Assembly: GCA_044357055.1 (NCBI GenBank)
Contig: JBIKVD010000001.1
Coordinates: forward strand, 1 to 59,588
Direction: 5' to 3'
Length of the DNA: 59,588 nt
Source of the DNA: Oligoflexales bacterium
GTDB lineage: Bacteria; Bdellovibrionota_B; Oligoflexia; Oligoflexales; JBIKVD01
Part shown: in pieces, positions 1-59,588 of the stretch
Position numbering within the stretch: position 1 is the stretch's first letter
Layout: every line of letters starts with the position of its first letter
The notes under the pieces: model-generated
The model's database searches: none
Seen by the model: the letters and a program-made list of their open reading frames with translations, nothing else
Told to the model about the DNA's origin: nothing
Made by a program: the position numbers and the translations under genes

Positions 1-1503
1 GTTATTGGTCGGGAAGGTCAAAGCCTAGAGGTCATCGTCCTTACGGACGAGGAGGTATCCCGTCAGCATTTCCTCATAAAAAAGCGCGGACGGCTCTATA
101 TCCTGCAGGATCTAGATTCAAAAAATGGCACCTATGTCAACGGCGATAGAGTCCACAACTCCATCCTCCGAAATGGGGACAAGATACTGGTTGGATCCAC
201 CGAGCTTAGCTTCATCAGCTCAGAAGCCAGGATTCAACTCGGCAAGCAGATCCATGATCATAAAATGATCGTCGATGAGGAAGGGGAGCCCTTTTCCGGA
301 AGTCGCATCGTCATCTCTCAAGATGCAAAAGCCACCCAAAACACCCAGATCAAACTGGGAACCTTCACCATTATGCAAGGAAACCAGGACCATCTCGCAG
401 CAACGAAGCTGATTTATGATCTACATGCTAACCTTCTGGTGATTACCGACATCCACGAAGCGGCACGTACGGTGCTGAAATTCATTCATCAATTGCTCCC
501 CAGCGTTGACCGAGCGACGTTCTTAATGTGGCCCAACAACTCCCAATATCTGACGCCTTTCGCCGTTACCCACTTTACGAGGGAACGTGCCCTGCGTCTC
601 AACAAAGCTGCCCTAGAAGAAGTCATCAATCGTAAGCAAGGGATTCTCATTGCAGCAGACCCTCACTCCCATGTGGATTTGCGTGCCCTGTTACCTGTCA
701 TTCATAACAACCACATGTTAGGGATCATTCACTTGGAATCTGCCAATCCCAATGGCTTTCCAGCGCCAATCATCGATCAAGTCAATGCCTTCCTTGCACG
801 ATGTGCGCCCTCACTAGAATCTATGTATCTGCGGCAGGAGTTAGATGCATGGCTGGTAGGCACCATGGAAACCATGATAAGTGCCATCGAAGCCAAAGAT
901 ACCTATACTTACGGGCACTCGGAGCGAGTCAGTCGCTATTGTATGGCTATCGCCAATGAATTGAAATTGGATCGACACACGAAAAAACTGCTGCTGGCAA
1001 GTTCCTTGTGTCACGACGTTGGAAAAGTAGGAATTCCTGACAACATTTTGAAGAAAGCTGCGCTACTAAGCCCTGACGAATACGAAGAAATGAAGCTACA
1101 TCCCACCATTGGCGCTGATATCATTTCCCACTTGCCGAATTCGCGTAAATTCATCTCTGGCGTCAAATATCATCATGAAAAATGGGATGGAACTGGTTAT
1201 CCTGAGGGCCTCGTCGCTGAGGAAATTCCCTTTTTTGCTCGTATCGTCTGCATCGCAGATGTCTTTGATGCTATGGTTTCTGGGCGCTCCTATTCTGGAT
1301 TTATGGATCAAAATGATGCCGCGGAAAAATTAGCATCAGAGGCAGAGCTGTTTGATCCTGAGGTTCTCAAGGCTTTTGTCAGAGCTCAAGACAGTGGAGC
1401 CTTAACTTTGAAAACTAGCACCCTCAATCAAGCTTTGCCCGACAGCGAGACCGAAATCAATTATGCCCAGGATTTTTTGCAAATAGATAAAAAGGAATCC
1501 TAA
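1..1503 (+). CDS. FHA / GAF-like / HD-GYP signalling protein, c-di-GMP phosphodiesterase type (5' end outside window)
   Basis: Frame 1 is open from base 1 and continues into listed ORF 265..1503. The N-terminal part reads VIGREGQSLEVIVLTDEEVSRQHFLIKKRGRLYILQDLDSKNGTYVNGDRV..GDKILVGSTELSF, an FHA signature. The C-terminal half carries HSERVSRY, CHDVGKVGIP, HHEKWDGTGYPEGL and ADVFDAMVSGRSY, an HD-GYP signature. Confidence 0.85.
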   Translation, partial: VIGREGQSLEVIVLTDEEVSRQHFLIKKRGRLYILQDLDSKNGTYVNGDRVHNSILRNGDKILVGSTELSFISSEARIQLGKQIHDHKMIVDEEGEPFSGSRIVISQDAKATQNTQIKLGTFTIMQGNQDHLAATKLIYDLHANLLVITDIHEAARTVLKFIHQLLPSVDRATFLMWPNNSQYLTPFAVTHFTRERALRLNKAALEEVINRKQGILIAADPHSHVDLRALLPVIHNNHMLGIIHLESANPNGFPAPIIDQVNAFLARCAPSLESMYLRQELDAWLVGTMETMISAIEAKDTYTYGHSERVSRYCMAIANELKLDRHTKKLLLASSLCHDVGKVGIPDNILKKAALLSPDEYEEMKLHPTIGADIISHLPNSRKFISGVKYHHEKWDGTGYPEGLVAEEIPFFARIVCIADVFDAMVSGRSYSGFMDQNDAAEKLASEAELFDPEVLKAFVRAQDSGALTLKTSTLNQALPDSETEINYAQDFLQIDKKES

Positions 1504-1554
1504 CCGCCCGCATATGAACCGTTTGATCGCTATTCTAGATTTCTAGTGCCCACC

Positions 1555-1585
1555 TTGCACGCTTTCGCTGCATTTAAGCTATAAT
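1555..1585 (+). promoter_or_regulatory. Possible sigma70-type promoter (TTGCAC-N19-TATAAT) ahead of the exbB-like operon
   Basis: TTGCAC at 1555-1560 and a perfect TATAAT at 1580-1585 lie in the 126-156 nt intergenic gap. The 19-nt spacer is longer than optimal. Confidence 0.3.
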
Positions 1586-1659
1586 CAAATAGTTGTTTCA
1601 TCGCTGCCAATCAAATCCTACATGCCAAGATGCTGCGGATCTACCAGGGGAGTGTGTCT

Positions 1660-2469
1660 ATGTGGGGTGAAATCGCTCACAGCCTACAATCGGGAAATCT
1701 CTATTTGATTGTGATGATGGCGTTGGCTTTCATTGGTTTGATCATGCTTTTTGAGCGTTTGATCGCTATATCTGTCGTATATAACTACAACCATCAAAAA
1801 TTTATGGAACAAATGCGCAAGACCATTGCTGCTGAAGATTTTGATCGCGCCCGCAGCATCTGTCAATCCGCCTCAAAAACCTCACTGCCCCATATCGCCA
1901 AAAAAGCTATCGATGCTCACGTGAATGACCCAGAAAAAGCTGAATCCGCTTTGAGTGAAGAAACCTTGGAGTTTCTACCAAAGGTAGAAGCTCGAATCGG
2001 CGCCTTGGCCTCCATCGCAACCCTAGTTGTACTGGTCGGCGTTCTTGGTACGATAGATAGTCTCTGGCAGACCTTTCATTCTCTTGATGTTCTTGATTCC
2101 GAACAAAAACAAGCCCTCGCTAGCCAAGGGGTGGCTCAGGCACTCAATCCCACCGCTTTAGGCATTCTGGTAGCCATACTACTTATATTTGGTCAGCAAA
2201 TCATTAAATCCATGGCAACTCAGCTCTTAGATCGGGTTCAATTTGGGGTCCAAGTCCTTCATAATTTACTGGTGCCAAAGCAATTAGCCTATGCAATGCC
2301 AGCAGCAGGTGCGGCACCGATTGGCCTCTCCGGTGGAGTGGGTGCTGAATCTTTTGATGCTGTGGATGAGGTCAGTGACCAGGTTGTGGACGCAAGCGGT
2401 GGGAGAAATCATGCGCCGATCGATGATTCAAGAGTTGAAGATATCAAAGACGAAGAAGAGATTATCTAG
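1660..2469 (+). CDS. MotA/TolQ/ExbB-family proton-channel protein with an acidic C-terminal tail
   Basis: Topology and motifs are typical of the family: an N-terminal TM (LYLIVMMALAFIGLIMLFERL), a cytoplasmic loop, then two TMs (ALASIATLVVLVGVLGTI and ALGILVAILLIFGQQII). AGGGGAG at 1646-1652 sits 7 nt before the ATG at 1660. An alternative ATG lies at 1630. Confidence 0.7.
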   Translation: MWGEIAHSLQSGNLYLIVMMALAFIGLIMLFERLIAISVVYNYNHQKFMEQMRKTIAAEDFDRARSICQSASKTSLPHIAKKAIDAHVNDPEKAESALSEETLEFLPKVEARIGALASIATLVVLVGVLGTIDSLWQTFHSLDVLDSEQKQALASQGVAQALNPTALGILVAILLIFGQQIIKSMATQLLDRVQFGVQVLHNLLVPKQLAYAMPAAGAAPIGLSGGVGAESFDAVDEVSDQVVDASGGRNHAPIDDSRVEDIKDEEEII

Positions 2470-2968
2470 CCACGCAGCCAACAAGACCATCGTGTTGCTG
2501 ACTTTGTTCGGATTGTGCGTGGTATTTGGCTATCTCGTCCGCGTTCTCGACCTAACCTGGCCTATTGGAACGATTACTATGTCGCTGCCTATCGCTGCTT
2601 CTAAGGATGACGAAGAACAGCTTGCGTCTATAGGTAAGGTCTCCCGGCTGCAAGATGACTCCATGGTAGTGGCCTTAGTCAAGCATGGAATTCTCTTTGG
2701 GCCTCTCAGCGCCTTTACGAGTCAATACTTACAAAAGAACGGCCGCTACGAAATCCCTCATCAGGATCGGAGGCCCAACTTACAAGAATTAGTGCTAACC
2801 ATGGAGCGTTGGCGGCAGACTCCGAATGCTCTACAGATCGACTGGACGGGGCCTTTACTATTGATCCCTGATCAGCAAATCCCCATGCCAATTGTATTGC
2901 AGACGATTGCAACACTCAAACGCCATGCAGGGTTCGAAAATATCATATTAAGCGATGGCCTATTATGA
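2411..2968 (+). CDS. ExbD/TolR-like single-pass membrane protein (paralog 1, divergent)
   Basis: It has a short basic N-terminus, one TM (TIVLLTLFGLCVVFGYLV) and an ExbD-like C-terminal end (LLLIPDQQIPMPIVLQTIATLKRHAGFENIILS). GGGAG lies 5 nt before the ATG at 2411. The start sits inside the tail of the upstream gene. Confidence 0.45.
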   Translation: MRRSMIQELKISKTKKRLSSHAANKTIVLLTLFGLCVVFGYLVRVLDLTWPIGTITMSLPIAASKDDEEQLASIGKVSRLQDDSMVVALVKHGILFGPLSAFTSQYLQKNGRYEIPHQDRRPNLQELVLTMERWRQTPNALQIDWTGPLLLIPDQQIPMPIVLQTIATLKRHAGFENIILSDGLL

Positions 2969-3501
2969 GATTACTTTTTCTTCCCGACTTCTTTCAATCT
3001 ACTCGGCAGCACGTCAAAGCCGACAGACCCTGGCTGGTTCTGCCATGCCTCATCAGCGCCATGAGCTTTCTCTTGGCTTCACACTACCTTTCCGCCGTGG
3101 AGAGCAAAAGCTTTCCCAGCAGCAGGCTTTCTGTGCTGAGTGAAGCGAACTCCTACCAGGGGCCTATTCAAATCAGTCTCTATCCGACCGATGAGGTGAT
3201 GCACTTGAAGGTAGGTGATTTGGTCCTTCCCTACGATCCAAATGATCCTGAGCAAGGCTCCTTGCAAGAGCTACTTAAGGAAGCCATCGCGAAAATAGCA
3301 CTTCGCCAAACCCTGAGCGGCTCATTGGATCCTTCTTCGACCTTTTTTGCCATCAACGTCGATGAGCGGGTTCCCTTCGGCTCGGTGCGTCCCCTGCTAA
3401 GAGTTATGGCTGGACTCGGAATTACGGATTATGGATTCAACGTCAAGCAACCTGCGCAAAAGCAATACGCGGATCAAAGTGATGAAAAAAGGCGATTTTG
3501 A
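2965..3501 (+). CDS. ExbD/TolR-like single-pass membrane protein (paralog 2)
   Basis: ATGA start/stop overlap with the previous gene at 2965-2968. It has one TM (WLVLPCLISAMSFLLASHYL) and an ExbD-like C-terminus (FFAINVDERVPFGSVRPLLRVMAGLGITDYGFNV). Confidence 0.5.
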   Translation: MRLLFLPDFFQSTRQHVKADRPWLVLPCLISAMSFLLASHYLSAVESKSFPSSRLSVLSEANSYQGPIQISLYPTDEVMHLKVGDLVLPYDPNDPEQGSLQELLKEAIAKIALRQTLSGSLDPSSTFFAINVDERVPFGSVRPLLRVMAGLGITDYGFNVKQPAQKQYADQSDEKRRF

Positions 3502-5116
3502 GTTCACAGTAAAGGTCCTGCAGAACGGTAGCGAGGTTGCCAGCCTATGCAAGCCGCTTGGACGTTGGTCGGTAGGGATCTCAAATCTTATGGGATCTAA
3601 ATTCACGGTACCTCATTATCGGATCCCTAGAGATAGTTTGCAGTTTGTGGGCCAAGCCAGCCAAGTCTCAGTTACCATCGAAGGCCCCTGGTCTGGACTC
3701 ATTCAAACTAAGAAAAAACTCTATCACGGAAATCCAAGCTCCAATGAACCCACCCTCATTGATATGAACCCTGGAGATATGGGAGCCATGAAATTTCATG
3801 GGCTGGATATCACATGGAAATTTGCAAAACCAAGCCTCCCAAAGAAGGAGAAATTGTCATCTAGCTATCGGGGTGGCTTGTTCATGTTCTTTTCGGGATG
3901 GTTTCCTCACCCAATGGCTACCAGCTGGGCTATTTTGCTTAGCATGGTTATGGTCGGTGGTGTGACGGGTGGTCTACTGACAAGAAAAGCCTATCGGCCA
4001 TCTCATCTGAGTGAGCTACCTGCAAACTTTACCCTTGCTATGATTGCCCCAGAGAACCTGAAAACTTTGCCAGAAGCCTTAAATGAAAAATTAGGACCCA
4101 CCGACTATATTGCACAAAGTATTCAATATTATGAATCGTTGGTGCAAATGGAATACGGGATGGCAATCTCAGCGAGCCACCTTCTGTATCCTAGCTCTAT
4201 AGCTCTAGCGAGCGAGAATCTGGCTGCAACCCGTGAAGAGAGGGCGAGCAGACTCGCCGAATTGTCTGCCCAGGATCAGGCTAGCGCCAATGATCCCAAC
4301 AAAGCTAAAATCGCCTTGAGCGCTGTCTTGCCAACACCCCTTAGCCAACAACTGACCTCGCTTGACGAAAAGGTACACCATTATCATGCAAGCCTTCACG
4401 AGCTGTTAGCAGACAGGAAGTTGGCAGCTCGGCAATTTGGCAGCGATAAGCCCTATGACTATTCCGAATATTTTAATGGGAAACAAAAATCGCAACTGGG
4501 ATCTACGACGAAAAGTATGGAACCCTCCGAATTGAGCAAGATTAAAATCGAGGGGCTTTATAGCGAGGAGGAAAAAATATACTTAATTGCCGATAATCTC
4601 GCCGCTAGGGCGGAGAGAATTCAAGGCAATCGCCACCAATCCCAGGGAGCCAAAAAGGAAATCGGACAAAATCGTGTGGTGGTTTTTAACCCCTCCGAAC
4701 TTCCCCTAGCCATGAGTCCAGTCTCCTTTTCCATGGTTTCTGAGGAAATGTTGAGCTCTCTTCGCGGCACGACCTTTGGTCAAAAGGCCAAGCCCGTCCG
4801 TACTGAGGAAGTTGCGACTGGAATCTTAGATCCCAATGCTGTGGAAAGTATTATTGCCGAAAATCAATTTAGGCTGCGACTATGCTTTGAAGCCGCCTTG
4901 AGGCGCGATCAAAACGTCAAGGGCTCCATGCAATGGCGCTGGCGCATTGACAACGGAGGGAAACCCCAGAATTTGCAACTTGTTTTCACTTCAATCGAGG
5001 ATCAGACGATGGTACGATGCATCCGAAATGTCATGTTGACATGGGTTTTTCCGCAACCAAAGAATGGCAGCGTCCTTGTAAATCGCTCCTTCGAATTTCA
5101 GGCTGAAGCAGGTTAA
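3482..5116 (+). CDS. Bitopic protein with an AgmX/PglI-type (TonB-C-like) C-terminal domain
   Basis: It has an N-terminal beta-rich cytoplasmic domain of about 150 aa, one TM (WAILLSMVMVGGVTGGLL, about 3921-3985) and a long low-complexity or coiled linker. The C-terminal roughly 97 aa (about 4823-5113) read ILDPNAVESIIAENQFRLRLCFEAAL..VKGSMQWRWRI..GKPQNLQLV..MVRCIRNVMLTWVFPQPKNGSVLVNRSFEF, which fits the two-Cys AgmX/PglI tail pattern. The start is uncertain (3431, 3479 or 3482). Confidence 0.55.
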   Translation: MKKGDFEFTVKVLQNGSEVASLCKPLGRWSVGISNLMGSKFTVPHYRIPRDSLQFVGQASQVSVTIEGPWSGLIQTKKKLYHGNPSSNEPTLIDMNPGDMGAMKFHGLDITWKFAKPSLPKKEKLSSSYRGGLFMFFSGWFPHPMATSWAILLSMVMVGGVTGGLLTRKAYRPSHLSELPANFTLAMIAPENLKTLPEALNEKLGPTDYIAQSIQYYESLVQMEYGMAISASHLLYPSSIALASENLAATREERASRLAELSAQDQASANDPNKAKIALSAVLPTPLSQQLTSLDEKVHHYHASLHELLADRKLAARQFGSDKPYDYSEYFNGKQKSQLGSTTKSMEPSELSKIKIEGLYSEEEKIYLIADNLAARAERIQGNRHQSQGAKKEIGQNRVVVFNPSELPLAMSPVSFSMVSEEMLSSLRGTTFGQKAKPVRTEEVATGILDPNAVESIIAENQFRLRLCFEAALRRDQNVKGSMQWRWRIDNGGKPQNLQLVFTSIEDQTMVRCIRNVMLTWVFPQPKNGSVLVNRSFEFQAEAG

Positions 5117-5120
5117 AATC

Positions 5121-6818
5121 ATGGATCCAAAAAAGACTCACCTCATCCCCATGGGAGGTTGTGGCGAGTTTGGTAAGAATTTAACACTCTACGTCAGGAA
5201 TCGACGGATCTACGTCGTGGATTGCGGCATCAAATTTGCTGACGAGCGGATGCTGGGGGTATCCGGCCTCATTCCGGCCGTTGCCGAGGCTTTTGCTGAA
5301 TTTGGTGAGGTCGCAGCCTACCTTATTACGCATGGTCATGAGGATCACATTGGGGGAATCCCCTACATCGCTAGCCGCTGGCCAGCGCCCATCTTTTGTA
5401 CGCCCTGGACAAGGCGGTTAATTGAAAAGCGTCTCAATCGTTTGGGTTGGCCACCAGATACCTACGAACTGAATACAGTTCAGCCGGGAGCGGAGCTCGA
5501 ATTTTCTGATTTAAAGGTGACCTATGTGCCGGTGAATCATTCCATTCCCCACTGCTGCTCGCTCTATATGAGGTTCCCTGACTGTAAAATCTTTCATACC
5601 GGCGATTTCAAAATTGATCCTGATCCTGTGGTTGAACCAAAAACTGATTTCCGGCGTTTAGCGGCTATCGGGGCAAGTGGTGTCGACTACATGATATCTG
5701 ATAGTACTAGCGTCGAAATTCCTGGGCCCAGCCTCGGAGAAAAGGACGTTAAGAAAGCCCTTTTAGCGGTCGTCGCTGAAGCAAAAGGGCGCATCTATTT
5801 GACGACCTTTGCAAGTAATTTCTGGCGCGTTAAGAGCATCATGGAAATTTGCTCCCAATTGGGCAAAAAACTCTTTGTTGCCGGGACGGGGTTCTTCCAA
5901 ACTCTGGAGCTCGCTCGAGAGTTCGAAATGATCGGAACGGAAGCTCAATGTATTGTTGAGGAACATGAGTTGGCCGGCCTACCCAGAGATCAGACTGTGG
6001 TTTTAGCCTCGGGGAGCCAGGGAGAATGGCGCTCGGCCATGTATCGCATTTCTCTTGATGAGCTGCCAAATCTTCGAGTGCGAGCCGGCGACACCGCCAT
6101 ATTCTCTGCACGAGTGATTCCCGGCAACGAGAAAAATCTGTTCCAACTTATGAGCCGCTTACGCTACTTCGGCGCAAGCTTAATTTATCCGCGAAGTCAT
6201 CCCGGGATCCATATTAGTGGCCATGCTCAAAGGGGAGATGTTGAAGTCTATTTGGAACATCTAAAGCCAAAACACTTTTTTGCGGTCCACGGAACCTATC
6301 TGCAACTAACAGAAAATCAGCAAATCGGCATGAATCAAACCACGGGCCAAACCAGTCTTCTCCTGGAAAATGGCAGTATGATTGCTTTAGGTGAACAGCC
6401 TCTCCCCATAGGTAAGCTTGAGGTCAAAGCAGAATTTATTGATCAGGGATCTAGCATCCCGATGGACTATGAAACCATACGGGATCGTCATCGCCTGGGC
6501 GAAAACGGTGGTGCTATTTTATCCGGCGTTATGGGAAAGAATGGATCGCTCTGGTTATCCCCCTTGGAGGTAACCCTCATTGGCATATCCTTGGCGAGCG
6601 ATCGCGCTACCGAAGATTTTCTTGCTGATCTGGAGACCTTTCTTATGAAGTCTGTTCGGCATTTTATGAGTCAAATGGCAGCCGGAAAGTCCGCTCAGGC
6701 CTCAGATCCAGAAAAAATTATGATTATCAATGAACATGCACGTCGCGTGGCACGAAAGTACTTTTTTGACGAGATAAAAACCAAGCCTGTCGTCATGAGC
6801 CATCTCTTCTTGACCTAG
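5121..6818 (+). CDS. rnj: Ribonuclease J (metallo-beta-lactamase / beta-CASP family)
   Basis: N-terminus IPMGGCGEFGKNLTLY, motif ITHGHEDHIGGIPY, a size of about 565 aa and a beta-CASP-like middle region. It starts 4 nt after the upstream stop. Confidence 0.85.
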   Translation: MDPKKTHLIPMGGCGEFGKNLTLYVRNRRIYVVDCGIKFADERMLGVSGLIPAVAEAFAEFGEVAAYLITHGHEDHIGGIPYIASRWPAPIFCTPWTRRLIEKRLNRLGWPPDTYELNTVQPGAELEFSDLKVTYVPVNHSIPHCCSLYMRFPDCKIFHTGDFKIDPDPVVEPKTDFRRLAAIGASGVDYMISDSTSVEIPGPSLGEKDVKKALLAVVAEAKGRIYLTTFASNFWRVKSIMEICSQLGKKLFVAGTGFFQTLELAREFEMIGTEAQCIVEEHELAGLPRDQTVVLASGSQGEWRSAMYRISLDELPNLRVRAGDTAIFSARVIPGNEKNLFQLMSRLRYFGASLIYPRSHPGIHISGHAQRGDVEVYLEHLKPKHFFAVHGTYLQLTENQQIGMNQTTGQTSLLLENGSMIALGEQPLPIGKLEVKAEFIDQGSSIPMDYETIRDRHRLGENGGAILSGVMGKNGSLWLSPLEVTLIGISLASDRATEDFLADLETFLMKSVRHFMSQMAAGKSAQASDPEKIMIINEHARRVARKYFFDEIKTKPVVMSHLFLT

Positions 6819-6860
6819 GTCTACCTAAGTAGATCCTCCTCACCGTGGGGCCTTTTGTAG

Positions 6861-7481
6861 ATGACGCCACTGATACTATCAGCCGTACCATTCGAAGTAG
6901 CTCCCACCATTCATGCTCTCGCACTAAAGCATATTGCCTTCGACTATCAAGATGTGGGCATTGGGCCCTTTTCCCCTGAGCGAGGCCTAAGCCAACTCCC
7001 TATCCAAGCCCAGGGCCGGGATGTGGTTTTTATCGGCACTTGCGGCGTCTTTGGTGCTTTTGTCGAGCCGCGACTTGTACTCGCTATCGAGGCGCACTGG
7101 CTGCCAACTTGCGAACGTCATCAACTCTCTTATCAAGCGGCACAACCCTTACCCCCTCTGCGGTGGAGAGTTCCAGACATCGATGCAGAGGCGCCCATCG
7201 AAAAGTGTTCCGCGATTTGTGCCCCTAACGTAAGTCTTAGCGACAAGCTTCCCGATAAGTACCAACAAAGCTCCTTATTATTGGTGGAGACGATCGAACT
7301 CTATCGGGTGGCGAGAATGGTGCTACCTGTGGCGAAGTCTTTTCGAGTCCTCCTAGGTATCACGAACGCTGTTGGGCCCCTTGCAAGAGAACAGTGGCTC
7401 TCCCATCACAGCAAATGCGCCAAAATGAGTTCTGACTTTGTGATAGAAAGTTGGACTTCATCGGCAGGTTTAGGACAATAA
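6861..7481 (+). CDS. Nucleoside phosphorylase-fold protein (PNP_UDP_1-like; possible futalosine hydrolase / MTA nucleosidase relative)
   Basis: The N-terminus MTPLILSAVPFEVAPTIHAL, FIGTCGVFG and VETIELYRVA resemble this fold family. The call rests on weak motif-level evidence only. Confidence 0.3.
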   Translation: MTPLILSAVPFEVAPTIHALALKHIAFDYQDVGIGPFSPERGLSQLPIQAQGRDVVFIGTCGVFGAFVEPRLVLAIEAHWLPTCERHQLSYQAAQPLPPLRWRVPDIDAEAPIEKCSAICAPNVSLSDKLPDKYQQSSLLLVETIELYRVARMVLPVAKSFRVLLGITNAVGPLAREQWLSHHSKCAKMSSDFVIESWTSSAGLGQ

Positions 7482-7501
7482 AAACCGAGCGATGCCCACT
7501 T

Positions 7502-7541
7502 GGAATCTTTGGCCAAAAATGGCAAGATTCCTTTAAGTTTT
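7502..7541 (+). terminator. Putative intrinsic terminator closing the exbB-like..rnj..PNP-like unit
   Basis: A perfect 8-bp stem, GGAATCTT (7502-7509) / AAGATTCC (7524-7531), encloses a 14-nt loop and is followed by TTTAAGTTTT. It begins 21 nt after the stop at 7481. Confidence 0.45.
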
Positions 7542-7671
7542 GCAAAGCTACCTTTTCAGTAACACGGCTCAGAATCTCTCGAAGCTTCTGAAATTCGGCG
7601 ATAAGTAGATTTTGCCCTAAGGGGGATCTTCAAAGCGTCGATATACTGTAAATCACAACGCACTCTAAATA

Positions 7672-8451
7672 TTGGCGGAATTGCAATTGTTGAAACTGCA
7701 GGCACAAGGAAAGACAGATATTGGACGCGTTAGAAGCGTCAATCAAGACAGTTTTGCGGTTGATGACCAGCATCGCATCTATATTGTCGCAGATGGCATG
7801 GGCGGACATGCTGGGGGCGAAATCGCAAGCAAGCTATGCATCGAATGCATCCGCCAATATGTGCAAACGAATGCGACATTCTTTCAAGATAAATTAGATC
7901 GGACTCACCCCGACGGCAAGATAACGGAAACGCTTTCCTCTGGAATCAATTTTGCGTCGATGAAAATCTATGAACGTGCTCTGGAAGAGCCCGCTCTCAA
8001 AGGCATGGGCACCACGGCCACAGCTCTCTCTTTTGCGGACAATTACGCCTATTGCGCTCATGTTGGTGATAGCCGGCTGTACTTATTCCGTTGTGGTTTC
8101 ATTTACCAGCTCACATCAGATCACTCTTTGGTTAATGAGCAAATACAGGCGGGAATCCTTAGCCGTGAAGAAGCAAAATATCATCATTTGCGAAATGTCA
8201 TCACGCGAAGTGTGGGATTTCAGGAGTTTGAAGATGTTGACACCTACTTCCTAGCCGTGGAACCGGGGGATATATTCCTTATTTGTTCCGATGGGCTAAC
8301 TGGAAAGGTGGACGACATTTCTATCGCTCAACAATTGCGTGAAAAGGGTCTTGAAGCCATTAGCCCATTAATTCAAATGGCTAATGACAAAGGTGGGGAC
8401 GACAATATAACGATCGTCCTCGTCGAGGTCCAACCGCGACATCAAGAGTAG
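7672..8451 (+). CDS. PP2C-family Ser/Thr protein phosphatase (Stp/PrpC type)
   Basis: DIGRVRSVNQDSF, VADGMGGHAGGEIAS, GTTATAL, HVGDSRLY, LTSDHSLV, ICSDGLT and GGDDNITIVLVEV are present. The start codon is TTG. Confidence 0.9.
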   Translation: MAELQLLKLQAQGKTDIGRVRSVNQDSFAVDDQHRIYIVADGMGGHAGGEIASKLCIECIRQYVQTNATFFQDKLDRTHPDGKITETLSSGINFASMKIYERALEEPALKGMGTTATALSFADNYAYCAHVGDSRLYLFRCGFIYQLTSDHSLVNEQIQAGILSREEAKYHHLRNVITRSVGFQEFEDVDTYFLAVEPGDIFLICSDGLTGKVDDISIAQQLREKGLEAISPLIQMANDKGGDDNITIVLVEVQPRHQE

Positions 8452-8470
8452 GAAGTAGGGTAGCACTGAC

Positions 8471-9433
8471 ATGCAAAAAGTCACGATTATGTTGATCCCC
8501 GATGGGGGTAATGCTTGTAAGCAGTTCAAGGTATCTACGGGTTGGCTCTACGTCATACTTTTTATTATGGTGCCAAGCAGCTTTGCCACAGCTTTCTTTG
8601 CCCGAGACTATCTTGAACTTAAACGTGTCCATAAAGATTACCTCAATGTGATTAAGGAAAACGAGTCTTACCGTGGTGAGGCCAAGGTCGTCGTCGCCGA
8701 GCTCGATGAAGTAAAAAAGTCCTTAAAACGGGTCCAAGACTTTTCTAACAAGCTGCAAGAAATTGTTAGCCTCCAAACCAATACCGTAGCCAAGCAAACG
8801 GGTATTGGTCCCTTGTCTGATGAGGAGTACGACCAATTTCGCAAAGGAAATGGCGAGACCTTAGTCGCCTCCAACTCCCAATCCCTAAGTAGCCTGCCGC
8901 TAGGCATTAATTTGGATCGCTTAAATTTCAAGCCCGTTTTTGATAAAATGAGCGAAACTCGAATCCAGTCCGACAATCAGGCGATCGATATGCAACGCTT
9001 ATTGACGAGAGTTAACCAGCAAAAATATCTGCTCAACTCCATTCCTTCTATATTGCCCGTAGACGGCTGGGTTACCAGTAACTTTGGTCGCAGGGTCTCT
9101 CCGTTTACGGGCCAGCTAAGCTCACATCAGGGTCTAGATGTAGCCTCTCCTATTGGCACCCCCATTCATACCCCAGCTGACGGAGTGGTCATTTTCTCTG
9201 GCAAGAAGTCAGGGTATGGCAACTTCGTGATGATTGCTCACGGATATGGAATAGTCACACGCTATGGTCACAATGCGCAGAATCTGGCTCAGCCGGGGCA
9301 AAAAGTGAAAAGGGGAGAACAAATCGCTACCGTCGGGGACACAGGTCGCTCAACCGGTCCGCACCTTCATTACGAAGTTTGGGTCAACGGCAGCCCCGTC
9401 AATCCAGAGAAATTCATCCTAAATCTTCCTTGA
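8471..9433 (+). CDS. M23 (LytM-domain) murein endopeptidase with an N-terminal TM and coiled coil
   Basis: HQGLDVASPIGTPIHTPADGVV, GYGNFVMIAHGYGIVTRYGH and GDTGRSTGPHLHYEVWVNGSPVNP are present. Confidence 0.9.
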   Translation: MQKVTIMLIPDGGNACKQFKVSTGWLYVILFIMVPSSFATAFFARDYLELKRVHKDYLNVIKENESYRGEAKVVVAELDEVKKSLKRVQDFSNKLQEIVSLQTNTVAKQTGIGPLSDEEYDQFRKGNGETLVASNSQSLSSLPLGINLDRLNFKPVFDKMSETRIQSDNQAIDMQRLLTRVNQQKYLLNSIPSILPVDGWVTSNFGRRVSPFTGQLSSHQGLDVASPIGTPIHTPADGVVIFSGKKSGYGNFVMIAHGYGIVTRYGHNAQNLAQPGQKVKRGEQIATVGDTGRSTGPHLHYEVWVNGSPVNPEKFILNLP

Positions 9434-9735
9434 ACCTGCGAATCTCTCTTGCCAAGTTTGATGTGGATGTAATCTAAAACCTATCATGAAAACTCGCCAT
9501 CGTGCCTCTAAACCCGTGTCTACCCGGGAAAGGACATGGGGCTCAGAGCCTTATCTTGCGAATCTGCCATATTGTATTGAATTGGATGGTCATGATAAGC
9601 AATAACACGATAGGATGCCATTCAACGAAAGTCGTAAAAACGCTTAGCATGGCACGATCGTGCTTGCTAAAGTTACTTGTAAACCACACTTTGTAGACAC
9701 ATTCAGGTTCCAAGGCCTCACTCAAGGATATCATC

Positions 9736-12429
9736 ATGGGATTATTGACTAAAATCTTCGGCAGCCGCAACGACAAGCTGATCAAGGCGAAACAACCTCT
9801 TCTGGCTCAAGTTAACGGTTTAGAGCAGGCAATGAAGGCGCTAAGTGATGAGCAACTCCAAGGCAAAACTGCTGAATTCCGACAGCGTTTAGCTGCGGGA
9901 TCAACGCTTGCCGAGTTGCTGCCTGAAGCTTTTGCCGTGGTAAGAGAGGCCGCCTGGCGCTCCATCGGACTCAGGCATTTTGACGTACAAATTATTGGCG
10001 GTATTTTCCTCTTTGAAGGCAATATTGCAGAGATGAGGACGGGGGAAGGCAAAACACTCACCGCGACCTTGCCAGTGTATTTGCACGCATTGAGTGGAAA
10101 AGGTTCTCACGTTGTGACTGTCAACGACTACTTAGCCCGTAGGGATGCCCAAGAAATGGGCAAGATCTATGAGTTCTTGGGCTTGAAGACGGGCTGTATT
10201 GTCCACGGTCTTACGGATTTGCAGCGCCGAGAAGCCTACGCATGCGATGTCACTTATGGCATGAACAGCGAGTTTGGCTTTGACTACCTGCGTGACAACA
10301 TGAAAACCGATCCCGAGCGCCTGGTCCAAAGAGAATTGAATTTTGCCATCGTTGACGAGGTCGATTCCATTTTGATTGACGAGGCGAGAACGCCACTGAT
10401 TATTTCCGGCCCGGCAGAATCTAGCAGCGAGTTATACGATTCGGCTAATCGAGCTATTCCCGGGCTACAGAAAGACTCCGATTATATTTTGGACGAAAAA
10501 TCACGAACCGTGGCGTTGACGGAAGATGGCATCAGTAAAGTCGAGCGCCGTATGCGCGTCGATAACCTCTATGATCCAGCTAATATCTCTGCCCTCCATC
10601 ACGTTCAGCAAGCCTTGAGGGCTCACACGCTCTACAAGAAAGATGTGGATTATGTGGTCCGAGACAATAACGTCATCATAGTCGATGATAATACGGGTCG
10701 CTTACTGCCTGGCAGAAGATATAGCGACGGTCTCCACGGAGCATTGGAGGCTAAAGAACATGTGCGAATCCAATCGGAAACGCAGACCTTAGCGTCCATT
10801 TCCTATCAGAACTATTTCCGCATGTACAAAGTTCTAGCCGGCATGACGGGGACAGCTGACACGGAAGCCCTCGAGTTCAAAAAGATCTACAACTTGGATG
10901 TCTTGGTCATTCCCACTAACCAACCCATGATTCGCGATGACGTAAATGACATTGTTTATAAGACGGCCAAAGAAAAATTCTTGGCCATTGCCGACGAGAT
11001 AGAAACTGCCCATAAACGTGGCCAGCCGGTACTCGTGGGCACTTCTTCGGTCGAAAAGAGCGAGCTGCTTTCGATGCTTTTGAACAAAAGGCAGATTCCT
11101 CATGAAGTCCTCAATGCAAAGAATCATGCACGTGAAGCGGAAATCATCAAGCAGGCAGGACAAAATGGGGCCGTCACCATTGCAACAAATATGGCTGGGC
11201 GCGGAACGGATATCGTGCTGGGTGAGGGCGTACGCGAACTAGGTGGTCTATATGTTTTAGGCACGGAACGAAATGACTCGCGGAGAATCGATAATCAGCT
11301 TCGGGGGCGCTCTGGACGTCAAGGCGATCCTGGTAAGAGCCGCTTCTTCTTATCCCTCGAAGATGATTTGATCCGAATTTTTGCCAGCGACCGCATGTCC
11401 GCCCTGATGCAACGCAACATGAAAGATGGAGAGTCCATTGAAAGTGGCCTCCTAACGAGATCCATTGAAACCGCTCAAAAGCGCGTCGAAGAACAACACT
11501 TTTCGTCTAGAAAGCATTTGCTTGAGTACGACGATGTGATGAATCAGCAACGTCAGGTCGTTTATCAACGCCGCCGTCAAGCGTTGGTAGGACAAGGCGA
11601 CGTTCACTTTATGGAGCCAGCGATAGAAACGGCCGTCCAGACGATCGCGCTACGGCATGCCCCTGAGCAAACGGGAGCCGGCAAATGGGAATTAGAAACC
11701 CTGGCTCACGAAATCCATACCGAACTGCATGCAAAAGTGGACCTAAGCAAGCTCAATTTGGAAGTGGTTAATGCCCAAGCGATTGCCCAAGAAGCTTGCG
11801 AGCAAATCATCACGGGCTATCGCGGTAAAATGGCCCCATTGCCACAAGAAATCCCGCCAAAGATTGAGTCTTATATCTATTTGCAAGTCATAGATACGGC
11901 TTGGAAAGAACATCTCCAAGCTATGGATGCATTGAAGGACTCGGTGAGCTTGAGGGGATACGGGCAACGCGATCCCCTACAAGAGTACAAAAGAGAAGCT
12001 TTTGTCCTTTTTGAAGCCATGATCCATCGTATCGAAGACGATACCAGTCTCGCTTTAGTCAGAATGCCGGCACCTACCTTGGAAGCGCCCCCGCCAAAAG
12101 CAGCGATCCAGCCCGTGGATGAGAAAAAGCTCTCTTTTTCTAAGCCGGCCTCAGAACAAATAGAGCAGACGAAGCAAGCTAGGCCTACAAATTCGGAAAG
12201 CGCTCCGCCCCCTGCCAGTCCACCCGATGACGGGATGATTTATCACGGATCAAGGGCCGTACGTCGTGGGCCCCAGGAACGGGCCACTCCTGTCGCCCAG
12301 ACCATCCGTCGAGAAGCGGAGAAAGTCGGACGCAATGATCCGTGCCCTTGCGGATCGGGGAAAAAATACAAGAAATGCCACGGCGCTGCAGTAGGCTCTA
12401 CCCAAGATGAAGATGGAGTATCCCCCTAG
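9736..12429 (+). CDS. secA: Preprotein translocase ATPase SecA
   Basis: [50 protein letters not shown] and [10 protein letters not shown] are present, plus the C-terminal zinc motif [14 protein letters not shown]. Confidence 0.98.
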
Positions 12430-12497
12430 ACGAATGAGCCTTTTGGACATGGACGCGAACATGCTACCATCGTGCTATAGCCTATTTGCATTAGGGT

Positions 12498-13004
12498 TTG
12501 AACTTGCATAGCATTACCGAATTCACCAGAACCGATGAGTCCATCATCGTTAGCCGCGTGCTGATGACCGTGCATGCGGAACTTGATCGCTCCTATCCCA
12601 ATCTCGCCCCTGCGCCAAAACAGTTTCGTAAGACGGTTTTTTCAGAGAATGATCCAACGGCTCTCAATCCCTCGGACGAAGATGACTCACCAACGCTGAT
12701 AAACCGTGCCATCCCTCCGCCACCAAAGCATCCGGATCCCGCGAAAACTCAAGCCGATTTTCTGCCGCCACCCCCTAGGAGTGACGTCAATCTATTGGAT
12801 CAGAAAGGGGAGGGGCCGAAAAAGGTGAGCAAGAATTCCAAAATACCCCGGACCCTCACCCAGGCAAATAGTCAGTTTCCAGAGTTCTCCCGGATTGAAA
12901 AAAATCCCTACCTACTGGAACGGCGGCGGCGAAAAATCATCTCTTTGAGTATCTTGATAAGCGTACTCATTGGACTAGCTTATTTGCTGATGCAGAAGGC
13001 CTAG
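12498..13004 (+). CDS. Hypothetical proline-rich protein with a C-terminal membrane anchor
   Basis: A 168-aa ORF with a TTG start. It has PPPPKHPDP and PPPPRSD tracts and a basic stretch followed by a C-terminal TM (RRRRKIISLSILISVLIGLAYLL). I recognised no family. Confidence 0.3.
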   Translation: MNLHSITEFTRTDESIIVSRVLMTVHAELDRSYPNLAPAPKQFRKTVFSENDPTALNPSDEDDSPTLINRAIPPPPKHPDPAKTQADFLPPPPRSDVNLLDQKGEGPKKVSKNSKIPRTLTQANSQFPEFSRIEKNPYLLERRRRKIISLSILISVLIGLAYLLMQKA

Positions 13005-13143
13005 CCAGTCTCTGGCAGGAAAATAAAGCTCGTGTGGCCCTTAGAGGAGGTGGATCCTTCGTCGTAGTACTCCTCAAGACACAGGCTCCGCGAGCCGGCG
13101 AGTGGATGGCGCTAAAGCGCCAATGCCTAGCTTTCTACACCCT

Positions 13144-13881
13144 TTAACTTTCCACACGTCGCCCTTCGCAGGCAGCTAATTGCATTTCAAATATTGGTAC
13201 CAGGGCTGATTCCGAAGCCTCGATGATCTGCATCACTTGCTCCTTGGTAAAGGCCGCACCTTCTGCGGTCCCTTGAATCTCCAGGAGACGGCCGCTATGG
13301 GTCATGACGACGTTCATGTCCAAATCAATTTCGCTATCTTCTTTGTAATCAATATCTACCAGCAGCTCGTCATCTTTTATACCCACGGAAATCGCCGCTA
13401 CCATGTCCATAATCGGATTCGCACGTATAGCTCCCTCGCGCAGGAGACGGTCACAGGCTAGTTTAAGCGCCACATAACCACCCGTAATAGATGCTGTTCG
13501 CGTGCCCCCATCAGCCTGAATCACGTCGCAATCGACGGTTAAAGAGAAATCTGGAATCTTCTTCAAGTCAATCACTCCGCGCAAGGAACGTCCAATCAAC
13601 CGTTGGATCTCCTGGGTACGTCCCCCTACGAACTGTCTCTCGCGCCTGGTTCTGCGACTCGTGGAACTGGGCAACATATTGTATTCCGCCGTCAACCATC
13701 CCTGGGGCGGCTGGGATCCTTTAAGAAAAGACGGAACTCCTACCTCGACGGAAACCGCACAAATCACTTTCGTTTCTCCATATTCGACTAAGACACTTCC
13801 GTGCGCCATTTTAGTAAAATTGGGTGTGAAAGACATGGGACGAGATTGGTCAGGTAGCCTACCATTAAAGCGTTGCATCAT
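13144..13881 (-). CDS. rph: Ribonuclease PH
   Basis: NGRLPDQSRPMSF..AHGSVLVEYGETKVICAVS, GRTQEIQRLIGRSLR and DCDVIQADGGTRTASITG are present. Confidence 0.92.
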   Translation of the reverse strand: MMQRFNGRLPDQSRPMSFTPNFTKMAHGSVLVEYGETKVICAVSVEVGVPSFLKGSQPPQGWLTAEYNMLPSSTSRRTRRERQFVGGRTQEIQRLIGRSLRGVIDLKKIPDFSLTVDCDVIQADGGTRTASITGGYVALKLACDRLLREGAIRANPIMDMVAAISVGIKDDELLVDIDYKEDSEIDLDMNVVMTHSGRLLEIQGTAEGAAFTKEQVMQIIEASESALVPIFEMQLAACEGRRVES

Positions 13882-13921
13882 GATTTCATTTCCTCTGAAT
13901 CAATTAGGGTGTCAAATTTGG

Positions 13922-15373
13922 TCAAAGCGGGTTAACGCGTGCTGCAAAATATCCGGGTCCACCCGTTAAATCCGTTGGTTGCTGGGCGACTTCGGTAAAG
14001 ATCTCTTCGGGATACTTTCCATCGAAGCAGGCATAACAAAAATCTGAGGCATTTTCACCTAAAGCCTGTTTAAGGCCTTGGGGGCTAAGAAAGGCCAAGG
14101 TGTCGGCGCCGATAAACTCACACATTTGTTGGGTACTCTTGTAGGCTGCAAGCAGCTTTTCACGATCTGGAGTATCGACACCATAGAAGCAAGAATGAGT
14201 GTAAGGAGGAGAACCTACACGGAAATGGATTTCCTTGGCTCCGGCGGCTCGCAACATACGAATGATCTTTAAAGAGCTTGTACCGCGGACGATAGAATCA
14301 TCAATGACGATCAAACTCTTACCATTTAGGGAGGAACAGACCGCGTTAAATTTGAGTTTAACGCCAAAATCTCTCAAACCCTGTTCAGGTTCAATAAAGG
14401 TTCTGCCCACATAATGATTGCGTATCAAACCAAGCTCTAAGGGGATCTTGGAGATTTCCGAATAACCGAGAGCCATAGGCACGCCAGAATCGGGGATAGC
14501 CACCACGACATCTGCTTTGGTGGGGTGCTCATCAGCTAAAACTTGTCCCATGCGTTTGCGCAAATTGTAGATCTCGCGACCGAAAATCCGGCTGTCCGGC
14601 CTAGCAAAATAAATGGGTTCAAAAGAACAAAAACGCTTAGGTGAGTCCCTTCGCATGCGATGGGAGCGGGGCTCTTGACCAGGAACCAATGCAACGACCT
14701 CGCCTGGATCCACCTCTCGCTCAAAGGTAGCTCCAATGAGATCCAGTGCGCAGGTTTCACTCACCACGACATAAGCGTTATTTTTGCGCCCGATAACGAG
14801 TGGTCGAAACCCGTAGGGATCGCGGATGGCATACAAGGTGTCTTCGGCTAACAAAGCCATCGAATAGGCACCGCGAATCTCATCACAAACATCAAAAATG
14901 CGATCGAGAACGGCCTCTTTCTTGCTCTTTGCCAATAAGTGCACAAAGACTTCGGTATCAGAAGTCGAAGTAAAAATACTTCCTGATTCTTCCAGACGCT
15001 CGCGCAACTCATCGGCATTGGTAAAATTGCCATTTGTAGCAATCACCAATCGGCCATGTCGCGGTATAGAGAAGGAAAAGGGTTGGACATTCTGCATCAT
15101 TTGACCGCCGTGGGTCGAGTAGCGCACGTGTCCGACGGCAGTATCACCGACGAGGGTTTGTAAAATCTCTTTATTAAAAGCATCGCCCACGAGCCCATAG
15201 GCGCGATGATCATGGAACTTGATCTCGCCACCGAGTTGACCACGTGCAACAATCCCGCAAGCCTCTTGGCCTCGATGTTGGAGAGCATATAAAGACAAAA
15301 ATACAAAATGCGCCGCCTGGGCATCACCAATAACGGCCGCAACCCCACACTCTTCTTTTAGCTCTTCTGACAT
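13922..15373 (-). CDS. purF: Amidophosphoribosyltransferase (propeptide-containing, Fe-S type)
   Basis: MSEELKEECGVAAV places a propeptide before the catalytic Cys. HVRYSTHG, the PRPP loop VIDDSIVRGTS and the C-terminal CYACFDGKYP are present. Confidence 0.95.
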   Translation of the reverse strand: MSEELKEECGVAAVIGDAQAAHFVFLSLYALQHRGQEACGIVARGQLGGEIKFHDHRAYGLVGDAFNKEILQTLVGDTAVGHVRYSTHGGQMMQNVQPFSFSIPRHGRLVIATNGNFTNADELRERLEESGSIFTSTSDTEVFVHLLAKSKKEAVLDRIFDVCDEIRGAYSMALLAEDTLYAIRDPYGFRPLVIGRKNNAYVVVSETCALDLIGATFEREVDPGEVVALVPGQEPRSHRMRRDSPKRFCSFEPIYFARPDSRIFGREIYNLRKRMGQVLADEHPTKADVVVAIPDSGVPMALGYSEISKIPLELGLIRNHYVGRTFIEPEQGLRDFGVKLKFNAVCSSLNGKSLIVIDDSIVRGTSSLKIIRMLRAAGAKEIHFRVGSPPYTHSCFYGVDTPDREKLLAAYKSTQQMCEFIGADTLAFLSPQGLKQALGENASDFCYACFDGKYPEEIFTEVAQQPTDLTGGPGYFAARVNPL

Positions 15374-15478
15374 GCCTGCTCCAATCCTGCAGAGGTCGAC
15401 CCCGGACTAGAAAGGAGCCTTGATATCACGTTTCGCGCAGACAATCTAGGCAGCAAGATCACTTGGGCCGTAGGTCTC

Positions 15479-15510
15479 CCAAGTTGCCAAAAAAACAAGC
15501 CTTTATGTCT
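15479..15510 (-). terminator. Putative intrinsic terminator between purL and purF
   Basis: On the minus strand, CAATCCTT - 9-nt loop - AAGGCTTG forms an 8-bp stem with one mismatch, followed directly by TTTTTTT (the A7 run at 15479-15485 on plus). It lies about 92 nt downstream of the purL stop. Confidence 0.45.
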
Positions 15511-15601
15511 TCAAGGATTGACGGTGACATGCTGCCGGGACCATGAAAAAAGACCAAAGATAGAAAGAGTGAGGCAATAACAAACCATGGAGTCAAGACC
15601 G

Positions 15602-17929
15602 CTAAGAAAGTGGCCCATCCCATACTCGGGGAATCACCGCTATAGAAGAATTGATGCGTATTCCCTCACCCGCGCGAATATCTCCCATCTCTTCTAAAAC
15701 CAATTCTGTGCCGGCAAGCCCAGCGACAAAACTTGCCGGAATCAACTCCCCACTCACGATTAAATAGCTGGCAGATCGCTCACCAAAAAGCTCACTGTTG
15801 ATTTGGCTCCCAGCTATTTTTAGATCGGCACCTAAACCCTTACCAAGCATTTTGGCTAAGGTCGTAAGCAAGCCACCATCTCCAACATCGCGACACGCAT
15901 GGATAGCTGGGAACTTTTGAAATAGCTTTGGCAGAAAATGGATAGCCTCTTGTTCTTGAGACCAGGAAATCAGGTAGGGAAGGGATGTCCTTGTAGGCTC
16001 GCTTCGTGGCCCTGCTTCACTGACCTGCTCCGCTGTTTCCATTTGCTCGGCTACCAAGGAGGAGCCAAAACCAGGTTTGGAGGTTTTTCCTCGAAGCAAA
16101 TACAAATAGCCTGGCTCTTCCGCGCTACCGGGTTTGCTTATCGTGATATCGTCGACACGCCCCACCATACCAATCATCGGTGTTGGCACAATACTCACTC
16201 CATCGGTTTCGTTGTACAAACTCACGTTGCCGCTAACAATCGCGACTTGCAGAGCTTTGCAGGCCTCTGAAATGCCGGCCACCGCATCCACAAACTGACC
16301 CATCACGGGGGGACGTTCTGGATTCCCGAAGTTCATACAGTCCGTCGCAGCAAGTGGCACTCCCCCTGCTGCTGCAATCATCCGAGCTGATTTCAAGATG
16401 CCATGTTGGCCGCCAAATTTAGCATTTGCAGCGCAATACCGCACAGAACAAGCACTTGAGATCGCCAGGCCAAGGCGATCTTCTTTCGCCATCCCGCGAT
16501 CTTGGGCCCTCTCATCCCATAGGTGCATCACCGCAGCACCGCCATGGCCCGAATGAAAACGTGTGCGGCTGCCGATGTGATGATCATACTGGCGGCAAAC
16601 CCAAGCCTGGCCAGAGCTCGCGCTCAAGCAAGCATCAAGAACTTGTTGTAGTCCTTTCTCTGAAATCTTTTGGCTCACTTTCAAAGACTGCGCTTCTGAC
16701 ATCAAAACAGGTACCTGGCTGGAGACTTCATAGGGTCGCTCATACTGGGGAGCGCTATCGGCCAAAGGCGCGATGGGCAGGTCCACTTCAACGACGCCCT
16801 GATAGCTGATCTGCATGCGTCCAGTCTCAGTGACCACACCTATGACGTCATGTGCTAGCTCCCACTTGGCGAGCATGGCCTGCAAAGGCTGCCAATTCTT
16901 AGGCTCGATGACCATAAGCATCCTCTCCTGGGATTCGGAGAGCATCAATTCATAGGCGCTCATATTTTGCGTGCGAACGGGAACGCGGTCCAGATCAATA
17001 AATATCCCTGTGCCAGCCCTATCAGCCATCTCAAATGACGATGAGGTAAGCCCTGCCGCTCCCATATCTTGCAGCCCAATCACTAGACCCAAGCGCAAGG
17101 ATTCCAAGGTTGCCTCAAGAAGCAATTTTTCGGTAAAGGGGTCACCGACCTGCACCGCAGATCGTTCTCCCTGGGTTTGGCTGGCGAAAGAGTCAGAAGC
17201 CATAGTAGCTCCGTGAATCCCATCTCGACCGGTGGCTGAGCCGACGTAAACCACAAGATTTCCTGGCCCGTTAGCAAAACCCTTGAAAATTTCATCTTCG
17301 TGAATCAGCCCGACGGTCATCGCATTGACCAGGCAATTGCCATCGTAGCTCGGGTCAAAAGCCATGTTGCCGCCCACAGTGGGAATCCCCACGCAATTGC
17401 CATAATCACCGATGCCTTTAACAACATTTTCCACTAAATGCCGGGTCTTGGGATGGGACTTGCTACCAAAGCGAAGGCAGTTCAGATTGGCGATGGGGCG
17501 GGCTCCCATGCAAAAAACGTCACGCAAGATTCCGCCCACGCCGGTCGCTGCACCCTGATAGGGTTCGATATAACTAGGATGATTATGGCTCTCCATTTTG
17601 AAAGCCACACACAGGCTGTCTTTTAGCCGCACGACACCGGCATTCTCCCCAGGCCCTACAACAACCTGCGGCCCGGTCGTGGGCAATTTTTTAAGATGAA
17701 CCTTCGATGATTTGTAGCTGCAATGCTCACTCCACATCGCCGAAAAAATCCCAAGCTCGGTAAAACTTGGCTTTCTCCGTAAAATTGCGAGAATATTCTC
17801 GTACTCCGAAGGCGATATCTTATGTTTCTTTAGCACTCTATGCAGCTCTTCGCCTACCCAGGAAATCTCTTTAGCGACGGCGAAATTCTTAAGACTGCGA
17901 AATTTTTCGTGGACATTGGATTCAATCAT
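15602..17929 (-). CDS. purL: Phosphoribosylformylglycinamidine synthase subunit PurL (FGAM synthase II)
   Basis: [35 protein letters not shown], the two AIR-synthase-like repeats and a size of 775 aa all fit. Confidence 0.95.
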
Positions 17930-17939
17930 TGGTGGTTTC

Positions 17940-18656
17940 CTAGAGCATACTTTTCACGAAGGCATCCCAAATCAAAAGACCATCCTGGCTCCCAACAAGC
18001 ATGGGATCGCAGGCTCGTTCTGGGTGTGGCATCATGCCCATGATCCGACCAGAGGCATCCGTCACTCCGGCAATGTTTTCCAAAGCCCCATTGGGATTTG
18101 CCGTGGAATTCACCAAGCCTTGGTCATCGGCATATTGGAACAGGATTTGTCCTCCAGCTTTTAGCTGACGAAGTCCCGCCTCATCCAAATAATAGCGACC
18201 CTCTCCGTGAGCGATGGGGACCCTGAGAGTCTTGCCGCGTAAAGCTTTGTGATAGCCACTTGTTCCTTCCCCGGCGGCAAGGTTGACAAAGCGACAGAGG
18301 AATTTCTGGGAAAGATTTTTTAATAAGACGCCGGGCAGCAAACGCGCCTCAGTCAAAATTTGAAAGCCATTGCAAATACCGATAACGGCGGCGCCTTGTT
18401 TTATGAGATCCGGCAACCCTGCCATCAGCGGCGAATGGGAGGCAAGCGCTCCGCCCCGCAGATAATCCCCATAGCTAAAGCCACCTGGGATAATGAGACC
18501 ATCTAAGCCATCGGGCAATGGTTCTGTATGCCAGATTTTGATGAGGGATAAGTCATAGAATTTCTTTAGCACCAAGAGGCAGTCTGCATCACAATTAGAA
18601 CCGGGAAATTGCGCTAGACCAATCCTGAGCTTTTCAACTCCAGATAAGCGTTTCAT
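17940..18656 (-). CDS. purQ: FGAM synthase glutaminase subunit PurQ
   Basis: [28 protein letters not shown] and MPHPER are present. Confidence 0.92.
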
Positions 18657-18895
18657 GAGTCCAACCTTCTGACCGTAAATACCTCGCTGACGGGATTGGC
18701 CAGAAATTCCATGGCAATTTCGTTAATGGTTGGAAGGAGATCGCCCTGGGCGCTGCCCATATCGATTACAAAACGCTTTGAGGCCCGAATGTCTTTTATT
18801 TGGTCTTTTCCAAGTCGAACCAGTGTTTGGCGTATGGCTCGCCCCTGGGGATCAAGGACTTCCTGTTTCAGTTCTACAATGACCTCAAATTTCAT
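18653..18895 (-). CDS. purS: FGAM synthase subunit PurS
   Basis: MKFEVIVELKQEVLDPQGRAIRQTL has the typical PurS sequence and size. AGAGGG lies 6 nt upstream of the ATG at 18895. The longer listed ORF (to 18919) would overlap sdhB. Confidence 0.85.
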   Translation of the reverse strand: MKFEVIVELKQEVLDPQGRAIRQTLVRLGKDQIKDIRASKRFVIDMGSAQGDLLPTINEIAMEFLANPVSEVFTVRRLDS

Positions 18896-18905
18896 GCTTA
18901 ACCCT

Positions 18906-19658
18906 CTATGACTCACCAAGCAAGCTTGCGTGCAAGTATTCTCGATTCAATTTAGCAATATAAGAAACGCTGATTTCTTTGGGGCAAGCGGCCTCACAAT
19001 CAAAGGTATTGGTGCAGTGGCCAAATCCTTCCTTGTCCATTTGCTCCACCATATTTTGGGCCCGTTGGGACCGTTCCACCTGTCCTTGAGGCAATAAAGC
19101 CAGTTGTGAAACTTTGGCAGAGACAAAGAGCATGGCCGAAGCATTCTTACAGGCAGCCACACAGGCTCCACAACCAATACAGGTGGCTGCATCAAAAGCC
19201 TGATCGGCCTGAACTTTGGAAATCGGCAAGGCATTGGCATCTTGTGCTGATCCCGCATTTACAGAGACAAAGCCACCGGCTTGAATCACGCGATCAAAGG
19301 CACTGCGATCGACGATCAAGTCCTTCAGGACTGGAAAAGCCCTAGCTCGCCAAGGCTCTATCACAATCTCATCACCGTCTTTAAAACTGCGCATATGCAA
19401 TTGGCAGGTGGCAACGCCTTTGCCAGGTCCATGAGGCTTGCCATTAATCATCAAACTGCAGCTTCCGCAAATCCCTTCGCGGCAATCATGTTCAAAGGCA
19501 ATGGGTTCCTCGCCTTTGTCTAGCAGTGACTCATTGACGACATCCAACATTTCCAAAAAGGACATGTCTGGGCTGACTTTGTCCGCAACGTAAGGAACCA
19601 TCTTTCCACTGGATTTGTCATTGGCTTGACGCCATACCTGCAAGGTAATCTTCATCAC
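18906..19658 (-). CDS. sdhB: Succinate dehydrogenase / fumarate reductase iron-sulfur subunit
   Basis: Cys clusters [26 protein letters not shown] and [13 protein letters not shown] are present. ATGA-type overlap with sdhA. Confidence 0.92.
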
Positions 19659-21568
19659 TTGTAACTCCTCGTAGCCAGCTTAACCTCTGCAAAATCCAAA
19701 GGCTCTTTATGCAAGGTAGGGGTCTTTCCTCCACCTTCATATTTCCAAACGCTGGCGTGACAAAACTCTTCGTCATTGCGCTTAGCCTCGCCATCCTCGG
19801 TTTGATGTTCGACGCGAAAATGACCTCCGCAGGATTCTTCGCGGGTTAGAGCATCTCGGCACATAAGCTCGGCAAAATCCATAAAATCTGCCACGCGCCC
19901 CGCTTTCTCTAGCGATTGATTCAAACTCTCACCGGAACCCACGACCTTAAGGTCGCTCCAAAACTCTTCACGCAGCTTGGGGATTTGCACCAGCGCCTTT
20001 TCCAAACCTGCCTTAGTACGAGCCATACCGCATTCATCCCACATAATTTTACCAAGTTGGCGATGGAAAGAATCCACCGAGCGCTTACCCTTAATGGCCA
20101 GCAATTTGTTGATTTGGGCTGTGACTTCGCCTTCGACTTTGCGGAATTCCGCGTGGTCAGCTCCCAGACCATCTGGCTTGACGCCAGCGAGATAATGGCC
20201 AATCGTATAAGGCAAAACAAAATATCCATCCGCCAAGCCTTGCATCAAAGCAGAAGCTCCCAGCCGGTTGGCACCATGATCCGAGAAATTGGCCTCGCCA
20301 ATCACGTGCAGACCGGGGATCGTGCTCATAAGATTGTAGTCGACCCAAAGACCGCCCATGGTGTAATGCACGGCGGGATAGATACGCATGGGGCGTTCAT
20401 AGGGGTTTTCGCCCGTGATTTGATGGTACATATCAAACAAATTACTGTAGCGAGCGGCGATAGCGTCCCGTCCCAGCCTTTTGATCGCGTCGGCAAAATC
20501 CAGATAGACACCCAGTCCCGTTTCGCCGATGCCACGGCCTTCGTCACAAACCTCTTTCGCTGCCCTGGATGATATGTCCCGCGGAGCAAGGTTGCCAAAG
20601 CTCGGGTATTTGCGTTCCAAATAATAATCCCGCTCGTTTTCCGGGATCTGGACCGGAGCGCGCTTGTCTCCTTTGGCCTTGGGGACCCAGACCCGCCCAT
20701 CATTGCGCAAAGACTCACTCATCAAAGTTAACTTTGATTGATAGTCGCCACTGACTGGAATGCAAGTTGGGTGAATCTGCGTAAAACAGGGGTTAGCGAA
20801 TCCCGCACCGCGCTTATAGGCCCGGTAGGTAGCAGTGACGTTGCAACCTTTGGCATTTGTAGAGAGATAAAACACATTGCCGTAGCCACCCGTTGCCAAG
20901 ACTACGGCATCAGCTGCATGGGAGGTAATCTTGCCAGAGACCAGATCCCGAACCACGATCCCCCTTGCGCGCCCGTCGATGACAACGACATCAAGCATTT
21001 CCGTGCGCGGAAACATCTTGACCCCTCCCAGGGCAATCTGACGCGACAAAGACGAATAAGCCCCGAGCAACAACTGTTGTCCAGTCTGGCCGCGAGCATA
21101 AAAAGTTCGAGAAACTTGCGCTCCCCCAAAGGACCGATTGGACAAGAGGCCCCCATACTCCCTCGCAAAAGGAACGCCCTGCGCTGTACACTGATCTATG
21201 ATGCTTCCGCTGACTTCTGCCAGCCGATGGACATTGGCTTCACGAGCGCGAAAGTCACCACCCTTAATGGTGTCGTAGAACAAGCGATGGATACTATCGC
21301 CATCCCCTTGATAGTTCTTAGCAGCATTGATGCCACCCTGTGCGGCGATACTATGAGCTCGCCGAGGGCTATCCTGAAAGCAAAAGCAAGAGACCTGGTA
21401 ACCAAGCTCCCCAAGCGTCGCTGCTGCAGCCCCGCCTGCCAAACCTGATCCAACAACCAGGACCCGGTATTTGCGCTTATTGGCGGGCGATACGAGTTTC
21501 ATGTCAAATTTGTGCTTAGTCCACTTATCTGCAATCGGCCCGGAAGGAATTTTGGCATCTAGAATCAT
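19655..21568 (-). CDS. sdhA: Succinate dehydrogenase / fumarate reductase flavoprotein subunit
   Basis: [42 protein letters not shown] and [10 protein letters not shown] are present. Size 637 aa. Confidence 0.95.
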
Positions 21569-21642
21569 AAGAATTCCCTATTGTTGAAGTATCGCGTCAA
21601 CCGTTTCACCCGCAGCATCTCTCCGCCCCGCGCGAGGTTTCT

Positions 21643-22311
21643 TTATTTTATCAATCCCAATTGCACTGAAACGGGGATAGCTGCGTAAGCCAAGAACAGT
21701 ATAACGCTCAATACCGGTCCCACCCGACGAAAAAGTAGATTGTATTGGGGATGATTAAGCCCCAGGCTTTGGAAGAAACTAGAAGCACCATGGTTGAGAT
21801 GAAGCATCAGGACGCCCATGGCTAGGATATAAAAAAGAGAGATGTACCAAACGCTAAAGCCCCCTACCAGCATGCTATAAACATCCATACTCTCGCCGAA
21901 GGCGCGAATCTCGGGCTGGGCCACGAGCCAGGTATAATGGGCCAAATGGTAGATGACAAACGCCAGTAAGACGAAGCCTGATTGCAGCATATAAGCTGAA
22001 GCGAAACTGGAGCGAAGGCGCTTCCTCGTATGATAGGGAGTAGGCCTTGCTTCGCGAGCGCGTTTCGATAATTTGATGGTAAATACGATATGTAGCGCAA
22101 AAGCTCCGAGGAGTCCAAGACGCATGACCCACAACAAGGGCCCAAGATCCTTTAGGCCCTTAGCGTAACTATTGAGGGCCTCAGGACCCACGAAAACCAG
22201 TAAATTCCCAGAAATATGCCCCAAAAGAAAGCCAACCAGCATCAAGCCTGTGATTCCAACAATCCATTTTTGGCCGACACTCGAGTTGAGGAACTTCGTG
22301 AACCACTGCAT
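21643..22311 (-). CDS. sdhC: Succinate:quinone oxidoreductase cytochrome b subunit (single-subunit, five-TM type)
   Basis: Five predicted TMs with conserved His residues (GFLLGHISGN, AFALHI, IYHLAHY, LHLNHG), positioned upstream of sdhAB. AGAGG lies 7 nt before the ATG at 22311. An alternative start lies at 22350. Confidence 0.75.
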   Translation of the reverse strand: MQWFTKFLNSSVGQKWIVGITGLMLVGFLLGHISGNLLVFVGPEALNSYAKGLKDLGPLLWVMRLGLLGAFALHIVFTIKLSKRAREARPTPYHTRKRLRSSFASAYMLQSGFVLLAFVIYHLAHYTWLVAQPEIRAFGESMDVYSMLVGGFSVWYISLFYILAMGVLMLHLNHGASSFFQSLGLNHPQYNLLFRRVGPVLSVILFLAYAAIPVSVQLGLIK

Positions 22312-22555
22312 CCATAAACCTCTATTGCTAAGAAGCCAGTAAAAATTCAAAGCTGTGCTTTGGATGTTACATACCGGCCGTTCATTTCAGAATATTTTTT
22401 GGGACCCAATGAGATCTCACTCGGCCCAAATGCCAATAGGTCAGGCTGACCTGCCAACCCTCTGAGACTATGCACCTTTTAAGGGCACCTGACAACTGCT
22501 TTGCCCGAGAAAAAGCCCCCAAGTCACGCAGCCGATCAAAATCCGCTACCTGACT

Positions 22556-23539
22556 TTAAGGAGTCGTTAGGCGAACCGTGCGGCCATATTGATCCCATGA
22601 ACTACGCCAACGAAACACTTCTTTCTTGACCTGGGCGAGGTGAATTCGGGCCATGAGCGGCCCGAAGCTTTTGAGGGGGTTATGGCGAAGGTCGATGAAC
22701 TCTAAAGAAGGCAGTTGGCTTAGATCGGGAAGGTCTTTCAAGGCGTTGTCACTCACGTCAAGATGTCTGAGTTTGGGCGCTCTCAGGAGCCAATCCACCC
22801 TCGTTAAGCCCATATTTGCGAGGCAGAGAACTTCCAAATTTGGCATTTCACCACTTTCCAACCAAGACGCGAAGGCGGTGAGAGTGTTTTGAATTTCCTC
22901 TTCTCCCGAAGGCGCTGGCCTGACGACCCACAATCCCGTGATCCCCAAGCGATCTACTTTTGTTAGAACCTCGCCCGCGACATTGCTATCTGGCGTTAGC
23001 TGCCATTTTAGGTAGGGAGTTTCAAGAGCGGGGTCCAGTTCCGTAGCCTCTTGCCCAACGAAAGATCCTTCCTCTAAAAGCGGGTCTGATGTTTTCCAAG
23101 GATAATCACCACAGGGAAGCGGTTCACGATTCGCTCTACCTGCTCGCGCAGGTCTCCCCAGACCAGCAGTGCCGGTAGGATCGTTCTCCTGCGCCACTGG
23201 CTGGAAAGGCTCCGGTTGGAGGGACTCGTCCGGGGAAACATCAGGTAGGGTCGGAGAAGCCTCCAAACAAGAGATAAAACTTGCCGGGGCTGCAAAATCT
23301 CCACCTTGCGACGTCGCTACCTCTTGATCTGGACTCCGGGAAAAGGGTTTCAAACGAACGGAAAAGCCGCCGTTTTCGCATCTGGAGTTCTCCCAGGCGA
23401 ATTCCTGCGTGGCAAAATCTAAGTAGGGTTCCAGGCGTTGCGAGTCTTGCGCCTTGTTCGTGCTTGCCGTCCTCGCGGGCTCCCCATCCCAACAGCTCGT
23501 TAGGCAAAAAATGCAGGCTATGGATAAGATGCTAGTCAT
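22556..23539 (-). CDS. Leucine-rich-repeat lipoprotein
   Basis: Signal peptide with lipobox MTSILSIACIFCLTSC. The C-terminus carries 22-residue-type LRRs (LEVLCLANMGLTRVDWLLRAPKLRHLDVSDNALKDLPDLSQLPSLEFIDLRHNPLKSF). The listed ORF extends to 23587. Confidence 0.6.
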   Translation of the reverse strand: MTSILSIACIFCLTSCWDGEPARTASTNKAQDSQRLEPYLDFATQEFAWENSRCENGGFSVRLKPFSRSPDQEVATSQGGDFAAPASFISCLEASPTLPDVSPDESLQPEPFQPVAQENDPTGTAGLGRPARAGRANREPLPCGDYPWKTSDPLLEEGSFVGQEATELDPALETPYLKWQLTPDSNVAGEVLTKVDRLGITGLWVVRPAPSGEEEIQNTLTAFASWLESGEMPNLEVLCLANMGLTRVDWLLRAPKLRHLDVSDNALKDLPDLSQLPSLEFIDLRHNPLKSFGPLMARIHLAQVKKEVFRWRSSWDQYGRTVRLTTP

Positions 23540-23680
23540 AGGTCCACATTGAAAATCCAGGTTTCCTGGGAAATCGCCACGCCTCACTATCGGTCGATTG
23601 CAATATTCCTAAAAGGGTACAATCTCCCCCGAAATAGCTCAACTTATGGCGCTGTTTGCCGAAACGCTCAAAAGGCAGCT

Positions 23681-25402
23681 ATGGCCTTTACCTCGCGAGC
23701 ATCACAGCTTATGAATCAAAAATCACCCTTGCTCTTAAGCTGGCTGTTTTCAGGTTTCGTTCTGACTTCATGGTTTGCTTGCCGACCGCGAGAATCCGTC
23801 GATGCCTGTGCAAAAGTATCTACGTTACAGCTCCCGGATCTTGCGAAGGAAACGGTCAGCGAGGGGGCATCCATCGCCATAGGCGGCTATTTAGAGACCG
23901 AATATGCTGAGGTACTCTTAGAAGCAGCTAAAAGTCTTGGCAATAGGCCACCGGACGGGGAATCCCTTCCTTATGCCACCGACGCGTACGTCGCATTGCA
24001 GATAAAAAACAAAAATGCGACGAAGGGCGTCTATGAACACCACCGTTGCACAGCGATGCTCGATTTTACCCCTATTGCTGGCGACGGAAACACCGAAGTC
24101 GATTCTTTTGATTTGGTCGTTTGGACCGCCAAGCATTGTGCCGCTTTCCCCTTTATTAAATCCTTTCAGATCGCCATATCGACTGCTGATGGCTATTTAC
24201 AAATCTCGCCCCGAAGTCACGAGTTTCAAAGTTCTGCTCCTTTGATACAGGTCCTTCCCAAGGATGACGAGCTTTTCCATCGGCTCTTTTATTACGAAAG
24301 GGGGAAAATGAACCGAGTGGTGCAAGCTCCGAGAGACGATGCTCACCCAACTCTCAGCCAGCTCGATGAAAGCAGCGTTTACGGTCGACCTCTATGCAAC
24401 AGCTTTCGAACTGATAGACTTCAGCTGAAGCCCTTTACTTTTGACAAAGCCTGCTTCAATTTTATCGATCTTGTCCCCTTGCACATGACGGTCAATCTGC
24501 AAGACATCCGTCCGAGCCTTGGTCGCGATGCCCTCAAGGTACGAATCCAGCAGCATTTACAGGCAAAAAAAAGACTCTATACGGAGCTCGGTCCCACCCT
24601 AGGCACCTGGCAGCTATGGCATAAAATCTCTAAACTGCTTTGGGTTCGGGGATATCTCGACAATCTAGGGCACAGTGTTTCTTACCTGCAAAGAACTTGC
24701 GCTGTAGCGAATGCTCCGGAACTTTGTCAGGACCCAAGTCTGCTTGAGGCCTTTGTTTTTGAGACCAAGACTTACGAGAAGATCGCGAACTCACTTCAAG
24801 ATTCTGTCAAACCCCTTCTAGGTGAAATGCTGGCAGATTTCCACGGGACAGCATGGCAACTTTCAGAAAATTTCTGGCAAAGATTTCTGAAGTGGCTTCA
24901 AATGACGAAAGACTTGCAGATCTCATGGAATTCCTCTCAGCAGCCAATAACGCAGTATCTATCTATGCCACTGCCAGAATTCTTAAAAAAAACGACTTAC
25001 CCTGCCATTATCCACCCAGGTGGGATCGCCTTAATAGCAAAAAGTGGTGAACTCCCTTGGCAACCCGGAGATTCGGGAGCGATGATCAGTTACAAGGGTT
25101 TTATACCCTTTCTCAGCCTCTCAACTGTCGATGACGAAGAATCCTCGGGCGGATTTGCTGCATCCCCGCTGCCTGCCTACCAAAAGCCAACCATAGCAGG
25201 GGGTTCTCAAGATAGTTTGCTCAACGAAGAGCCGCCAGATTCGCGAAGTCAAGACCAGCCATCTCTCCCGCCCCCTCAGGATTCGGCGGCAACACCCATA
25301 CCTTTGGAGGCACCAGGTCCGAACGCGACTATCTATGACGACGAACAGATTGAAGAGGGTCTCGGCGAGCAAGCCATGCACCCTACCCAAGACTGCGGGT
25401 GA
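23681..25402 (+). CDS. Secreted or lipoprotein with a divergent, expanded trypsin-like (S1) serine protease signature and a Pro/Gln/Ser-rich tail
   Basis: Signal-like N-terminus with a Cys (LLLSWLFSGFVLTSWFAC). RCTAML..(24 aa)..DLVVWTAKHC resembles CGGSLI..WVLTAAHC. NFIDLVPL resembles NDIALL, and PGDSGAMISYKG resembles GDSGGP. Alternative starts lie at 23711 and 23549. That this is a real gene is likely; the protease assignment is tentative. Confidence 0.45.
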   Translation: MAFTSRASQLMNQKSPLLLSWLFSGFVLTSWFACRPRESVDACAKVSTLQLPDLAKETVSEGASIAIGGYLETEYAEVLLEAAKSLGNRPPDGESLPYATDAYVALQIKNKNATKGVYEHHRCTAMLDFTPIAGDGNTEVDSFDLVVWTAKHCAAFPFIKSFQIAISTADGYLQISPRSHEFQSSAPLIQVLPKDDELFHRLFYYERGKMNRVVQAPRDDAHPTLSQLDESSVYGRPLCNSFRTDRLQLKPFTFDKACFNFIDLVPLHMTVNLQDIRPSLGRDALKVRIQQHLQAKKRLYTELGPTLGTWQLWHKISKLLWVRGYLDNLGHSVSYLQRTCAVANAPELCQDPSLLEAFVFETKTYEKIANSLQDSVKPLLGEMLADFHGTAWQLSENFWQRFLKWLQMTKDLQISWNSSQQPITQYLSMPLPEFLKKTTYPAIIHPGGIALIAKSGELPWQPGDSGAMISYKGFIPFLSLSTVDDEESSGGFAASPLPAYQKPTIAGGSQDSLLNEEPPDSRSQDQPSLPPPQDSAATPIPLEAPGPNATIYDDEQIEEGLGEQAMHPTQDCG

Positions 25403-25406
25403 GCCC

Positions 25407-27458
25407 ATGCCGTGGCTGAAGAGACTTACCGGCAAGATTCCTCCTCGGGCGGTTTCTTTCATCGCCCTTCTTGCCGCTTTTGGCCTATTTTTTGGGCAAC
25501 AATGGGTCGTCTCAGAAAAACTGAGTGTCGAAAAGCGAATCGCCACCATAAAAAAAGATGGTTATTTCCTTGCTCTTGATACCTGGCAGGCCGAATTCTA
25601 TTCTTGTGAAAACTATCTAGGATGTCCCTCAGATTCCGTCGCTCTTGGCTTTGCTGAGAAGAGGGCAGGCGAGATCGTCCCCACAGGGCCGTCGGCATGG
25701 ACCTTTGGAAAGTCCCAAAATATTCCCCAACCCGCGAATCTAGCCTTGCTTACTTACCATCTTCCAACTGAAGAACTCCCAAATCCCGAAGATTGGCCCT
25801 ACGTAGCTCTGGTCATCCCTCGATCATTGCATCAATTATTGGAGGTGCAAATCGGTGAAACCAGTTACCCAGTCTTTGCCAGCCATGGGCAGACCATTCA
25901 TATAAACGCGGCAACGAGCGCTCTCTTCCAAAATCCTTTGCTCAAGCTGCGCTTTGAATTTGCTAAATATCCCCGCTTTGGCCCTCTCGAATTTCCTATC
26001 GCCTTGGTTGATGCCAAAAACGCCCAATCCTATGCCGATTCTGCGGCTACCCTCGAAAGCCGATCTCTGACTGGTCGCGACTGGCAAATGGCTGTTCCCA
26101 TGCTCATTGCCTTTCTCATGTTATGGATCAATCACGCGCCTGCTTATGCCGCATTAGCGATATATGGAATGGCCTTTAGCCTTCGCTCCGCCCTTTATTT
26201 CCTTGCTGAGAACCAATTCTTACCACATTGGCAGGCTTGGATTTGCATCGCGCACTTGCTCACCATTGCCGCCTTGGTGAAATTTCTATCCCTGCTCTCC
26301 GGTGTGGGAAAAGCTGCGGAAAGAAAGTTCCTGTTTTCTGGCATGTTGCTAACTGCCGTCGCCTGCGTTTGCACATTATGGTTTGGCGAGTCCGTTTCAA
26401 CAGACGCAAGATATGTTGATTTGATCGCTGATTGTGTTCTAGGCATCGTTGGGATTTTGCTTTTAAGTTTTAGCATTTTTTCTCATAAACCCAAGAACGG
26501 TCCTGCCTTTTTTCCGACGGTCGAGGATCTGCAACATTTATCGTTCGTCCGACGCAGGAAAACTCATTCATTGAGTCTTGGTGTCGCGGCTGCTGGTTTA
26601 TTCGTTCTCTTAGTAGACAATGTTTATAGCATCGTGCAATTGAAGGTCATGGGTCAAAAGCCCCCAACCGACATACTCATCATTGTCCATTTCTTAGCTC
26701 TATGCGCTGCCGTTTTCGTGAGGCTCGGCACGACTCGTGAAATGATTAGCTCCCAAGGAAGATTGCTTGCCCGCTATTTAGCGAAATCGAGGGAAAAGCT
26801 GCGCTTTTCGCGACTTATGAATGCTCTAATTTCTTCGAGCCATCATCACGATCAGGATGGCATTACTTGGGAAGTAACGAAAAGTTCGCAGGATATGGTA
26901 GGCGGCGACTGGCATGACCTTCGCGTTATGAGTGGCAAGGAGCACAAGGTCCTAGTTTGCGCCTTATTTGATGTGACCGGGCATGATCTCTTGGCTGCAG
27001 GACATCATGTGATGATAGCAGCTCAATGGAATCTTGCTCTTTCCCATCTGCAACTCGCCCTAAACCTGGAAACGAACGCTTCTGCGTTTCTCGCAAATTT
27101 CGCAGGCCCCTGGCTCCAAAGCCTAAATGCTCAATGCTTTCACGCACCAGGGAAACTAGGCGCAAGTGGTGCGGTCATCTTATGGGATTTTTTGGGAGAA
27201 ACCATCTATATAGCGGCCGCTGGGCAAAGGTCTCTAAGGGTCCTGGATCTCTCTGAGGCCTCAAATTTGCTTCATTTTTCCAGTGATCGCTTAGGCCTCG
27301 TTGCTCAAGGGCATTTTGCGACAAAAGCGATTCCATCCGGCAGTGTAAGTGGCCTTCAGATTGCGAGTGACGGTGCTGAGCCCTTCGATCAGAAGTCTTC
27401 AAGAGATGATGCTACCTCCATTCTTATAGGCTTTAAAAAGCAAAGCCAAACAAGGTAG
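25407..27458 (+). CDS. 7TM receptor (7TMR-DISM-like) fused to a SpoIIE/PP2C-type phosphatase domain
   Basis: It has an N-terminal TM, an extracytoplasmic domain of about 200 aa, then seven predicted TMs. The C-terminal domain carries GGDWHDL, LFDVTGHDLLAAG, SDGAEPF and DDATSILIGF (SpoIIE family pattern). The ATG lies 4 nt after the upstream stop. Confidence 0.75.
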   Translation: MPWLKRLTGKIPPRAVSFIALLAAFGLFFGQQWVVSEKLSVEKRIATIKKDGYFLALDTWQAEFYSCENYLGCPSDSVALGFAEKRAGEIVPTGPSAWTFGKSQNIPQPANLALLTYHLPTEELPNPEDWPYVALVIPRSLHQLLEVQIGETSYPVFASHGQTIHINAATSALFQNPLLKLRFEFAKYPRFGPLEFPIALVDAKNAQSYADSAATLESRSLTGRDWQMAVPMLIAFLMLWINHAPAYAALAIYGMAFSLRSALYFLAENQFLPHWQAWICIAHLLTIAALVKFLSLLSGVGKAAERKFLFSGMLLTAVACVCTLWFGESVSTDARYVDLIADCVLGIVGILLLSFSIFSHKPKNGPAFFPTVEDLQHLSFVRRRKTHSLSLGVAAAGLFVLLVDNVYSIVQLKVMGQKPPTDILIIVHFLALCAAVFVRLGTTREMISSQGRLLARYLAKSREKLRFSRLMNALISSSHHHDQDGITWEVTKSSQDMVGGDWHDLRVMSGKEHKVLVCALFDVTGHDLLAAGHHVMIAAQWNLALSHLQLALNLETNASAFLANFAGPWLQSLNAQCFHAPGKLGASGAVILWDFLGETIYIAAAGQRSLRVLDLSEASNLLHFSSDRLGLVAQGHFATKAIPSGSVSGLQIASDGAEPFDQKSSRDDATSILIGFKKQSQTR

Positions 27459-27499
27459 GCGAGGTTGGGTGCACCAGATGGACCTTATCAGCAGCAACT

Positions 27500-28468
27500 C
27501 TACATGCTCACTGCCATTCCAAAATTCACCGCTTGATGCTGTTCGGAATAGCCAAGATAGGGAACTCTTTGGGTATAGGAGAGCGTGAATTTATCATTTA
27601 CCAATGCAACGCCTCCCGAAAGGCTCTCCCTTTCCCCCTCAAACTCTCGCGCATAAGCTCCGAGAAGGCGAAAGAACTCGTAGAATTTTACACTAAAGGA
27701 CGCTATCCCTTGTCGCTCGGCATCGCGTTCCAACTCCGCGATTTCCCAGCGGACTCGCTCGCGCTGCACCCCATCTAGATGCACACTCAACTGTCCGTCC
27801 ATCATGAGATAGGCTAGACCGACGCGATAGGTCGTGGGTGCATAATCAGCAATAGAACGATTCGCCAAATTCTCTGCGGAGACACCAAAGCGCAGTGCTG
27901 GGCTGATGAGTCCCGCGATACCTAATCCAAGGGCCATGCCCTTCACTTCCCGGTACTGTTCGTCTGCGGTAAGAACCGTATCATCAGGCTCCAGAGCTTG
28001 CACATACTGTCCATTGATGCCCACAGAAATTTTACCGACGGGCTGCGCCAACCCCAGGGCGAAGCGTTTCTCTATGGAAGAATCAAACGCTTGGTCTTTC
28101 AGCTTTCGCTTGGCCCAATCGAGTTCATAATCCTCCTGAAAACTTGTATAGCTCGCACCAGCTGCCAAGCCATTTAAGGTCGTACCGTCGACAATTCCTG
28201 CTTGAAAGAATTCGCGCCCTTGGCTGGGCCAGTGATATCCGGCATTGACTTTATACATTCGCTCCATCACCAACATGGCCGGATTTTGGCGGATAGAGGC
28301 AAGCCCACTCACCGCTGCCGTGCCACCGTTGGCGAGTCCATTGGCGTGATCTCCCACTGACTCGATTTCGTCTGGAACCCGGTAGAGATTTAAGTCCTCT
28401 GCCCTTAGCAAATTCGTCGCCAGAAGACCAAAGACGAGAGTTGAGGATTTCAGGAAGAATGTGCGCAT
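27500..28468 (-). CDS. Putative outer-membrane beta-barrel protein (FadL/PorV-like N-terminal motif)
   Basis: Signal peptide MRTFFLKSSTLVFGLLATNLLRAEDL. The GLANGGTAAVSGLASIRQNPAML motif is present, and alternating hydrophobic beta-strand patterning runs throughout. Confidence 0.5.
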   Translation of the reverse strand: MRTFFLKSSTLVFGLLATNLLRAEDLNLYRVPDEIESVGDHANGLANGGTAAVSGLASIRQNPAMLVMERMYKVNAGYHWPSQGREFFQAGIVDGTTLNGLAAGASYTSFQEDYELDWAKRKLKDQAFDSSIEKRFALGLAQPVGKISVGINGQYVQALEPDDTVLTADEQYREVKGMALGLGIAGLISPALRFGVSAENLANRSIADYAPTTYRVGLAYLMMDGQLSVHLDGVQRERVRWEIAELERDAERQGIASFSVKFYEFFRLLGAYAREFEGERESLSGGVALVNDKFTLSYTQRVPYLGYSEQHQAVNFGMAVSM

Positions 28469-28682
28469 GATCTGTCCTCACTGAGAAATTCTTGTTGTTG
28501 CAAGGGCCCACAGGCTAATGTGAGGGAAATGTTTCCGCCAACGAAATGAGTTACTTTATTGTAGCCTGAATGAGCCGATTGTAAAAATTTGAACGGGAGG
28601 GGCCTGAGCAGCGGCTTAGTCTTTCACGATCCACACTGAGAACCTTACCAAAAAACTATGGGGCCGGTGTCTGGCTCTTGGC

Positions 28683-29087
28683 TTATGGCGCTGGCTTTTC
28701 TGATACCTTAGGAGCGGCAACTTTGGGAGTTGCTGGGGTCAAGAGTTCCTTGGTGTATTGCTGGATACTGCCTTTCAAAACCTTTACCGCCACGCCTTGC
28801 GCTAATTCCAAGGTCACAAATTGATCCGCGACCGAGCGAATTTTCCCAATAAAACCAGATTGAGTGACCACTTCGTCGCCGGGCTTTAGTTCCGATAGTA
28901 ACTTCGTGTGTTCTTTAGCTCGTTTCGCTTGAGGTCTGAGAAAGAAGAGATACACGATCATGACTAAACCGAGGGGAAGCAGAAGAGTGTCGAAAAGACT
29001 CATTTGCGGCTGCGCTGCTGGTGCAGCGGCTTCTTGAGCAAACGCAATATAACTCACAGAACTATTTAATAAATTTGAAAACATCAA
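28683..29087 (-). CDS. yajC: Preprotein translocase subunit YajC
   Basis: LLLPLGLVMIVYLFFLRPQAKRAKEHTKLLSELKPGDEVVTQSGFIGKI is present. Confidence 0.85.
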   Translation of the reverse strand: MMFSNLLNSSVSYIAFAQEAAAPAAQPQMSLFDTLLLPLGLVMIVYLFFLRPQAKRAKEHTKLLSELKPGDEVVTQSGFIGKIRSVADQFVTLELAQGVAVKVLKGSIQQYTKELLTPATPKVAAPKVSEKPAP

Positions 29088-29202
29088 GCCATCTCCTTGT
29101 GATCCCAGGCCCGTCCCAGGCCAATCTTGTTAACCCAGAATCATCACGAAAGCAAGCCTACCCATGCTTTGGGCAGGTAGCGTTGATGGAGATACTCTTT
29201 CT

Positions 29203-29799
29203 TTAAGATGGCTGTCTTAGAACTCTCATACTTAAAAGTTGATTCTCATGAGTCGCGAGCTGAAAAGCCACGATAGAAGCCGTCACAACATAAAAGAAAG
29301 CGGTCACATAAGATCCCAGAAAGAGACACAGACCTAGTCCTTCCATAATTCGACCCACATATTCCGGGTGTCTTAAGTACTTGTAAGGGCCACTGACGAT
29401 GCGCTCCATCCCTGCGACGGCAAGACAGCGATTGGTCCATAGGGTGCCAAGAGACCTTATCGCGAACATCCGCAAAGCGTAGCCACCTATGAGTAGACCC
29501 ATGGCAATCAGGGGTAGCTTAGCTGGGACGCTAGCGACCCAAGTCTCCGCCATCCCTTGTCCTTCTGAGCTTTGCATAAACTCCCAAAAGGCGAGAGGGG
29601 CAAACAGAAATGGAAACCTGTAAAAGAGCTTGGCAAGCCGGGGACAGCGCTCACTGATGGTACCTTGAGCAAGTCCTTGCAAATGCCGCTGGCTCAGGCG
29701 GGCTTCCATCCAAGTTGACCACGCAGCACATGACACCAAAGCGAGCCAGAGATACTCAATAGGAAACATAAGTCCGCCATTTTTACTTGGTATAGCCAA
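29203..29799 (-). CDS. Isoprenylcysteine carboxyl methyltransferase (ICMT) / phospholipid methyltransferase family membrane protein
   Basis: A multi-TM protein carrying GPYKYLRHPEYVGRIMEGLGLCL. Confidence 0.7.
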   Translation of the reverse strand: MAIPSKNGGLMFPIEYLWLALVSCAAWSTWMEARLSQRHLQGLAQGTISERCPRLAKLFYRFPFLFAPLAFWEFMQSSEGQGMAETWVASVPAKLPLIAMGLLIGGYALRMFAIRSLGTLWTNRCLAVAGMERIVSGPYKYLRHPEYVGRIMEGLGLCLFLGSYVTAFFYVVTASIVAFQLATHENQLLSMRVLRQPS

Positions 29800-29937
29800 A
29801 GGGATTCAAGAAGATCTTACCGTTTCTTCCCTCTCAAACCAAGCTAGCGCCAATTTTTGCGTTGATGATCTAAAGGTTTTTCCTAAGTTTTGCAATCATG
29901 GTAAACCCATCTCTTGCCCTACAGAGATGGAACTGCC

Positions 29938-32010
29938 ATGAGCCAGTTGTTAAGCCAGTTAAACCAAGCACAACGGGATGCCGCGGCTCACGTTCAAGGC
30001 CCCCAGCTCATTCTCGCGGGTGCTGGCACCGGCAAGACCCGAGTTATGACCTACCGCATGGCTCACATGCTCAGTTTGGGAATCAACCCTTCCTCTATCG
30101 TCGCGGTCACCTTTACGAACAAAGCCGCTGGTGAAATGAGAACCCGCGTCGCCAAACTCGTCGATCGTGGCAAAGCCAAGTTTCTCAATATCAGCACCTT
30201 TCACAGCTTCTGCCTCAAGATTTTTCGCCAATATGTCCAAAAAACCCCCTGGAGAAAAGGTTTTCTCATCCTGGATATGGGTGACCAACTGGATATGATG
30301 AGACGTACCATGGAAGATCTAAGAATCACGGGCCAGTATCAGCCCATGGATCTTCTTCTCCAGGTTAGCCAAGCGAAAAATCGCCTCCTCGACCCTGCGG
30401 AGGTTGTGGCCGAAGGCGATAAACTCACCTGCGCGGATCCCGAGCTCTTAGCCACGGTTTATCAAACCTATCAAAAGCACCTTGTCTTCAATAATGTCAT
30501 CGACTTCGATGACTGCATTCTGCAAGTCGCTCACATGCTACAGCGAGATCCGCAACTACAGGCTGAGCTGCAGGAAAAATATCAATACTTCATGGTCGAC
30601 GAGTTTCAGGACACGAATTATGCCCAACTGGAGCTGGTTCGCCTTTTTGCCTCCCAACATCGCAATATTTGTGTTGTCGGCGACGACGACCAGTCGATTT
30701 ACAGTTGGCGGGGAGCGATGTATCAAACGATTGCTCTCTTCGAATCCTATTTCCCCGAACTGCGAGTGGTGCGACTCGAACAAAACTACCGCTGTTCCAC
30801 CCCGATCCTCCAGGCTGCAAACCAACTGATTCGTAATAATCCCATCCGCAAGGGCAAGACGCTCTGGAGCGATTCAAAGGTTACGGAACCCATCCGATTG
30901 ACCGCCTGCCTGGATGAGCTCAGCGAAGCAAATCAGATCGCCTCTCGCATCCTTGGTCTGACCGGTCGCGGCTATCAACCAAAAGATATCGCCATTCTTA
31001 TCCGTCAGGCGACCCAGGGCAAAGCCATTGAACTAGCCCTTCGGGATTTACGGCTCCCATACAAAATCTATGGGGGTCAAAGCTTTTTCGACAAAAAGGA
31101 GGTGAAAGACTTCCTAGCCTACGTTCGCCTCACTCTCAATCCAAAGGACCACCTCGCTTTTTATCGGACCATCAATACTCCAAGTCGTGGCATCGGAGTC
31201 AGGACTTTGGAGAAAATTCACCAATTCTCACAAGAATCACAGATCCCTCCTTTGCTTGCGGCCCTTGATCCCGCGCTGCAGGTTGCCACAGGCCAAACCT
31301 CAAGAATCATTCATGAATTCAACCAAGAAATACATGCATTACATGTATTACAAGTAAACACACCGGCGGACTTCGAGACTTTGGGCCAACAGATCTTGCG
31401 AAAATTCAAATTAGGACTCGATGTCGAGCAATCGGTAAAAAGCCCAGATGCAAGGGCCCAAAGATTAGAAACCATTCGAAACCTACCTGCCTGGCTGGCT
31501 GCAGCTGCACAGGCCCATCTCGACCAGCACGGTGATCTAGATGCCTGGGAGTTCTTACAAGCCCTCGTGCTGGATCAGTCTCAGGGATTTGATAAAAAGA
31601 ACAAAAATCAAAGTTTTGAAGAGCGCGAACATATTGCAGTCATGACCACTCATGCGGCCAAAGGTCTCGAATTTCCAGTGGTCTTTGTCTGTGGGATGGA
31701 AGACGACATATGGCCACACAAAAACAGCCAGGGCCAAGAGGATCAAATCCATGAGGAACGCCGCCTCATGTACGTGGCAATCACTCGAGCTAAAGAGCGC
31801 CTCTATTTATCCCATTGCCATTACCGAAATATTCGCAAACAAAAGGTTGGCAAAATCCCTTCGCGTTTTATCCGAGAACTACCACATAACGATGATTTGA
31901 TTGTGGAAAGCCTGGGACAAAATCATCTGGAGCCGGGTGTCAAGAGCAAGGAAGAACGGGCAGCCTCAACGATTTCAAGACTTTCCGATTTACGGGCCAG
32001 CCTTAAATGA
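29938..32010 (+). CDS. UvrD/PcrA/Rep-family ATP-dependent DNA helicase
   Basis: LNQAQRDAA, ILAGAGTGKTRVMTYR, TFHSF, MVDEFQDTN, VGDDDQSIYSWRGA, LEQNYRC, TTHAAKGLEFPVVF and RLMYVAITRAKERL are present. Confidence 0.9.
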   Translation: MSQLLSQLNQAQRDAAAHVQGPQLILAGAGTGKTRVMTYRMAHMLSLGINPSSIVAVTFTNKAAGEMRTRVAKLVDRGKAKFLNISTFHSFCLKIFRQYVQKTPWRKGFLILDMGDQLDMMRRTMEDLRITGQYQPMDLLLQVSQAKNRLLDPAEVVAEGDKLTCADPELLATVYQTYQKHLVFNNVIDFDDCILQVAHMLQRDPQLQAELQEKYQYFMVDEFQDTNYAQLELVRLFASQHRNICVVGDDDQSIYSWRGAMYQTIALFESYFPELRVVRLEQNYRCSTPILQAANQLIRNNPIRKGKTLWSDSKVTEPIRLTACLDELSEANQIASRILGLTGRGYQPKDIAILIRQATQGKAIELALRDLRLPYKIYGGQSFFDKKEVKDFLAYVRLTLNPKDHLAFYRTINTPSRGIGVRTLEKIHQFSQESQIPPLLAALDPALQVATGQTSRIIHEFNQEIHALHVLQVNTPADFETLGQQILRKFKLGLDVEQSVKSPDARAQRLETIRNLPAWLAAAAQAHLDQHGDLDAWEFLQALVLDQSQGFDKKNKNQSFEEREHIAVMTTHAAKGLEFPVVFVCGMEDDIWPHKNSQGQEDQIHEERRLMYVAITRAKERLYLSHCHYRNIRKQKVGKIPSRFIRELPHNDDLIVESLGQNHLEPGVKSKEERAASTISRLSDLRASLK

Positions 32011-32049
32011 GCCGTCGTCATCCTGAGCAAAGCGAAGGATGACGACGGC
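32011..32049. terminator. Perfect 14-bp hairpin between convergent genes (bidirectional terminator or REP-like palindrome)
   Basis: GCCGTCGTCATCCT (32011-32024) and AGGATGACGACGGC (32036-32049) enclose an 11-nt loop. It starts immediately after the helicase stop and ends 6 nt before the rpoH stop. Neither side has a U-tract. Confidence 0.6.
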
Positions 32050-32054
32050 GCAGC

Positions 32055-32945
32055 TTAGTCATCGACCTCCACATCCAAAGTGCCTTTTTCTCTCACAAAC
32101 TGCTTGAGTTTTTGCATAATGCGCGACTCGATTTGTCGAGCCCGCTCGCGAGTCACTCCATAGCGATCGCCAATATCCTGCAAAGTCAAAGGGACCTCGG
32201 CCAAGAGGCGATCCTGAAAGATCTTCAGTTCACGCTCGTTCAGGGATTGCTTGAACTCATCCAGATATTCCTTAAATAGGCTCATTTCCTGGTTGGAGGC
32301 CAAAACATCCACAATCGAGGGACGTTGATCCTCCAGCCATTCCCCCCGGGCTGAGGAGGAATCATCTCGACTAAAGGGGGTGTCCAGAGATAAATCCGGT
32401 GCTCCTAGCCGTTTCTGCATCTCCAGAACTTCGCTCTCTTTGACATTTAAATTCTCCGCAATGAGCTTGGGATCGGCGCGGTCATATTCCGCGACCAAGC
32501 GGTCTGCTTCTTTCTTAAGATTGTAAAAGAGCTTGCGCTGGGCAGCTGTCGTGCCCATTTTCACTTGGCTTTTTTGTTCCATGATGTGCTTAAGGATAAA
32601 AGCGCGTATCCACCAGGCCGCATAAGTTGATAACTTTACTTGTTTATATGGATTGAAGCGCTTGACCGCCTGCATCAGGCCATAATTTCCTTCTTGGATC
32701 AAATCCAGAAAACTGATCTGAGCCTGTCTAAAATCATTTGCAATTTTGACCACCAACCGTAAATTCGAGGTAACCAAACGCTGAGCGGCTTCCTGATCGC
32801 CCTCCTCAAAATGTCTTAGGGCGAGTTGATACTCCTCTTCAGCATTGAGGAGGGGATATCGCGCCACCTCCTGCAAATAGATTTGCAGCGGTGACAAGGT
32901 GGCCAACGACTTGGGGCCACTGACACTAGGTAGCTTACTCACCAA
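32055..32945 (-). CDS. rpoH: RNA polymerase sigma-32 (heat-shock sigma factor)
   Basis: LIQEGNYGLMQAVKRFNPYKQVKLSTYAAWWIRA is present, with the RpoH-box-like QRKLFYNLKKE and region 4 LTLQDIGDRYGVTRERARQIE. The start codon is GTG. Confidence 0.88.
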   Translation of the reverse strand: MVSKLPSVSGPKSLATLSPLQIYLQEVARYPLLNAEEEYQLALRHFEEGDQEAAQRLVTSNLRLVVKIANDFRQAQISFLDLIQEGNYGLMQAVKRFNPYKQVKLSTYAAWWIRAFILKHIMEQKSQVKMGTTAAQRKLFYNLKKEADRLVAEYDRADPKLIAENLNVKESEVLEMQKRLGAPDLSLDTPFSRDDSSSARGEWLEDQRPSIVDVLASNQEMSLFKEYLDEFKQSLNERELKIFQDRLLAEVPLTLQDIGDRYGVTRERARQIESRIMQKLKQFVREKGTLDVEVDD

Positions 32946-33005
32946 AGACAGTCCTCATTTGGTTTTTTTACTTAAAACCCTAAAAATACGAGTACCTGCG
33001 CCAAT

Positions 33006-33959
33006 ATGCCAGAGATCGGGATCATAACAAATCCGCATTCCAAATTAAACAAGCGAAATCCCGAACGGTCGCAGATGCTCTCCTATATCTTGGGCGAAAA
33101 GGGCGAGCTGGCAAAGACGCAAAATCTCACCGAGCTGGATGAGGTGGTTCGTCGTTTCCAAGAAAAAGATGTCAAGATCCTGGCGATTAACGGTGGCGAC
33201 GGAACCATTTCTCGTACACTTTCCGCCCTGATTCGGACCTATGGAGAGAAACCGCTACCTAAAATCGCCCTTCTTCGGGGTGGTACCATAAATATGCTTG
33301 CTCAAAATCTAGGCATTCGTGGAACACCCGAGTCATTGCTTTTTGGACTGGTGCGTGAGCTAGGATCAGGCGGCGCGTTTCCAAGTGTCCGTCAACGATG
33401 CCTGGAGGTAAACGGTCAATTTGGCTTTCTCTTCGGTAATGGCACGATTTCCTCATTTCTAGAGACTTTTTACCAAAATAAAACGGATGCCTTTGGGTCC
33501 TTGGTTCTTATGGCGAGAGTCATCTTCTCGGCAATCTTTGGCGGCGGGCTCGCACGAAAAATCCTCCGTGATCACATCTTTTCATTGCAAATCGATCAAC
33601 ATCCACCCTTGATGTTGCATTCCATCGCTCTTATTGCTTCCACGGTGCAGCAAATGCCACTGGGACCCAAGTTTTTTCCCATGGTAGGGCCCGGGAGTCA
33701 GGCTATCCAATTTATGGTCATGCGCCTGGCCGCTAGAAACGCAGCCTTCCTAATCCCCTTTACCGCCCTATTTTCTGCGGCAAGAGATGATTTTGCCAAG
33801 TCTTCGATTTTAGCCAAACACATTCAAATCAGCTCCAAATCTGCACTCAGCTACACACTTGATGGCGAGCTTTTTCAAATTCCTCCTGCTGGAGATTTAA
33901 CGATAAGCTTGGGCCCGGAGATAGAATTTGTTAGCATGAATGCTGAAGATCCGAACTAA
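33006..33959 (+). CDS. Diacylglycerol/lipid kinase-family (NAD-kinase-fold) protein
   Basis: IGIITNPHS and ILAINGGDGTISRTL (GGDGT motif) are present. Confidence 0.7.
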   Translation: MPEIGIITNPHSKLNKRNPERSQMLSYILGEKGELAKTQNLTELDEVVRRFQEKDVKILAINGGDGTISRTLSALIRTYGEKPLPKIALLRGGTINMLAQNLGIRGTPESLLFGLVRELGSGGAFPSVRQRCLEVNGQFGFLFGNGTISSFLETFYQNKTDAFGSLVLMARVIFSAIFGGGLARKILRDHIFSLQIDQHPPLMLHSIALIASTVQQMPLGPKFFPMVGPGSQAIQFMVMRLAARNAAFLIPFTALFSAARDDFAKSSILAKHIQISSKSALSYTLDGELFQIPPAGDLTISLGPEIEFVSMNAEDPN

Positions 33960-34032
33960 GTTACGGAAATTGAGCCTTTGAGCAGCCAGGGAATTCCAAG
34001 AAGCTGGCCAGGCAAATTGCGCAGGATGTCAC

Positions 34033-35097
34033 ATGACGAGTCGAGTTACCGTTGAGGCTCCCAAATTGGGGGTACGAATTCCCCATCCTCCTCTCGAAGG
34101 TTTGTCCGATGCTATAGGGGCAAAGCAACTCGAGGTCCATTGGCTCGCAGGGGATGGCTCCGACCGCTGTTACTATCGACTGCACTCCCCGAGTTTGAAA
34201 GAAGATTTTGTTCTAATGCAACTATCTGTCGATGATGCATTGAAATTGCAAAGTGACCAATATGAGTGGATCCATGTGGGAAACACCTTGCAGCAGTTCG
34301 GTGTTCGCGTGCCGGCACTCATCAAAAACCTTAAGAGCTACGCTGCACTTATCATCGAGGATTATGGCAATAAAACCTTTGAGCAACAAGCCCACTCACT
34401 TCTTGCCTTAGGCGAATGGAAAGCTTGTAAAGCCTTGTACCGTGATGCCAGCCAAATCATCGTCCAGTTTCTAAAAATACCAAAATTGTCGGGTTCATGG
34501 AGCCGGCGCAGTTTCGATGCCGAGCGCTATTATTTTGAGACCGATTTTTTCTTGCACCACTACGGTAAACCGATCGCCGGTTTGGAATTTTCCCAGGAAG
34601 AACTGGATCGCTACAAACAAGACTTAAACGCGATTTCAGATTACCTTGCCAGCTTTAGTCAATATTTCGTCCATCGCGACTACCATAGTCGCAACCTAAT
34701 GTACAAAAACGGAAAAATTGCCGTCATTGACTTTCAAGACGCGCGATTAGGTTCGCCTGCCTATGATCTCGTTTCCTTATGCTTCGATTCTTATGTGCCT
34801 TTGTTGCCCGAACAAAGATTAGAACTGATGCATCAAGGATTAGAGGCCCTTCATACTCTGGGAACCGACGTGGGGGTAAGCGCTTCGGAGCATTGGCGAG
34901 CGATTCTATTGCAACGGCAACTCAAGGCCATTGGCAGCTTCGGGTATTTGACATTGGTCAAGAATCGGGGAAACTATCTGAGATATGTGAGACCTGCCCT
35001 TGATACCTTGGCTCACGATTTAGTCTATGACGAGCGTTGGCCGTTTCTTTCTGGCACCTTGTTAGAGCGGATCCGTCGCTTCAACAAGACGGTCTGA
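34033..35097 (+). CDS. amgK: Aminoglycoside-phosphotransferase-fold kinase, AmgK-like (anomeric MurNAc/GlcNAc kinase)
   Basis: LAGDGSDRCYYRL and HRDYHSRNLMYKNGKIAVIDFQDARLGSPAYDLVSL are present. It lies directly upstream of a sugar-1-P nucleotidyltransferase gene, as in the known amgK-murU pair. Confidence 0.65.
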   Translation: MTSRVTVEAPKLGVRIPHPPLEGLSDAIGAKQLEVHWLAGDGSDRCYYRLHSPSLKEDFVLMQLSVDDALKLQSDQYEWIHVGNTLQQFGVRVPALIKNLKSYAALIIEDYGNKTFEQQAHSLLALGEWKACKALYRDASQIIVQFLKIPKLSGSWSRRSFDAERYYFETDFFLHHYGKPIAGLEFSQEELDRYKQDLNAISDYLASFSQYFVHRDYHSRNLMYKNGKIAVIDFQDARLGSPAYDLVSLCFDSYVPLLPEQRLELMHQGLEALHTLGTDVGVSASEHWRAILLQRQLKAIGSFGYLTLVKNRGNYLRYVRPALDTLAHDLVYDERWPFLSGTLLERIRRFNKTV

Positions 35098-35103
35098 AAA
35101 GAG

Positions 35104-36234
35104 ATGCCCTCCATGTTAAGTTCGGAGAGAATTCAAGCGTTAGTTTTATGCGCAGGCTTTGGTAAGCGCCTTGCTCCGCTGACGGACATAATACCCAAGC
35201 CCGCCATCCCATTTTTTGGTCTCCCTTTAGTCAGCTACATTATTGCGCAACTGGTAAATGCTGGATTAAAAAGAATTTCCTTTAATCTGCATCATCATTC
35301 CGAGAGCATGCGCCAGACTGTTTTGAGCTGCCCTATGAATTTCCAAGCTCATTTCTCTTTAGAGGAACCCATCATCCTAGGATCGGGGGGAGCGTTAGGC
35401 CCCGTCCTCAGGGAGTGCCTTGATGAGGGGGAAGATCTCCTCGTCGTAAACGGTGACGTCTTATCGGATATCCCACTTGCAGCTCTCATAAACCACCATA
35501 GATCCACAGGAGCGCTGGCGACCTTTGCCGTGCTTCCAGAACTCTTGCCAGGTGAAAATCTTGGCCTTGTGTACAAGAATGGAAGGTTCTTTGGCAGGGG
35601 AACGAAACAAGCCTTGGTTCCCGGGTTCCAACTCGGCGGCAATGGATGTGCCTATGTCGTCAAGCGTGACTTTCTAAATTTCATTGTCCCAGGGGAAAGC
35701 GTCGACCTGTTTGAACTTTGCACGCGCGCGGCAAATCATAACCAGGCCCTCGCCGTATTCCCGGTTCCTGGTCCTCTTTTTGACTTGGGAACTCCCTCCC
35801 GTATTTGGCAGACTCACATGCGTCTACTCAATGATCCCATGCTTATACAACGGTTTCGTTTTGATCAATGTTTTCGGGCCTATAAATCAGTGTATAGGCA
35901 TTGGGTAGACAAGAATCCTAACGCTCCCGCATTCAGGGCACAGGCTTTTGAACCCAGTGACGCTACTGATTTGCCTGTGTTGACCTATCCCGGGCCAGGG
36001 GTTGTCTATACCAATATAGCCCTTGGCCTTAGGGAAACCCTAAAACCCGGTGCTCAATATAATTCCATCTCGCAGGATTTTCAGAGGCAGGTTACAAAAA
36101 ACCTTACTGTGTCGAATCAGTGGCAGAATGCGGTGATTCTCAACAGTACCTCCCTGGGTGGGCTTTCATCTTCGTTTGTTGCCATCGAAGATGTGATTTT
36201 CGATCTCGACGGTGAGGTTTCCATTTCACATTAA
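35104..36234 (+). CDS. Sugar-1-phosphate nucleotidyltransferase, MurU-like, with a C-terminal extension of about 135 aa
   Basis: ALVLCAGFGKRLAPLTDIIPKPAIPFFGLPLV and GSGGAL..VVNGDV match the NTP-transferase fold. The position after the amgK-like gene supports the call. The C-terminal third is unassigned. Confidence 0.55.
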   Translation: MPSMLSSERIQALVLCAGFGKRLAPLTDIIPKPAIPFFGLPLVSYIIAQLVNAGLKRISFNLHHHSESMRQTVLSCPMNFQAHFSLEEPIILGSGGALGPVLRECLDEGEDLLVVNGDVLSDIPLAALINHHRSTGALATFAVLPELLPGENLGLVYKNGRFFGRGTKQALVPGFQLGGNGCAYVVKRDFLNFIVPGESVDLFELCTRAANHNQALAVFPVPGPLFDLGTPSRIWQTHMRLLNDPMLIQRFRFDQCFRAYKSVYRHWVDKNPNAPAFRAQAFEPSDATDLPVLTYPGPGVVYTNIALGLRETLKPGAQYNSISQDFQRQVTKNLTVSNQWQNAVILNSTSLGGLSSSFVAIEDVIFDLDGEVSISH

Positions 36235-36552
36235 ACCTCAACCAAAACAAAACTTGCAGGAAAATTCGGATCTGAGATATCAAACTCCACGTCACAAAAC
36301 CCAGGCCAACCTTGCCGATTCAGGCTAGACGTTAGATGATTTCCCAAAAGCTCCCACTCTCCCAATCCTTCTTCTCTCATGTCATGCTGCAACCTCGTGA
36401 GCATGAACCTAATCCCATAGCAGACTCACCTGCATCAAATGCTTGGGCTGCTATTCCTGTAGTCGAACCCTAATGTGTTCCAACCACATCAACTTATCCG
36501 CACCTATGTGCCTTCGTAACAAATATTCTTCAAAAAAACTCATATCAAAAAC

Positions 36553-37515
36553 CTAAAGCATCACAAATTCACTTGCTGTATTGACTTGTTGCAATTGTGA
36601 AAAACCTTTTATTCCAGCTTGGCCTTGATGAACGAAAGAATCTTTACCTTCCAAAACCGAATGAACTGGTTCGTCTAAATCATTCTGAGAAATTAAAACG
36701 CTTTGATCCAAATAGTGCACGATAGTTCCAACTTCCAATTGATCGGGATTCGCGATGTGGCCGTTGAGGCGCCAAATCATTTTCCATGTGGTAGAGTCGC
36801 CATAAACTTGTGCGGCGATATTCGCCAGAGTTTGACCTTGTTGCACGGTAACTTCACTCTTAGGAGAAAGTTCATAGGCTTGAGCAAAGCTAGTAGATTC
36901 TGCGGTTAGAGCATAATAGACAACGTCACCTGGGTAAATACGGTTTGGGTTATGTAATGCAGAGAGGTCCTTAATTTCAGACCAACGATTCATGTCGCCA
37001 TAAATCTTCTTAGCAATTTTTGCTAAAGTATCGCCTTTTTGCACGATATAGGGCATCTTCGAGTTCATCTCAGGTAATCCACCAACCGTTTGACCTGTCG
37101 TCATAACGGGAGCACTGGATGGGGGAGGGGATTGTGCAAAGTTTGCAGTTGCCGTAGGGTCTGCAGCCGCATTTAGACCTGTAGAGTTCAGCGCCTCCGC
37201 GGGAGCCTCACCCATGTTGTCGGATTCCTGGTTCATTTGAGCGATAACTTCCTGCAACTCGTTCTCGGTTGCATCTGCGGAGTAATCGTCCTGCTCGCCA
37301 ATGTTCTCTTCATACGTGATGTTCTCTTCTCCAGTTGCGCCCTCATCATTTGCACTTTGCTGATCTGTAGCTTCCACACTCTCATCCTGATTTGAATTCT
37401 CGAGTTCTGCTCCCTGCTGTTGCTGCTGAGAGCTCGAACACGCACCAAACCAGAGTGCTAGCGAGGCCCACAGAGACAGCGCGACAGAACGCCGCAATGC
37501 TCCTTGTAGTCTCAT
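36553..37515 (-). CDS. LysM-domain lipoprotein with an acidic disordered N-terminal region
   Basis: Lipobox LWFGAC. A Glu/Asp/Gln-rich segment is followed by two LysM repeats (YIVQKGDTLAKIAKKIYGD..W..I and VTVQQGQTLANIAAQVYGD..W..IWRLN). Confidence 0.85.
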   Translation of the reverse strand: MRLQGALRRSVALSLWASLALWFGACSSSQQQQQGAELENSNQDESVEATDQQSANDEGATGEENITYEENIGEQDDYSADATENELQEVIAQMNQESDNMGEAPAEALNSTGLNAAADPTATANFAQSPPPSSAPVMTTGQTVGGLPEMNSKMPYIVQKGDTLAKIAKKIYGDMNRWSEIKDLSALHNPNRIYPGDVVYYALTAESTSFAQAYELSPKSEVTVQQGQTLANIAAQVYGDSTTWKMIWRLNGHIANPDQLEVGTIVHYLDQSVLISQNDLDEPVHSVLEGKDSFVHQGQAGIKGFSQLQQVNTASEFVML

Positions 37516-37841
37516 AGCAATCCTCCAAAAAAGTTTCAGCCCCGCTTATCGACAAATAAGCGCGGACCTTAAGTACCATTAAACGGGCTGCGGCATTTTC
37601 TGAAAAGGGGCAAGCGCTGCTTGCTCAACCTGGAACAAACCACCTGTTCATCAATCATCATCGTGGCCTACTCGAGAAATTTGCGTAGGCTTGCCCACGC
37701 CTGTTCAGGCAAATTGTCTAGGAATCAGACAGGGCTATACAGCCTAGTCAAATTTTTACGATGTGCTTTCGCGGTGTTACGAAAAGGTCGTTTGGCTTGA
37801 ATCTTGCTGTGTAAGCATGAGTCAAAGTCTCTGGTGGAGGA

Positions 37842-38723
37842 TTGCTGGTGAGTGGGATAATCCTTGGATTCATTGTCGTCAATTTGCTTTATGCCTGCGT
37901 CAAGCTTAGTACGGAAGCTTCGGATGCTCTGAAGAATGAATATCGACAAGTTGTCATGAGCATGGCTCAAGCTTTGCCATTTGTAAGCTACCTCATGACT
38001 CTAGCCATCTTGAGTCTCAATTACCTCTCAGTCGCAAAGCCAGGATCAATACCTTTTGACAATCCCATGTATCTTTATCCGCTAGAAAATTTAGTCCTCT
38101 TGGTTATCTCAACGTTTCTCCTGACCCCCGCCGGAAGCTTGATCGCCGGCTGCTTAATTCTGCATTTTTCCCTGCGGTATTCCTATCTCTTTTACGACGG
38201 TATTGCCAGCAACCATGGTCTCTATTTTACTTTGTTGGGATTCCTGTCTCTTGTCTTTATGAGCGTGGATAAGTTCACCTATCGCGGTTCACGATGGTTG
38301 CTTGTCACTCAACGAAACCTGCGTTCATTGTTGTTATATACGGTAGCGCTCTTGACCCTAGTAAGTATGATTATGACACTTGAAAACTCCTCCCGCGCTT
38401 TGGAATTTCTGCAAATTTCTAGCAAATCATCGCCAAAGTTAATTCTGGGTACTTTAGGAGCCATCACTGCTATTGGATGGTACCAGGTTATGACGTCTCG
38501 CCGACATAAAGACACCATGTTCTTTCTCATTATTCCTTCCCTTCTATTTATGATCACGGGCCTTGGTTTTGAGATCGTCCACCTCGTCTTTCCGCTTTTT
38601 GTTATGATTGGATTGGCGATATGCCTTCATGATGATTACTGCCGAGATCGTTTGGCTATGGCGTCCGCTTTGCGCCGTCTTTATTCTCGCCCGATGCGTC
38701 GACCGGTGTTGAAAGGTCATTGA
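37842..38723 (+). CDS. Hypothetical polytopic membrane protein
   Basis: A 293-aa ORF with a TTG start and about 8 hydrophobic segments. I recognised no family. Confidence 0.45.
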   Translation: MLVSGIILGFIVVNLLYACVKLSTEASDALKNEYRQVVMSMAQALPFVSYLMTLAILSLNYLSVAKPGSIPFDNPMYLYPLENLVLLVISTFLLTPAGSLIAGCLILHFSLRYSYLFYDGIASNHGLYFTLLGFLSLVFMSVDKFTYRGSRWLLVTQRNLRSLLLYTVALLTLVSMIMTLENSSRALEFLQISSKSSPKLILGTLGAITAIGWYQVMTSRRHKDTMFFLIIPSLLFMITGLGFEIVHLVFPLFVMIGLAICLHDDYCRDRLAMASALRRLYSRPMRRPVLKGH

Positions 38724-38864
38724 AAGACGGGGCGATCCCTCCCGCGACAGCAAGTAACAACCGGTACATCCCATCCTCCATTAACAAACAAGAGTTATTC
38801 AAAAAAACCCTTCCCCCTATGCTTTCGCCAAGGGCAACTAGGCAGGTCCTGTTCGCCAGCATAT

Positions 38865-38894
38865 TTGACTGGAGAAAAAAAGCCGCGATATGAT
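38865..38894 (+). promoter_or_regulatory. Putative dcw-cluster promoter (TTGACT-N18-TATGAT)
   Basis: TTGACT at 38865-38870 and TATGAT at 38889-38894. The site lies 56 nt upstream of the mraZ ATG. Confidence 0.5.
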
Positions 38895-38921
38895 GGGTAT
38901 AGAAGTGGGATAAAGTGGGAT
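38892..38921 (+). promoter_or_regulatory. Putative MraZ operator: direct TGGG-containing repeats
   Basis: AAGTGGGAT occurs at 38903-38911 and again at 38913-38921, exactly 10 bp apart. A third GATGGGTAT lies at 38892-38900. The repeats overlap or directly follow the -10 element. Confidence 0.55.
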
Positions 38922-38949
38922 CTCGTGCCATGCTAGGGTAGGACAAAAG

Positions 38950-39399
38950 ATGTTTCGTGGGTACTACGACCATGCTTTGGATGAAAAGAGCCGATTGGCA
39001 ATTCCCGCAAGATACCGGGAAATATTGCAGTCAGCGGCTATTCCTGGAGCTTTGATCGTAACCGCGGCCCATCAATGTGCCGTTGCCTATCCCTTGACGG
39101 AATGGCAAAAAATTGAAGAGAATCTGCTAAATCTCAATGCGTTGGATCGCCAAGTGCAAAATTTTACTAGATATTTTGTGGCATTAGCCCATGAATGTCA
39201 GATCGATCGGACAGGGCGCATCCTGCTAGCACCGGCCATTCGTGAGCGGCTTGGTATTGGTCGCGACGTTACCATCGTGGGGCAATTGAACAAATTCGAA
39301 ATATGGCCTCGCGAACGATGGACTGCATTTATGAATGACGCTGGGGAACAATTTGAACAAGCTGGAGCCTCTCTAGCCCAACATGGAATCCATTTCTAG
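38950..39399 (+). CDS. mraZ: Transcriptional regulator MraZ
   Basis: MFRGYYDHALDEKSRLAIPARYRE and the second repeat DRTGRILLAPAIRE (duplicated SpoVT-AbrB-type motif) are present. It holds the first position of the dcw cluster. Confidence 0.9.
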   Translation: MFRGYYDHALDEKSRLAIPARYREILQSAAIPGALIVTAAHQCAVAYPLTEWQKIEENLLNLNALDRQVQNFTRYFVALAHECQIDRTGRILLAPAIRERLGIGRDVTIVGQLNKFEIWPRERWTAFMNDAGEQFEQAGASLAQHGIHF

Positions 39400-40368
39400 A
39401 TGTTTGAACATATAAGTGTCTTAAAGCAAGAGTTGAAGCAAATGCTCAAGGTGGAAAGCACAGATATCGTTGTGGATGCAACTCTGGGGGGAGGGGGTCA
39501 CGCCGCCGAATTCATGCCACCACTTCATTCTGCACGCTTGATTGGCATTGATAGAGATCAAGTTGCTATCGCCTCCTGCGGGAAACGCTTTGAAGAGGTT
39601 ATTGCGAAGGGACATTTCCTTCTTGTACACGCACCTTTTTCACAAATCGATCAAATTCTTACCTCGCTCGCTTTACAACCCAATGTTATTTATGCTGATT
39701 TAGGGGTCTCTAGTCCGCAGCTCGACACTCCCGAACGAGGCTTCTCTATGCGCTTTGCGGGGCCTCTTGACATGCGGATGGACCAATCGGCAAACATGCC
39801 AACCGCAAAAGACATCCTCGCCATGTACTCGATTGAAGACTTAACAAGGATTTTCTTCGAATATGGCGAAGAGCCCAAAGCAAAATATTACGCCCGTGCC
39901 ATCGATAAACGCCGCGCGGAACGCGCCTTTGAAGACACTAAAGAGTTTGCCGATTTTCTGCAGTCGGTTAATCCCTACCGATCTGCAAGTAAGAAACATC
40001 CCGGAACAAAAATTTTTCAAGCCTTGCGGATTGAAGTCAACCAGGAGTTAGCGCAAATTGAAGAATTCCTCAAGGCTTCCTATCGCCACCTCGCTGTGGG
40101 TGGTCGCATGGGGGTCATAACTTTCCACTCCTTGGAAGACCGTTTGGTGAAGAATTTCTTTCAGTCTGTTGGCAAAAGTAAATCTGATCCCGCCATGCGC
40201 CACTTGCCTATGCGGGATATCGATGTGCAAAAGCCACCAGCTACCATTTCGAGACCTTTTCCCTGTGTGCCCACTGATCTCGAATGTCAACAAAATCCAC
40301 GCGCGCGAAGCGCGAAGTTACGCGTATTGGTTAAACAACAAGAAGGAAGCCTGCCATGGAAGTCTTAA
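39400..40368 (+). CDS. rsmH: 16S rRNA (cytosine1402-N4)-methyltransferase RsmH
   Basis: HISVLKQE, VDATLGGGGHA, ADLGVSSPQLD, GPLDMRMD and ITFHSLEDRLVK are present. Confidence 0.93.
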   Translation: MFEHISVLKQELKQMLKVESTDIVVDATLGGGGHAAEFMPPLHSARLIGIDRDQVAIASCGKRFEEVIAKGHFLLVHAPFSQIDQILTSLALQPNVIYADLGVSSPQLDTPERGFSMRFAGPLDMRMDQSANMPTAKDILAMYSIEDLTRIFFEYGEEPKAKYYARAIDKRRAERAFEDTKEFADFLQSVNPYRSASKKHPGTKIFQALRIEVNQELAQIEEFLKASYRHLAVGGRMGVITFHSLEDRLVKNFFQSVGKSKSDPAMRHLPMRDIDVQKPPATISRPFPCVPTDLECQQNPRARSAKLRVLVKQQEGSLPWKS

Positions 40369-40631
40369 AAAATCGCTTTATGATCAGTGTCATCTTAACA
40401 AGTTCCTTACTGTTTGTTTTCGCGTTCTTTCGCGTTCACATTCTTATCAATACGACCGAACTCGGTTACCAAATTGCTAAGCTAAAAGATCGAGAAGAAG
40501 TGTTGCTGGAGCGTCAGAGTGAATTGGCGATGAAAATCGCGAAAGTCACCTCTCGATCCCACTTGAGTGTTATGTCTGGCTTACCAGTAGAAGACCTTAA
40601 ATCCAAGGGTGGAAAGATTGCTGCGCGATAG
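40356..40631 (+). CDS. ftsL: Cell division protein FtsL-like
   Basis: 91 aa with one TM followed by a coiled coil, positioned between rsmH and ftsI. It overlaps both neighbours. Confidence 0.6.
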   Translation: MEVLKNRFMISVILTSSLLFVFAFFRVHILINTTELGYQIAKLKDREEVLLERQSELAMKIAKVTSRSHLSVMSGLPVEDLKSKGGKIAAR

Positions 40632-42432
40632 GTTGAAAGCTCTATTTCCTGCTAAAAAACGCGATAAAGCTACTATTATATCGGGTAGTTTTAACAATTC
40701 GCGCTCGTCTATCGTTCGTTGGGCTGTATACCTAGTCTTCGTTGCGGTTTTCACACGCGCTTTGTGGATTCACCTTTTTCCCCCGTCACCAGAATTCCTT
40801 AACAATTTAGCAAAGCATCAATACCGCAAGAAAATTGAGCTAGCTCCCTACCGGGGCAATATCATGGACCGCAGGGGCGAGCCACTGGCCCTAAGCATTA
40901 AAAAATCTTCGTTTTATCTGAATCCTCGATTATTTTCCGCCTCAGCTGCGAATCTTCACGAGCTTGCCAAGGTATTGAATCTGTCTGAAGGCAAGCTCAC
41001 GAGTCTTCAAGCTAAGAAAGGTTATTTTGCTTGGTTAGCGAGACAAGTATCGTCGGAGCAAGCAAGTCGGGTCCGGAATATGAATCTTCCTGGTGTTTTT
41101 GAGATTCGGGAACCTGCCCGTTTCTATCCTCTGGGTGAGGCCGCTTCCCAAATACTCGGATTTGTCGGAATCGATAATCAAGGACTTTCAGGCTTGGAAA
41201 TGATCTATGACAAGAACCTTCGGGGGGAAGTTGTCGATTATATGCCTGCCATTGACGCTCGGGGCGCAAAAATATATTTAGACAGCCAATATGCTATCCC
41301 CTTCTTGCCAGGTGATTCTCTGCAACTGACCTTGGATCGGGTCGTGCAAGAGATCGCAGAAGAAGAGTTGGAAAAGGGTGTGCGAGAAGCCGGAGCTAAA
41401 GGCGGAATAGCCATAGTCAGCGATCCTCACACCGGCCAAATCCTAGCGATGGCAAATTTTCCAAAATTTGACCCTAATCGAGTTAGCGCGAAGAGTTTTC
41501 AAAATGCCAAGAACCGAGCTGTGGTCGACATCTTCGAACCCGGATCCATCTCCAAACCTCTCGTCGTCGCCACGGCTTTGCAGGAAAAGCATGTAAAAAT
41601 TGGTGAAATGTTCAATTGTGAGAAATCTGGGCGTTATGTCATTCCCGGGGGAGTGATTAACGATGACCACCCGGAAGAGCATCTGGATGTTTCTGGCATC
41701 ATTACGCAGTCAAGCAACATTTGTATGTACAAGATCGCCAAACGCATGGGAAGGGAACCACTCTATAACGGTCTGAGAAAATTTGGCATCGGAGATCCCG
41801 CGATACGCCTTGGATTTGCAAGTGAAGTGGGAGGTCGCATTGCCGCTTGGAATCATTGGAAAGAGATCCGTTTTGCGAACGTGGCCTTTGGCCAGGGATT
41901 TAGTACCACGGGGTTGGAGATGGTCGCGTCTTATGGCGCCATCGCGAACGGCGGGCAACTGATGCGCCCCTATTTGGTTTCGAAGGTCGTACGTCCCGAT
42001 GGGTCTACCCATGCAAACGTGAACCCTCAAGTTGTTACCCAGGTTCTTCATCCTGAAGTTGCCAGTGAAATGAGAAAAATGCTTGAAAGAACCACCACAG
42101 AAGGTACGGGATCAAAAGCACAAACCATAGATTTTACGGTTGCCGGGAAAACGGGGACCGCAGAGGTCTTTGACCCGCTCCTCAAGGCCTATTCGAAAAC
42201 CAAGAGAAAGGCTAGCTTCATCGGTTTTGCACCTGCTCGTGACCCTCACTTGGTGATCTTCGTCCTCATCGACGAACCCAGTAAGCAGCCCTACTATGGT
42301 GGCCTCTGGGCTGCTCCGGTTTTCTCGCAAATATCCGCTCGCACCCTGCACTATCTGAACGTGAAGCCCGACAAGGAGGATATTTCTCATGGTATCGATC
42401 TCGCTGTAGAAAAACTCCCTGTGCCGTTGTAA
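40609..42432 (+). CDS. ftsI: Class B penicillin-binding protein / peptidoglycan D,D-transpeptidase FtsI
   Basis: An N-terminal TM plus GSISKP (SxxK), SSN and KTGTAEV motifs. The start codon is GTG. Confidence 0.88.
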   Translation: MERLLRDRLKALFPAKKRDKATIISGSFNNSRSSIVRWAVYLVFVAVFTRALWIHLFPPSPEFLNNLAKHQYRKKIELAPYRGNIMDRRGEPLALSIKKSSFYLNPRLFSASAANLHELAKVLNLSEGKLTSLQAKKGYFAWLARQVSSEQASRVRNMNLPGVFEIREPARFYPLGEAASQILGFVGIDNQGLSGLEMIYDKNLRGEVVDYMPAIDARGAKIYLDSQYAIPFLPGDSLQLTLDRVVQEIAEEELEKGVREAGAKGGIAIVSDPHTGQILAMANFPKFDPNRVSAKSFQNAKNRAVVDIFEPGSISKPLVVATALQEKHVKIGEMFNCEKSGRYVIPGGVINDDHPEEHLDVSGIITQSSNICMYKIAKRMGREPLYNGLRKFGIGDPAIRLGFASEVGGRIAAWNHWKEIRFANVAFGQGFSTTGLEMVASYGAIANGGQLMRPYLVSKVVRPDGSTHANVNPQVVTQVLHPEVASEMRKMLERTTTEGTGSKAQTIDFTVAGKTGTAEVFDPLLKAYSKTKRKASFIGFAPARDPHLVIFVLIDEPSKQPYYGGLWAAPVFSQISARTLHYLNVKPDKEDISHGIDLAVEKLPVPL

Positions 42433-42520
42433 AAGCGAGTATGAATTTGGTGCAAAGCTTGTCGATTTCGAAAATTTGACGGGCCCTTATCTTTCGTTAC
42501 CCCTCTGGGGAAGGCATCTT

Positions 42521-44143
42521 ATGAATTCTTTACCTAATAACTCCGACCGATCTGGAGTCTCCTTTAGCACGAAGTCCTTGTTAGACACTTTGCATTCCTT
42601 TGGGATTTTTATAAAAATTCATGGGGAAGTACCCAGCCAGCTCGCGGGAGTCTCCGCTGATTCTCGCTCTGTAACGCAAGACTCCCTTTTCATTGCGCGT
42701 CAGGGTGTGGCGAGCGACGGGCATAATCATATCTCCCAGGCTTTGGCCAAAGGGGCAAACCTGATCTTTGCCGAACGCATGGTCCCCCAGTTAAAGTCAG
42801 CGCCCGGCTACGCTATCGTCTCCGATATTGCCAAAATCTATGGGATTGCCTCAAGCTTGCACTTTGGACAGCCAGAGAAAAAACTGATTTTTATTGGCCT
42901 AACAGGTACCAATGGTAAAACATCGACATCACTTCTGTTGTCGGATCTTTTGGAGCAACATCAAGTTCCGACCATGGTCATTGGCACCACAGGGGTCTAT
43001 ATTAGGGGTGTAAAGACTCATTCCTCAAGTCACACCACGCCAGATGCATTGGCTTTTTTCGGCTATCTGTCAGAAGCCCACCAAGCTGGAGTTACCCATG
43101 TGATTATGGAAGCTTCTTCCCATGGTTTAGCGCAAGAGCGATTTTTTCCCGCAAAACTCAGTCACGGGATTTTCACTAGTTTTTCCCAAGATCATTTAGA
43201 CTATCACCAGACAATGGAGCAATACCTTCAAGCAAAACTGAAGCTCTTTTCTGCCAGCTGCTCCTATTCAGAGGCAAGATATGTTGTTCACTCCTCTTTA
43301 TTATCTAGGGTGCTAAAAAGCTTTCCCAACCTGCAGGATCGCCTTTGTAGCTACGCCTTGGTAGAACAAAATCAGGACCAAAATGTCGTATTTTCTGATA
43401 CAGGTGGCTTTGAGCCATCTGCGAAACATTTTTGGATCACCAAAGCTTCTAGTGCCAAAAGCGCAACCATAACGACTTGTCACATTGGTGCCGGCACTCA
43501 GACCTTGCGCTCCTATCAGATCCCTTTTCATGCTGAATTTCTTTTAGAAAACACCCTTGCCGCAATTTTAACCTTTTTTGACATTAGGGGCAGCTGGCCC
43601 GATGCGACCCATGTACAAAGGCTTAGACAAATTCCCGGGAGAATGCAGCGTGTTCCCATTCAAGGTGTTGGGCCTGCAGTCTACGTAGACTATGCGCATT
43701 CGCCAGATGCTCTGCAAAGAGTGTTGTTAGATCTGCAAAGGAACAAAGGTAACGGACGTTTACTATTGGTATTTGGTTGCGGGGGGGATCGAGACCGAAC
43801 CAAGCGTCCAATCATGGGAGCGATTGCCGCGGAAATTGCTGACGATATCTTTTTGACGAGCGATAACCCACGCAGTGAAAGCCCAGAAGCAATTTTGAAG
43901 GAAATATCCCGTGGCATCCCTGAGTCCAAGCGGGCCCAACTCATTGCGAATCGCAAGGAAGCCATTCAAGCGGCCATTGAGAAGGCAAATCCGCTCGACA
44001 CAATTCTTATTGCGGGAAAGGGACATGAATCAGGTCAAATGATCGGTTCGATCGTTCATCCCTTCGATGACGTTGAAGTCGCCAGAGCCCTACTGCTGGA
44101 GCGATTCCCGCAGGGCGCCTCCAAGACGGAGGCGGTGCGATGA
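42521..44143 (+). CDS. murE: UDP-MurNAc-L-Ala-D-Glu:diamino-acid ligase MurE
   Basis: GLTGTNGKTSTS, DYAHSPDAL, GCGGDRDRTKRP, SDNPRSESPE and AGKGHE are present. An alternative TTG start lies at 42476. Confidence 0.88.
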   Translation: MNSLPNNSDRSGVSFSTKSLLDTLHSFGIFIKIHGEVPSQLAGVSADSRSVTQDSLFIARQGVASDGHNHISQALAKGANLIFAERMVPQLKSAPGYAIVSDIAKIYGIASSLHFGQPEKKLIFIGLTGTNGKTSTSLLLSDLLEQHQVPTMVIGTTGVYIRGVKTHSSSHTTPDALAFFGYLSEAHQAGVTHVIMEASSHGLAQERFFPAKLSHGIFTSFSQDHLDYHQTMEQYLQAKLKLFSASCSYSEARYVVHSSLLSRVLKSFPNLQDRLCSYALVEQNQDQNVVFSDTGGFEPSAKHFWITKASSAKSATITTCHIGAGTQTLRSYQIPFHAEFLLENTLAAILTFFDIRGSWPDATHVQRLRQIPGRMQRVPIQGVGPAVYVDYAHSPDALQRVLLDLQRNKGNGRLLLVFGCGGDRDRTKRPIMGAIAAEIADDIFLTSDNPRSESPEAILKEISRGIPESKRAQLIANRKEAIQAAIEKANPLDTILIAGKGHESGQMIGSIVHPFDDVEVARALLLERFPQGASKTEAVR

Positions 44144-45576
44144 AAACGATGGTATTGGGAGCCGGGGTTTCTGGCCTTGCCGCTGCGCGCTTGCTGCTAG
44201 CAAGGACCCAGGACCAAGTCCTCTTGATTGACCAAAAGATTTCTTCGTTCCCCCAATCTTTTCCTGTGCAAAGCAGAATCACAATGAAGTTGGAGTCGCA
44301 ACTGCACAATGATGATTGGGATCAAACTTATCAGCTCGTTCTAAGTTCTGGCATTAAACCCGATCACCCCTTAGTGATTCAGGCTAAAGAGCGCAGGGTT
44401 GCTATAGCAAGCGAAGCTGACCTTGCTTTCCGCTACTTTGAAGGTAAGGCCATTGGCATCACCGGGACCAATGGAAAATCAACCGTCACCAAACTTATCG
44501 CACATATTCTCACCAAGCGGGGTCTTGAGGCTGTGCCTTGTGGCAATTATGGACTGGCTTTATGTGATGCTGTGCTAGCGAGTCACAGTCAACAAGTCCT
44601 ATGCGTGGAATTGTCGAGCTTTCAACTTGCACAAGCAAAATCTTTAAAGATGCAACTTGGAGTTTTTGTCAATTTTGCTCCTGATCATGAAGAGTGGCAT
44701 GGGGATACGCCCTCGTATTTTCGAGCCAAATGGCGCCTGCTATCATTTTTGGATGGCCCAGCGCCCTGCCTGGTGACTAGCAACGCAGTCATGGAAATGG
44801 CTCGAAACTACGGTTGTCAATTATCAGATGATTTGAGCAATCTTCTCCTAACTTTCTGTGAGTACCTCAATGGGAACCAGCAAGTTTCTGCCACTTGTTT
44901 GGCAAACAAGCAATCCCACGCGATCCCTTGGAACCTGGAGGGAATTCATTTGTCGCTTCCCCCTCCCCAGACCTTCTTTTGGCAGAATCTACCCTTTGCG
45001 GGACGCCACAATCTCTTTGATCTTGGATTAGCACTCGTCGCAGTTCAGCAATTCATGAGTCAACAACATCTAGAAGGAAGGCGCCCCATTTGCCCGGATG
45101 ACTATCAGGATTTTTCCCCTTTACCTCATCGCTATCAATGGATCCGGAGCATAGGACCCATGCATTTTATTGACGATTCTAAAGCGACGAATGTAGACGC
45201 CGTCCTTGCCGCCCTCGAATCCTCTACGAGACCAGTGTTTTTGCTTCTCGGCGGTCAAGGCAAAGGGGAATCCTTCCTTCCTATCTTGAGGCATCATCAA
45301 AAAATCAAGGGCATTCTTTCCTTTGGTGAATCGGGTTTGAGGATTCGTAGCGAAATAGGTGGTAAAATACCCTTCTGGAACGAGGAGACCTTGGCCCTTG
45401 CCATGAAAGTATTGCCGACTATCCTCGCAGACTTGGTGCCCCGGGAAGATCTTCAAGGCATAGACATCCTCCTGTCTCCAGGAGGCGCCAGTTTTGACGA
45501 GTTTAAGAATTACTCTGAGCGCGGTGACTTTTTCACGGGGCAAGTTAGAAACCTAGACGATTTTATCAAAACATAG
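44140..45576 (+). CDS. murD: UDP-MurNAc-L-Ala:D-Glu ligase MurD
   Basis: VLGAGVSGLAAARLL, GITGTNGKSTVT, ELSSFQL, NFAPDHEEWHG and IDDSKATNVDA are present. ATGA overlap with murE. Confidence 0.88.
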   Translation: MKTMVLGAGVSGLAAARLLLARTQDQVLLIDQKISSFPQSFPVQSRITMKLESQLHNDDWDQTYQLVLSSGIKPDHPLVIQAKERRVAIASEADLAFRYFEGKAIGITGTNGKSTVTKLIAHILTKRGLEAVPCGNYGLALCDAVLASHSQQVLCVELSSFQLAQAKSLKMQLGVFVNFAPDHEEWHGDTPSYFRAKWRLLSFLDGPAPCLVTSNAVMEMARNYGCQLSDDLSNLLLTFCEYLNGNQQVSATCLANKQSHAIPWNLEGIHLSLPPPQTFFWQNLPFAGRHNLFDLGLALVAVQQFMSQQHLEGRRPICPDDYQDFSPLPHRYQWIRSIGPMHFIDDSKATNVDAVLAALESSTRPVFLLLGGQGKGESFLPILRHHQKIKGILSFGESGLRIRSEIGGKIPFWNEETLALAMKVLPTILADLVPREDLQGIDILLSPGGASFDEFKNYSERGDFFTGQVRNLDDFIKT

Positions 45577-45587
45577 GGGCATCCATC

Positions 45588-46712
45588 GTGTTGTTCGCGA
45601 AGAATAAAACCTATCTGACCTATCTCATAGCCATCCTTTTAGTCTTATCGCTCTTGCTTTCTTTGGGCCTAATTATGATCTATTCAACCTCCTCTCTGAA
45701 AGGGATTGAACTTTTTGGTGACCCTTATATTTTTGTTAAAAAACAGGGTATTGCGGTCGTACTAGGTTTTGCGGTCTTCGCCTTTATTCAGTGTCTACCA
45801 TTAAGGTGGATTGAAATTGCCAATATCCCATTGCTCTTCCTGAGTTTATTTATGCTGGCTTTGATCTTAATTGATGGAATCTATGTAAAGGTTGGTGGAG
45901 CAGAGAGGTGGCTATCCTTATTCGGTTACCGCATTCAACCGTCAGAGATCATAAAGATTTCCTTTTTATTCTTCCTGTCTCGCTTTGTGAGTCTAAAACA
46001 CTTTAATCCCCAGGACTTCAAGAAATCGCTGCTGCCCATATTAGCGATTTTTCTGGTGATAGCGGGCCTACTAGCGCTTCAAAAAGACTTTGGCTCCATC
46101 TTGATCCTTGGATTGCTAACAACCATCATGCTTTTTCTCGCCAATTTGCCTCTCCGATACTTGGTATTGACTGGCTTCATGGGCACCGCTGTCCTAGGCG
46201 CCCTTATTTTGCTGGAACCCTATCGCATTCAGCGAATGCTCAGCTTCTTGGACCCCTGGAGTCAGTTTGAACACGGTGGATTTCAGATCGTGCAAAGCTT
46301 TTTAGCCTTCCAAAATGGAGGATTCTGGGGAGCAGGTCTCGGATCCTCGAAACAAAAGTTGTTTTTCTTGCCAGAAGCCCATACGGACTTTATCCTGTCC
46401 GTTCTCGGCGAGGAGCTGGGATTATTTGGCGTTCTTTTGATTATTACAGCCTTTCTTTTTATCACATTCTTGGGATTCAGCATCAGCCAGCAGCAGATTA
46501 CCCCAGCGCGCAAATTTCTTGGTTTCGGCTTGATCTCTCTTTTTGCCATCCAAGCCACTCTTAATATGGGAGTTACGATGGGATTGCTCCCAACCAAAGG
46601 TTTGCCGCTGCCCTTTCTATCGAGTGGAATGTCCTCCTTACTGACCTTCATGATTGTCTTAGCTCTCCTAGCGCGTCTTGCTAGGGAAATTCCGGAGCCC
46701 CGCCATGGATGA
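45588..46712 (+). CDS. ftsW: SEDS-family peptidoglycan glycosyltransferase FtsW
   Basis: A polytopic protein with IQPSEIIKISF, FQKDFGS, PEAHTDFI and TKGLPLPFLSSGMSS. The start codon is GTG. Confidence 0.9.
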   Translation: MLFAKNKTYLTYLIAILLVLSLLLSLGLIMIYSTSSLKGIELFGDPYIFVKKQGIAVVLGFAVFAFIQCLPLRWIEIANIPLLFLSLFMLALILIDGIYVKVGGAERWLSLFGYRIQPSEIIKISFLFFLSRFVSLKHFNPQDFKKSLLPILAIFLVIAGLLALQKDFGSILILGLLTTIMLFLANLPLRYLVLTGFMGTAVLGALILLEPYRIQRMLSFLDPWSQFEHGGFQIVQSFLAFQNGGFWGAGLGSSKQKLFFLPEAHTDFILSVLGEELGLFGVLLIITAFLFITFLGFSISQQQITPARKFLGFGLISLFAIQATLNMGVTMGLLPTKGLPLPFLSSGMSSLLTFMIVLALLARLAREIPEPRHG

Positions 46713-48081
46713 TCTCTCCCCGCGCGAAAGCTTTTTCTTTCTGGGCATTGGGGGCTACGGAATGAGAGCCTTGGCAGAAATATGCATGGACCTCGGTCAT
46801 TCGATTGGGGGATATGATGCAACACAAAGTAGCAACACCGAGGCCCTTAAAGCTCGAGGCGTGCCAATCGATCATCATGTTAGTGACACATCCCTTGCGG
46901 ATTACAATTACGTGGTCTATTCCACCGCGATACAGGCGCAACATCCGCTGAGAATTAAAGCCAAAAACGAGGGGAAGAGTCTCCTGCACCGTAACGAGCT
47001 TCTGCTGCGCTTGATGGAAGGTAAGTACAAGATCTTAGTTTGTGGGACCCATGGCAAAACCTCCACCACGGCCATGATAGGCCACATGTTACAAGAACTG
47101 GGATTAAGCCCCACCGTTTATGTGGGAGGAGTCGTCAAACAATACCAGCGGTGTGCTTGGTCCGGCGCAGGCAAGATCTTTGTGGCAGAAATTGATGAAA
47201 GCGATGGATCCATCTTAGAACACCATGCAGACTTAGCTATTGTGACCAACATAGATCAGGACCACCTGGACTTTTACGGTTCAATGCAAAGTGTGATCGA
47301 TGCCTACTTAAAGTTCATGGGGCAAACCGAAGCTGAAAACGGGTACAATATCCTTGGTTGGAACAGCCAGATCATGCGCGATATTTTCCCCCGCATCAAG
47401 TCCCAAACCTTGACTTATGGAGACATCCTGGGCAGCGAAGTGAGAGCGCTAAATATCATCGTGTACGAGGCTCGGATGAGTTTTATGGCTGTCGTGGAAA
47501 AGCAACAGATCCCCGTAGAGATCCCTGGTATCGGAAGACATACTTGCTTGAATGCTTTAGCTGCCTTAGCGACGGGACGATGCTTGGAATTGGATATGCA
47601 TGCGTGTTCAAAGGCTTTGGCCAGCTTTCATGGGGTGCATCGTCGGCACTCTTTGATCTATCAGAGCGACAAAATATGGGTTATTGATGACTACGCACAC
47701 AATCCAGGAAAAATTCAAAGTTCGATTGCTGCGGTGAGAGGCTCATGGCCAAAAGCGAAACTTTGGGTTGTGTTTGAACCCCATCGATACTCGCGGGTCG
47801 GAGCTCTCATGGATCAATTTGCTGCTTCCTTTACGCAGGCTCACAAAGTTTACGTCACCCAAGTTTATGCCAGCGGGGAAGCTAAAGTGAGCGATTTAGG
47901 CCAATCCATGCTGTCCCAGGAAATCAAGAAATCTTCCCTAACCGAGGTCGAGGCTTTTGCAGACTTAGAGCAATTGCATAGTGATTTGAAGCAGCAAGGC
48001 AATCAAGATACGGTCCTGCTTTTCTTAGGAGCGGGAGTCTCCACCCATCTTGCTCATGATTTTGCTGAGATCATGCGATGA
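46705..48081 (+). CDS. murC: UDP-MurNAc:L-Ala ligase MurC
   Basis: FFFLGIGGYGMRALAE, CGTHGKTSTTAM, EIDESDGS, DDYAHNP and FEPHRYSR are present. It overlaps the ftsW stop by 8 nt. The listed ORF starts at 46678. Confidence 0.9.
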   Translation: MDDLSPRESFFFLGIGGYGMRALAEICMDLGHSIGGYDATQSSNTEALKARGVPIDHHVSDTSLADYNYVVYSTAIQAQHPLRIKAKNEGKSLLHRNELLLRLMEGKYKILVCGTHGKTSTTAMIGHMLQELGLSPTVYVGGVVKQYQRCAWSGAGKIFVAEIDESDGSILEHHADLAIVTNIDQDHLDFYGSMQSVIDAYLKFMGQTEAENGYNILGWNSQIMRDIFPRIKSQTLTYGDILGSEVRALNIIVYEARMSFMAVVEKQQIPVEIPGIGRHTCLNALAALATGRCLELDMHACSKALASFHGVHRRHSLIYQSDKIWVIDDYAHNPGKIQSSIAAVRGSWPKAKLWVVFEPHRYSRVGALMDQFAASFTQAHKVYVTQVYASGEAKVSDLGQSMLSQEIKKSSLTEVEAFADLEQLHSDLKQQGNQDTVLLFLGAGVSTHLAHDFAEIMR

Positions 48082-49007
48082 CCAAGAAGGCAAAAACATC
48101 TGGAAACATAAAATTTAAACAACGCTCGCGAAAGCGCCGTAAAAGCGTCTTCCAATGGTCCATGTTCTTAAAAGCGACCTTGGTCTCCTCACTAATCTTC
48201 GGTGCCATCTGGGGATTTCTTCTTCTAAAAGAGACATCGCTTCGACTTTGGCAGCATCTACCCCTTTCGTCCCATGCTACCATCGATGAGATTCAAGACA
48301 TTATGGTCCAAGTCGTCCCCCAAATTCCCGAAAACACGCATGCGTCTATATTAACTGTGGAAAGCCGCGATATCGATCTGGCAGAGTCTATTCGCCAGGC
48401 TTTGTGGAAGGTTCTTAAGAATAAGAGCGTCGATAAAAGAGTTTTAACGCGGGCTGCTAATAGTATTTGGAAAGAGAACACTTCGATTGAGCGTCTTTCT
48501 CTTGTGGAAAGCTCACTTGGGCAAATTGTAGCGCAAGTTTCCTTTCGCTCCCTAAGATTCGGTGTGCTTACAGAGGGTAAGACGCTTGCTTTGAGCGCTG
48601 ACGGCACGGTTTATAGATCAAACCACTTATCGGATCCATCCCTCGTGTTTCTTTCCCTTGATGCAAAGGCGGGTTTTGAGCTTCGTCAAGCTAAAGATAT
48701 TGGGAACCATCTGCTGCTGCCTGAGCCGCTCCAGCAATCCATACGCCAGTTTTTACAATTGGCTGAAATGCTCAATCAGGAAGAAATCCATTTAGAAAAG
48801 GCTCACTTGGATTCCCACAGAGGTCTGGAAATCTATCTGGCTGGCGATAGACCTGTGGTGATGGGCTGGAAACCATTCGAGCGTAAAATAAAAAGATTGC
48901 GAAGCATCCTCGAGCGATATGGCCAAGACCTAACAAATGCTGCTAGAATTGAGTTAGACTTTCAAGACAAAGCTTTTATTCAAGAAATGCAGCAACCGAA
49001 ACTATAG
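48078..49007 (+). CDS. ftsQ: Cell division protein FtsQ-like
   Basis: A basic N-terminus, one TM (LVSSLIFGAIWGFLLL) and a periplasmic domain. It sits between murC and ftsA, with an ATGA overlap with murC. Confidence 0.6.
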   Translation: MTKKAKTSGNIKFKQRSRKRRKSVFQWSMFLKATLVSSLIFGAIWGFLLLKETSLRLWQHLPLSSHATIDEIQDIMVQVVPQIPENTHASILTVESRDIDLAESIRQALWKVLKNKSVDKRVLTRAANSIWKENTSIERLSLVESSLGQIVAQVSFRSLRFGVLTEGKTLALSADGTVYRSNHLSDPSLVFLSLDAKAGFELRQAKDIGNHLLLPEPLQQSIRQFLQLAEMLNQEEIHLEKAHLDSHRGLEIYLAGDRPVVMGWKPFERKIKRLRSILERYGQDLTNAARIELDFQDKAFIQEMQQPKL

Positions 49008-49012
49008 CTCGG

Positions 49013-50272
49013 TTGCGCAAAGCGAGTTGTTGCTTGCAGCCTTCCATTCAAAAAGAGTTCCTCACCCTTGACCTCGGCACGACGAAATTCTGTATTGGTT
49101 ACCTTGCTATCCCAGAAGATTGGCAAAATGAGAGTGCGATCTGTCATTTTCAATTTGCTCCCTCAGCGGGCTTTAAAAAGGGAATGCTTGTTGAGTTTGC
49201 CGAAGCCAAACAAAAATTGGCTCCACTCATACAACAAGCAGAGACAAGGCTTGGTAGAGCTATTGACTCCGTCGTACTGGGCATATCGGGAAGCCATTTA
49301 AGTTCGCGCATTGTTACCATCCAAGAAAATCTCGCGGGCGCCAAAATTGATGCTACGGTCCTAGCAAAAATGAGAACCAAGGCTGAAAGGCGCCCTTCTT
49401 TAAACAAAGACATTATCCACGTTATTCCGATCTACTATCAAATTGATCAACGTCCAAGCGGAGACAGTCCACTCGGTCTGTCGGGCGAACAGATCATGGG
49501 ATCCTTTCTCGTTATCGAAGCGGACTCATTCTATCTTCGAGATATCGTCCATCTTTGCAATGAGGTGGGCTTGGAAGTCAGCCGTCTCTACTGTGAGGCT
49601 TTTGCATCCTCTCAAGTTATTTCGAACGTTGAGCAAAAACAACAGGGCTGCGTGATTCTCGACATCGGGGGCGGGAGCAGCGATGGGATCGTCTATCATT
49701 TAGGAAAACCAAAAGGAATTTTTACTGCCAATATTGGCGGCCAGCACATGACCGGGGATATCAGTATAGGCCTGAACCTCCCTTGGCACGAGGCAGAGCA
49801 AGTAAAAACGTTTTTTTGTTTAAACCATCTTGCTGAGAAAGAAGCAGTCATAGCTGTAAGAAACATCCATGGCGAAAGCAAAAATATAACGATGGCTCAG
49901 GTTTATCCCATCCTCGTTCCTCGATTGGAAGAATTGGTGAACCAGGTGAACTCGCGCATTCATCCGATCAAGGCTTCGTTGAAGGGTGGCATTTTATTGA
50001 CCGGAGGTGGTTCGCGGTTGGAGGGCATTTGTGAGATTTTCACCCGCTTGAGCGGCCTTGAAACCCGAACTTATCAGCCTCAATTTCCCAAACTGGATGC
50101 AAAAAAATCGCTGCTGATCCCCAACCAAGATTATTCTGGAGTCTACGCGACATCCTTAGGAATGTTGGCGCTAGAAACTGAGATGGCTGATCTTCAAAGT
50201 GTTCAGAATCAGGGAAAGACCAAGACACGCTATCTGCGAAGGTTTCTTAACTTATTAAAGGAACTGTCTTAA
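49013..50272 (+). CDS. ftsA: Cell division protein FtsA (actin-like ATPase)
   Basis: LTLDLGTTKFCIG, ILDIGGGSSD and LTGGGSRLEG are present, plus a C-terminal amphipathic tail (RYLRRFLNLLKEL). The start codon is TTG. Confidence 0.85.
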   Translation: MRKASCCLQPSIQKEFLTLDLGTTKFCIGYLAIPEDWQNESAICHFQFAPSAGFKKGMLVEFAEAKQKLAPLIQQAETRLGRAIDSVVLGISGSHLSSRIVTIQENLAGAKIDATVLAKMRTKAERRPSLNKDIIHVIPIYYQIDQRPSGDSPLGLSGEQIMGSFLVIEADSFYLRDIVHLCNEVGLEVSRLYCEAFASSQVISNVEQKQQGCVILDIGGGSSDGIVYHLGKPKGIFTANIGGQHMTGDISIGLNLPWHEAEQVKTFFCLNHLAEKEAVIAVRNIHGESKNITMAQVYPILVPRLEELVNQVNSRIHPIKASLKGGILLTGGGSRLEGICEIFTRLSGLETRTYQPQFPKLDAKKSLLIPNQDYSGVYATSLGMLALETEMADLQSVQNQGKTKTRYLRRFLNLLKELS

Positions 50273-50397
50273 ACACAACTATTTGCCAAAAACATTCTTT
50301 ATCCAAACCTGCCCCCTTGGCAATCTCTGTACATTTTCGGTGGAATCATGGCTCCTGATCGAGATTCCTTCGAATACAAAGACTTCGAGTCAAAACA

Positions 50398-50427
50398 TTG
50401 ACACCGTTGACAAGTGCCCTCTATAAT
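50398..50427 (+). promoter_or_regulatory. Consensus sigma70-type promoter (TTGACA-N18-TATAAT) in front of ftsZ
   Basis: TTGACA at 50398-50403 and TATAAT at 50422-50427, in the 207-nt ftsA-ftsZ gap. GGAAGGGAG lies upstream of the ATG at 50480. Confidence 0.55.
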
Positions 50428-50479
50428 TAGAGGAAATACCACAGACATGCTGTTCTAAATATCGGGAAGGGAGTTCGCG

Positions 50480-52240
50480 ATGACATTTGATGCTGAAAAT
50501 TCACTACCTCCAGGCGCAAGAATAAAGGTCATCGGCGTAGGTGGAGGCGGCGGCAATGCCGTCAATACTATGATCCTATCCAATCTGGACGGCGTGGATT
50601 TTTTGGTTGCCAACACAGATGTTCAGTCACTACGGACTGCTAAAGCACCGACAAAAATCCAGTTAGGCAAGGAGCTAACGAAAGGTCTTGGCGCTGGAGC
50701 TGATCCTGATATAGGCAGAGAAGCTGCCTTGGAAGACAGGCATGAGATTGCCGAATTTCTCCAGGACGCGGATATGGTTTTTATTACAGCTGGCATGGGC
50801 GGGGGCACAGGAACAGGCGCTGCTGCCGTCATTTCTCAGATTGCTCGTGAGCTCGGTGCTCTCACCGTGGGCGTCGTTACCAAGCCATTTGATTTCGAGG
50901 GCAAAAGACGGCGGCGGCATGCAGAGTTAGGTATCGAGAGACTAAAGGATTGTGTTGATACCTTGATAACGATACCCAATCAGAAATTGCTACAAATCGC
51001 CACACCTGACTTGACGATGATGGATGCCTTCAAGATGGCCGATAACGTCCTGGTGAATGCCGTCAGGGGAATCAGTGATATCATCAACGTTCCAGGAACG
51101 GTTAATGTGGACTTTGCGGACGTCAAGGCGGTCATGTCCAGCATGGGCCATGCACTTATGGGTATTGGCGTGGCAAGTGGCGAAAAGCGTGCTGTGGAGG
51201 CTGCAAGACAGGCGATCAGTTCTCCCCTTTTAGAGGACATTGATATTGAAGGCGCCACAGGAATATTGATCAATATCACTGCTTCGAGCAACATTAGTCT
51301 CATCGAAATCAGCGAGGCCTGCTCCATTATTCAGGAAGCCGCTCATGAAGAGGCCAATATTATTTTTGGGGCTGCGATAGACGAGAATCTCGGTGAGGAG
51401 ATTCGTGTGACCGTGATTGCCACTGGATTTCCTATGGATCAACATCACGATCTGCACAGGGTTCCAGAACCAACGGCGTCTCACCATCGCCGAACCATTT
51501 TAAGTCAGCCCGCAACAAGCACTCTGCACAGAGCAAGTCCCGGACAAACTCAGCGCCCCCTAGCTGAACGAACGGATTCTCAAGGTCATGGGCTGATCGA
51601 CCAAAATTTGCGTCAAGGGCTTGAACAGCCACGACGCGGCGCGGCTAGCTCGCAAGTCCAAGCGTCCTATGCCGGAATCCAGGAGTCCGACGACCTGGTT
51701 AAGTGGACGATGGAACAGACCTTGGAACCGAACCGACATGGTGGCACTACTATGCCAACATATCCGGAAACTGGTGCCGGATTCAAAGATAGTCGGGGTT
51801 GGGAAAATGTGACACAAAGCCTTAGCAAAATGCACGGCAGTCAAATCCATGGAAGTCCGATGCAAGGAGGTCAAATGGTGGATTCTGATTCTGCTTTGGA
51901 AGCTGCATCCATTGAAGCGGAACTGGATGATATTGAAGGTCGACTCTTGGCAGATGACTATCACTCATTGGATTTGGATGTGCGCAATGCCAATCTAAAT
52001 GCGAATATTGGGCTAGATGGAGCAGCCATCGGAAAGCCTGAGCCCACCGCTGGCCCAAGCGCTCAATACCAAGATGATCTCTTTTCAAAAATGCATGAGG
52101 ACATCTCTATGAAGATTGATCATGCTTTGGATTTTGCGGAGAAGCTCCATGGGAATTTTCATGATCCCAAAATCTCCTCGGAAGATATGGAGATTCCGGC
52201 CTTTATACGCAATGGGATGAAGGATATTCCCATTTCCTAG
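50480..52240 (+). CDS. ftsZ: Cell division GTPase FtsZ with a long C-terminal linker
   Basis: IKVIGVGGGGGNAVN, GMGGGTGTGAA and NVDFADV are present, with the C-terminal conserved peptide DMEIPAFIRN. The total of 586 aa includes about 240 aa of low-complexity linker. Confidence 0.97.
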   Translation: MTFDAENSLPPGARIKVIGVGGGGGNAVNTMILSNLDGVDFLVANTDVQSLRTAKAPTKIQLGKELTKGLGAGADPDIGREAALEDRHEIAEFLQDADMVFITAGMGGGTGTGAAAVISQIARELGALTVGVVTKPFDFEGKRRRRHAELGIERLKDCVDTLITIPNQKLLQIATPDLTMMDAFKMADNVLVNAVRGISDIINVPGTVNVDFADVKAVMSSMGHALMGIGVASGEKRAVEAARQAISSPLLEDIDIEGATGILINITASSNISLIEISEACSIIQEAAHEEANIIFGAAIDENLGEEIRVTVIATGFPMDQHHDLHRVPEPTASHHRRTILSQPATSTLHRASPGQTQRPLAERTDSQGHGLIDQNLRQGLEQPRRGAASSQVQASYAGIQESDDLVKWTMEQTLEPNRHGGTTMPTYPETGAGFKDSRGWENVTQSLSKMHGSQIHGSPMQGGQMVDSDSALEAASIEAELDDIEGRLLADDYHSLDLDVRNANLNANIGLDGAAIGKPEPTAGPSAQYQDDLFSKMHEDISMKIDHALDFAEKLHGNFHDPKISSEDMEIPAFIRNGMKDIPIS

Positions 52241-52292
52241 GACGAATGATCACCAGGCAAGACCTTCCAAAAGCTTCCTAGGTGCATCATCC

Positions 52293-53246
52293 TCAGCTCT
52301 TGGCTGGCTTTGCCATGATGGCCCGGATGGAAGTATGATTCTGCTGATGCAATAGCCCTTCAACCAGATTGCCAATGGCCGCTCGGCTCTCTTCGCGAAA
52401 TGTAGTAGTTAAACATTGAGATAAAGGGGGTATGGCGGAGCCCGGTTTGCCGATTTCTGTCATCCCAAGCAGAAAGTTTGCGAGGCGGCCTCTTATGCCC
52501 AACCTCATGCGACCGTCTACTTGACTCTGAATGAGTCTGATTAATTGTTCTGAATTGAACTCCTCAGCCCCCTCCATGTCTGAAATCAAAGTTGCGTCTT
52601 TCAGAGGTGCATCCGTCAGCATAGATAGCGACGCGACGAGATCATCAACATGAATGGGTTTGATGATTTTCTTGAAGGAAGGCAAGGGTAATATGAAGGG
52701 AATTTTGAGGGCATCTTTAACGCTTTTATAAAGAAAGTAGCCACTCTCTACCGGACCGATAACCAAGGGCGCGCGGAGGATTAATTTTTCTGGCACGCCA
52801 GAATTAAGAATCATGTGCTCCGCCCAGTACTTTTCCCGCTTAAAAAAAGAGGGATCATCAGGAGATGCACCTTGAACGGACATAAAAATCAGGCGTTTCG
52901 TCTTGGCAATTTCCATCGCCTGCAATAAATTTCTCAAGGCACTCAAATTGACCGAATCTTTCCAACGCTCCGCCTGCCCGGGGGGCTGCTTAAAACTGGA
53001 TTCCCAAGCCAAATGAATCACGGTGCTGGCACCACGCAGGGGAATCTTGATGATATCAATATTGCTAAGGTCACTACACACTGGGAAAACATGATTGAGG
53101 GACTCAGGCATCCGGTGCCGGTACAAGGCAACAATGTTAGCAGCGCCGCGGGCGAGGGTTCTAATCAGTTGTCTGCCAATAAAGCCCGAGGATCCGGTTA
53201 CAAAGATGGTGCGATCGTGAATTCGTGAGGCTTGAACCATTTTCAA
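52293..53246 (-). CDS. NAD(P)-dependent epimerase/dehydratase-family (extended/atypical SDR) protein
   Basis: Rossmann motif IFVTGSSGFIGRQLIRTL. Size 317 aa. Confidence 0.7.
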   Translation of the reverse strand: MKMVQASRIHDRTIFVTGSSGFIGRQLIRTLARGAANIVALYRHRMPESLNHVFPVCSDLSNIDIIKIPLRGASTVIHLAWESSFKQPPGQAERWKDSVNLSALRNLLQAMEIAKTKRLIFMSVQGASPDDPSFFKREKYWAEHMILNSGVPEKLILRAPLVIGPVESGYFLYKSVKDALKIPFILPLPSFKKIIKPIHVDDLVASLSMLTDAPLKDATLISDMEGAEEFNSEQLIRLIQSQVDGRMRLGIRGRLANFLLGMTEIGKPGSAIPPLSQCLTTTFREESRAAIGNLVEGLLHQQNHTSIRAIMAKPAKS

Positions 53247-53325
53247 TCACTCATTTTGTGTTTTGTAGATAGGAACTGCCCTGTGCTCAGCCGGCCCTTC
53301 GAGCGCTTTAGCTGCAGAACATTTG

Positions 53326-54420
53326 TTACAAATCATTATACAACAGATAGCACTTTTTTGCCGCATCCTTCCAAGTGGGCAGAGCAAAGCGCTGCACAAG
53401 ATCGGGGAAGCTAAGAGCTCCGTTCACAGGACTGTCGAGAGCCGTCCTGATACCATCAATCCAATCAGCCACACTTGAACTATCCACAAAGTGTATCTTT
53501 TCGTAGCCGCGTACCATTTGATAGCTGGGAAGAGGTCGACAAACAACCGGCATGCCATAGGAAAGAGCCTCGAATAGAGGTAAACCAAAACCTTCAAATC
53601 GAGACGGCGTAAGCAATAGGTGAGATGTCTCATAGGCTTTTTCAATCTCGCTTAAACTTCCGTTGAGGATATGCAAAAGGCTCTTTGCGCGATAGGTAAC
53701 ATTCTTGAGATAATGCCGCAAAAGCTGCATGCCCTTCCCGTCCGTACAAATAAGAAAATCCCATTCATCTGACATTTCAGCAATGATATTGCTGAGAAGA
53801 TCGAAACCTTTGTATGCCTCGCCTCGTGCAACGAAGAGAATTTGCGGACGACTACCCGCTCTGGGCAGAATACGCTTGGTCTCCTTTTGGCTGCCCCAGA
53901 GGTGGTCGACTCCGTTACTGATGACCTCCACTCGGTCAAATTCCTTTTGCCCAAAGAACTCTCCAATTTTATCCCTCGTCGCTTCTGAGACTGCGATCAC
54001 TCGATCTGCCTTCGCTAGAGCTCTGCGGACGAGAATGGGAAACTGAAGGCTGTAAGCAAACGAAACCGCGCTCGAATCCTGCATCGGGATGAGATCATGA
54101 ATCGTCAGCACAAATTTATCGCCGCCTCGCTTGCCCAGGAGCGGCAAGTTAAGATTACTAAGAGCGTGATAAATGATGGGTCGATTCCTATATCCTTTTT
54201 GGGCCTGCCAATAGGAAAATAGAGGCGCAGAGGCTTTCGCCATAAATGGCAGGGAAGCGCCCAGGGGCATCCGATCTAAATCCGGATATACTTCTTGCGC
54301 GGTGGCGAGCGCGGCCGTTAAATGATGGTATTCTTGTAAGCTTTTGTGTAGTTGCAACGCATGGGTGCGAATGCCGGAAATTTGACCTAAGCCATAGGCG
54401 TCCCAAACAAGAGGGAGCAA
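53326..54420 (-). CDS. Glycosyltransferase, GT4 (GT-B fold) family
   Basis: The C-terminal motif PSRFEGFGLPLFEALSYGMPVV and the N-terminal GIRTHALQL-type segment are present. The putative TTG start lies 1 nt after the atpC stop. Confidence 0.8.
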   Translation of the reverse strand: MLPLVWDAYGLGQISGIRTHALQLHKSLQEYHHLTAALATAQEVYPDLDRMPLGASLPFMAKASAPLFSYWQAQKGYRNRPIIYHALSNLNLPLLGKRGGDKFVLTIHDLIPMQDSSAVSFAYSLQFPILVRRALAKADRVIAVSEATRDKIGEFFGQKEFDRVEVISNGVDHLWGSQKETKRILPRAGSRPQILFVARGEAYKGFDLLSNIIAEMSDEWDFLICTDGKGMQLLRHYLKNVTYRAKSLLHILNGSLSEIEKAYETSHLLLTPSRFEGFGLPLFEALSYGMPVVCRPLPSYQMVRGYEKIHFVDSSSVADWIDGIRTALDSPVNGALSFPDLVQRFALPTWKDAAKKCYLLYNDL

Positions 54421-54421
54421 G

Positions 54422-54844
54422 TTACTGAACCAATTCTGCAGCAGCTATACGCGATGAAGCTCGTAATAAAGCAGCTTGGGCCCTAACGATATCGGTATCT
54501 TCTCTCTGAGATTTAAGCAGTTGCTCAGCTCGTCGCAAGGCCTCCATAGCTCTAGCCTTATCAATGCTGGACGCTTGTTCACTTACATCAGCCAAGATAT
54601 TGACTTGGTCTTGATTGACTTCGACAAAGCCTCCGGAAACAAAGAATGACTGCTTAGCCCCTGAAGCGGCCTCCTCAATAGTTACGATTCCAGTCCCAAG
54701 CACCGACAGAAACTTCGTGTGCAAAGGCAATAGGGTTGCATAACCATCAATCAGAGGAAGCATGATAGAGCGCACCGCAACGGATGGAAAACTTCGCTGA
54801 GGTAAAGTTAACTGAAGGTTCAAAAATTCCACGATATCTCCCAA
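54422..54844 (-). CDS. atpC: F1 ATP synthase epsilon subunit
   Basis: 140 aa with a beta-sandwich followed by a helical hairpin (VSGGFVEV..V.ILAD..E....ID..RA). It sits after atpD. Confidence 0.85.
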   Translation of the reverse strand: MGDIVEFLNLQLTLPQRSFPSVAVRSIMLPLIDGYATLLPLHTKFLSVLGTGIVTIEEAASGAKQSFFVSGGFVEVNQDQVNILADVSEQASSIDKARAMEALRRAEQLLKSQREDTDIVRAQAALLRASSRIAAAELVQ

Positions 54845-54878
54845 AACGGCTTCTGCTGCTTCCTAGAAAAACCAAAAC

Positions 54879-56315
<1,437 letters not shown>

Positions 56316-56333
56316 CTACCAGAATATACAATC

Positions 56334-57275
56334 TTAAAGAGCTGATGCCCCGCTCGTAATTTCAATCAATTCCGTTGTGATTGCTGCTTGCCGACCTCGG
56401 TTGTAATCTAGAGTCAGTTTTAAAATCACTTCTCTTGCATTATTCGTGGCTGAGTCCATGGCTGTCATCCTAGCTCCATGCTCGGAAGCAGCGGCGTTAA
56501 GAATGACCCGAAAGACCTTGTTTGATATCTGCCGTGAAACCAGAGCGCGCACCACCTCATCCGTACTAGGCTTCACCAAATAGTCCCCTCCCCCACTCTG
56601 GCTGGACTTAACTCCCTGAGAGGGAATTGAGGGGTCGGCAAGTGCAGGTTCAGCGACGATTGGCAAAATCCTGTCAACACGAGGATTCTGGGATAATGCC
56701 GAGCGAAATTCCGGATAAACGGCGTAAACGGCATCATATTTTTCAGCGAATTCATTCGCAAAGGTCTTGGCAAGGGTATCCGCAAAGCTAAAGTCAGGTG
56801 ACTCCACGACCCTTTGATGGGTCGCGACAACCTTTATGGACGCGGTGTTTCGGAGTTTTAAAATGTTTTTGCCAATATCACCACGCGCCTGCTTGCCGTA
56901 GACTTGATCCACTTTTTTCCCGAGCAGAAGGAGATCGATCGCCACTCCCGCCTCTGCTTTCTCTCGCAAAAAGCGATTGGACGCCTTGGCGACATTGGTA
57001 TTCAAAGCCCCGCAAAGTCCGCGGTCCGAGGCAACAACCATAACCAAGATGCGAGATTCCGTTCGTTGTTGGAAAACTGGCAAAGATTCAAGGTTAGCGG
57101 ATGCACTAACCTGAGCTAACAAGCGATCTATCGCCTGGCCGTAAGGAGTCGCGCCTCTGATAGCGGCGTTCGCCCTTGCGAACTTCGCTGCAGATACAAG
57201 CTTCATCGCCTTCGTGATTTTCTGAGTGTTTTTAACACTCACAATCCTTCGGCGGATCTCTTTCAGGGTTGCCAT
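56334..57275 (-). CDS. atpG: F1 ATP synthase gamma subunit
   Basis: MATLKEIRRRIVSVKNTQKITKAMKLVSAAK and the C-terminal RQAAITTELIEITSGASAL are present. Confidence 0.93.
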   Translation of the reverse strand: MATLKEIRRRIVSVKNTQKITKAMKLVSAAKFARANAAIRGATPYGQAIDRLLAQVSASANLESLPVFQQRTESRILVMVVASDRGLCGALNTNVAKASNRFLREKAEAGVAIDLLLLGKKVDQVYGKQARGDIGKNILKLRNTASIKVVATHQRVVESPDFSFADTLAKTFANEFAEKYDAVYAVYPEFRSALSQNPRVDRILPIVAEPALADPSIPSQGVKSSQSGGGDYLVKPSTDEVVRALVSRQISNKVFRVILNAAASEHGARMTAMDSATNNAREVILKLTLDYNRGRQAAITTELIEITSGASAL

Positions 57276-57322
57276 ATGAATTCAATCCCGCATTCTAAAG
57301 CATTTTAGTTCTAAGCCGGCAA

Positions 57323-58828
57323 TCAGACGAAACTAGCCTTAAAGGTCTTAATCGCCGCAGCAAGGTCTGCTTCTACATCATTCAATTTGGCCCGGGCTTC
57401 AATCTTGTCCAACAGAGGCTGGTGCTTTGCTGCCAGGAATGCGCTCAGGTTGACCAAGAAGGGGGCAATTTTGCTCTTTTCAAGATCATCCAAAAAACCC
57501 TTGGTTGCGGCAAAGATCTCTGCCACTTGCAAGCCGACCTGCATGGGCAAGTACTGACTCTGCTTCATGACTTCGACCAAGATACCGCCGCGCTTAAGAG
57601 TTCGCTGCGTTGATTCATCCAAGTCGGAGCCAAACTGGGCAAAAGCTGCCAACTCTCGATATTGAGCAAGTTCCAAGCGTAAGGTACCTGCAATTTTCGC
57701 CATCGCCGGGACTTGGGCTGCGCCACCCACCCGAGAAACAGAAAGACCGACGTTCATCGCTGGACGCACACCTGAGTAGAAAAGATCTGACTCTAAGAAG
57801 ATCTGACCATCCGTGATGGAAATAACGTTGGTTGGAATGTAAGCGGAAATATCACCAGCCTTTGTTTCAATAACTGGAAATGCAGTGATGGATCCACCGC
57901 CATTTTTATCACTAAGCTTACAAGCTCTCTCCAAAAGACGGCTATGAATATAGAAAACGTCGCCTGGGAAAGCTTCGCGACCTGGCGGCCGTCGCAGCAA
58001 CAAAGATAATTCCCGGTAGGCATTGGCTTGTTTCGATAAATCGTCAAAAAAGATAACGACATGCCGACCTTTGTGCAGAAAATACTCTGCAATCCTAGTT
58101 CCTGCATAAGGAGCAAAGAACTGCCACGGTGCAGGATCTTTTGCAGATGCAGAAACCACGATGGTGTAGTCCATAGCACCAGATTTTTTCAAGCGATCAA
58201 CAACACCAGCGACGGTAGAGGCTTTCTGCCCTATCGCTACGTAGATACAAACAACATCTTTGCCTTTTTGGTTAATGATGGTGTCAATGCAAATAGCTGT
58301 CTTTCCAGTCTTCCTATCGCCAATGATTAATTCCCTTTGGCCGCGGCCGATGGGCGTCATGGCGTCAACAACTTTGAGACCGGTTTGTAAAGGTTCATGA
58401 ACAGACTTACGCGCGATAATGCCGGGGGCTTTCACCTCAACAACACCACTTTCCCCACCGGAAATTGCCGGTCCGCCATCGATCGGCTCACCTAGAGAAT
58501 TTACGACGCGGCCTAGCAAAGCGTTACCGATCGGAACCGAGTTGATCTCGTTTAAACGTCGAACGCTGTCGCCTTCACGAATCAGAGTTGTATCCCCAAG
58601 AACAGCGATACCAACATTGCTCTCCTCAAGGTTCAGGACCACTCCTTTAACACCAGAGGCGAACTGCACCATCTCACCAGCCATGGCGTTTTCTAAGCCG
58701 TAGGCGCGAGCGATACCGTCACCAACCATAAGGACCGTACCGGTTTCTTGCATCTCAATCGGGTGCTCATAGTTCTTAATGCGCTCGCTGATGATGCTGC
58801 TGACTTCGTCAACACTGATTTTCTGCAT
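57323..58828 (-). CDS. atpA: F1 ATP synthase alpha subunit
   Basis: GDRKTGKTA (P-loop), [33 protein letters not shown] and ITDGQIFLE are present. Confidence 0.97.
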
Positions 58829-58851
58829 TTTAACACCCTGTAAATTCTTGG

Positions 58852-59391
58852 TTAAACAACTATAGCTTGAAACAAGCCCTCTATTTTGGCCCGTATACTC
58901 ATATCAAGAACGCGATTCCCAACCTTGATGACCATTCCGCCCAAGACCGATGGGTCAATGGTCTGAGTGATCACAACATTGGTATGGAAATGATGCTTAA
59001 GACCCTGCTGAATCCCTTGTTCTTCGGCGGCCGTTAGGGAAATCGGGGTTAAGACTTCTGCTCTGGTGATTCCCGCTCTTAAGTCCATAAGACGCTGAAA
59101 TTCAACGGCAACAAATGGCAAGACGGCAACGCGGTTTTTCTCCAAAACCGTATAAATGAAATTACGAAATAAGGAATCTGCTTTCTGAGCCTGGAAAATG
59201 CCCTCGAAGAAGCTTTTTTTCACCTGCTGAGGAACAACGGGACTGTTTAAGATGCGCCTCGCATCCTCAATTTGAAAAACGGAGGCTACCGCCTTGAGTG
59301 GCTCCAAGTATTGAGATCCATCCTTCTTAGCGTCATCCAGACATTTGATGAACGCTTCTGCATAGCGACGGGCGATAAGGTCTGCGTTCAT
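58852..59391 (-). CDS. atpH: F1 ATP synthase delta (OSCP) subunit
   Basis: 179 aa with IARRYAEAF at the N-terminus and [21 protein letters not shown] at the C-terminus. It sits between atpF and atpA. Confidence 0.85.
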
Positions 59392-59393
59392 AA

Positions 59394-59588
59394 TTAGTTC
59401 CTCAGTTCGGAGCTTATTTTGCGGATCTCAGCATCAAAAATTTGGTGCTGCCGAGTTTCACTCAACTCACTTTCAATTCTCTGTCCTAATTTGCCTTTGA
59501 GTTCTGCAACCATCAGTCTCTTAAGAGACTCAAAGGATTGCTTTGCTTCTGTCTCTATGGAGTTTCGTGCTTCGCTTACGAGGTTCTG
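59394..59588 (-). CDS. atpF: Fo ATP synthase b subunit, C-terminal part (5' end outside window)
   Basis: My manual minus-strand translation is open from the window edge to a TAA at 59394-59396: ..QNLVSEARNSIETEAKQSFESLKRLMVAELKGKLGQRIESELSETRQHQIFDAEIRKISSELRN. The sequence has charged coiled-coil character, and the gene sits immediately upstream of atpH. Confidence 0.5.
   Translation of the reverse strand, partial: QNLVSEARNSIETEAKQSFESLKRLMVAELKGKLGQRIESELSETRQHQIFDAEIRKISSELRN

Follow-up and report, generated by a model that had tools for sequence, protein, structure and literature searches.

A protease-like lipoprotein and a membrane PP2C/SpoIIE phosphatase encoded as a conserved gene pair point to an undescribed cell-envelope sensing module

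Do four adjacent genes, each carrying an export or membrane signal, form one sensing system, and if so, which of them belong to it? The genes encode a leucine-rich repeat (LRR) lipoprotein, a protease-like lipoprotein (PROT), a membrane PP2C/SpoIIE phosphatase (REC) and a probable outer-membrane beta-barrel protein (OMP), and lie within the 59.6-kb window, that is, the whole stretch of DNA that was analysed. The initial annotation had proposed all four as a candidate surface-sensing system. The evidence points instead to a smaller unit, an undescribed cell-envelope sensing module with PROT and REC at its center.

Layout of the locus

The four ORFs lie exactly where the initial annotation had placed them, in agreement with the gene calls on the source contig (Table 1), and its setting of the locus between an sdh-pur block and yajC also holds, the flanking genes being called as purLQS-sdhCAB and, at the opposite end, yajC. 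The 4-nt spacing between PROT and REC, and the 41 nt separating the convergent REC and OMP genes, were both read in the sequence. Export or membrane signals are present in all four products, as lipoboxes in the LRR protein and PROT, transmembrane (TM) helices in REC and an N-terminal signal-like segment in OMP. A consensus sigma-70 scan of the region between the divergent LRR and PROT genes returned nothing above chance, so that promoters are placed there only presumptively. No STAS, anti-sigma or kinase genes were found among the scanned ORFs of the window, which is the same outcome as that first reported.

Table 1. Genes, junctions and REC protein regions of the locus (nucleotide positions in the window).
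Feature	Nucleotides	Strand	Length or residues	Basis or remarks
LRR lipoprotein gene	22556..23539	-	327 aa	ORF and gene call on 383-kb source contig
Divergent intergenic region, LRR/PROT	23540..23680		141 nt	Presumed site of divergent promoters
PROT gene	23681..25402	+	573 aa	ORF and gene call on 383-kb source contig
PROT/REC stop/start junction	25400..25409	+	4-nt gap	TGA-GCCC-ATG
REC gene	25407..27458	+	683 aa	ORF and gene call on 383-kb source contig
REC TM0	25443-25520	+	13-38	
REC beta-rich ectodomain	25521-26012	+	~39-202	Conserved Cys67/Cys73 pair, FGP motif
REC seven TM helices	26013-26783	+	203-459	Conserved polar Asp338, Asp342, Asn405, Lys418
REC PP2C domain	26844-27434	+	480-676	Asp501, Asp504, Asp522, Asp655, Asp667, Asp668
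OM-barrel (OMP) gene	27500..28468	-	322 aa	ORF and gene call on 383-kb source contig

The encoded proteins

The cytoplasmic domain of REC is a PP2C/SpoIIE domain, an assignment that is solid at the level of family and fold, though weak by the REC sequence alone. The AF2 model (pLDDT 83.9, pTM 0.73) matched RssB, RsbX, RsbU and SpoIIE in Foldseek, with E-values down to 5e-8 and target-normalised TM-scores of 0.7, and in the PDB the REC family profile picked out RssB, Rv1364c-RsbU, SpoIIE and SiaA (2.7e-17 to 8.5e-10). Pfam SpoIIE is matched by 50 of the 52 family members at E <= 1 (49 at E <= 0.001), whereas the match of REC itself, over its C-terminal 225 aa, is weak (E = 0.041). The metal-binding Asp residues, whose loss would have counted against the initial proposal, are all kept in REC. 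The conservation table also lists substitutions at positions that are near-invariant in the family (G527D, H607Q, P608R and W544A), so the activity of the copy in the window may be altered or reduced. REC had further been likened to 7TMR-DISM receptors with a SpoIIE output, and the architecture of ectodomain, 7-TM region and PP2C domain is recovered in the AF2 model, but membership of that family is not shown: the N-terminal ectodomain and 7-TM region matched no Pfam family, and Pfam 7TMR-DISM_7TM and 7TMR-DISMED2 matched 0/52 members of the REC family at E <= 0.001, with 2/52 at E ~0.1.

PROT appears, at the level of motifs, to be a serine-protease-like lipoprotein of an uncharacterised family. 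Its hydrophobic segment (residues 16-34) ends in WFAC, where Cys34 falls, in the alignment, on the lipobox Cys that all relatives share, and its candidate triad of His152 (TAKHC, nt 24134), Asp263 (NFIDL, nt 24467) and Ser465 (GDSG, nt 25073) follows the order TA[AK]HC, D, GDSG. Cys34, the triad and Asp464-Ser465-Gly466 are invariant in both family alignments (A5 and A6), and Gly463 in A5 only. The Pro/Ser/Asp-rich tail holds a conserved IYDD motif and a near-terminal Cys572. The label of "trypsin-like" given previously stands for these motifs, which share the order and core sequences of the S1 (chymotrypsin/trypsin) peptidases, but not for any significant sequence, profile or fold match. PROT matched nothing in Pfam, NCBIfam, PADLOC or the PDB (the last by sequence searches), a Pfam scan of 17 family members was also empty, and the hhalign probabilities for a match to a true trypsin profile were 26% and 0.7%, over just 11-13 columns. 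In addition, the Asp-to-Ser spacing is ~200 aa in PROT compared with roughly 90 in trypsin, and in the low-confidence AF2 model (pLDDT 40.7; unusable, with meaningless Foldseek matches) this stretch includes a helical insert of ~130 aa (residues ~278-409).

The description of the first gene as encoding an LRR lipoprotein is well founded, with a lipobox of LTSC at residues 13-16 (lipid Cys16), an N-terminal half rich in Pro, Glu and Ser, and 3-4 leucine-rich repeats at ~228-297 matching LRR_4 (E = 2.6e-12) and LRR_8 (E = 7.6e-8). For OMP, the family matches are weak (PorV/PorQ 0.002, TraF_2 0.03, Phenol_MetA_deg 0.06), consistent with its being, as annotated, a probable outer-membrane beta-barrel protein.

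Conservation of the pair and competing explanations

An exhaustive HMMER search returned only ~60 relatives of REC, all distant, the two closest being P0003 and P0006, from other organisms and with 24-26% identity. Directly upstream of these lies a gene of 591 aa (P0003) or 579 aa (P0006), overlapping the REC homologue by 14 nt (locus L091) and 11 nt (L093, which encodes P0006, and likewise a JGI 329-kb contig, whose 579-aa gene is known from the gene call only). The upstream genes in L091, L092 and L093 encode full-length PROT homologues (BLASTP 3e-46; tblastn 3e-46 and 2e-43). These loci have a GC content of 41-44% against 49% in the window and also differ in tetranucleotide usage, and the genes flanking the pair in the L091 and P0006 loci differ from those in the window. 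In the P0006 locus, the divergent slot is filled by a gene of 348 aa whose LRR_4 match is faint, and the LRR gene probably recurs in this one locus. Convergent genes for a GHKL ATPase and a sigma-54 response regulator sit beside the receptor gene in the sister loci and are candidate downstream partners in those loci. The OM-barrel gene was rejected as a member of the module, as none of the 94 fetched loci holds a homologue and its place is occupied in the sister loci by the GHKL ATPase gene.

Both families also have a second, distant branch in the Silvanigrellaceae, where the two genes are adjacent or near-adjacent in varying order and orientation. At some loci they converge, and at others they run in the same direction, with REC ahead of the PROT-like gene. 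The PROT-like lipoproteins are here roughly 760 aa long, match PROT with an hhalign probability of 93%, and have in common with it the lipobox, RC..L.EF, AAHC, Y.D..VL and GDSG...LSTV..E..SGG. They adjoin a REC-family gene in L008, L012, L081, L082/083, L086/087 and L089, and lie 2.4 kb from one in L090, in a different context. The six cases other than L090 form one orthologous block (ACS - trypsin - deaminase - REC - PROT-like - TldD/PmbA) and, being in a single syntenic block, are not independent events. Genuine Pfam Trypsin lipoprotein genes adjoin this branch of the pair. The linkage is not universal, as most REC paralogues have unrelated neighbors (e.g., HrpB, SMC, DapF and Lnb_N), and no SpoIIE gene was found within 6 kb of at least one PROT-family locus (L084/085) or in the 6 kb downstream of L088, whose upstream side ends at the contig end. 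Around 8 of 19 REC-family loci, and also L094, have a lipobox-bearing neighbor by a heuristic count, which suggests that lipoprotein partners are a general theme of the family. Co-occurrence across genomes, a check proposed for all four families, is seen for PROT and REC, in the two closest relatives of REC and in the Silvanigrellaceae, but not for the OM-barrel gene.

Since PROT and REC recur, probably with the LRR gene at one locus, and the OM-barrel gene does not, the core is a pair or triad and not a four-gene system. On balance, we favor the reading that REC and a presumably co-translated PROT form an envelope signalling module, beside which the LRR lipoprotein is encoded divergently in the window and, probably, at one of the sister loci. 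PROT and the LRR protein would act as co-sensors for REC in the periplasm or at the outer membrane, the LRR protein binding a protein ligand or partner and PROT binding or cleaving something. The REC ectodomain would read the state of the lipoprotein complex, and the 7-TM bundle would relay it to the PP2C domain, which would dephosphorylate a phospho-Ser/Thr protein from another locus of the genome. The gene structure, the domain architecture, the PP2C fold with its Asp residues and an adjacency conserved across deep divergence are observed, whereas physical interaction, proteolytic activity, the way in which the signal runs and the target of the phosphatase are the parts of this scheme that we infer.

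That the adjacency reflects inherited synteny of four functionally uncoupled envelope proteins is disfavored and very improbable. Such an origin would agree with the lack of conservation of the OMP gene alongside the others, with the unrelated neighbors of many REC paralogues and with the single Silvanigrellaceae block, but the pair persists though its flanks differ completely among the window, L091 and that block, it is ordered and oriented differently in the two branches, and reading-frame overlaps turn up repeatedly. It is also improbable, if less markedly so, that PROT and the LRR protein are a periplasmic quality-control or remodelling pair, akin to an adaptor lipoprotein and its protease, with REC sharing their regulon or being a turnover substrate and no signal reaching the phosphatase. 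The protease-rich Silvanigrellaceae block, where the pair has two Pfam Trypsin genes and TldD/PmbA as neighbors, and the position of the module in the window beside an OM-barrel gene and yajC would suit envelope maintenance. Against this, PROT and REC still overlap or nearly overlap where protein identity is ~24% and the genomic context differs, start/stop coupling of this kind typifies proteins that are produced at a fixed stoichiometry, and the pairing outlasts inversion and changed gene order.

A more specific proposal is that PROT is an active serine protease that cuts either the ectodomain of REC or a protein that the LRR lipoprotein has captured, the PP2C domain being turned on or off by the cleavage itself or by its product. 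Although the two PROT subfamilies share only ~20-25% identity, neither varies in the triad or in the D-S-G core of GDSG, and the PROT and REC genes are tightly coupled for translation. In the low-confidence model, the local secondary structure near His152 and Asp263 (three strands, a short His-bearing helix, two strands, Asp and a strand) resembles an N-terminal chymotrypsin barrel, and permissive hhalign finds the lipobox, His and Asp motifs collinear with those of genuine trypsin-family lipoproteins of the same genomes. However, neither motif, as read from the sequence, sits in its PROSITE-style context, the cleavage site is not predictable, and the Pfam, PDB, hhalign and AF2 results for PROT described above reveal no peptidase family to which it is significantly similar. 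We therefore regard a protease-activated receptor as rather unlikely, and the "proteolysis-gated" signalling suggested initially as speculation.

Comparison with known systems

Profile searches (Pfam, NCBIfam and PADLOC) place the genes in no characterised operon, and a literature search brought up no account of such a system, both in keeping with the initial annotation. The module nevertheless has several partial likenesses. With SpoIIE/RsbU-type phosphatases, such as B. subtilis SpoIIE, Chlamydia RsbU (PMC8256260) and P. aeruginosa SiaA, REC shares a cytoplasmic PP2C domain fused to a membrane-spanning N-terminal sensor, the metal-binding Asp residues, and fold or profile matches that include the Rv1364c RsbU domain, RsbX and the RssB C-terminal domain. 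As SpoIIE dephosphorylates the phospho-Ser/Thr regulator SpoIIAA (PMC8256260), the output of REC is, by analogy, expected to be dephosphorylation of such a regulator. REC is unlike these phosphatases in its ectodomain and 7-TM region, which lack a Pfam family, in having no STAS, anti-sigma or kinase partner among the scanned ORFs of the window, in the coupling of its gene to lipoprotein genes, and in carrying G527D and H607Q/P608R at family-conserved positions.

In the AF2 model, a globular domain outside the cytoplasm is joined through seven TM helices to a signalling domain in the cytoplasm, which is the overall plan of the 7TMR-DISM receptors (RetS, LadS, NicD and RgsP) as defined in PMC6107284, although the Pfam models of that group miss the REC family. 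RgsP works with the membrane-anchored peptidase RgsM (PMC6107284), a precedent for pairing a 7TM receptor with a peptidase-like envelope protein, but RgsM is a metallopeptidase whereas PROT is a Ser-triad lipoprotein.

Lipoprotein-dependent envelope sensors are represented by RcsF-Rcs, NlpE-Cpx and QseG-QseE. In these, and in YfiBNR, a lipoprotein of the outer membrane or periplasm is encoded with, or acts on, an inner-membrane signalling enzyme. The outer-membrane lipoprotein YfiB controls inner-membrane YfiN via periplasmic YfiR (PMC4655355), and this three-gene layout is similar to that of LRR, PROT and REC. The output here, however, is a PP2C phosphatase rather than a diguanylate cyclase or histidine kinase, and the LRR and protease-like lipoproteins of the module are unrelated to YfiB, RcsF, NlpE and QseG. 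The module is best placed among membrane-bound PP2C sensors, with lipoproteins as its putative co-sensors.

Gene layout and genomic setting

The four genes of the putative envelope cluster encode a leucine-rich-repeat lipoprotein (LRR), a serine-protease-like lipoprotein (PROT), a transmembrane PP2C/SpoIIE phosphatase (REC) and a probable outer-membrane beta-barrel protein (OMP). Their positions, and their placement between the sdh-pur block and yajC, had been annotated correctly: the ORFs are matched by independent gene calls on the 383-kb source contig, which return products of the same four lengths and place the cluster between purLQS-sdhCAB and yajC. PROT and REC meet at TGA-GCCC-ATG; REC and OMP are convergent with 41 nt between them.

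Positions of the four cluster genes in the window
Gene	Position	Strand	Product length
LRR	22556-23539	-	327 aa
PROT	23681-25402	+	573 aa
REC	25407-27458	+	683 aa
OMP	27500-28468	-	322 aa

In Pfam scans covering most of the remaining window ORFs, genes for STAS, anti-sigma or protein-kinase products were not detected, in agreement with the absence of such neighbours claimed initially, and no gene for a REC substrate was identified within the window. The closest signalling genes are a soluble PP2C_2 gene (7672-8451, 259 aa) and a sigma-70-family gene (32055-32945). The former lies directly upstream of an M23 peptidase gene (together 7672-9433), a second phosphatase-peptidase gene adjacency in the window. 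Rfam, repeat and promoter/terminator scans gave nothing beyond chance in or around the cluster, and none of the four proteins was matched by PADLOC, which covers anti-phage defence.

The window comes from a deep, sparsely sampled lineage: SdhA and the ATP synthase alpha and beta subunits (18906-21568, 54879-58828) have no cluster mates of at least 90% identity among ~15 billion proteins. Elsewhere in the window, a division and cell-wall cluster (39400-52240) carries mraW, ftsI, murE, murF, ftsW, murC, a 309-aa ORF lacking a Pfam match, ftsA and ftsZ, with no mraY, murD, murG or ddl detected from murF to ftsA. Four further ORFs are without a Pfam match (2965-3501, 178 aa; 3431-5116, 561 aa; 6861-7481, 206 aa; 12498-13004, 168 aa), the first two of them just downstream of a MotA/ExbB-family gene (1630-2469).

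The phosphatase and the envelope proteins

Full-length REC matched nothing in Pfam, NCBIfam, PDB or PADLOC, and a word-indexed search of 5.8 billion proteins returned only REC itself. Its C-terminal 225 residues gave a SpoIIE match (PF07228) of E = 0.041 and 14.3 bits, under the 25-bit cut-off. Relatives emerged only when 1.84 billion cluster representatives were searched exhaustively with HMMER; the 62 recovered are 20-28% identical, most of them 650-770 aa long and alignable over most of their length. Among the full-length relatives, 49 of 52 match PF07228 (best E 1.4e-27), and the family profile finds the PP2C domains of RssB, Rv1364c-RsbU, SpoIIE, SiaA and RsbX in PDB (2.7e-17 to 1e-5). 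An AF2 model built on the family alignment (pLDDT 83.9, pTM 0.73) places a first transmembrane helix (TM0) at 13-38, a beta-rich ectodomain at ~54-202, seven TM helices within 203-459 (203-241, 245-268, 275-298, 302-329, 334-359, 373-415 and 423-459) and an alpha/beta domain at 480-676. The best 50 Foldseek matches of this model are all PP2C (lowest E 4.6e-8; TM-scores 0.69-0.73 when normalised to the target).

Loss of the metal-binding Asp residues of the SpoIIE domain, which the initial annotation had named as evidence against its proposal, was not seen; Asp501, Asp504, Asp522, Asp655, Asp667 and Asp668 are all present, in the motifs GDW.D, DVTGH, SDG and DD.T. By profile, fold and metal-binding residues, REC is therefore a member of the SpoIIE/PP2C (PPM) family, as had been proposed. 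That the window copy is active as a phosphatase is not certain, as judged from its substitutions G527D, H607Q and P608R at positions where 92-100% of the family is conserved, with W544A a further departure from a near-invariant residue.

The assignment of REC to the 7TMR-DISM receptors was upheld in architecture but not by profile. In the hydropathy plot, an N-terminal TM segment is separated by ~165-190 hydrophilic residues from a group of further TM segments, and hydropathy and the model together put seven helices between the ectodomain and the cytoplasmic module, which fits the definition of these receptors (PMC6107284). The 7TMR-DISM_7TM model (PF07695), on the other hand, did not match REC even at E <= 10, sub-fragments included, nor any of the 52 relatives at E <= 0.001, two of which match weakly (best E 0.095). 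No Pfam match to 7TMR-DISMED1 or 7TMR-DISMED2 was found in REC or its 52 relatives. REC may thus be described as resembling a 7TMR-DISM in its predicted architecture. Within the 7-TM bundle (window 26013-26783), polar residues are conserved across the family (Asp338, Asp342, Asn405, Lys418, Asp422 and Arg260, with a D/N-His pair at 242-243), and this conservation points to an intramembrane feature, which may be a binding site for a ligand or ion or else a signalling network.

The trypsin-like label given to PROT, which goes back to TAKHC and GDSG, holds for its motifs but not for its profile. A hydrophobic leader ends in WFAC, read as a lipobox, and its Cys34 lines up with an L-x-A-C that is invariant among 16 relatives; a candidate triad follows in the order His152 (TAKHC), Asp263 (NFIDL) and Ser465 (GDSG). 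Alignments of relatives show no variation in either PROT subfamily at His152, at Asp263 or in the Asp-Ser-Gly part of GDSG, nor at the lipobox Cys, several further Cys, an LSTV..E..SGG motif C-terminal to the Ser and a near-terminal Cys. Against this, no significant S1 profile or PDB match was obtained: full-length PROT found nothing in Pfam, NCBIfam, PDB or PADLOC and only itself among the 5.8 billion proteins, Pfam gave no match at E <= 1 for 17 family members, and PDB profile searches with the PROT families found no S1 structure. In hhalign comparisons with the Pfam-Trypsin lipoproteins of the same genomes, nothing beyond the His motif was aligned (probabilities 26% and 0.7%); under permissive settings the lipobox, His and Asp fell into collinear alignment, at a non-significant level. 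The AF2 model from a 17-sequence alignment is of low confidence (pLDDT 40.7) and returned ribosomal-protein noise in Foldseek, although its secondary structure round His152 and Asp263 is like that of an N-terminal chymotrypsin barrel. The collinear alignment and this local structure are no more than suggestive. PROT is treated as belonging to a new lipoprotein family with a conserved serine-protease-like triad, the invariance of which favours a catalytic role.

The tail of PROT (residues 490-573, window 25148-25402) has a high content of Pro, Ser, Asp and Gln and is probably disordered. Within the window subfamily it shows a conserved IYDD motif (alignment A6), and its near-terminal Cys is kept in both subfamilies; it could be a docking or tethering element.

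The leucine-rich-repeat label of the LRR protein is solid, with Pfam matches to LRR_4 (E = 2.6e-12, 47 bits) and LRR_8 (E = 7.6e-8, 32.4 bits) within residues 233-295, both above the cut-off of 27 bits, and a lipobox LTSC is read at Cys16. OMP is a probable outer-membrane barrel with a signal-like N-terminus, whose profile matches are all to outer-membrane barrel families but weak (PorV/PorQ NF033709, E = 0.0021, 17.7 bits against a cut-off of 90; Pfam TraF_2, 0.03; Phenol_MetA_deg, 0.06). No relevant match was found among PDB sequences.

Conservation of the gene neighbourhood

The two closest relatives of REC are P0003 (L091 and L092, of an NCBI MAG) and P0006, encoded at L093 and on a 329-kb JGI contig. 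Directly upstream of each lies a co-directional gene, of 591 or 579 aa, whose end runs 14 or 11 nt into the REC homologue. This gene aligns with PROT over its full length at L091, L092 and L093 (BLASTP 3e-46, 24% identity; also by tblastn and in alignment A6), and on the 329-kb contig it is known from gene calls alone. That contig also has a 348-aa gene with a faint LRR_4 match divergently upstream of the PROT homologue, giving a window-like layout. The neighbourhood search proposed in the initial annotation therefore recovers the protease-like/phosphatase pair, with overlapping genes, in the loci of both closest relatives. The four-gene set it had put forward was not borne out, as in both sister loci the place of OMP is taken by a convergent gene for a 438-447-aa protein with a HATPase_c match only and no HisKA. 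At L091 and on the 329-kb contig a sigma-54 response regulator gene then follows, L093 ending before this point (L091:3917-7074, the two genes at 3917-5260 and 5611-7074; L093:3487-4803). These two genes are absent from the window, where OMP occupies the position; the GHKL ATPase and the sigma-54 response regulator are candidate downstream partners in the sister loci. A STAS-like N-terminus of this ATPase was considered and rejected, Pfam giving HATPase_c only at E <= 1.

Against 49% GC in the window, the sister loci have 41-44%, and their tetranucleotide usage is different as well, which indicates that they derive from other organisms. The P0006 contig comes from the same JGI sample as the window, but its GC content (43.8% vs 48.9%) and its tetranucleotide correlation of 0.80, under the window's own minimum of 0.85, argue against a shared genome. 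In a rough NJ tree, REC, P0003 and P0006 form one clade and the Silvanigrellaceae receptors linked to PROT-like genes form another.

A scan of one genome per GTDB species with a 17-sequence REC subset yielded 19 loci with full-length REC relatives (L001-L019), often several per genome. Every source genome was a MAG, assigned to Silvanigrellaceae, Silvanigrella, Oligoflexia or Oligoflexales or carrying nothing finer than a broad label such as Pseudomonadota, Proteobacteria or Betaproteobacteria; the other loci compared are likewise from MAGs. The neighbours are variable and include HrpB, SMC, DapF and Lnb_N proteins, and tblastn detected none that is homologous to LRR, PROT or OMP. By a lipobox heuristic, ~8 of 19 REC-family loci have a lipoprotein neighbour. 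With a more sensitive comparison a PROT-like gene was recognised at L008, convergent on the REC homologue, and at L012, overlapping its stop codon. The two proteins are mutually homologous (2e-91) and have the PROT lipobox together with its His, Asp and Ser motifs, and an hhalign comparison of the two PROT subfamilies gave a probability of 93%. Metagenome scans with PROT subfamily A6 and REC subfamily A9 were both empty.

A profile search with this second branch returned 22 members of a ~760-aa PROT-like family, annotated without exception as hypothetical. The census of neighbourhoods is a small one, covering 7 of the 22 members; four of these seven adjoin a gene for a 717-722-aa SpoIIE protein, in the order REC then PROT-like at L082/083, L086/087 and L089 and convergently at L081. 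At L090 the SpoIIE gene is 2.4 kb away in a different context, at L084/085 none lies within 6 kb, and at L088, where the contig ends 225 nt upstream, none lies downstream. An internal LRR in the 760-aa proteins, a hint of an LRR-PROT fusion, was rejected as unsupported: the LRR-type PDB match is at E = 5.7, hhalign against the window LRR protein was not significant, and no PROT-family member has a Pfam LRR match.

Around the Silvanigrellaceae pair the setting is protease-rich (L081, L082, L086, L087, L089, L008 and L012), with genuine Pfam Trypsin lipoprotein genes, either one or two in number (266 and ~410 aa), on one side and TldD/PmbA on the other, and with the PROT-like gene inverted at L008 and L081 relative to the other loci. 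A different arrangement is seen at L094, where the REC relative P0032 is preceded by two co-directional genes (L094:79-4195), for a 412-aa OMP-like protein with a signal peptide and the C-terminus ...ISYNF, and for a 264-aa TPR lipoprotein; a Peptidase_S8 gene lies downstream. Outer-membrane barrels often end in this manner. The two upstream genes are not PROT homologues. The P0005 locus has no obvious partner gene.

Probable coupling, proposed mechanism and known systems

The linkage of PROT and REC could reflect inherited synteny or functional coupling. The six linked Silvanigrellaceae cases, all except L090, form one syntenic block (ACS - trypsin - deaminase - REC - PROT-like - TldD/PmbA) and thus represent few independent events. 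However, the adjacency persists at ~24% protein identity with entirely different flanking genes, and in the second branch it survives inversion and changed gene order, so that functional coupling is favoured over inherited synteny. From gene order and homology, the conserved unit is the PROT-REC pair, which appears to be translationally coupled in the window clade; the LRR lipoprotein probably belongs to this unit in that clade, based on one locus with a faint match, and OMP is a neighbour specific to the window genome.

The most economical mechanism would be one in which lipoprotein co-sensors feed a transmembrane PP2C phosphatase. A specifically proteolysis-gated signal, as initially proposed, is considered unlikely. 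The full chain, in which the LRR lipoprotein would catch an extracellular or outer-membrane protein cue, PROT as a dedicated but strongly diverged trypsin-like lipoprotein would cleave that cue or the REC ectodomain, and the 7-TM receptor with PP2C output would thereby be switched, is likewise unlikely. If true, it would represent a bacterial counterpart of protease-activated 7-TM receptor signalling and establish a novel family of signalling systems in Silvanigrellaceae, Oligoflexia and similar MAGs, made up of PROT and the REC sensor region, neither of which has a Pfam model. Gating of REC by proteolysis would introduce a signalling logic new to bacteria; otherwise, the co-sensor reading would add one more lipoprotein co-sensor system, the first found with a PP2C output.

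Membrane-bound PP2C/SpoIIE phosphatases are common in bacterial genomes, but hardly any of them has a known input signal. REC has candidate periplasmic partners that are genetically fixed, an LRR protein binder and a protein with a serine-protease triad, and these offer a concrete, testable handle on its input. The PROT lipoproteins and the ectodomain/7-TM sensor of REC are two families that no database models. The named full-length REC relatives, from Silvanigrellaceae, Oligoflexia and poorly classified MAGs, belong to a group that has received little study and counts emerging opportunistic pathogens among its members (PMC10645651, PMC11385108).

The initial statement that no described system with this gene combination was known agrees with literature searches, in which no description was found of the PROT/REC/LRR gene combination or of either family. 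Neither the PP2C output domain nor lipoprotein assistance in envelope sensing as a general idea is new; the novelty lies in the PROT family, in the sensor region of REC and in the conservation of their coupling. RcsF, NlpE and QseG are lipoprotein co-sensors as well. The co-sensor logic of PROT and REC is analogous to that of YfiB-YfiR-YfiN (PMC4655355), and the 7TMR protein RgsP with its peptidase partner RgsM offers a precedent for REC and PROT (PMC6107284). By analogy with SpoIIE and RsbU, the output of REC would be the dephosphorylation of phospho-Ser/Thr on a regulator encoded elsewhere (PMC8256260).
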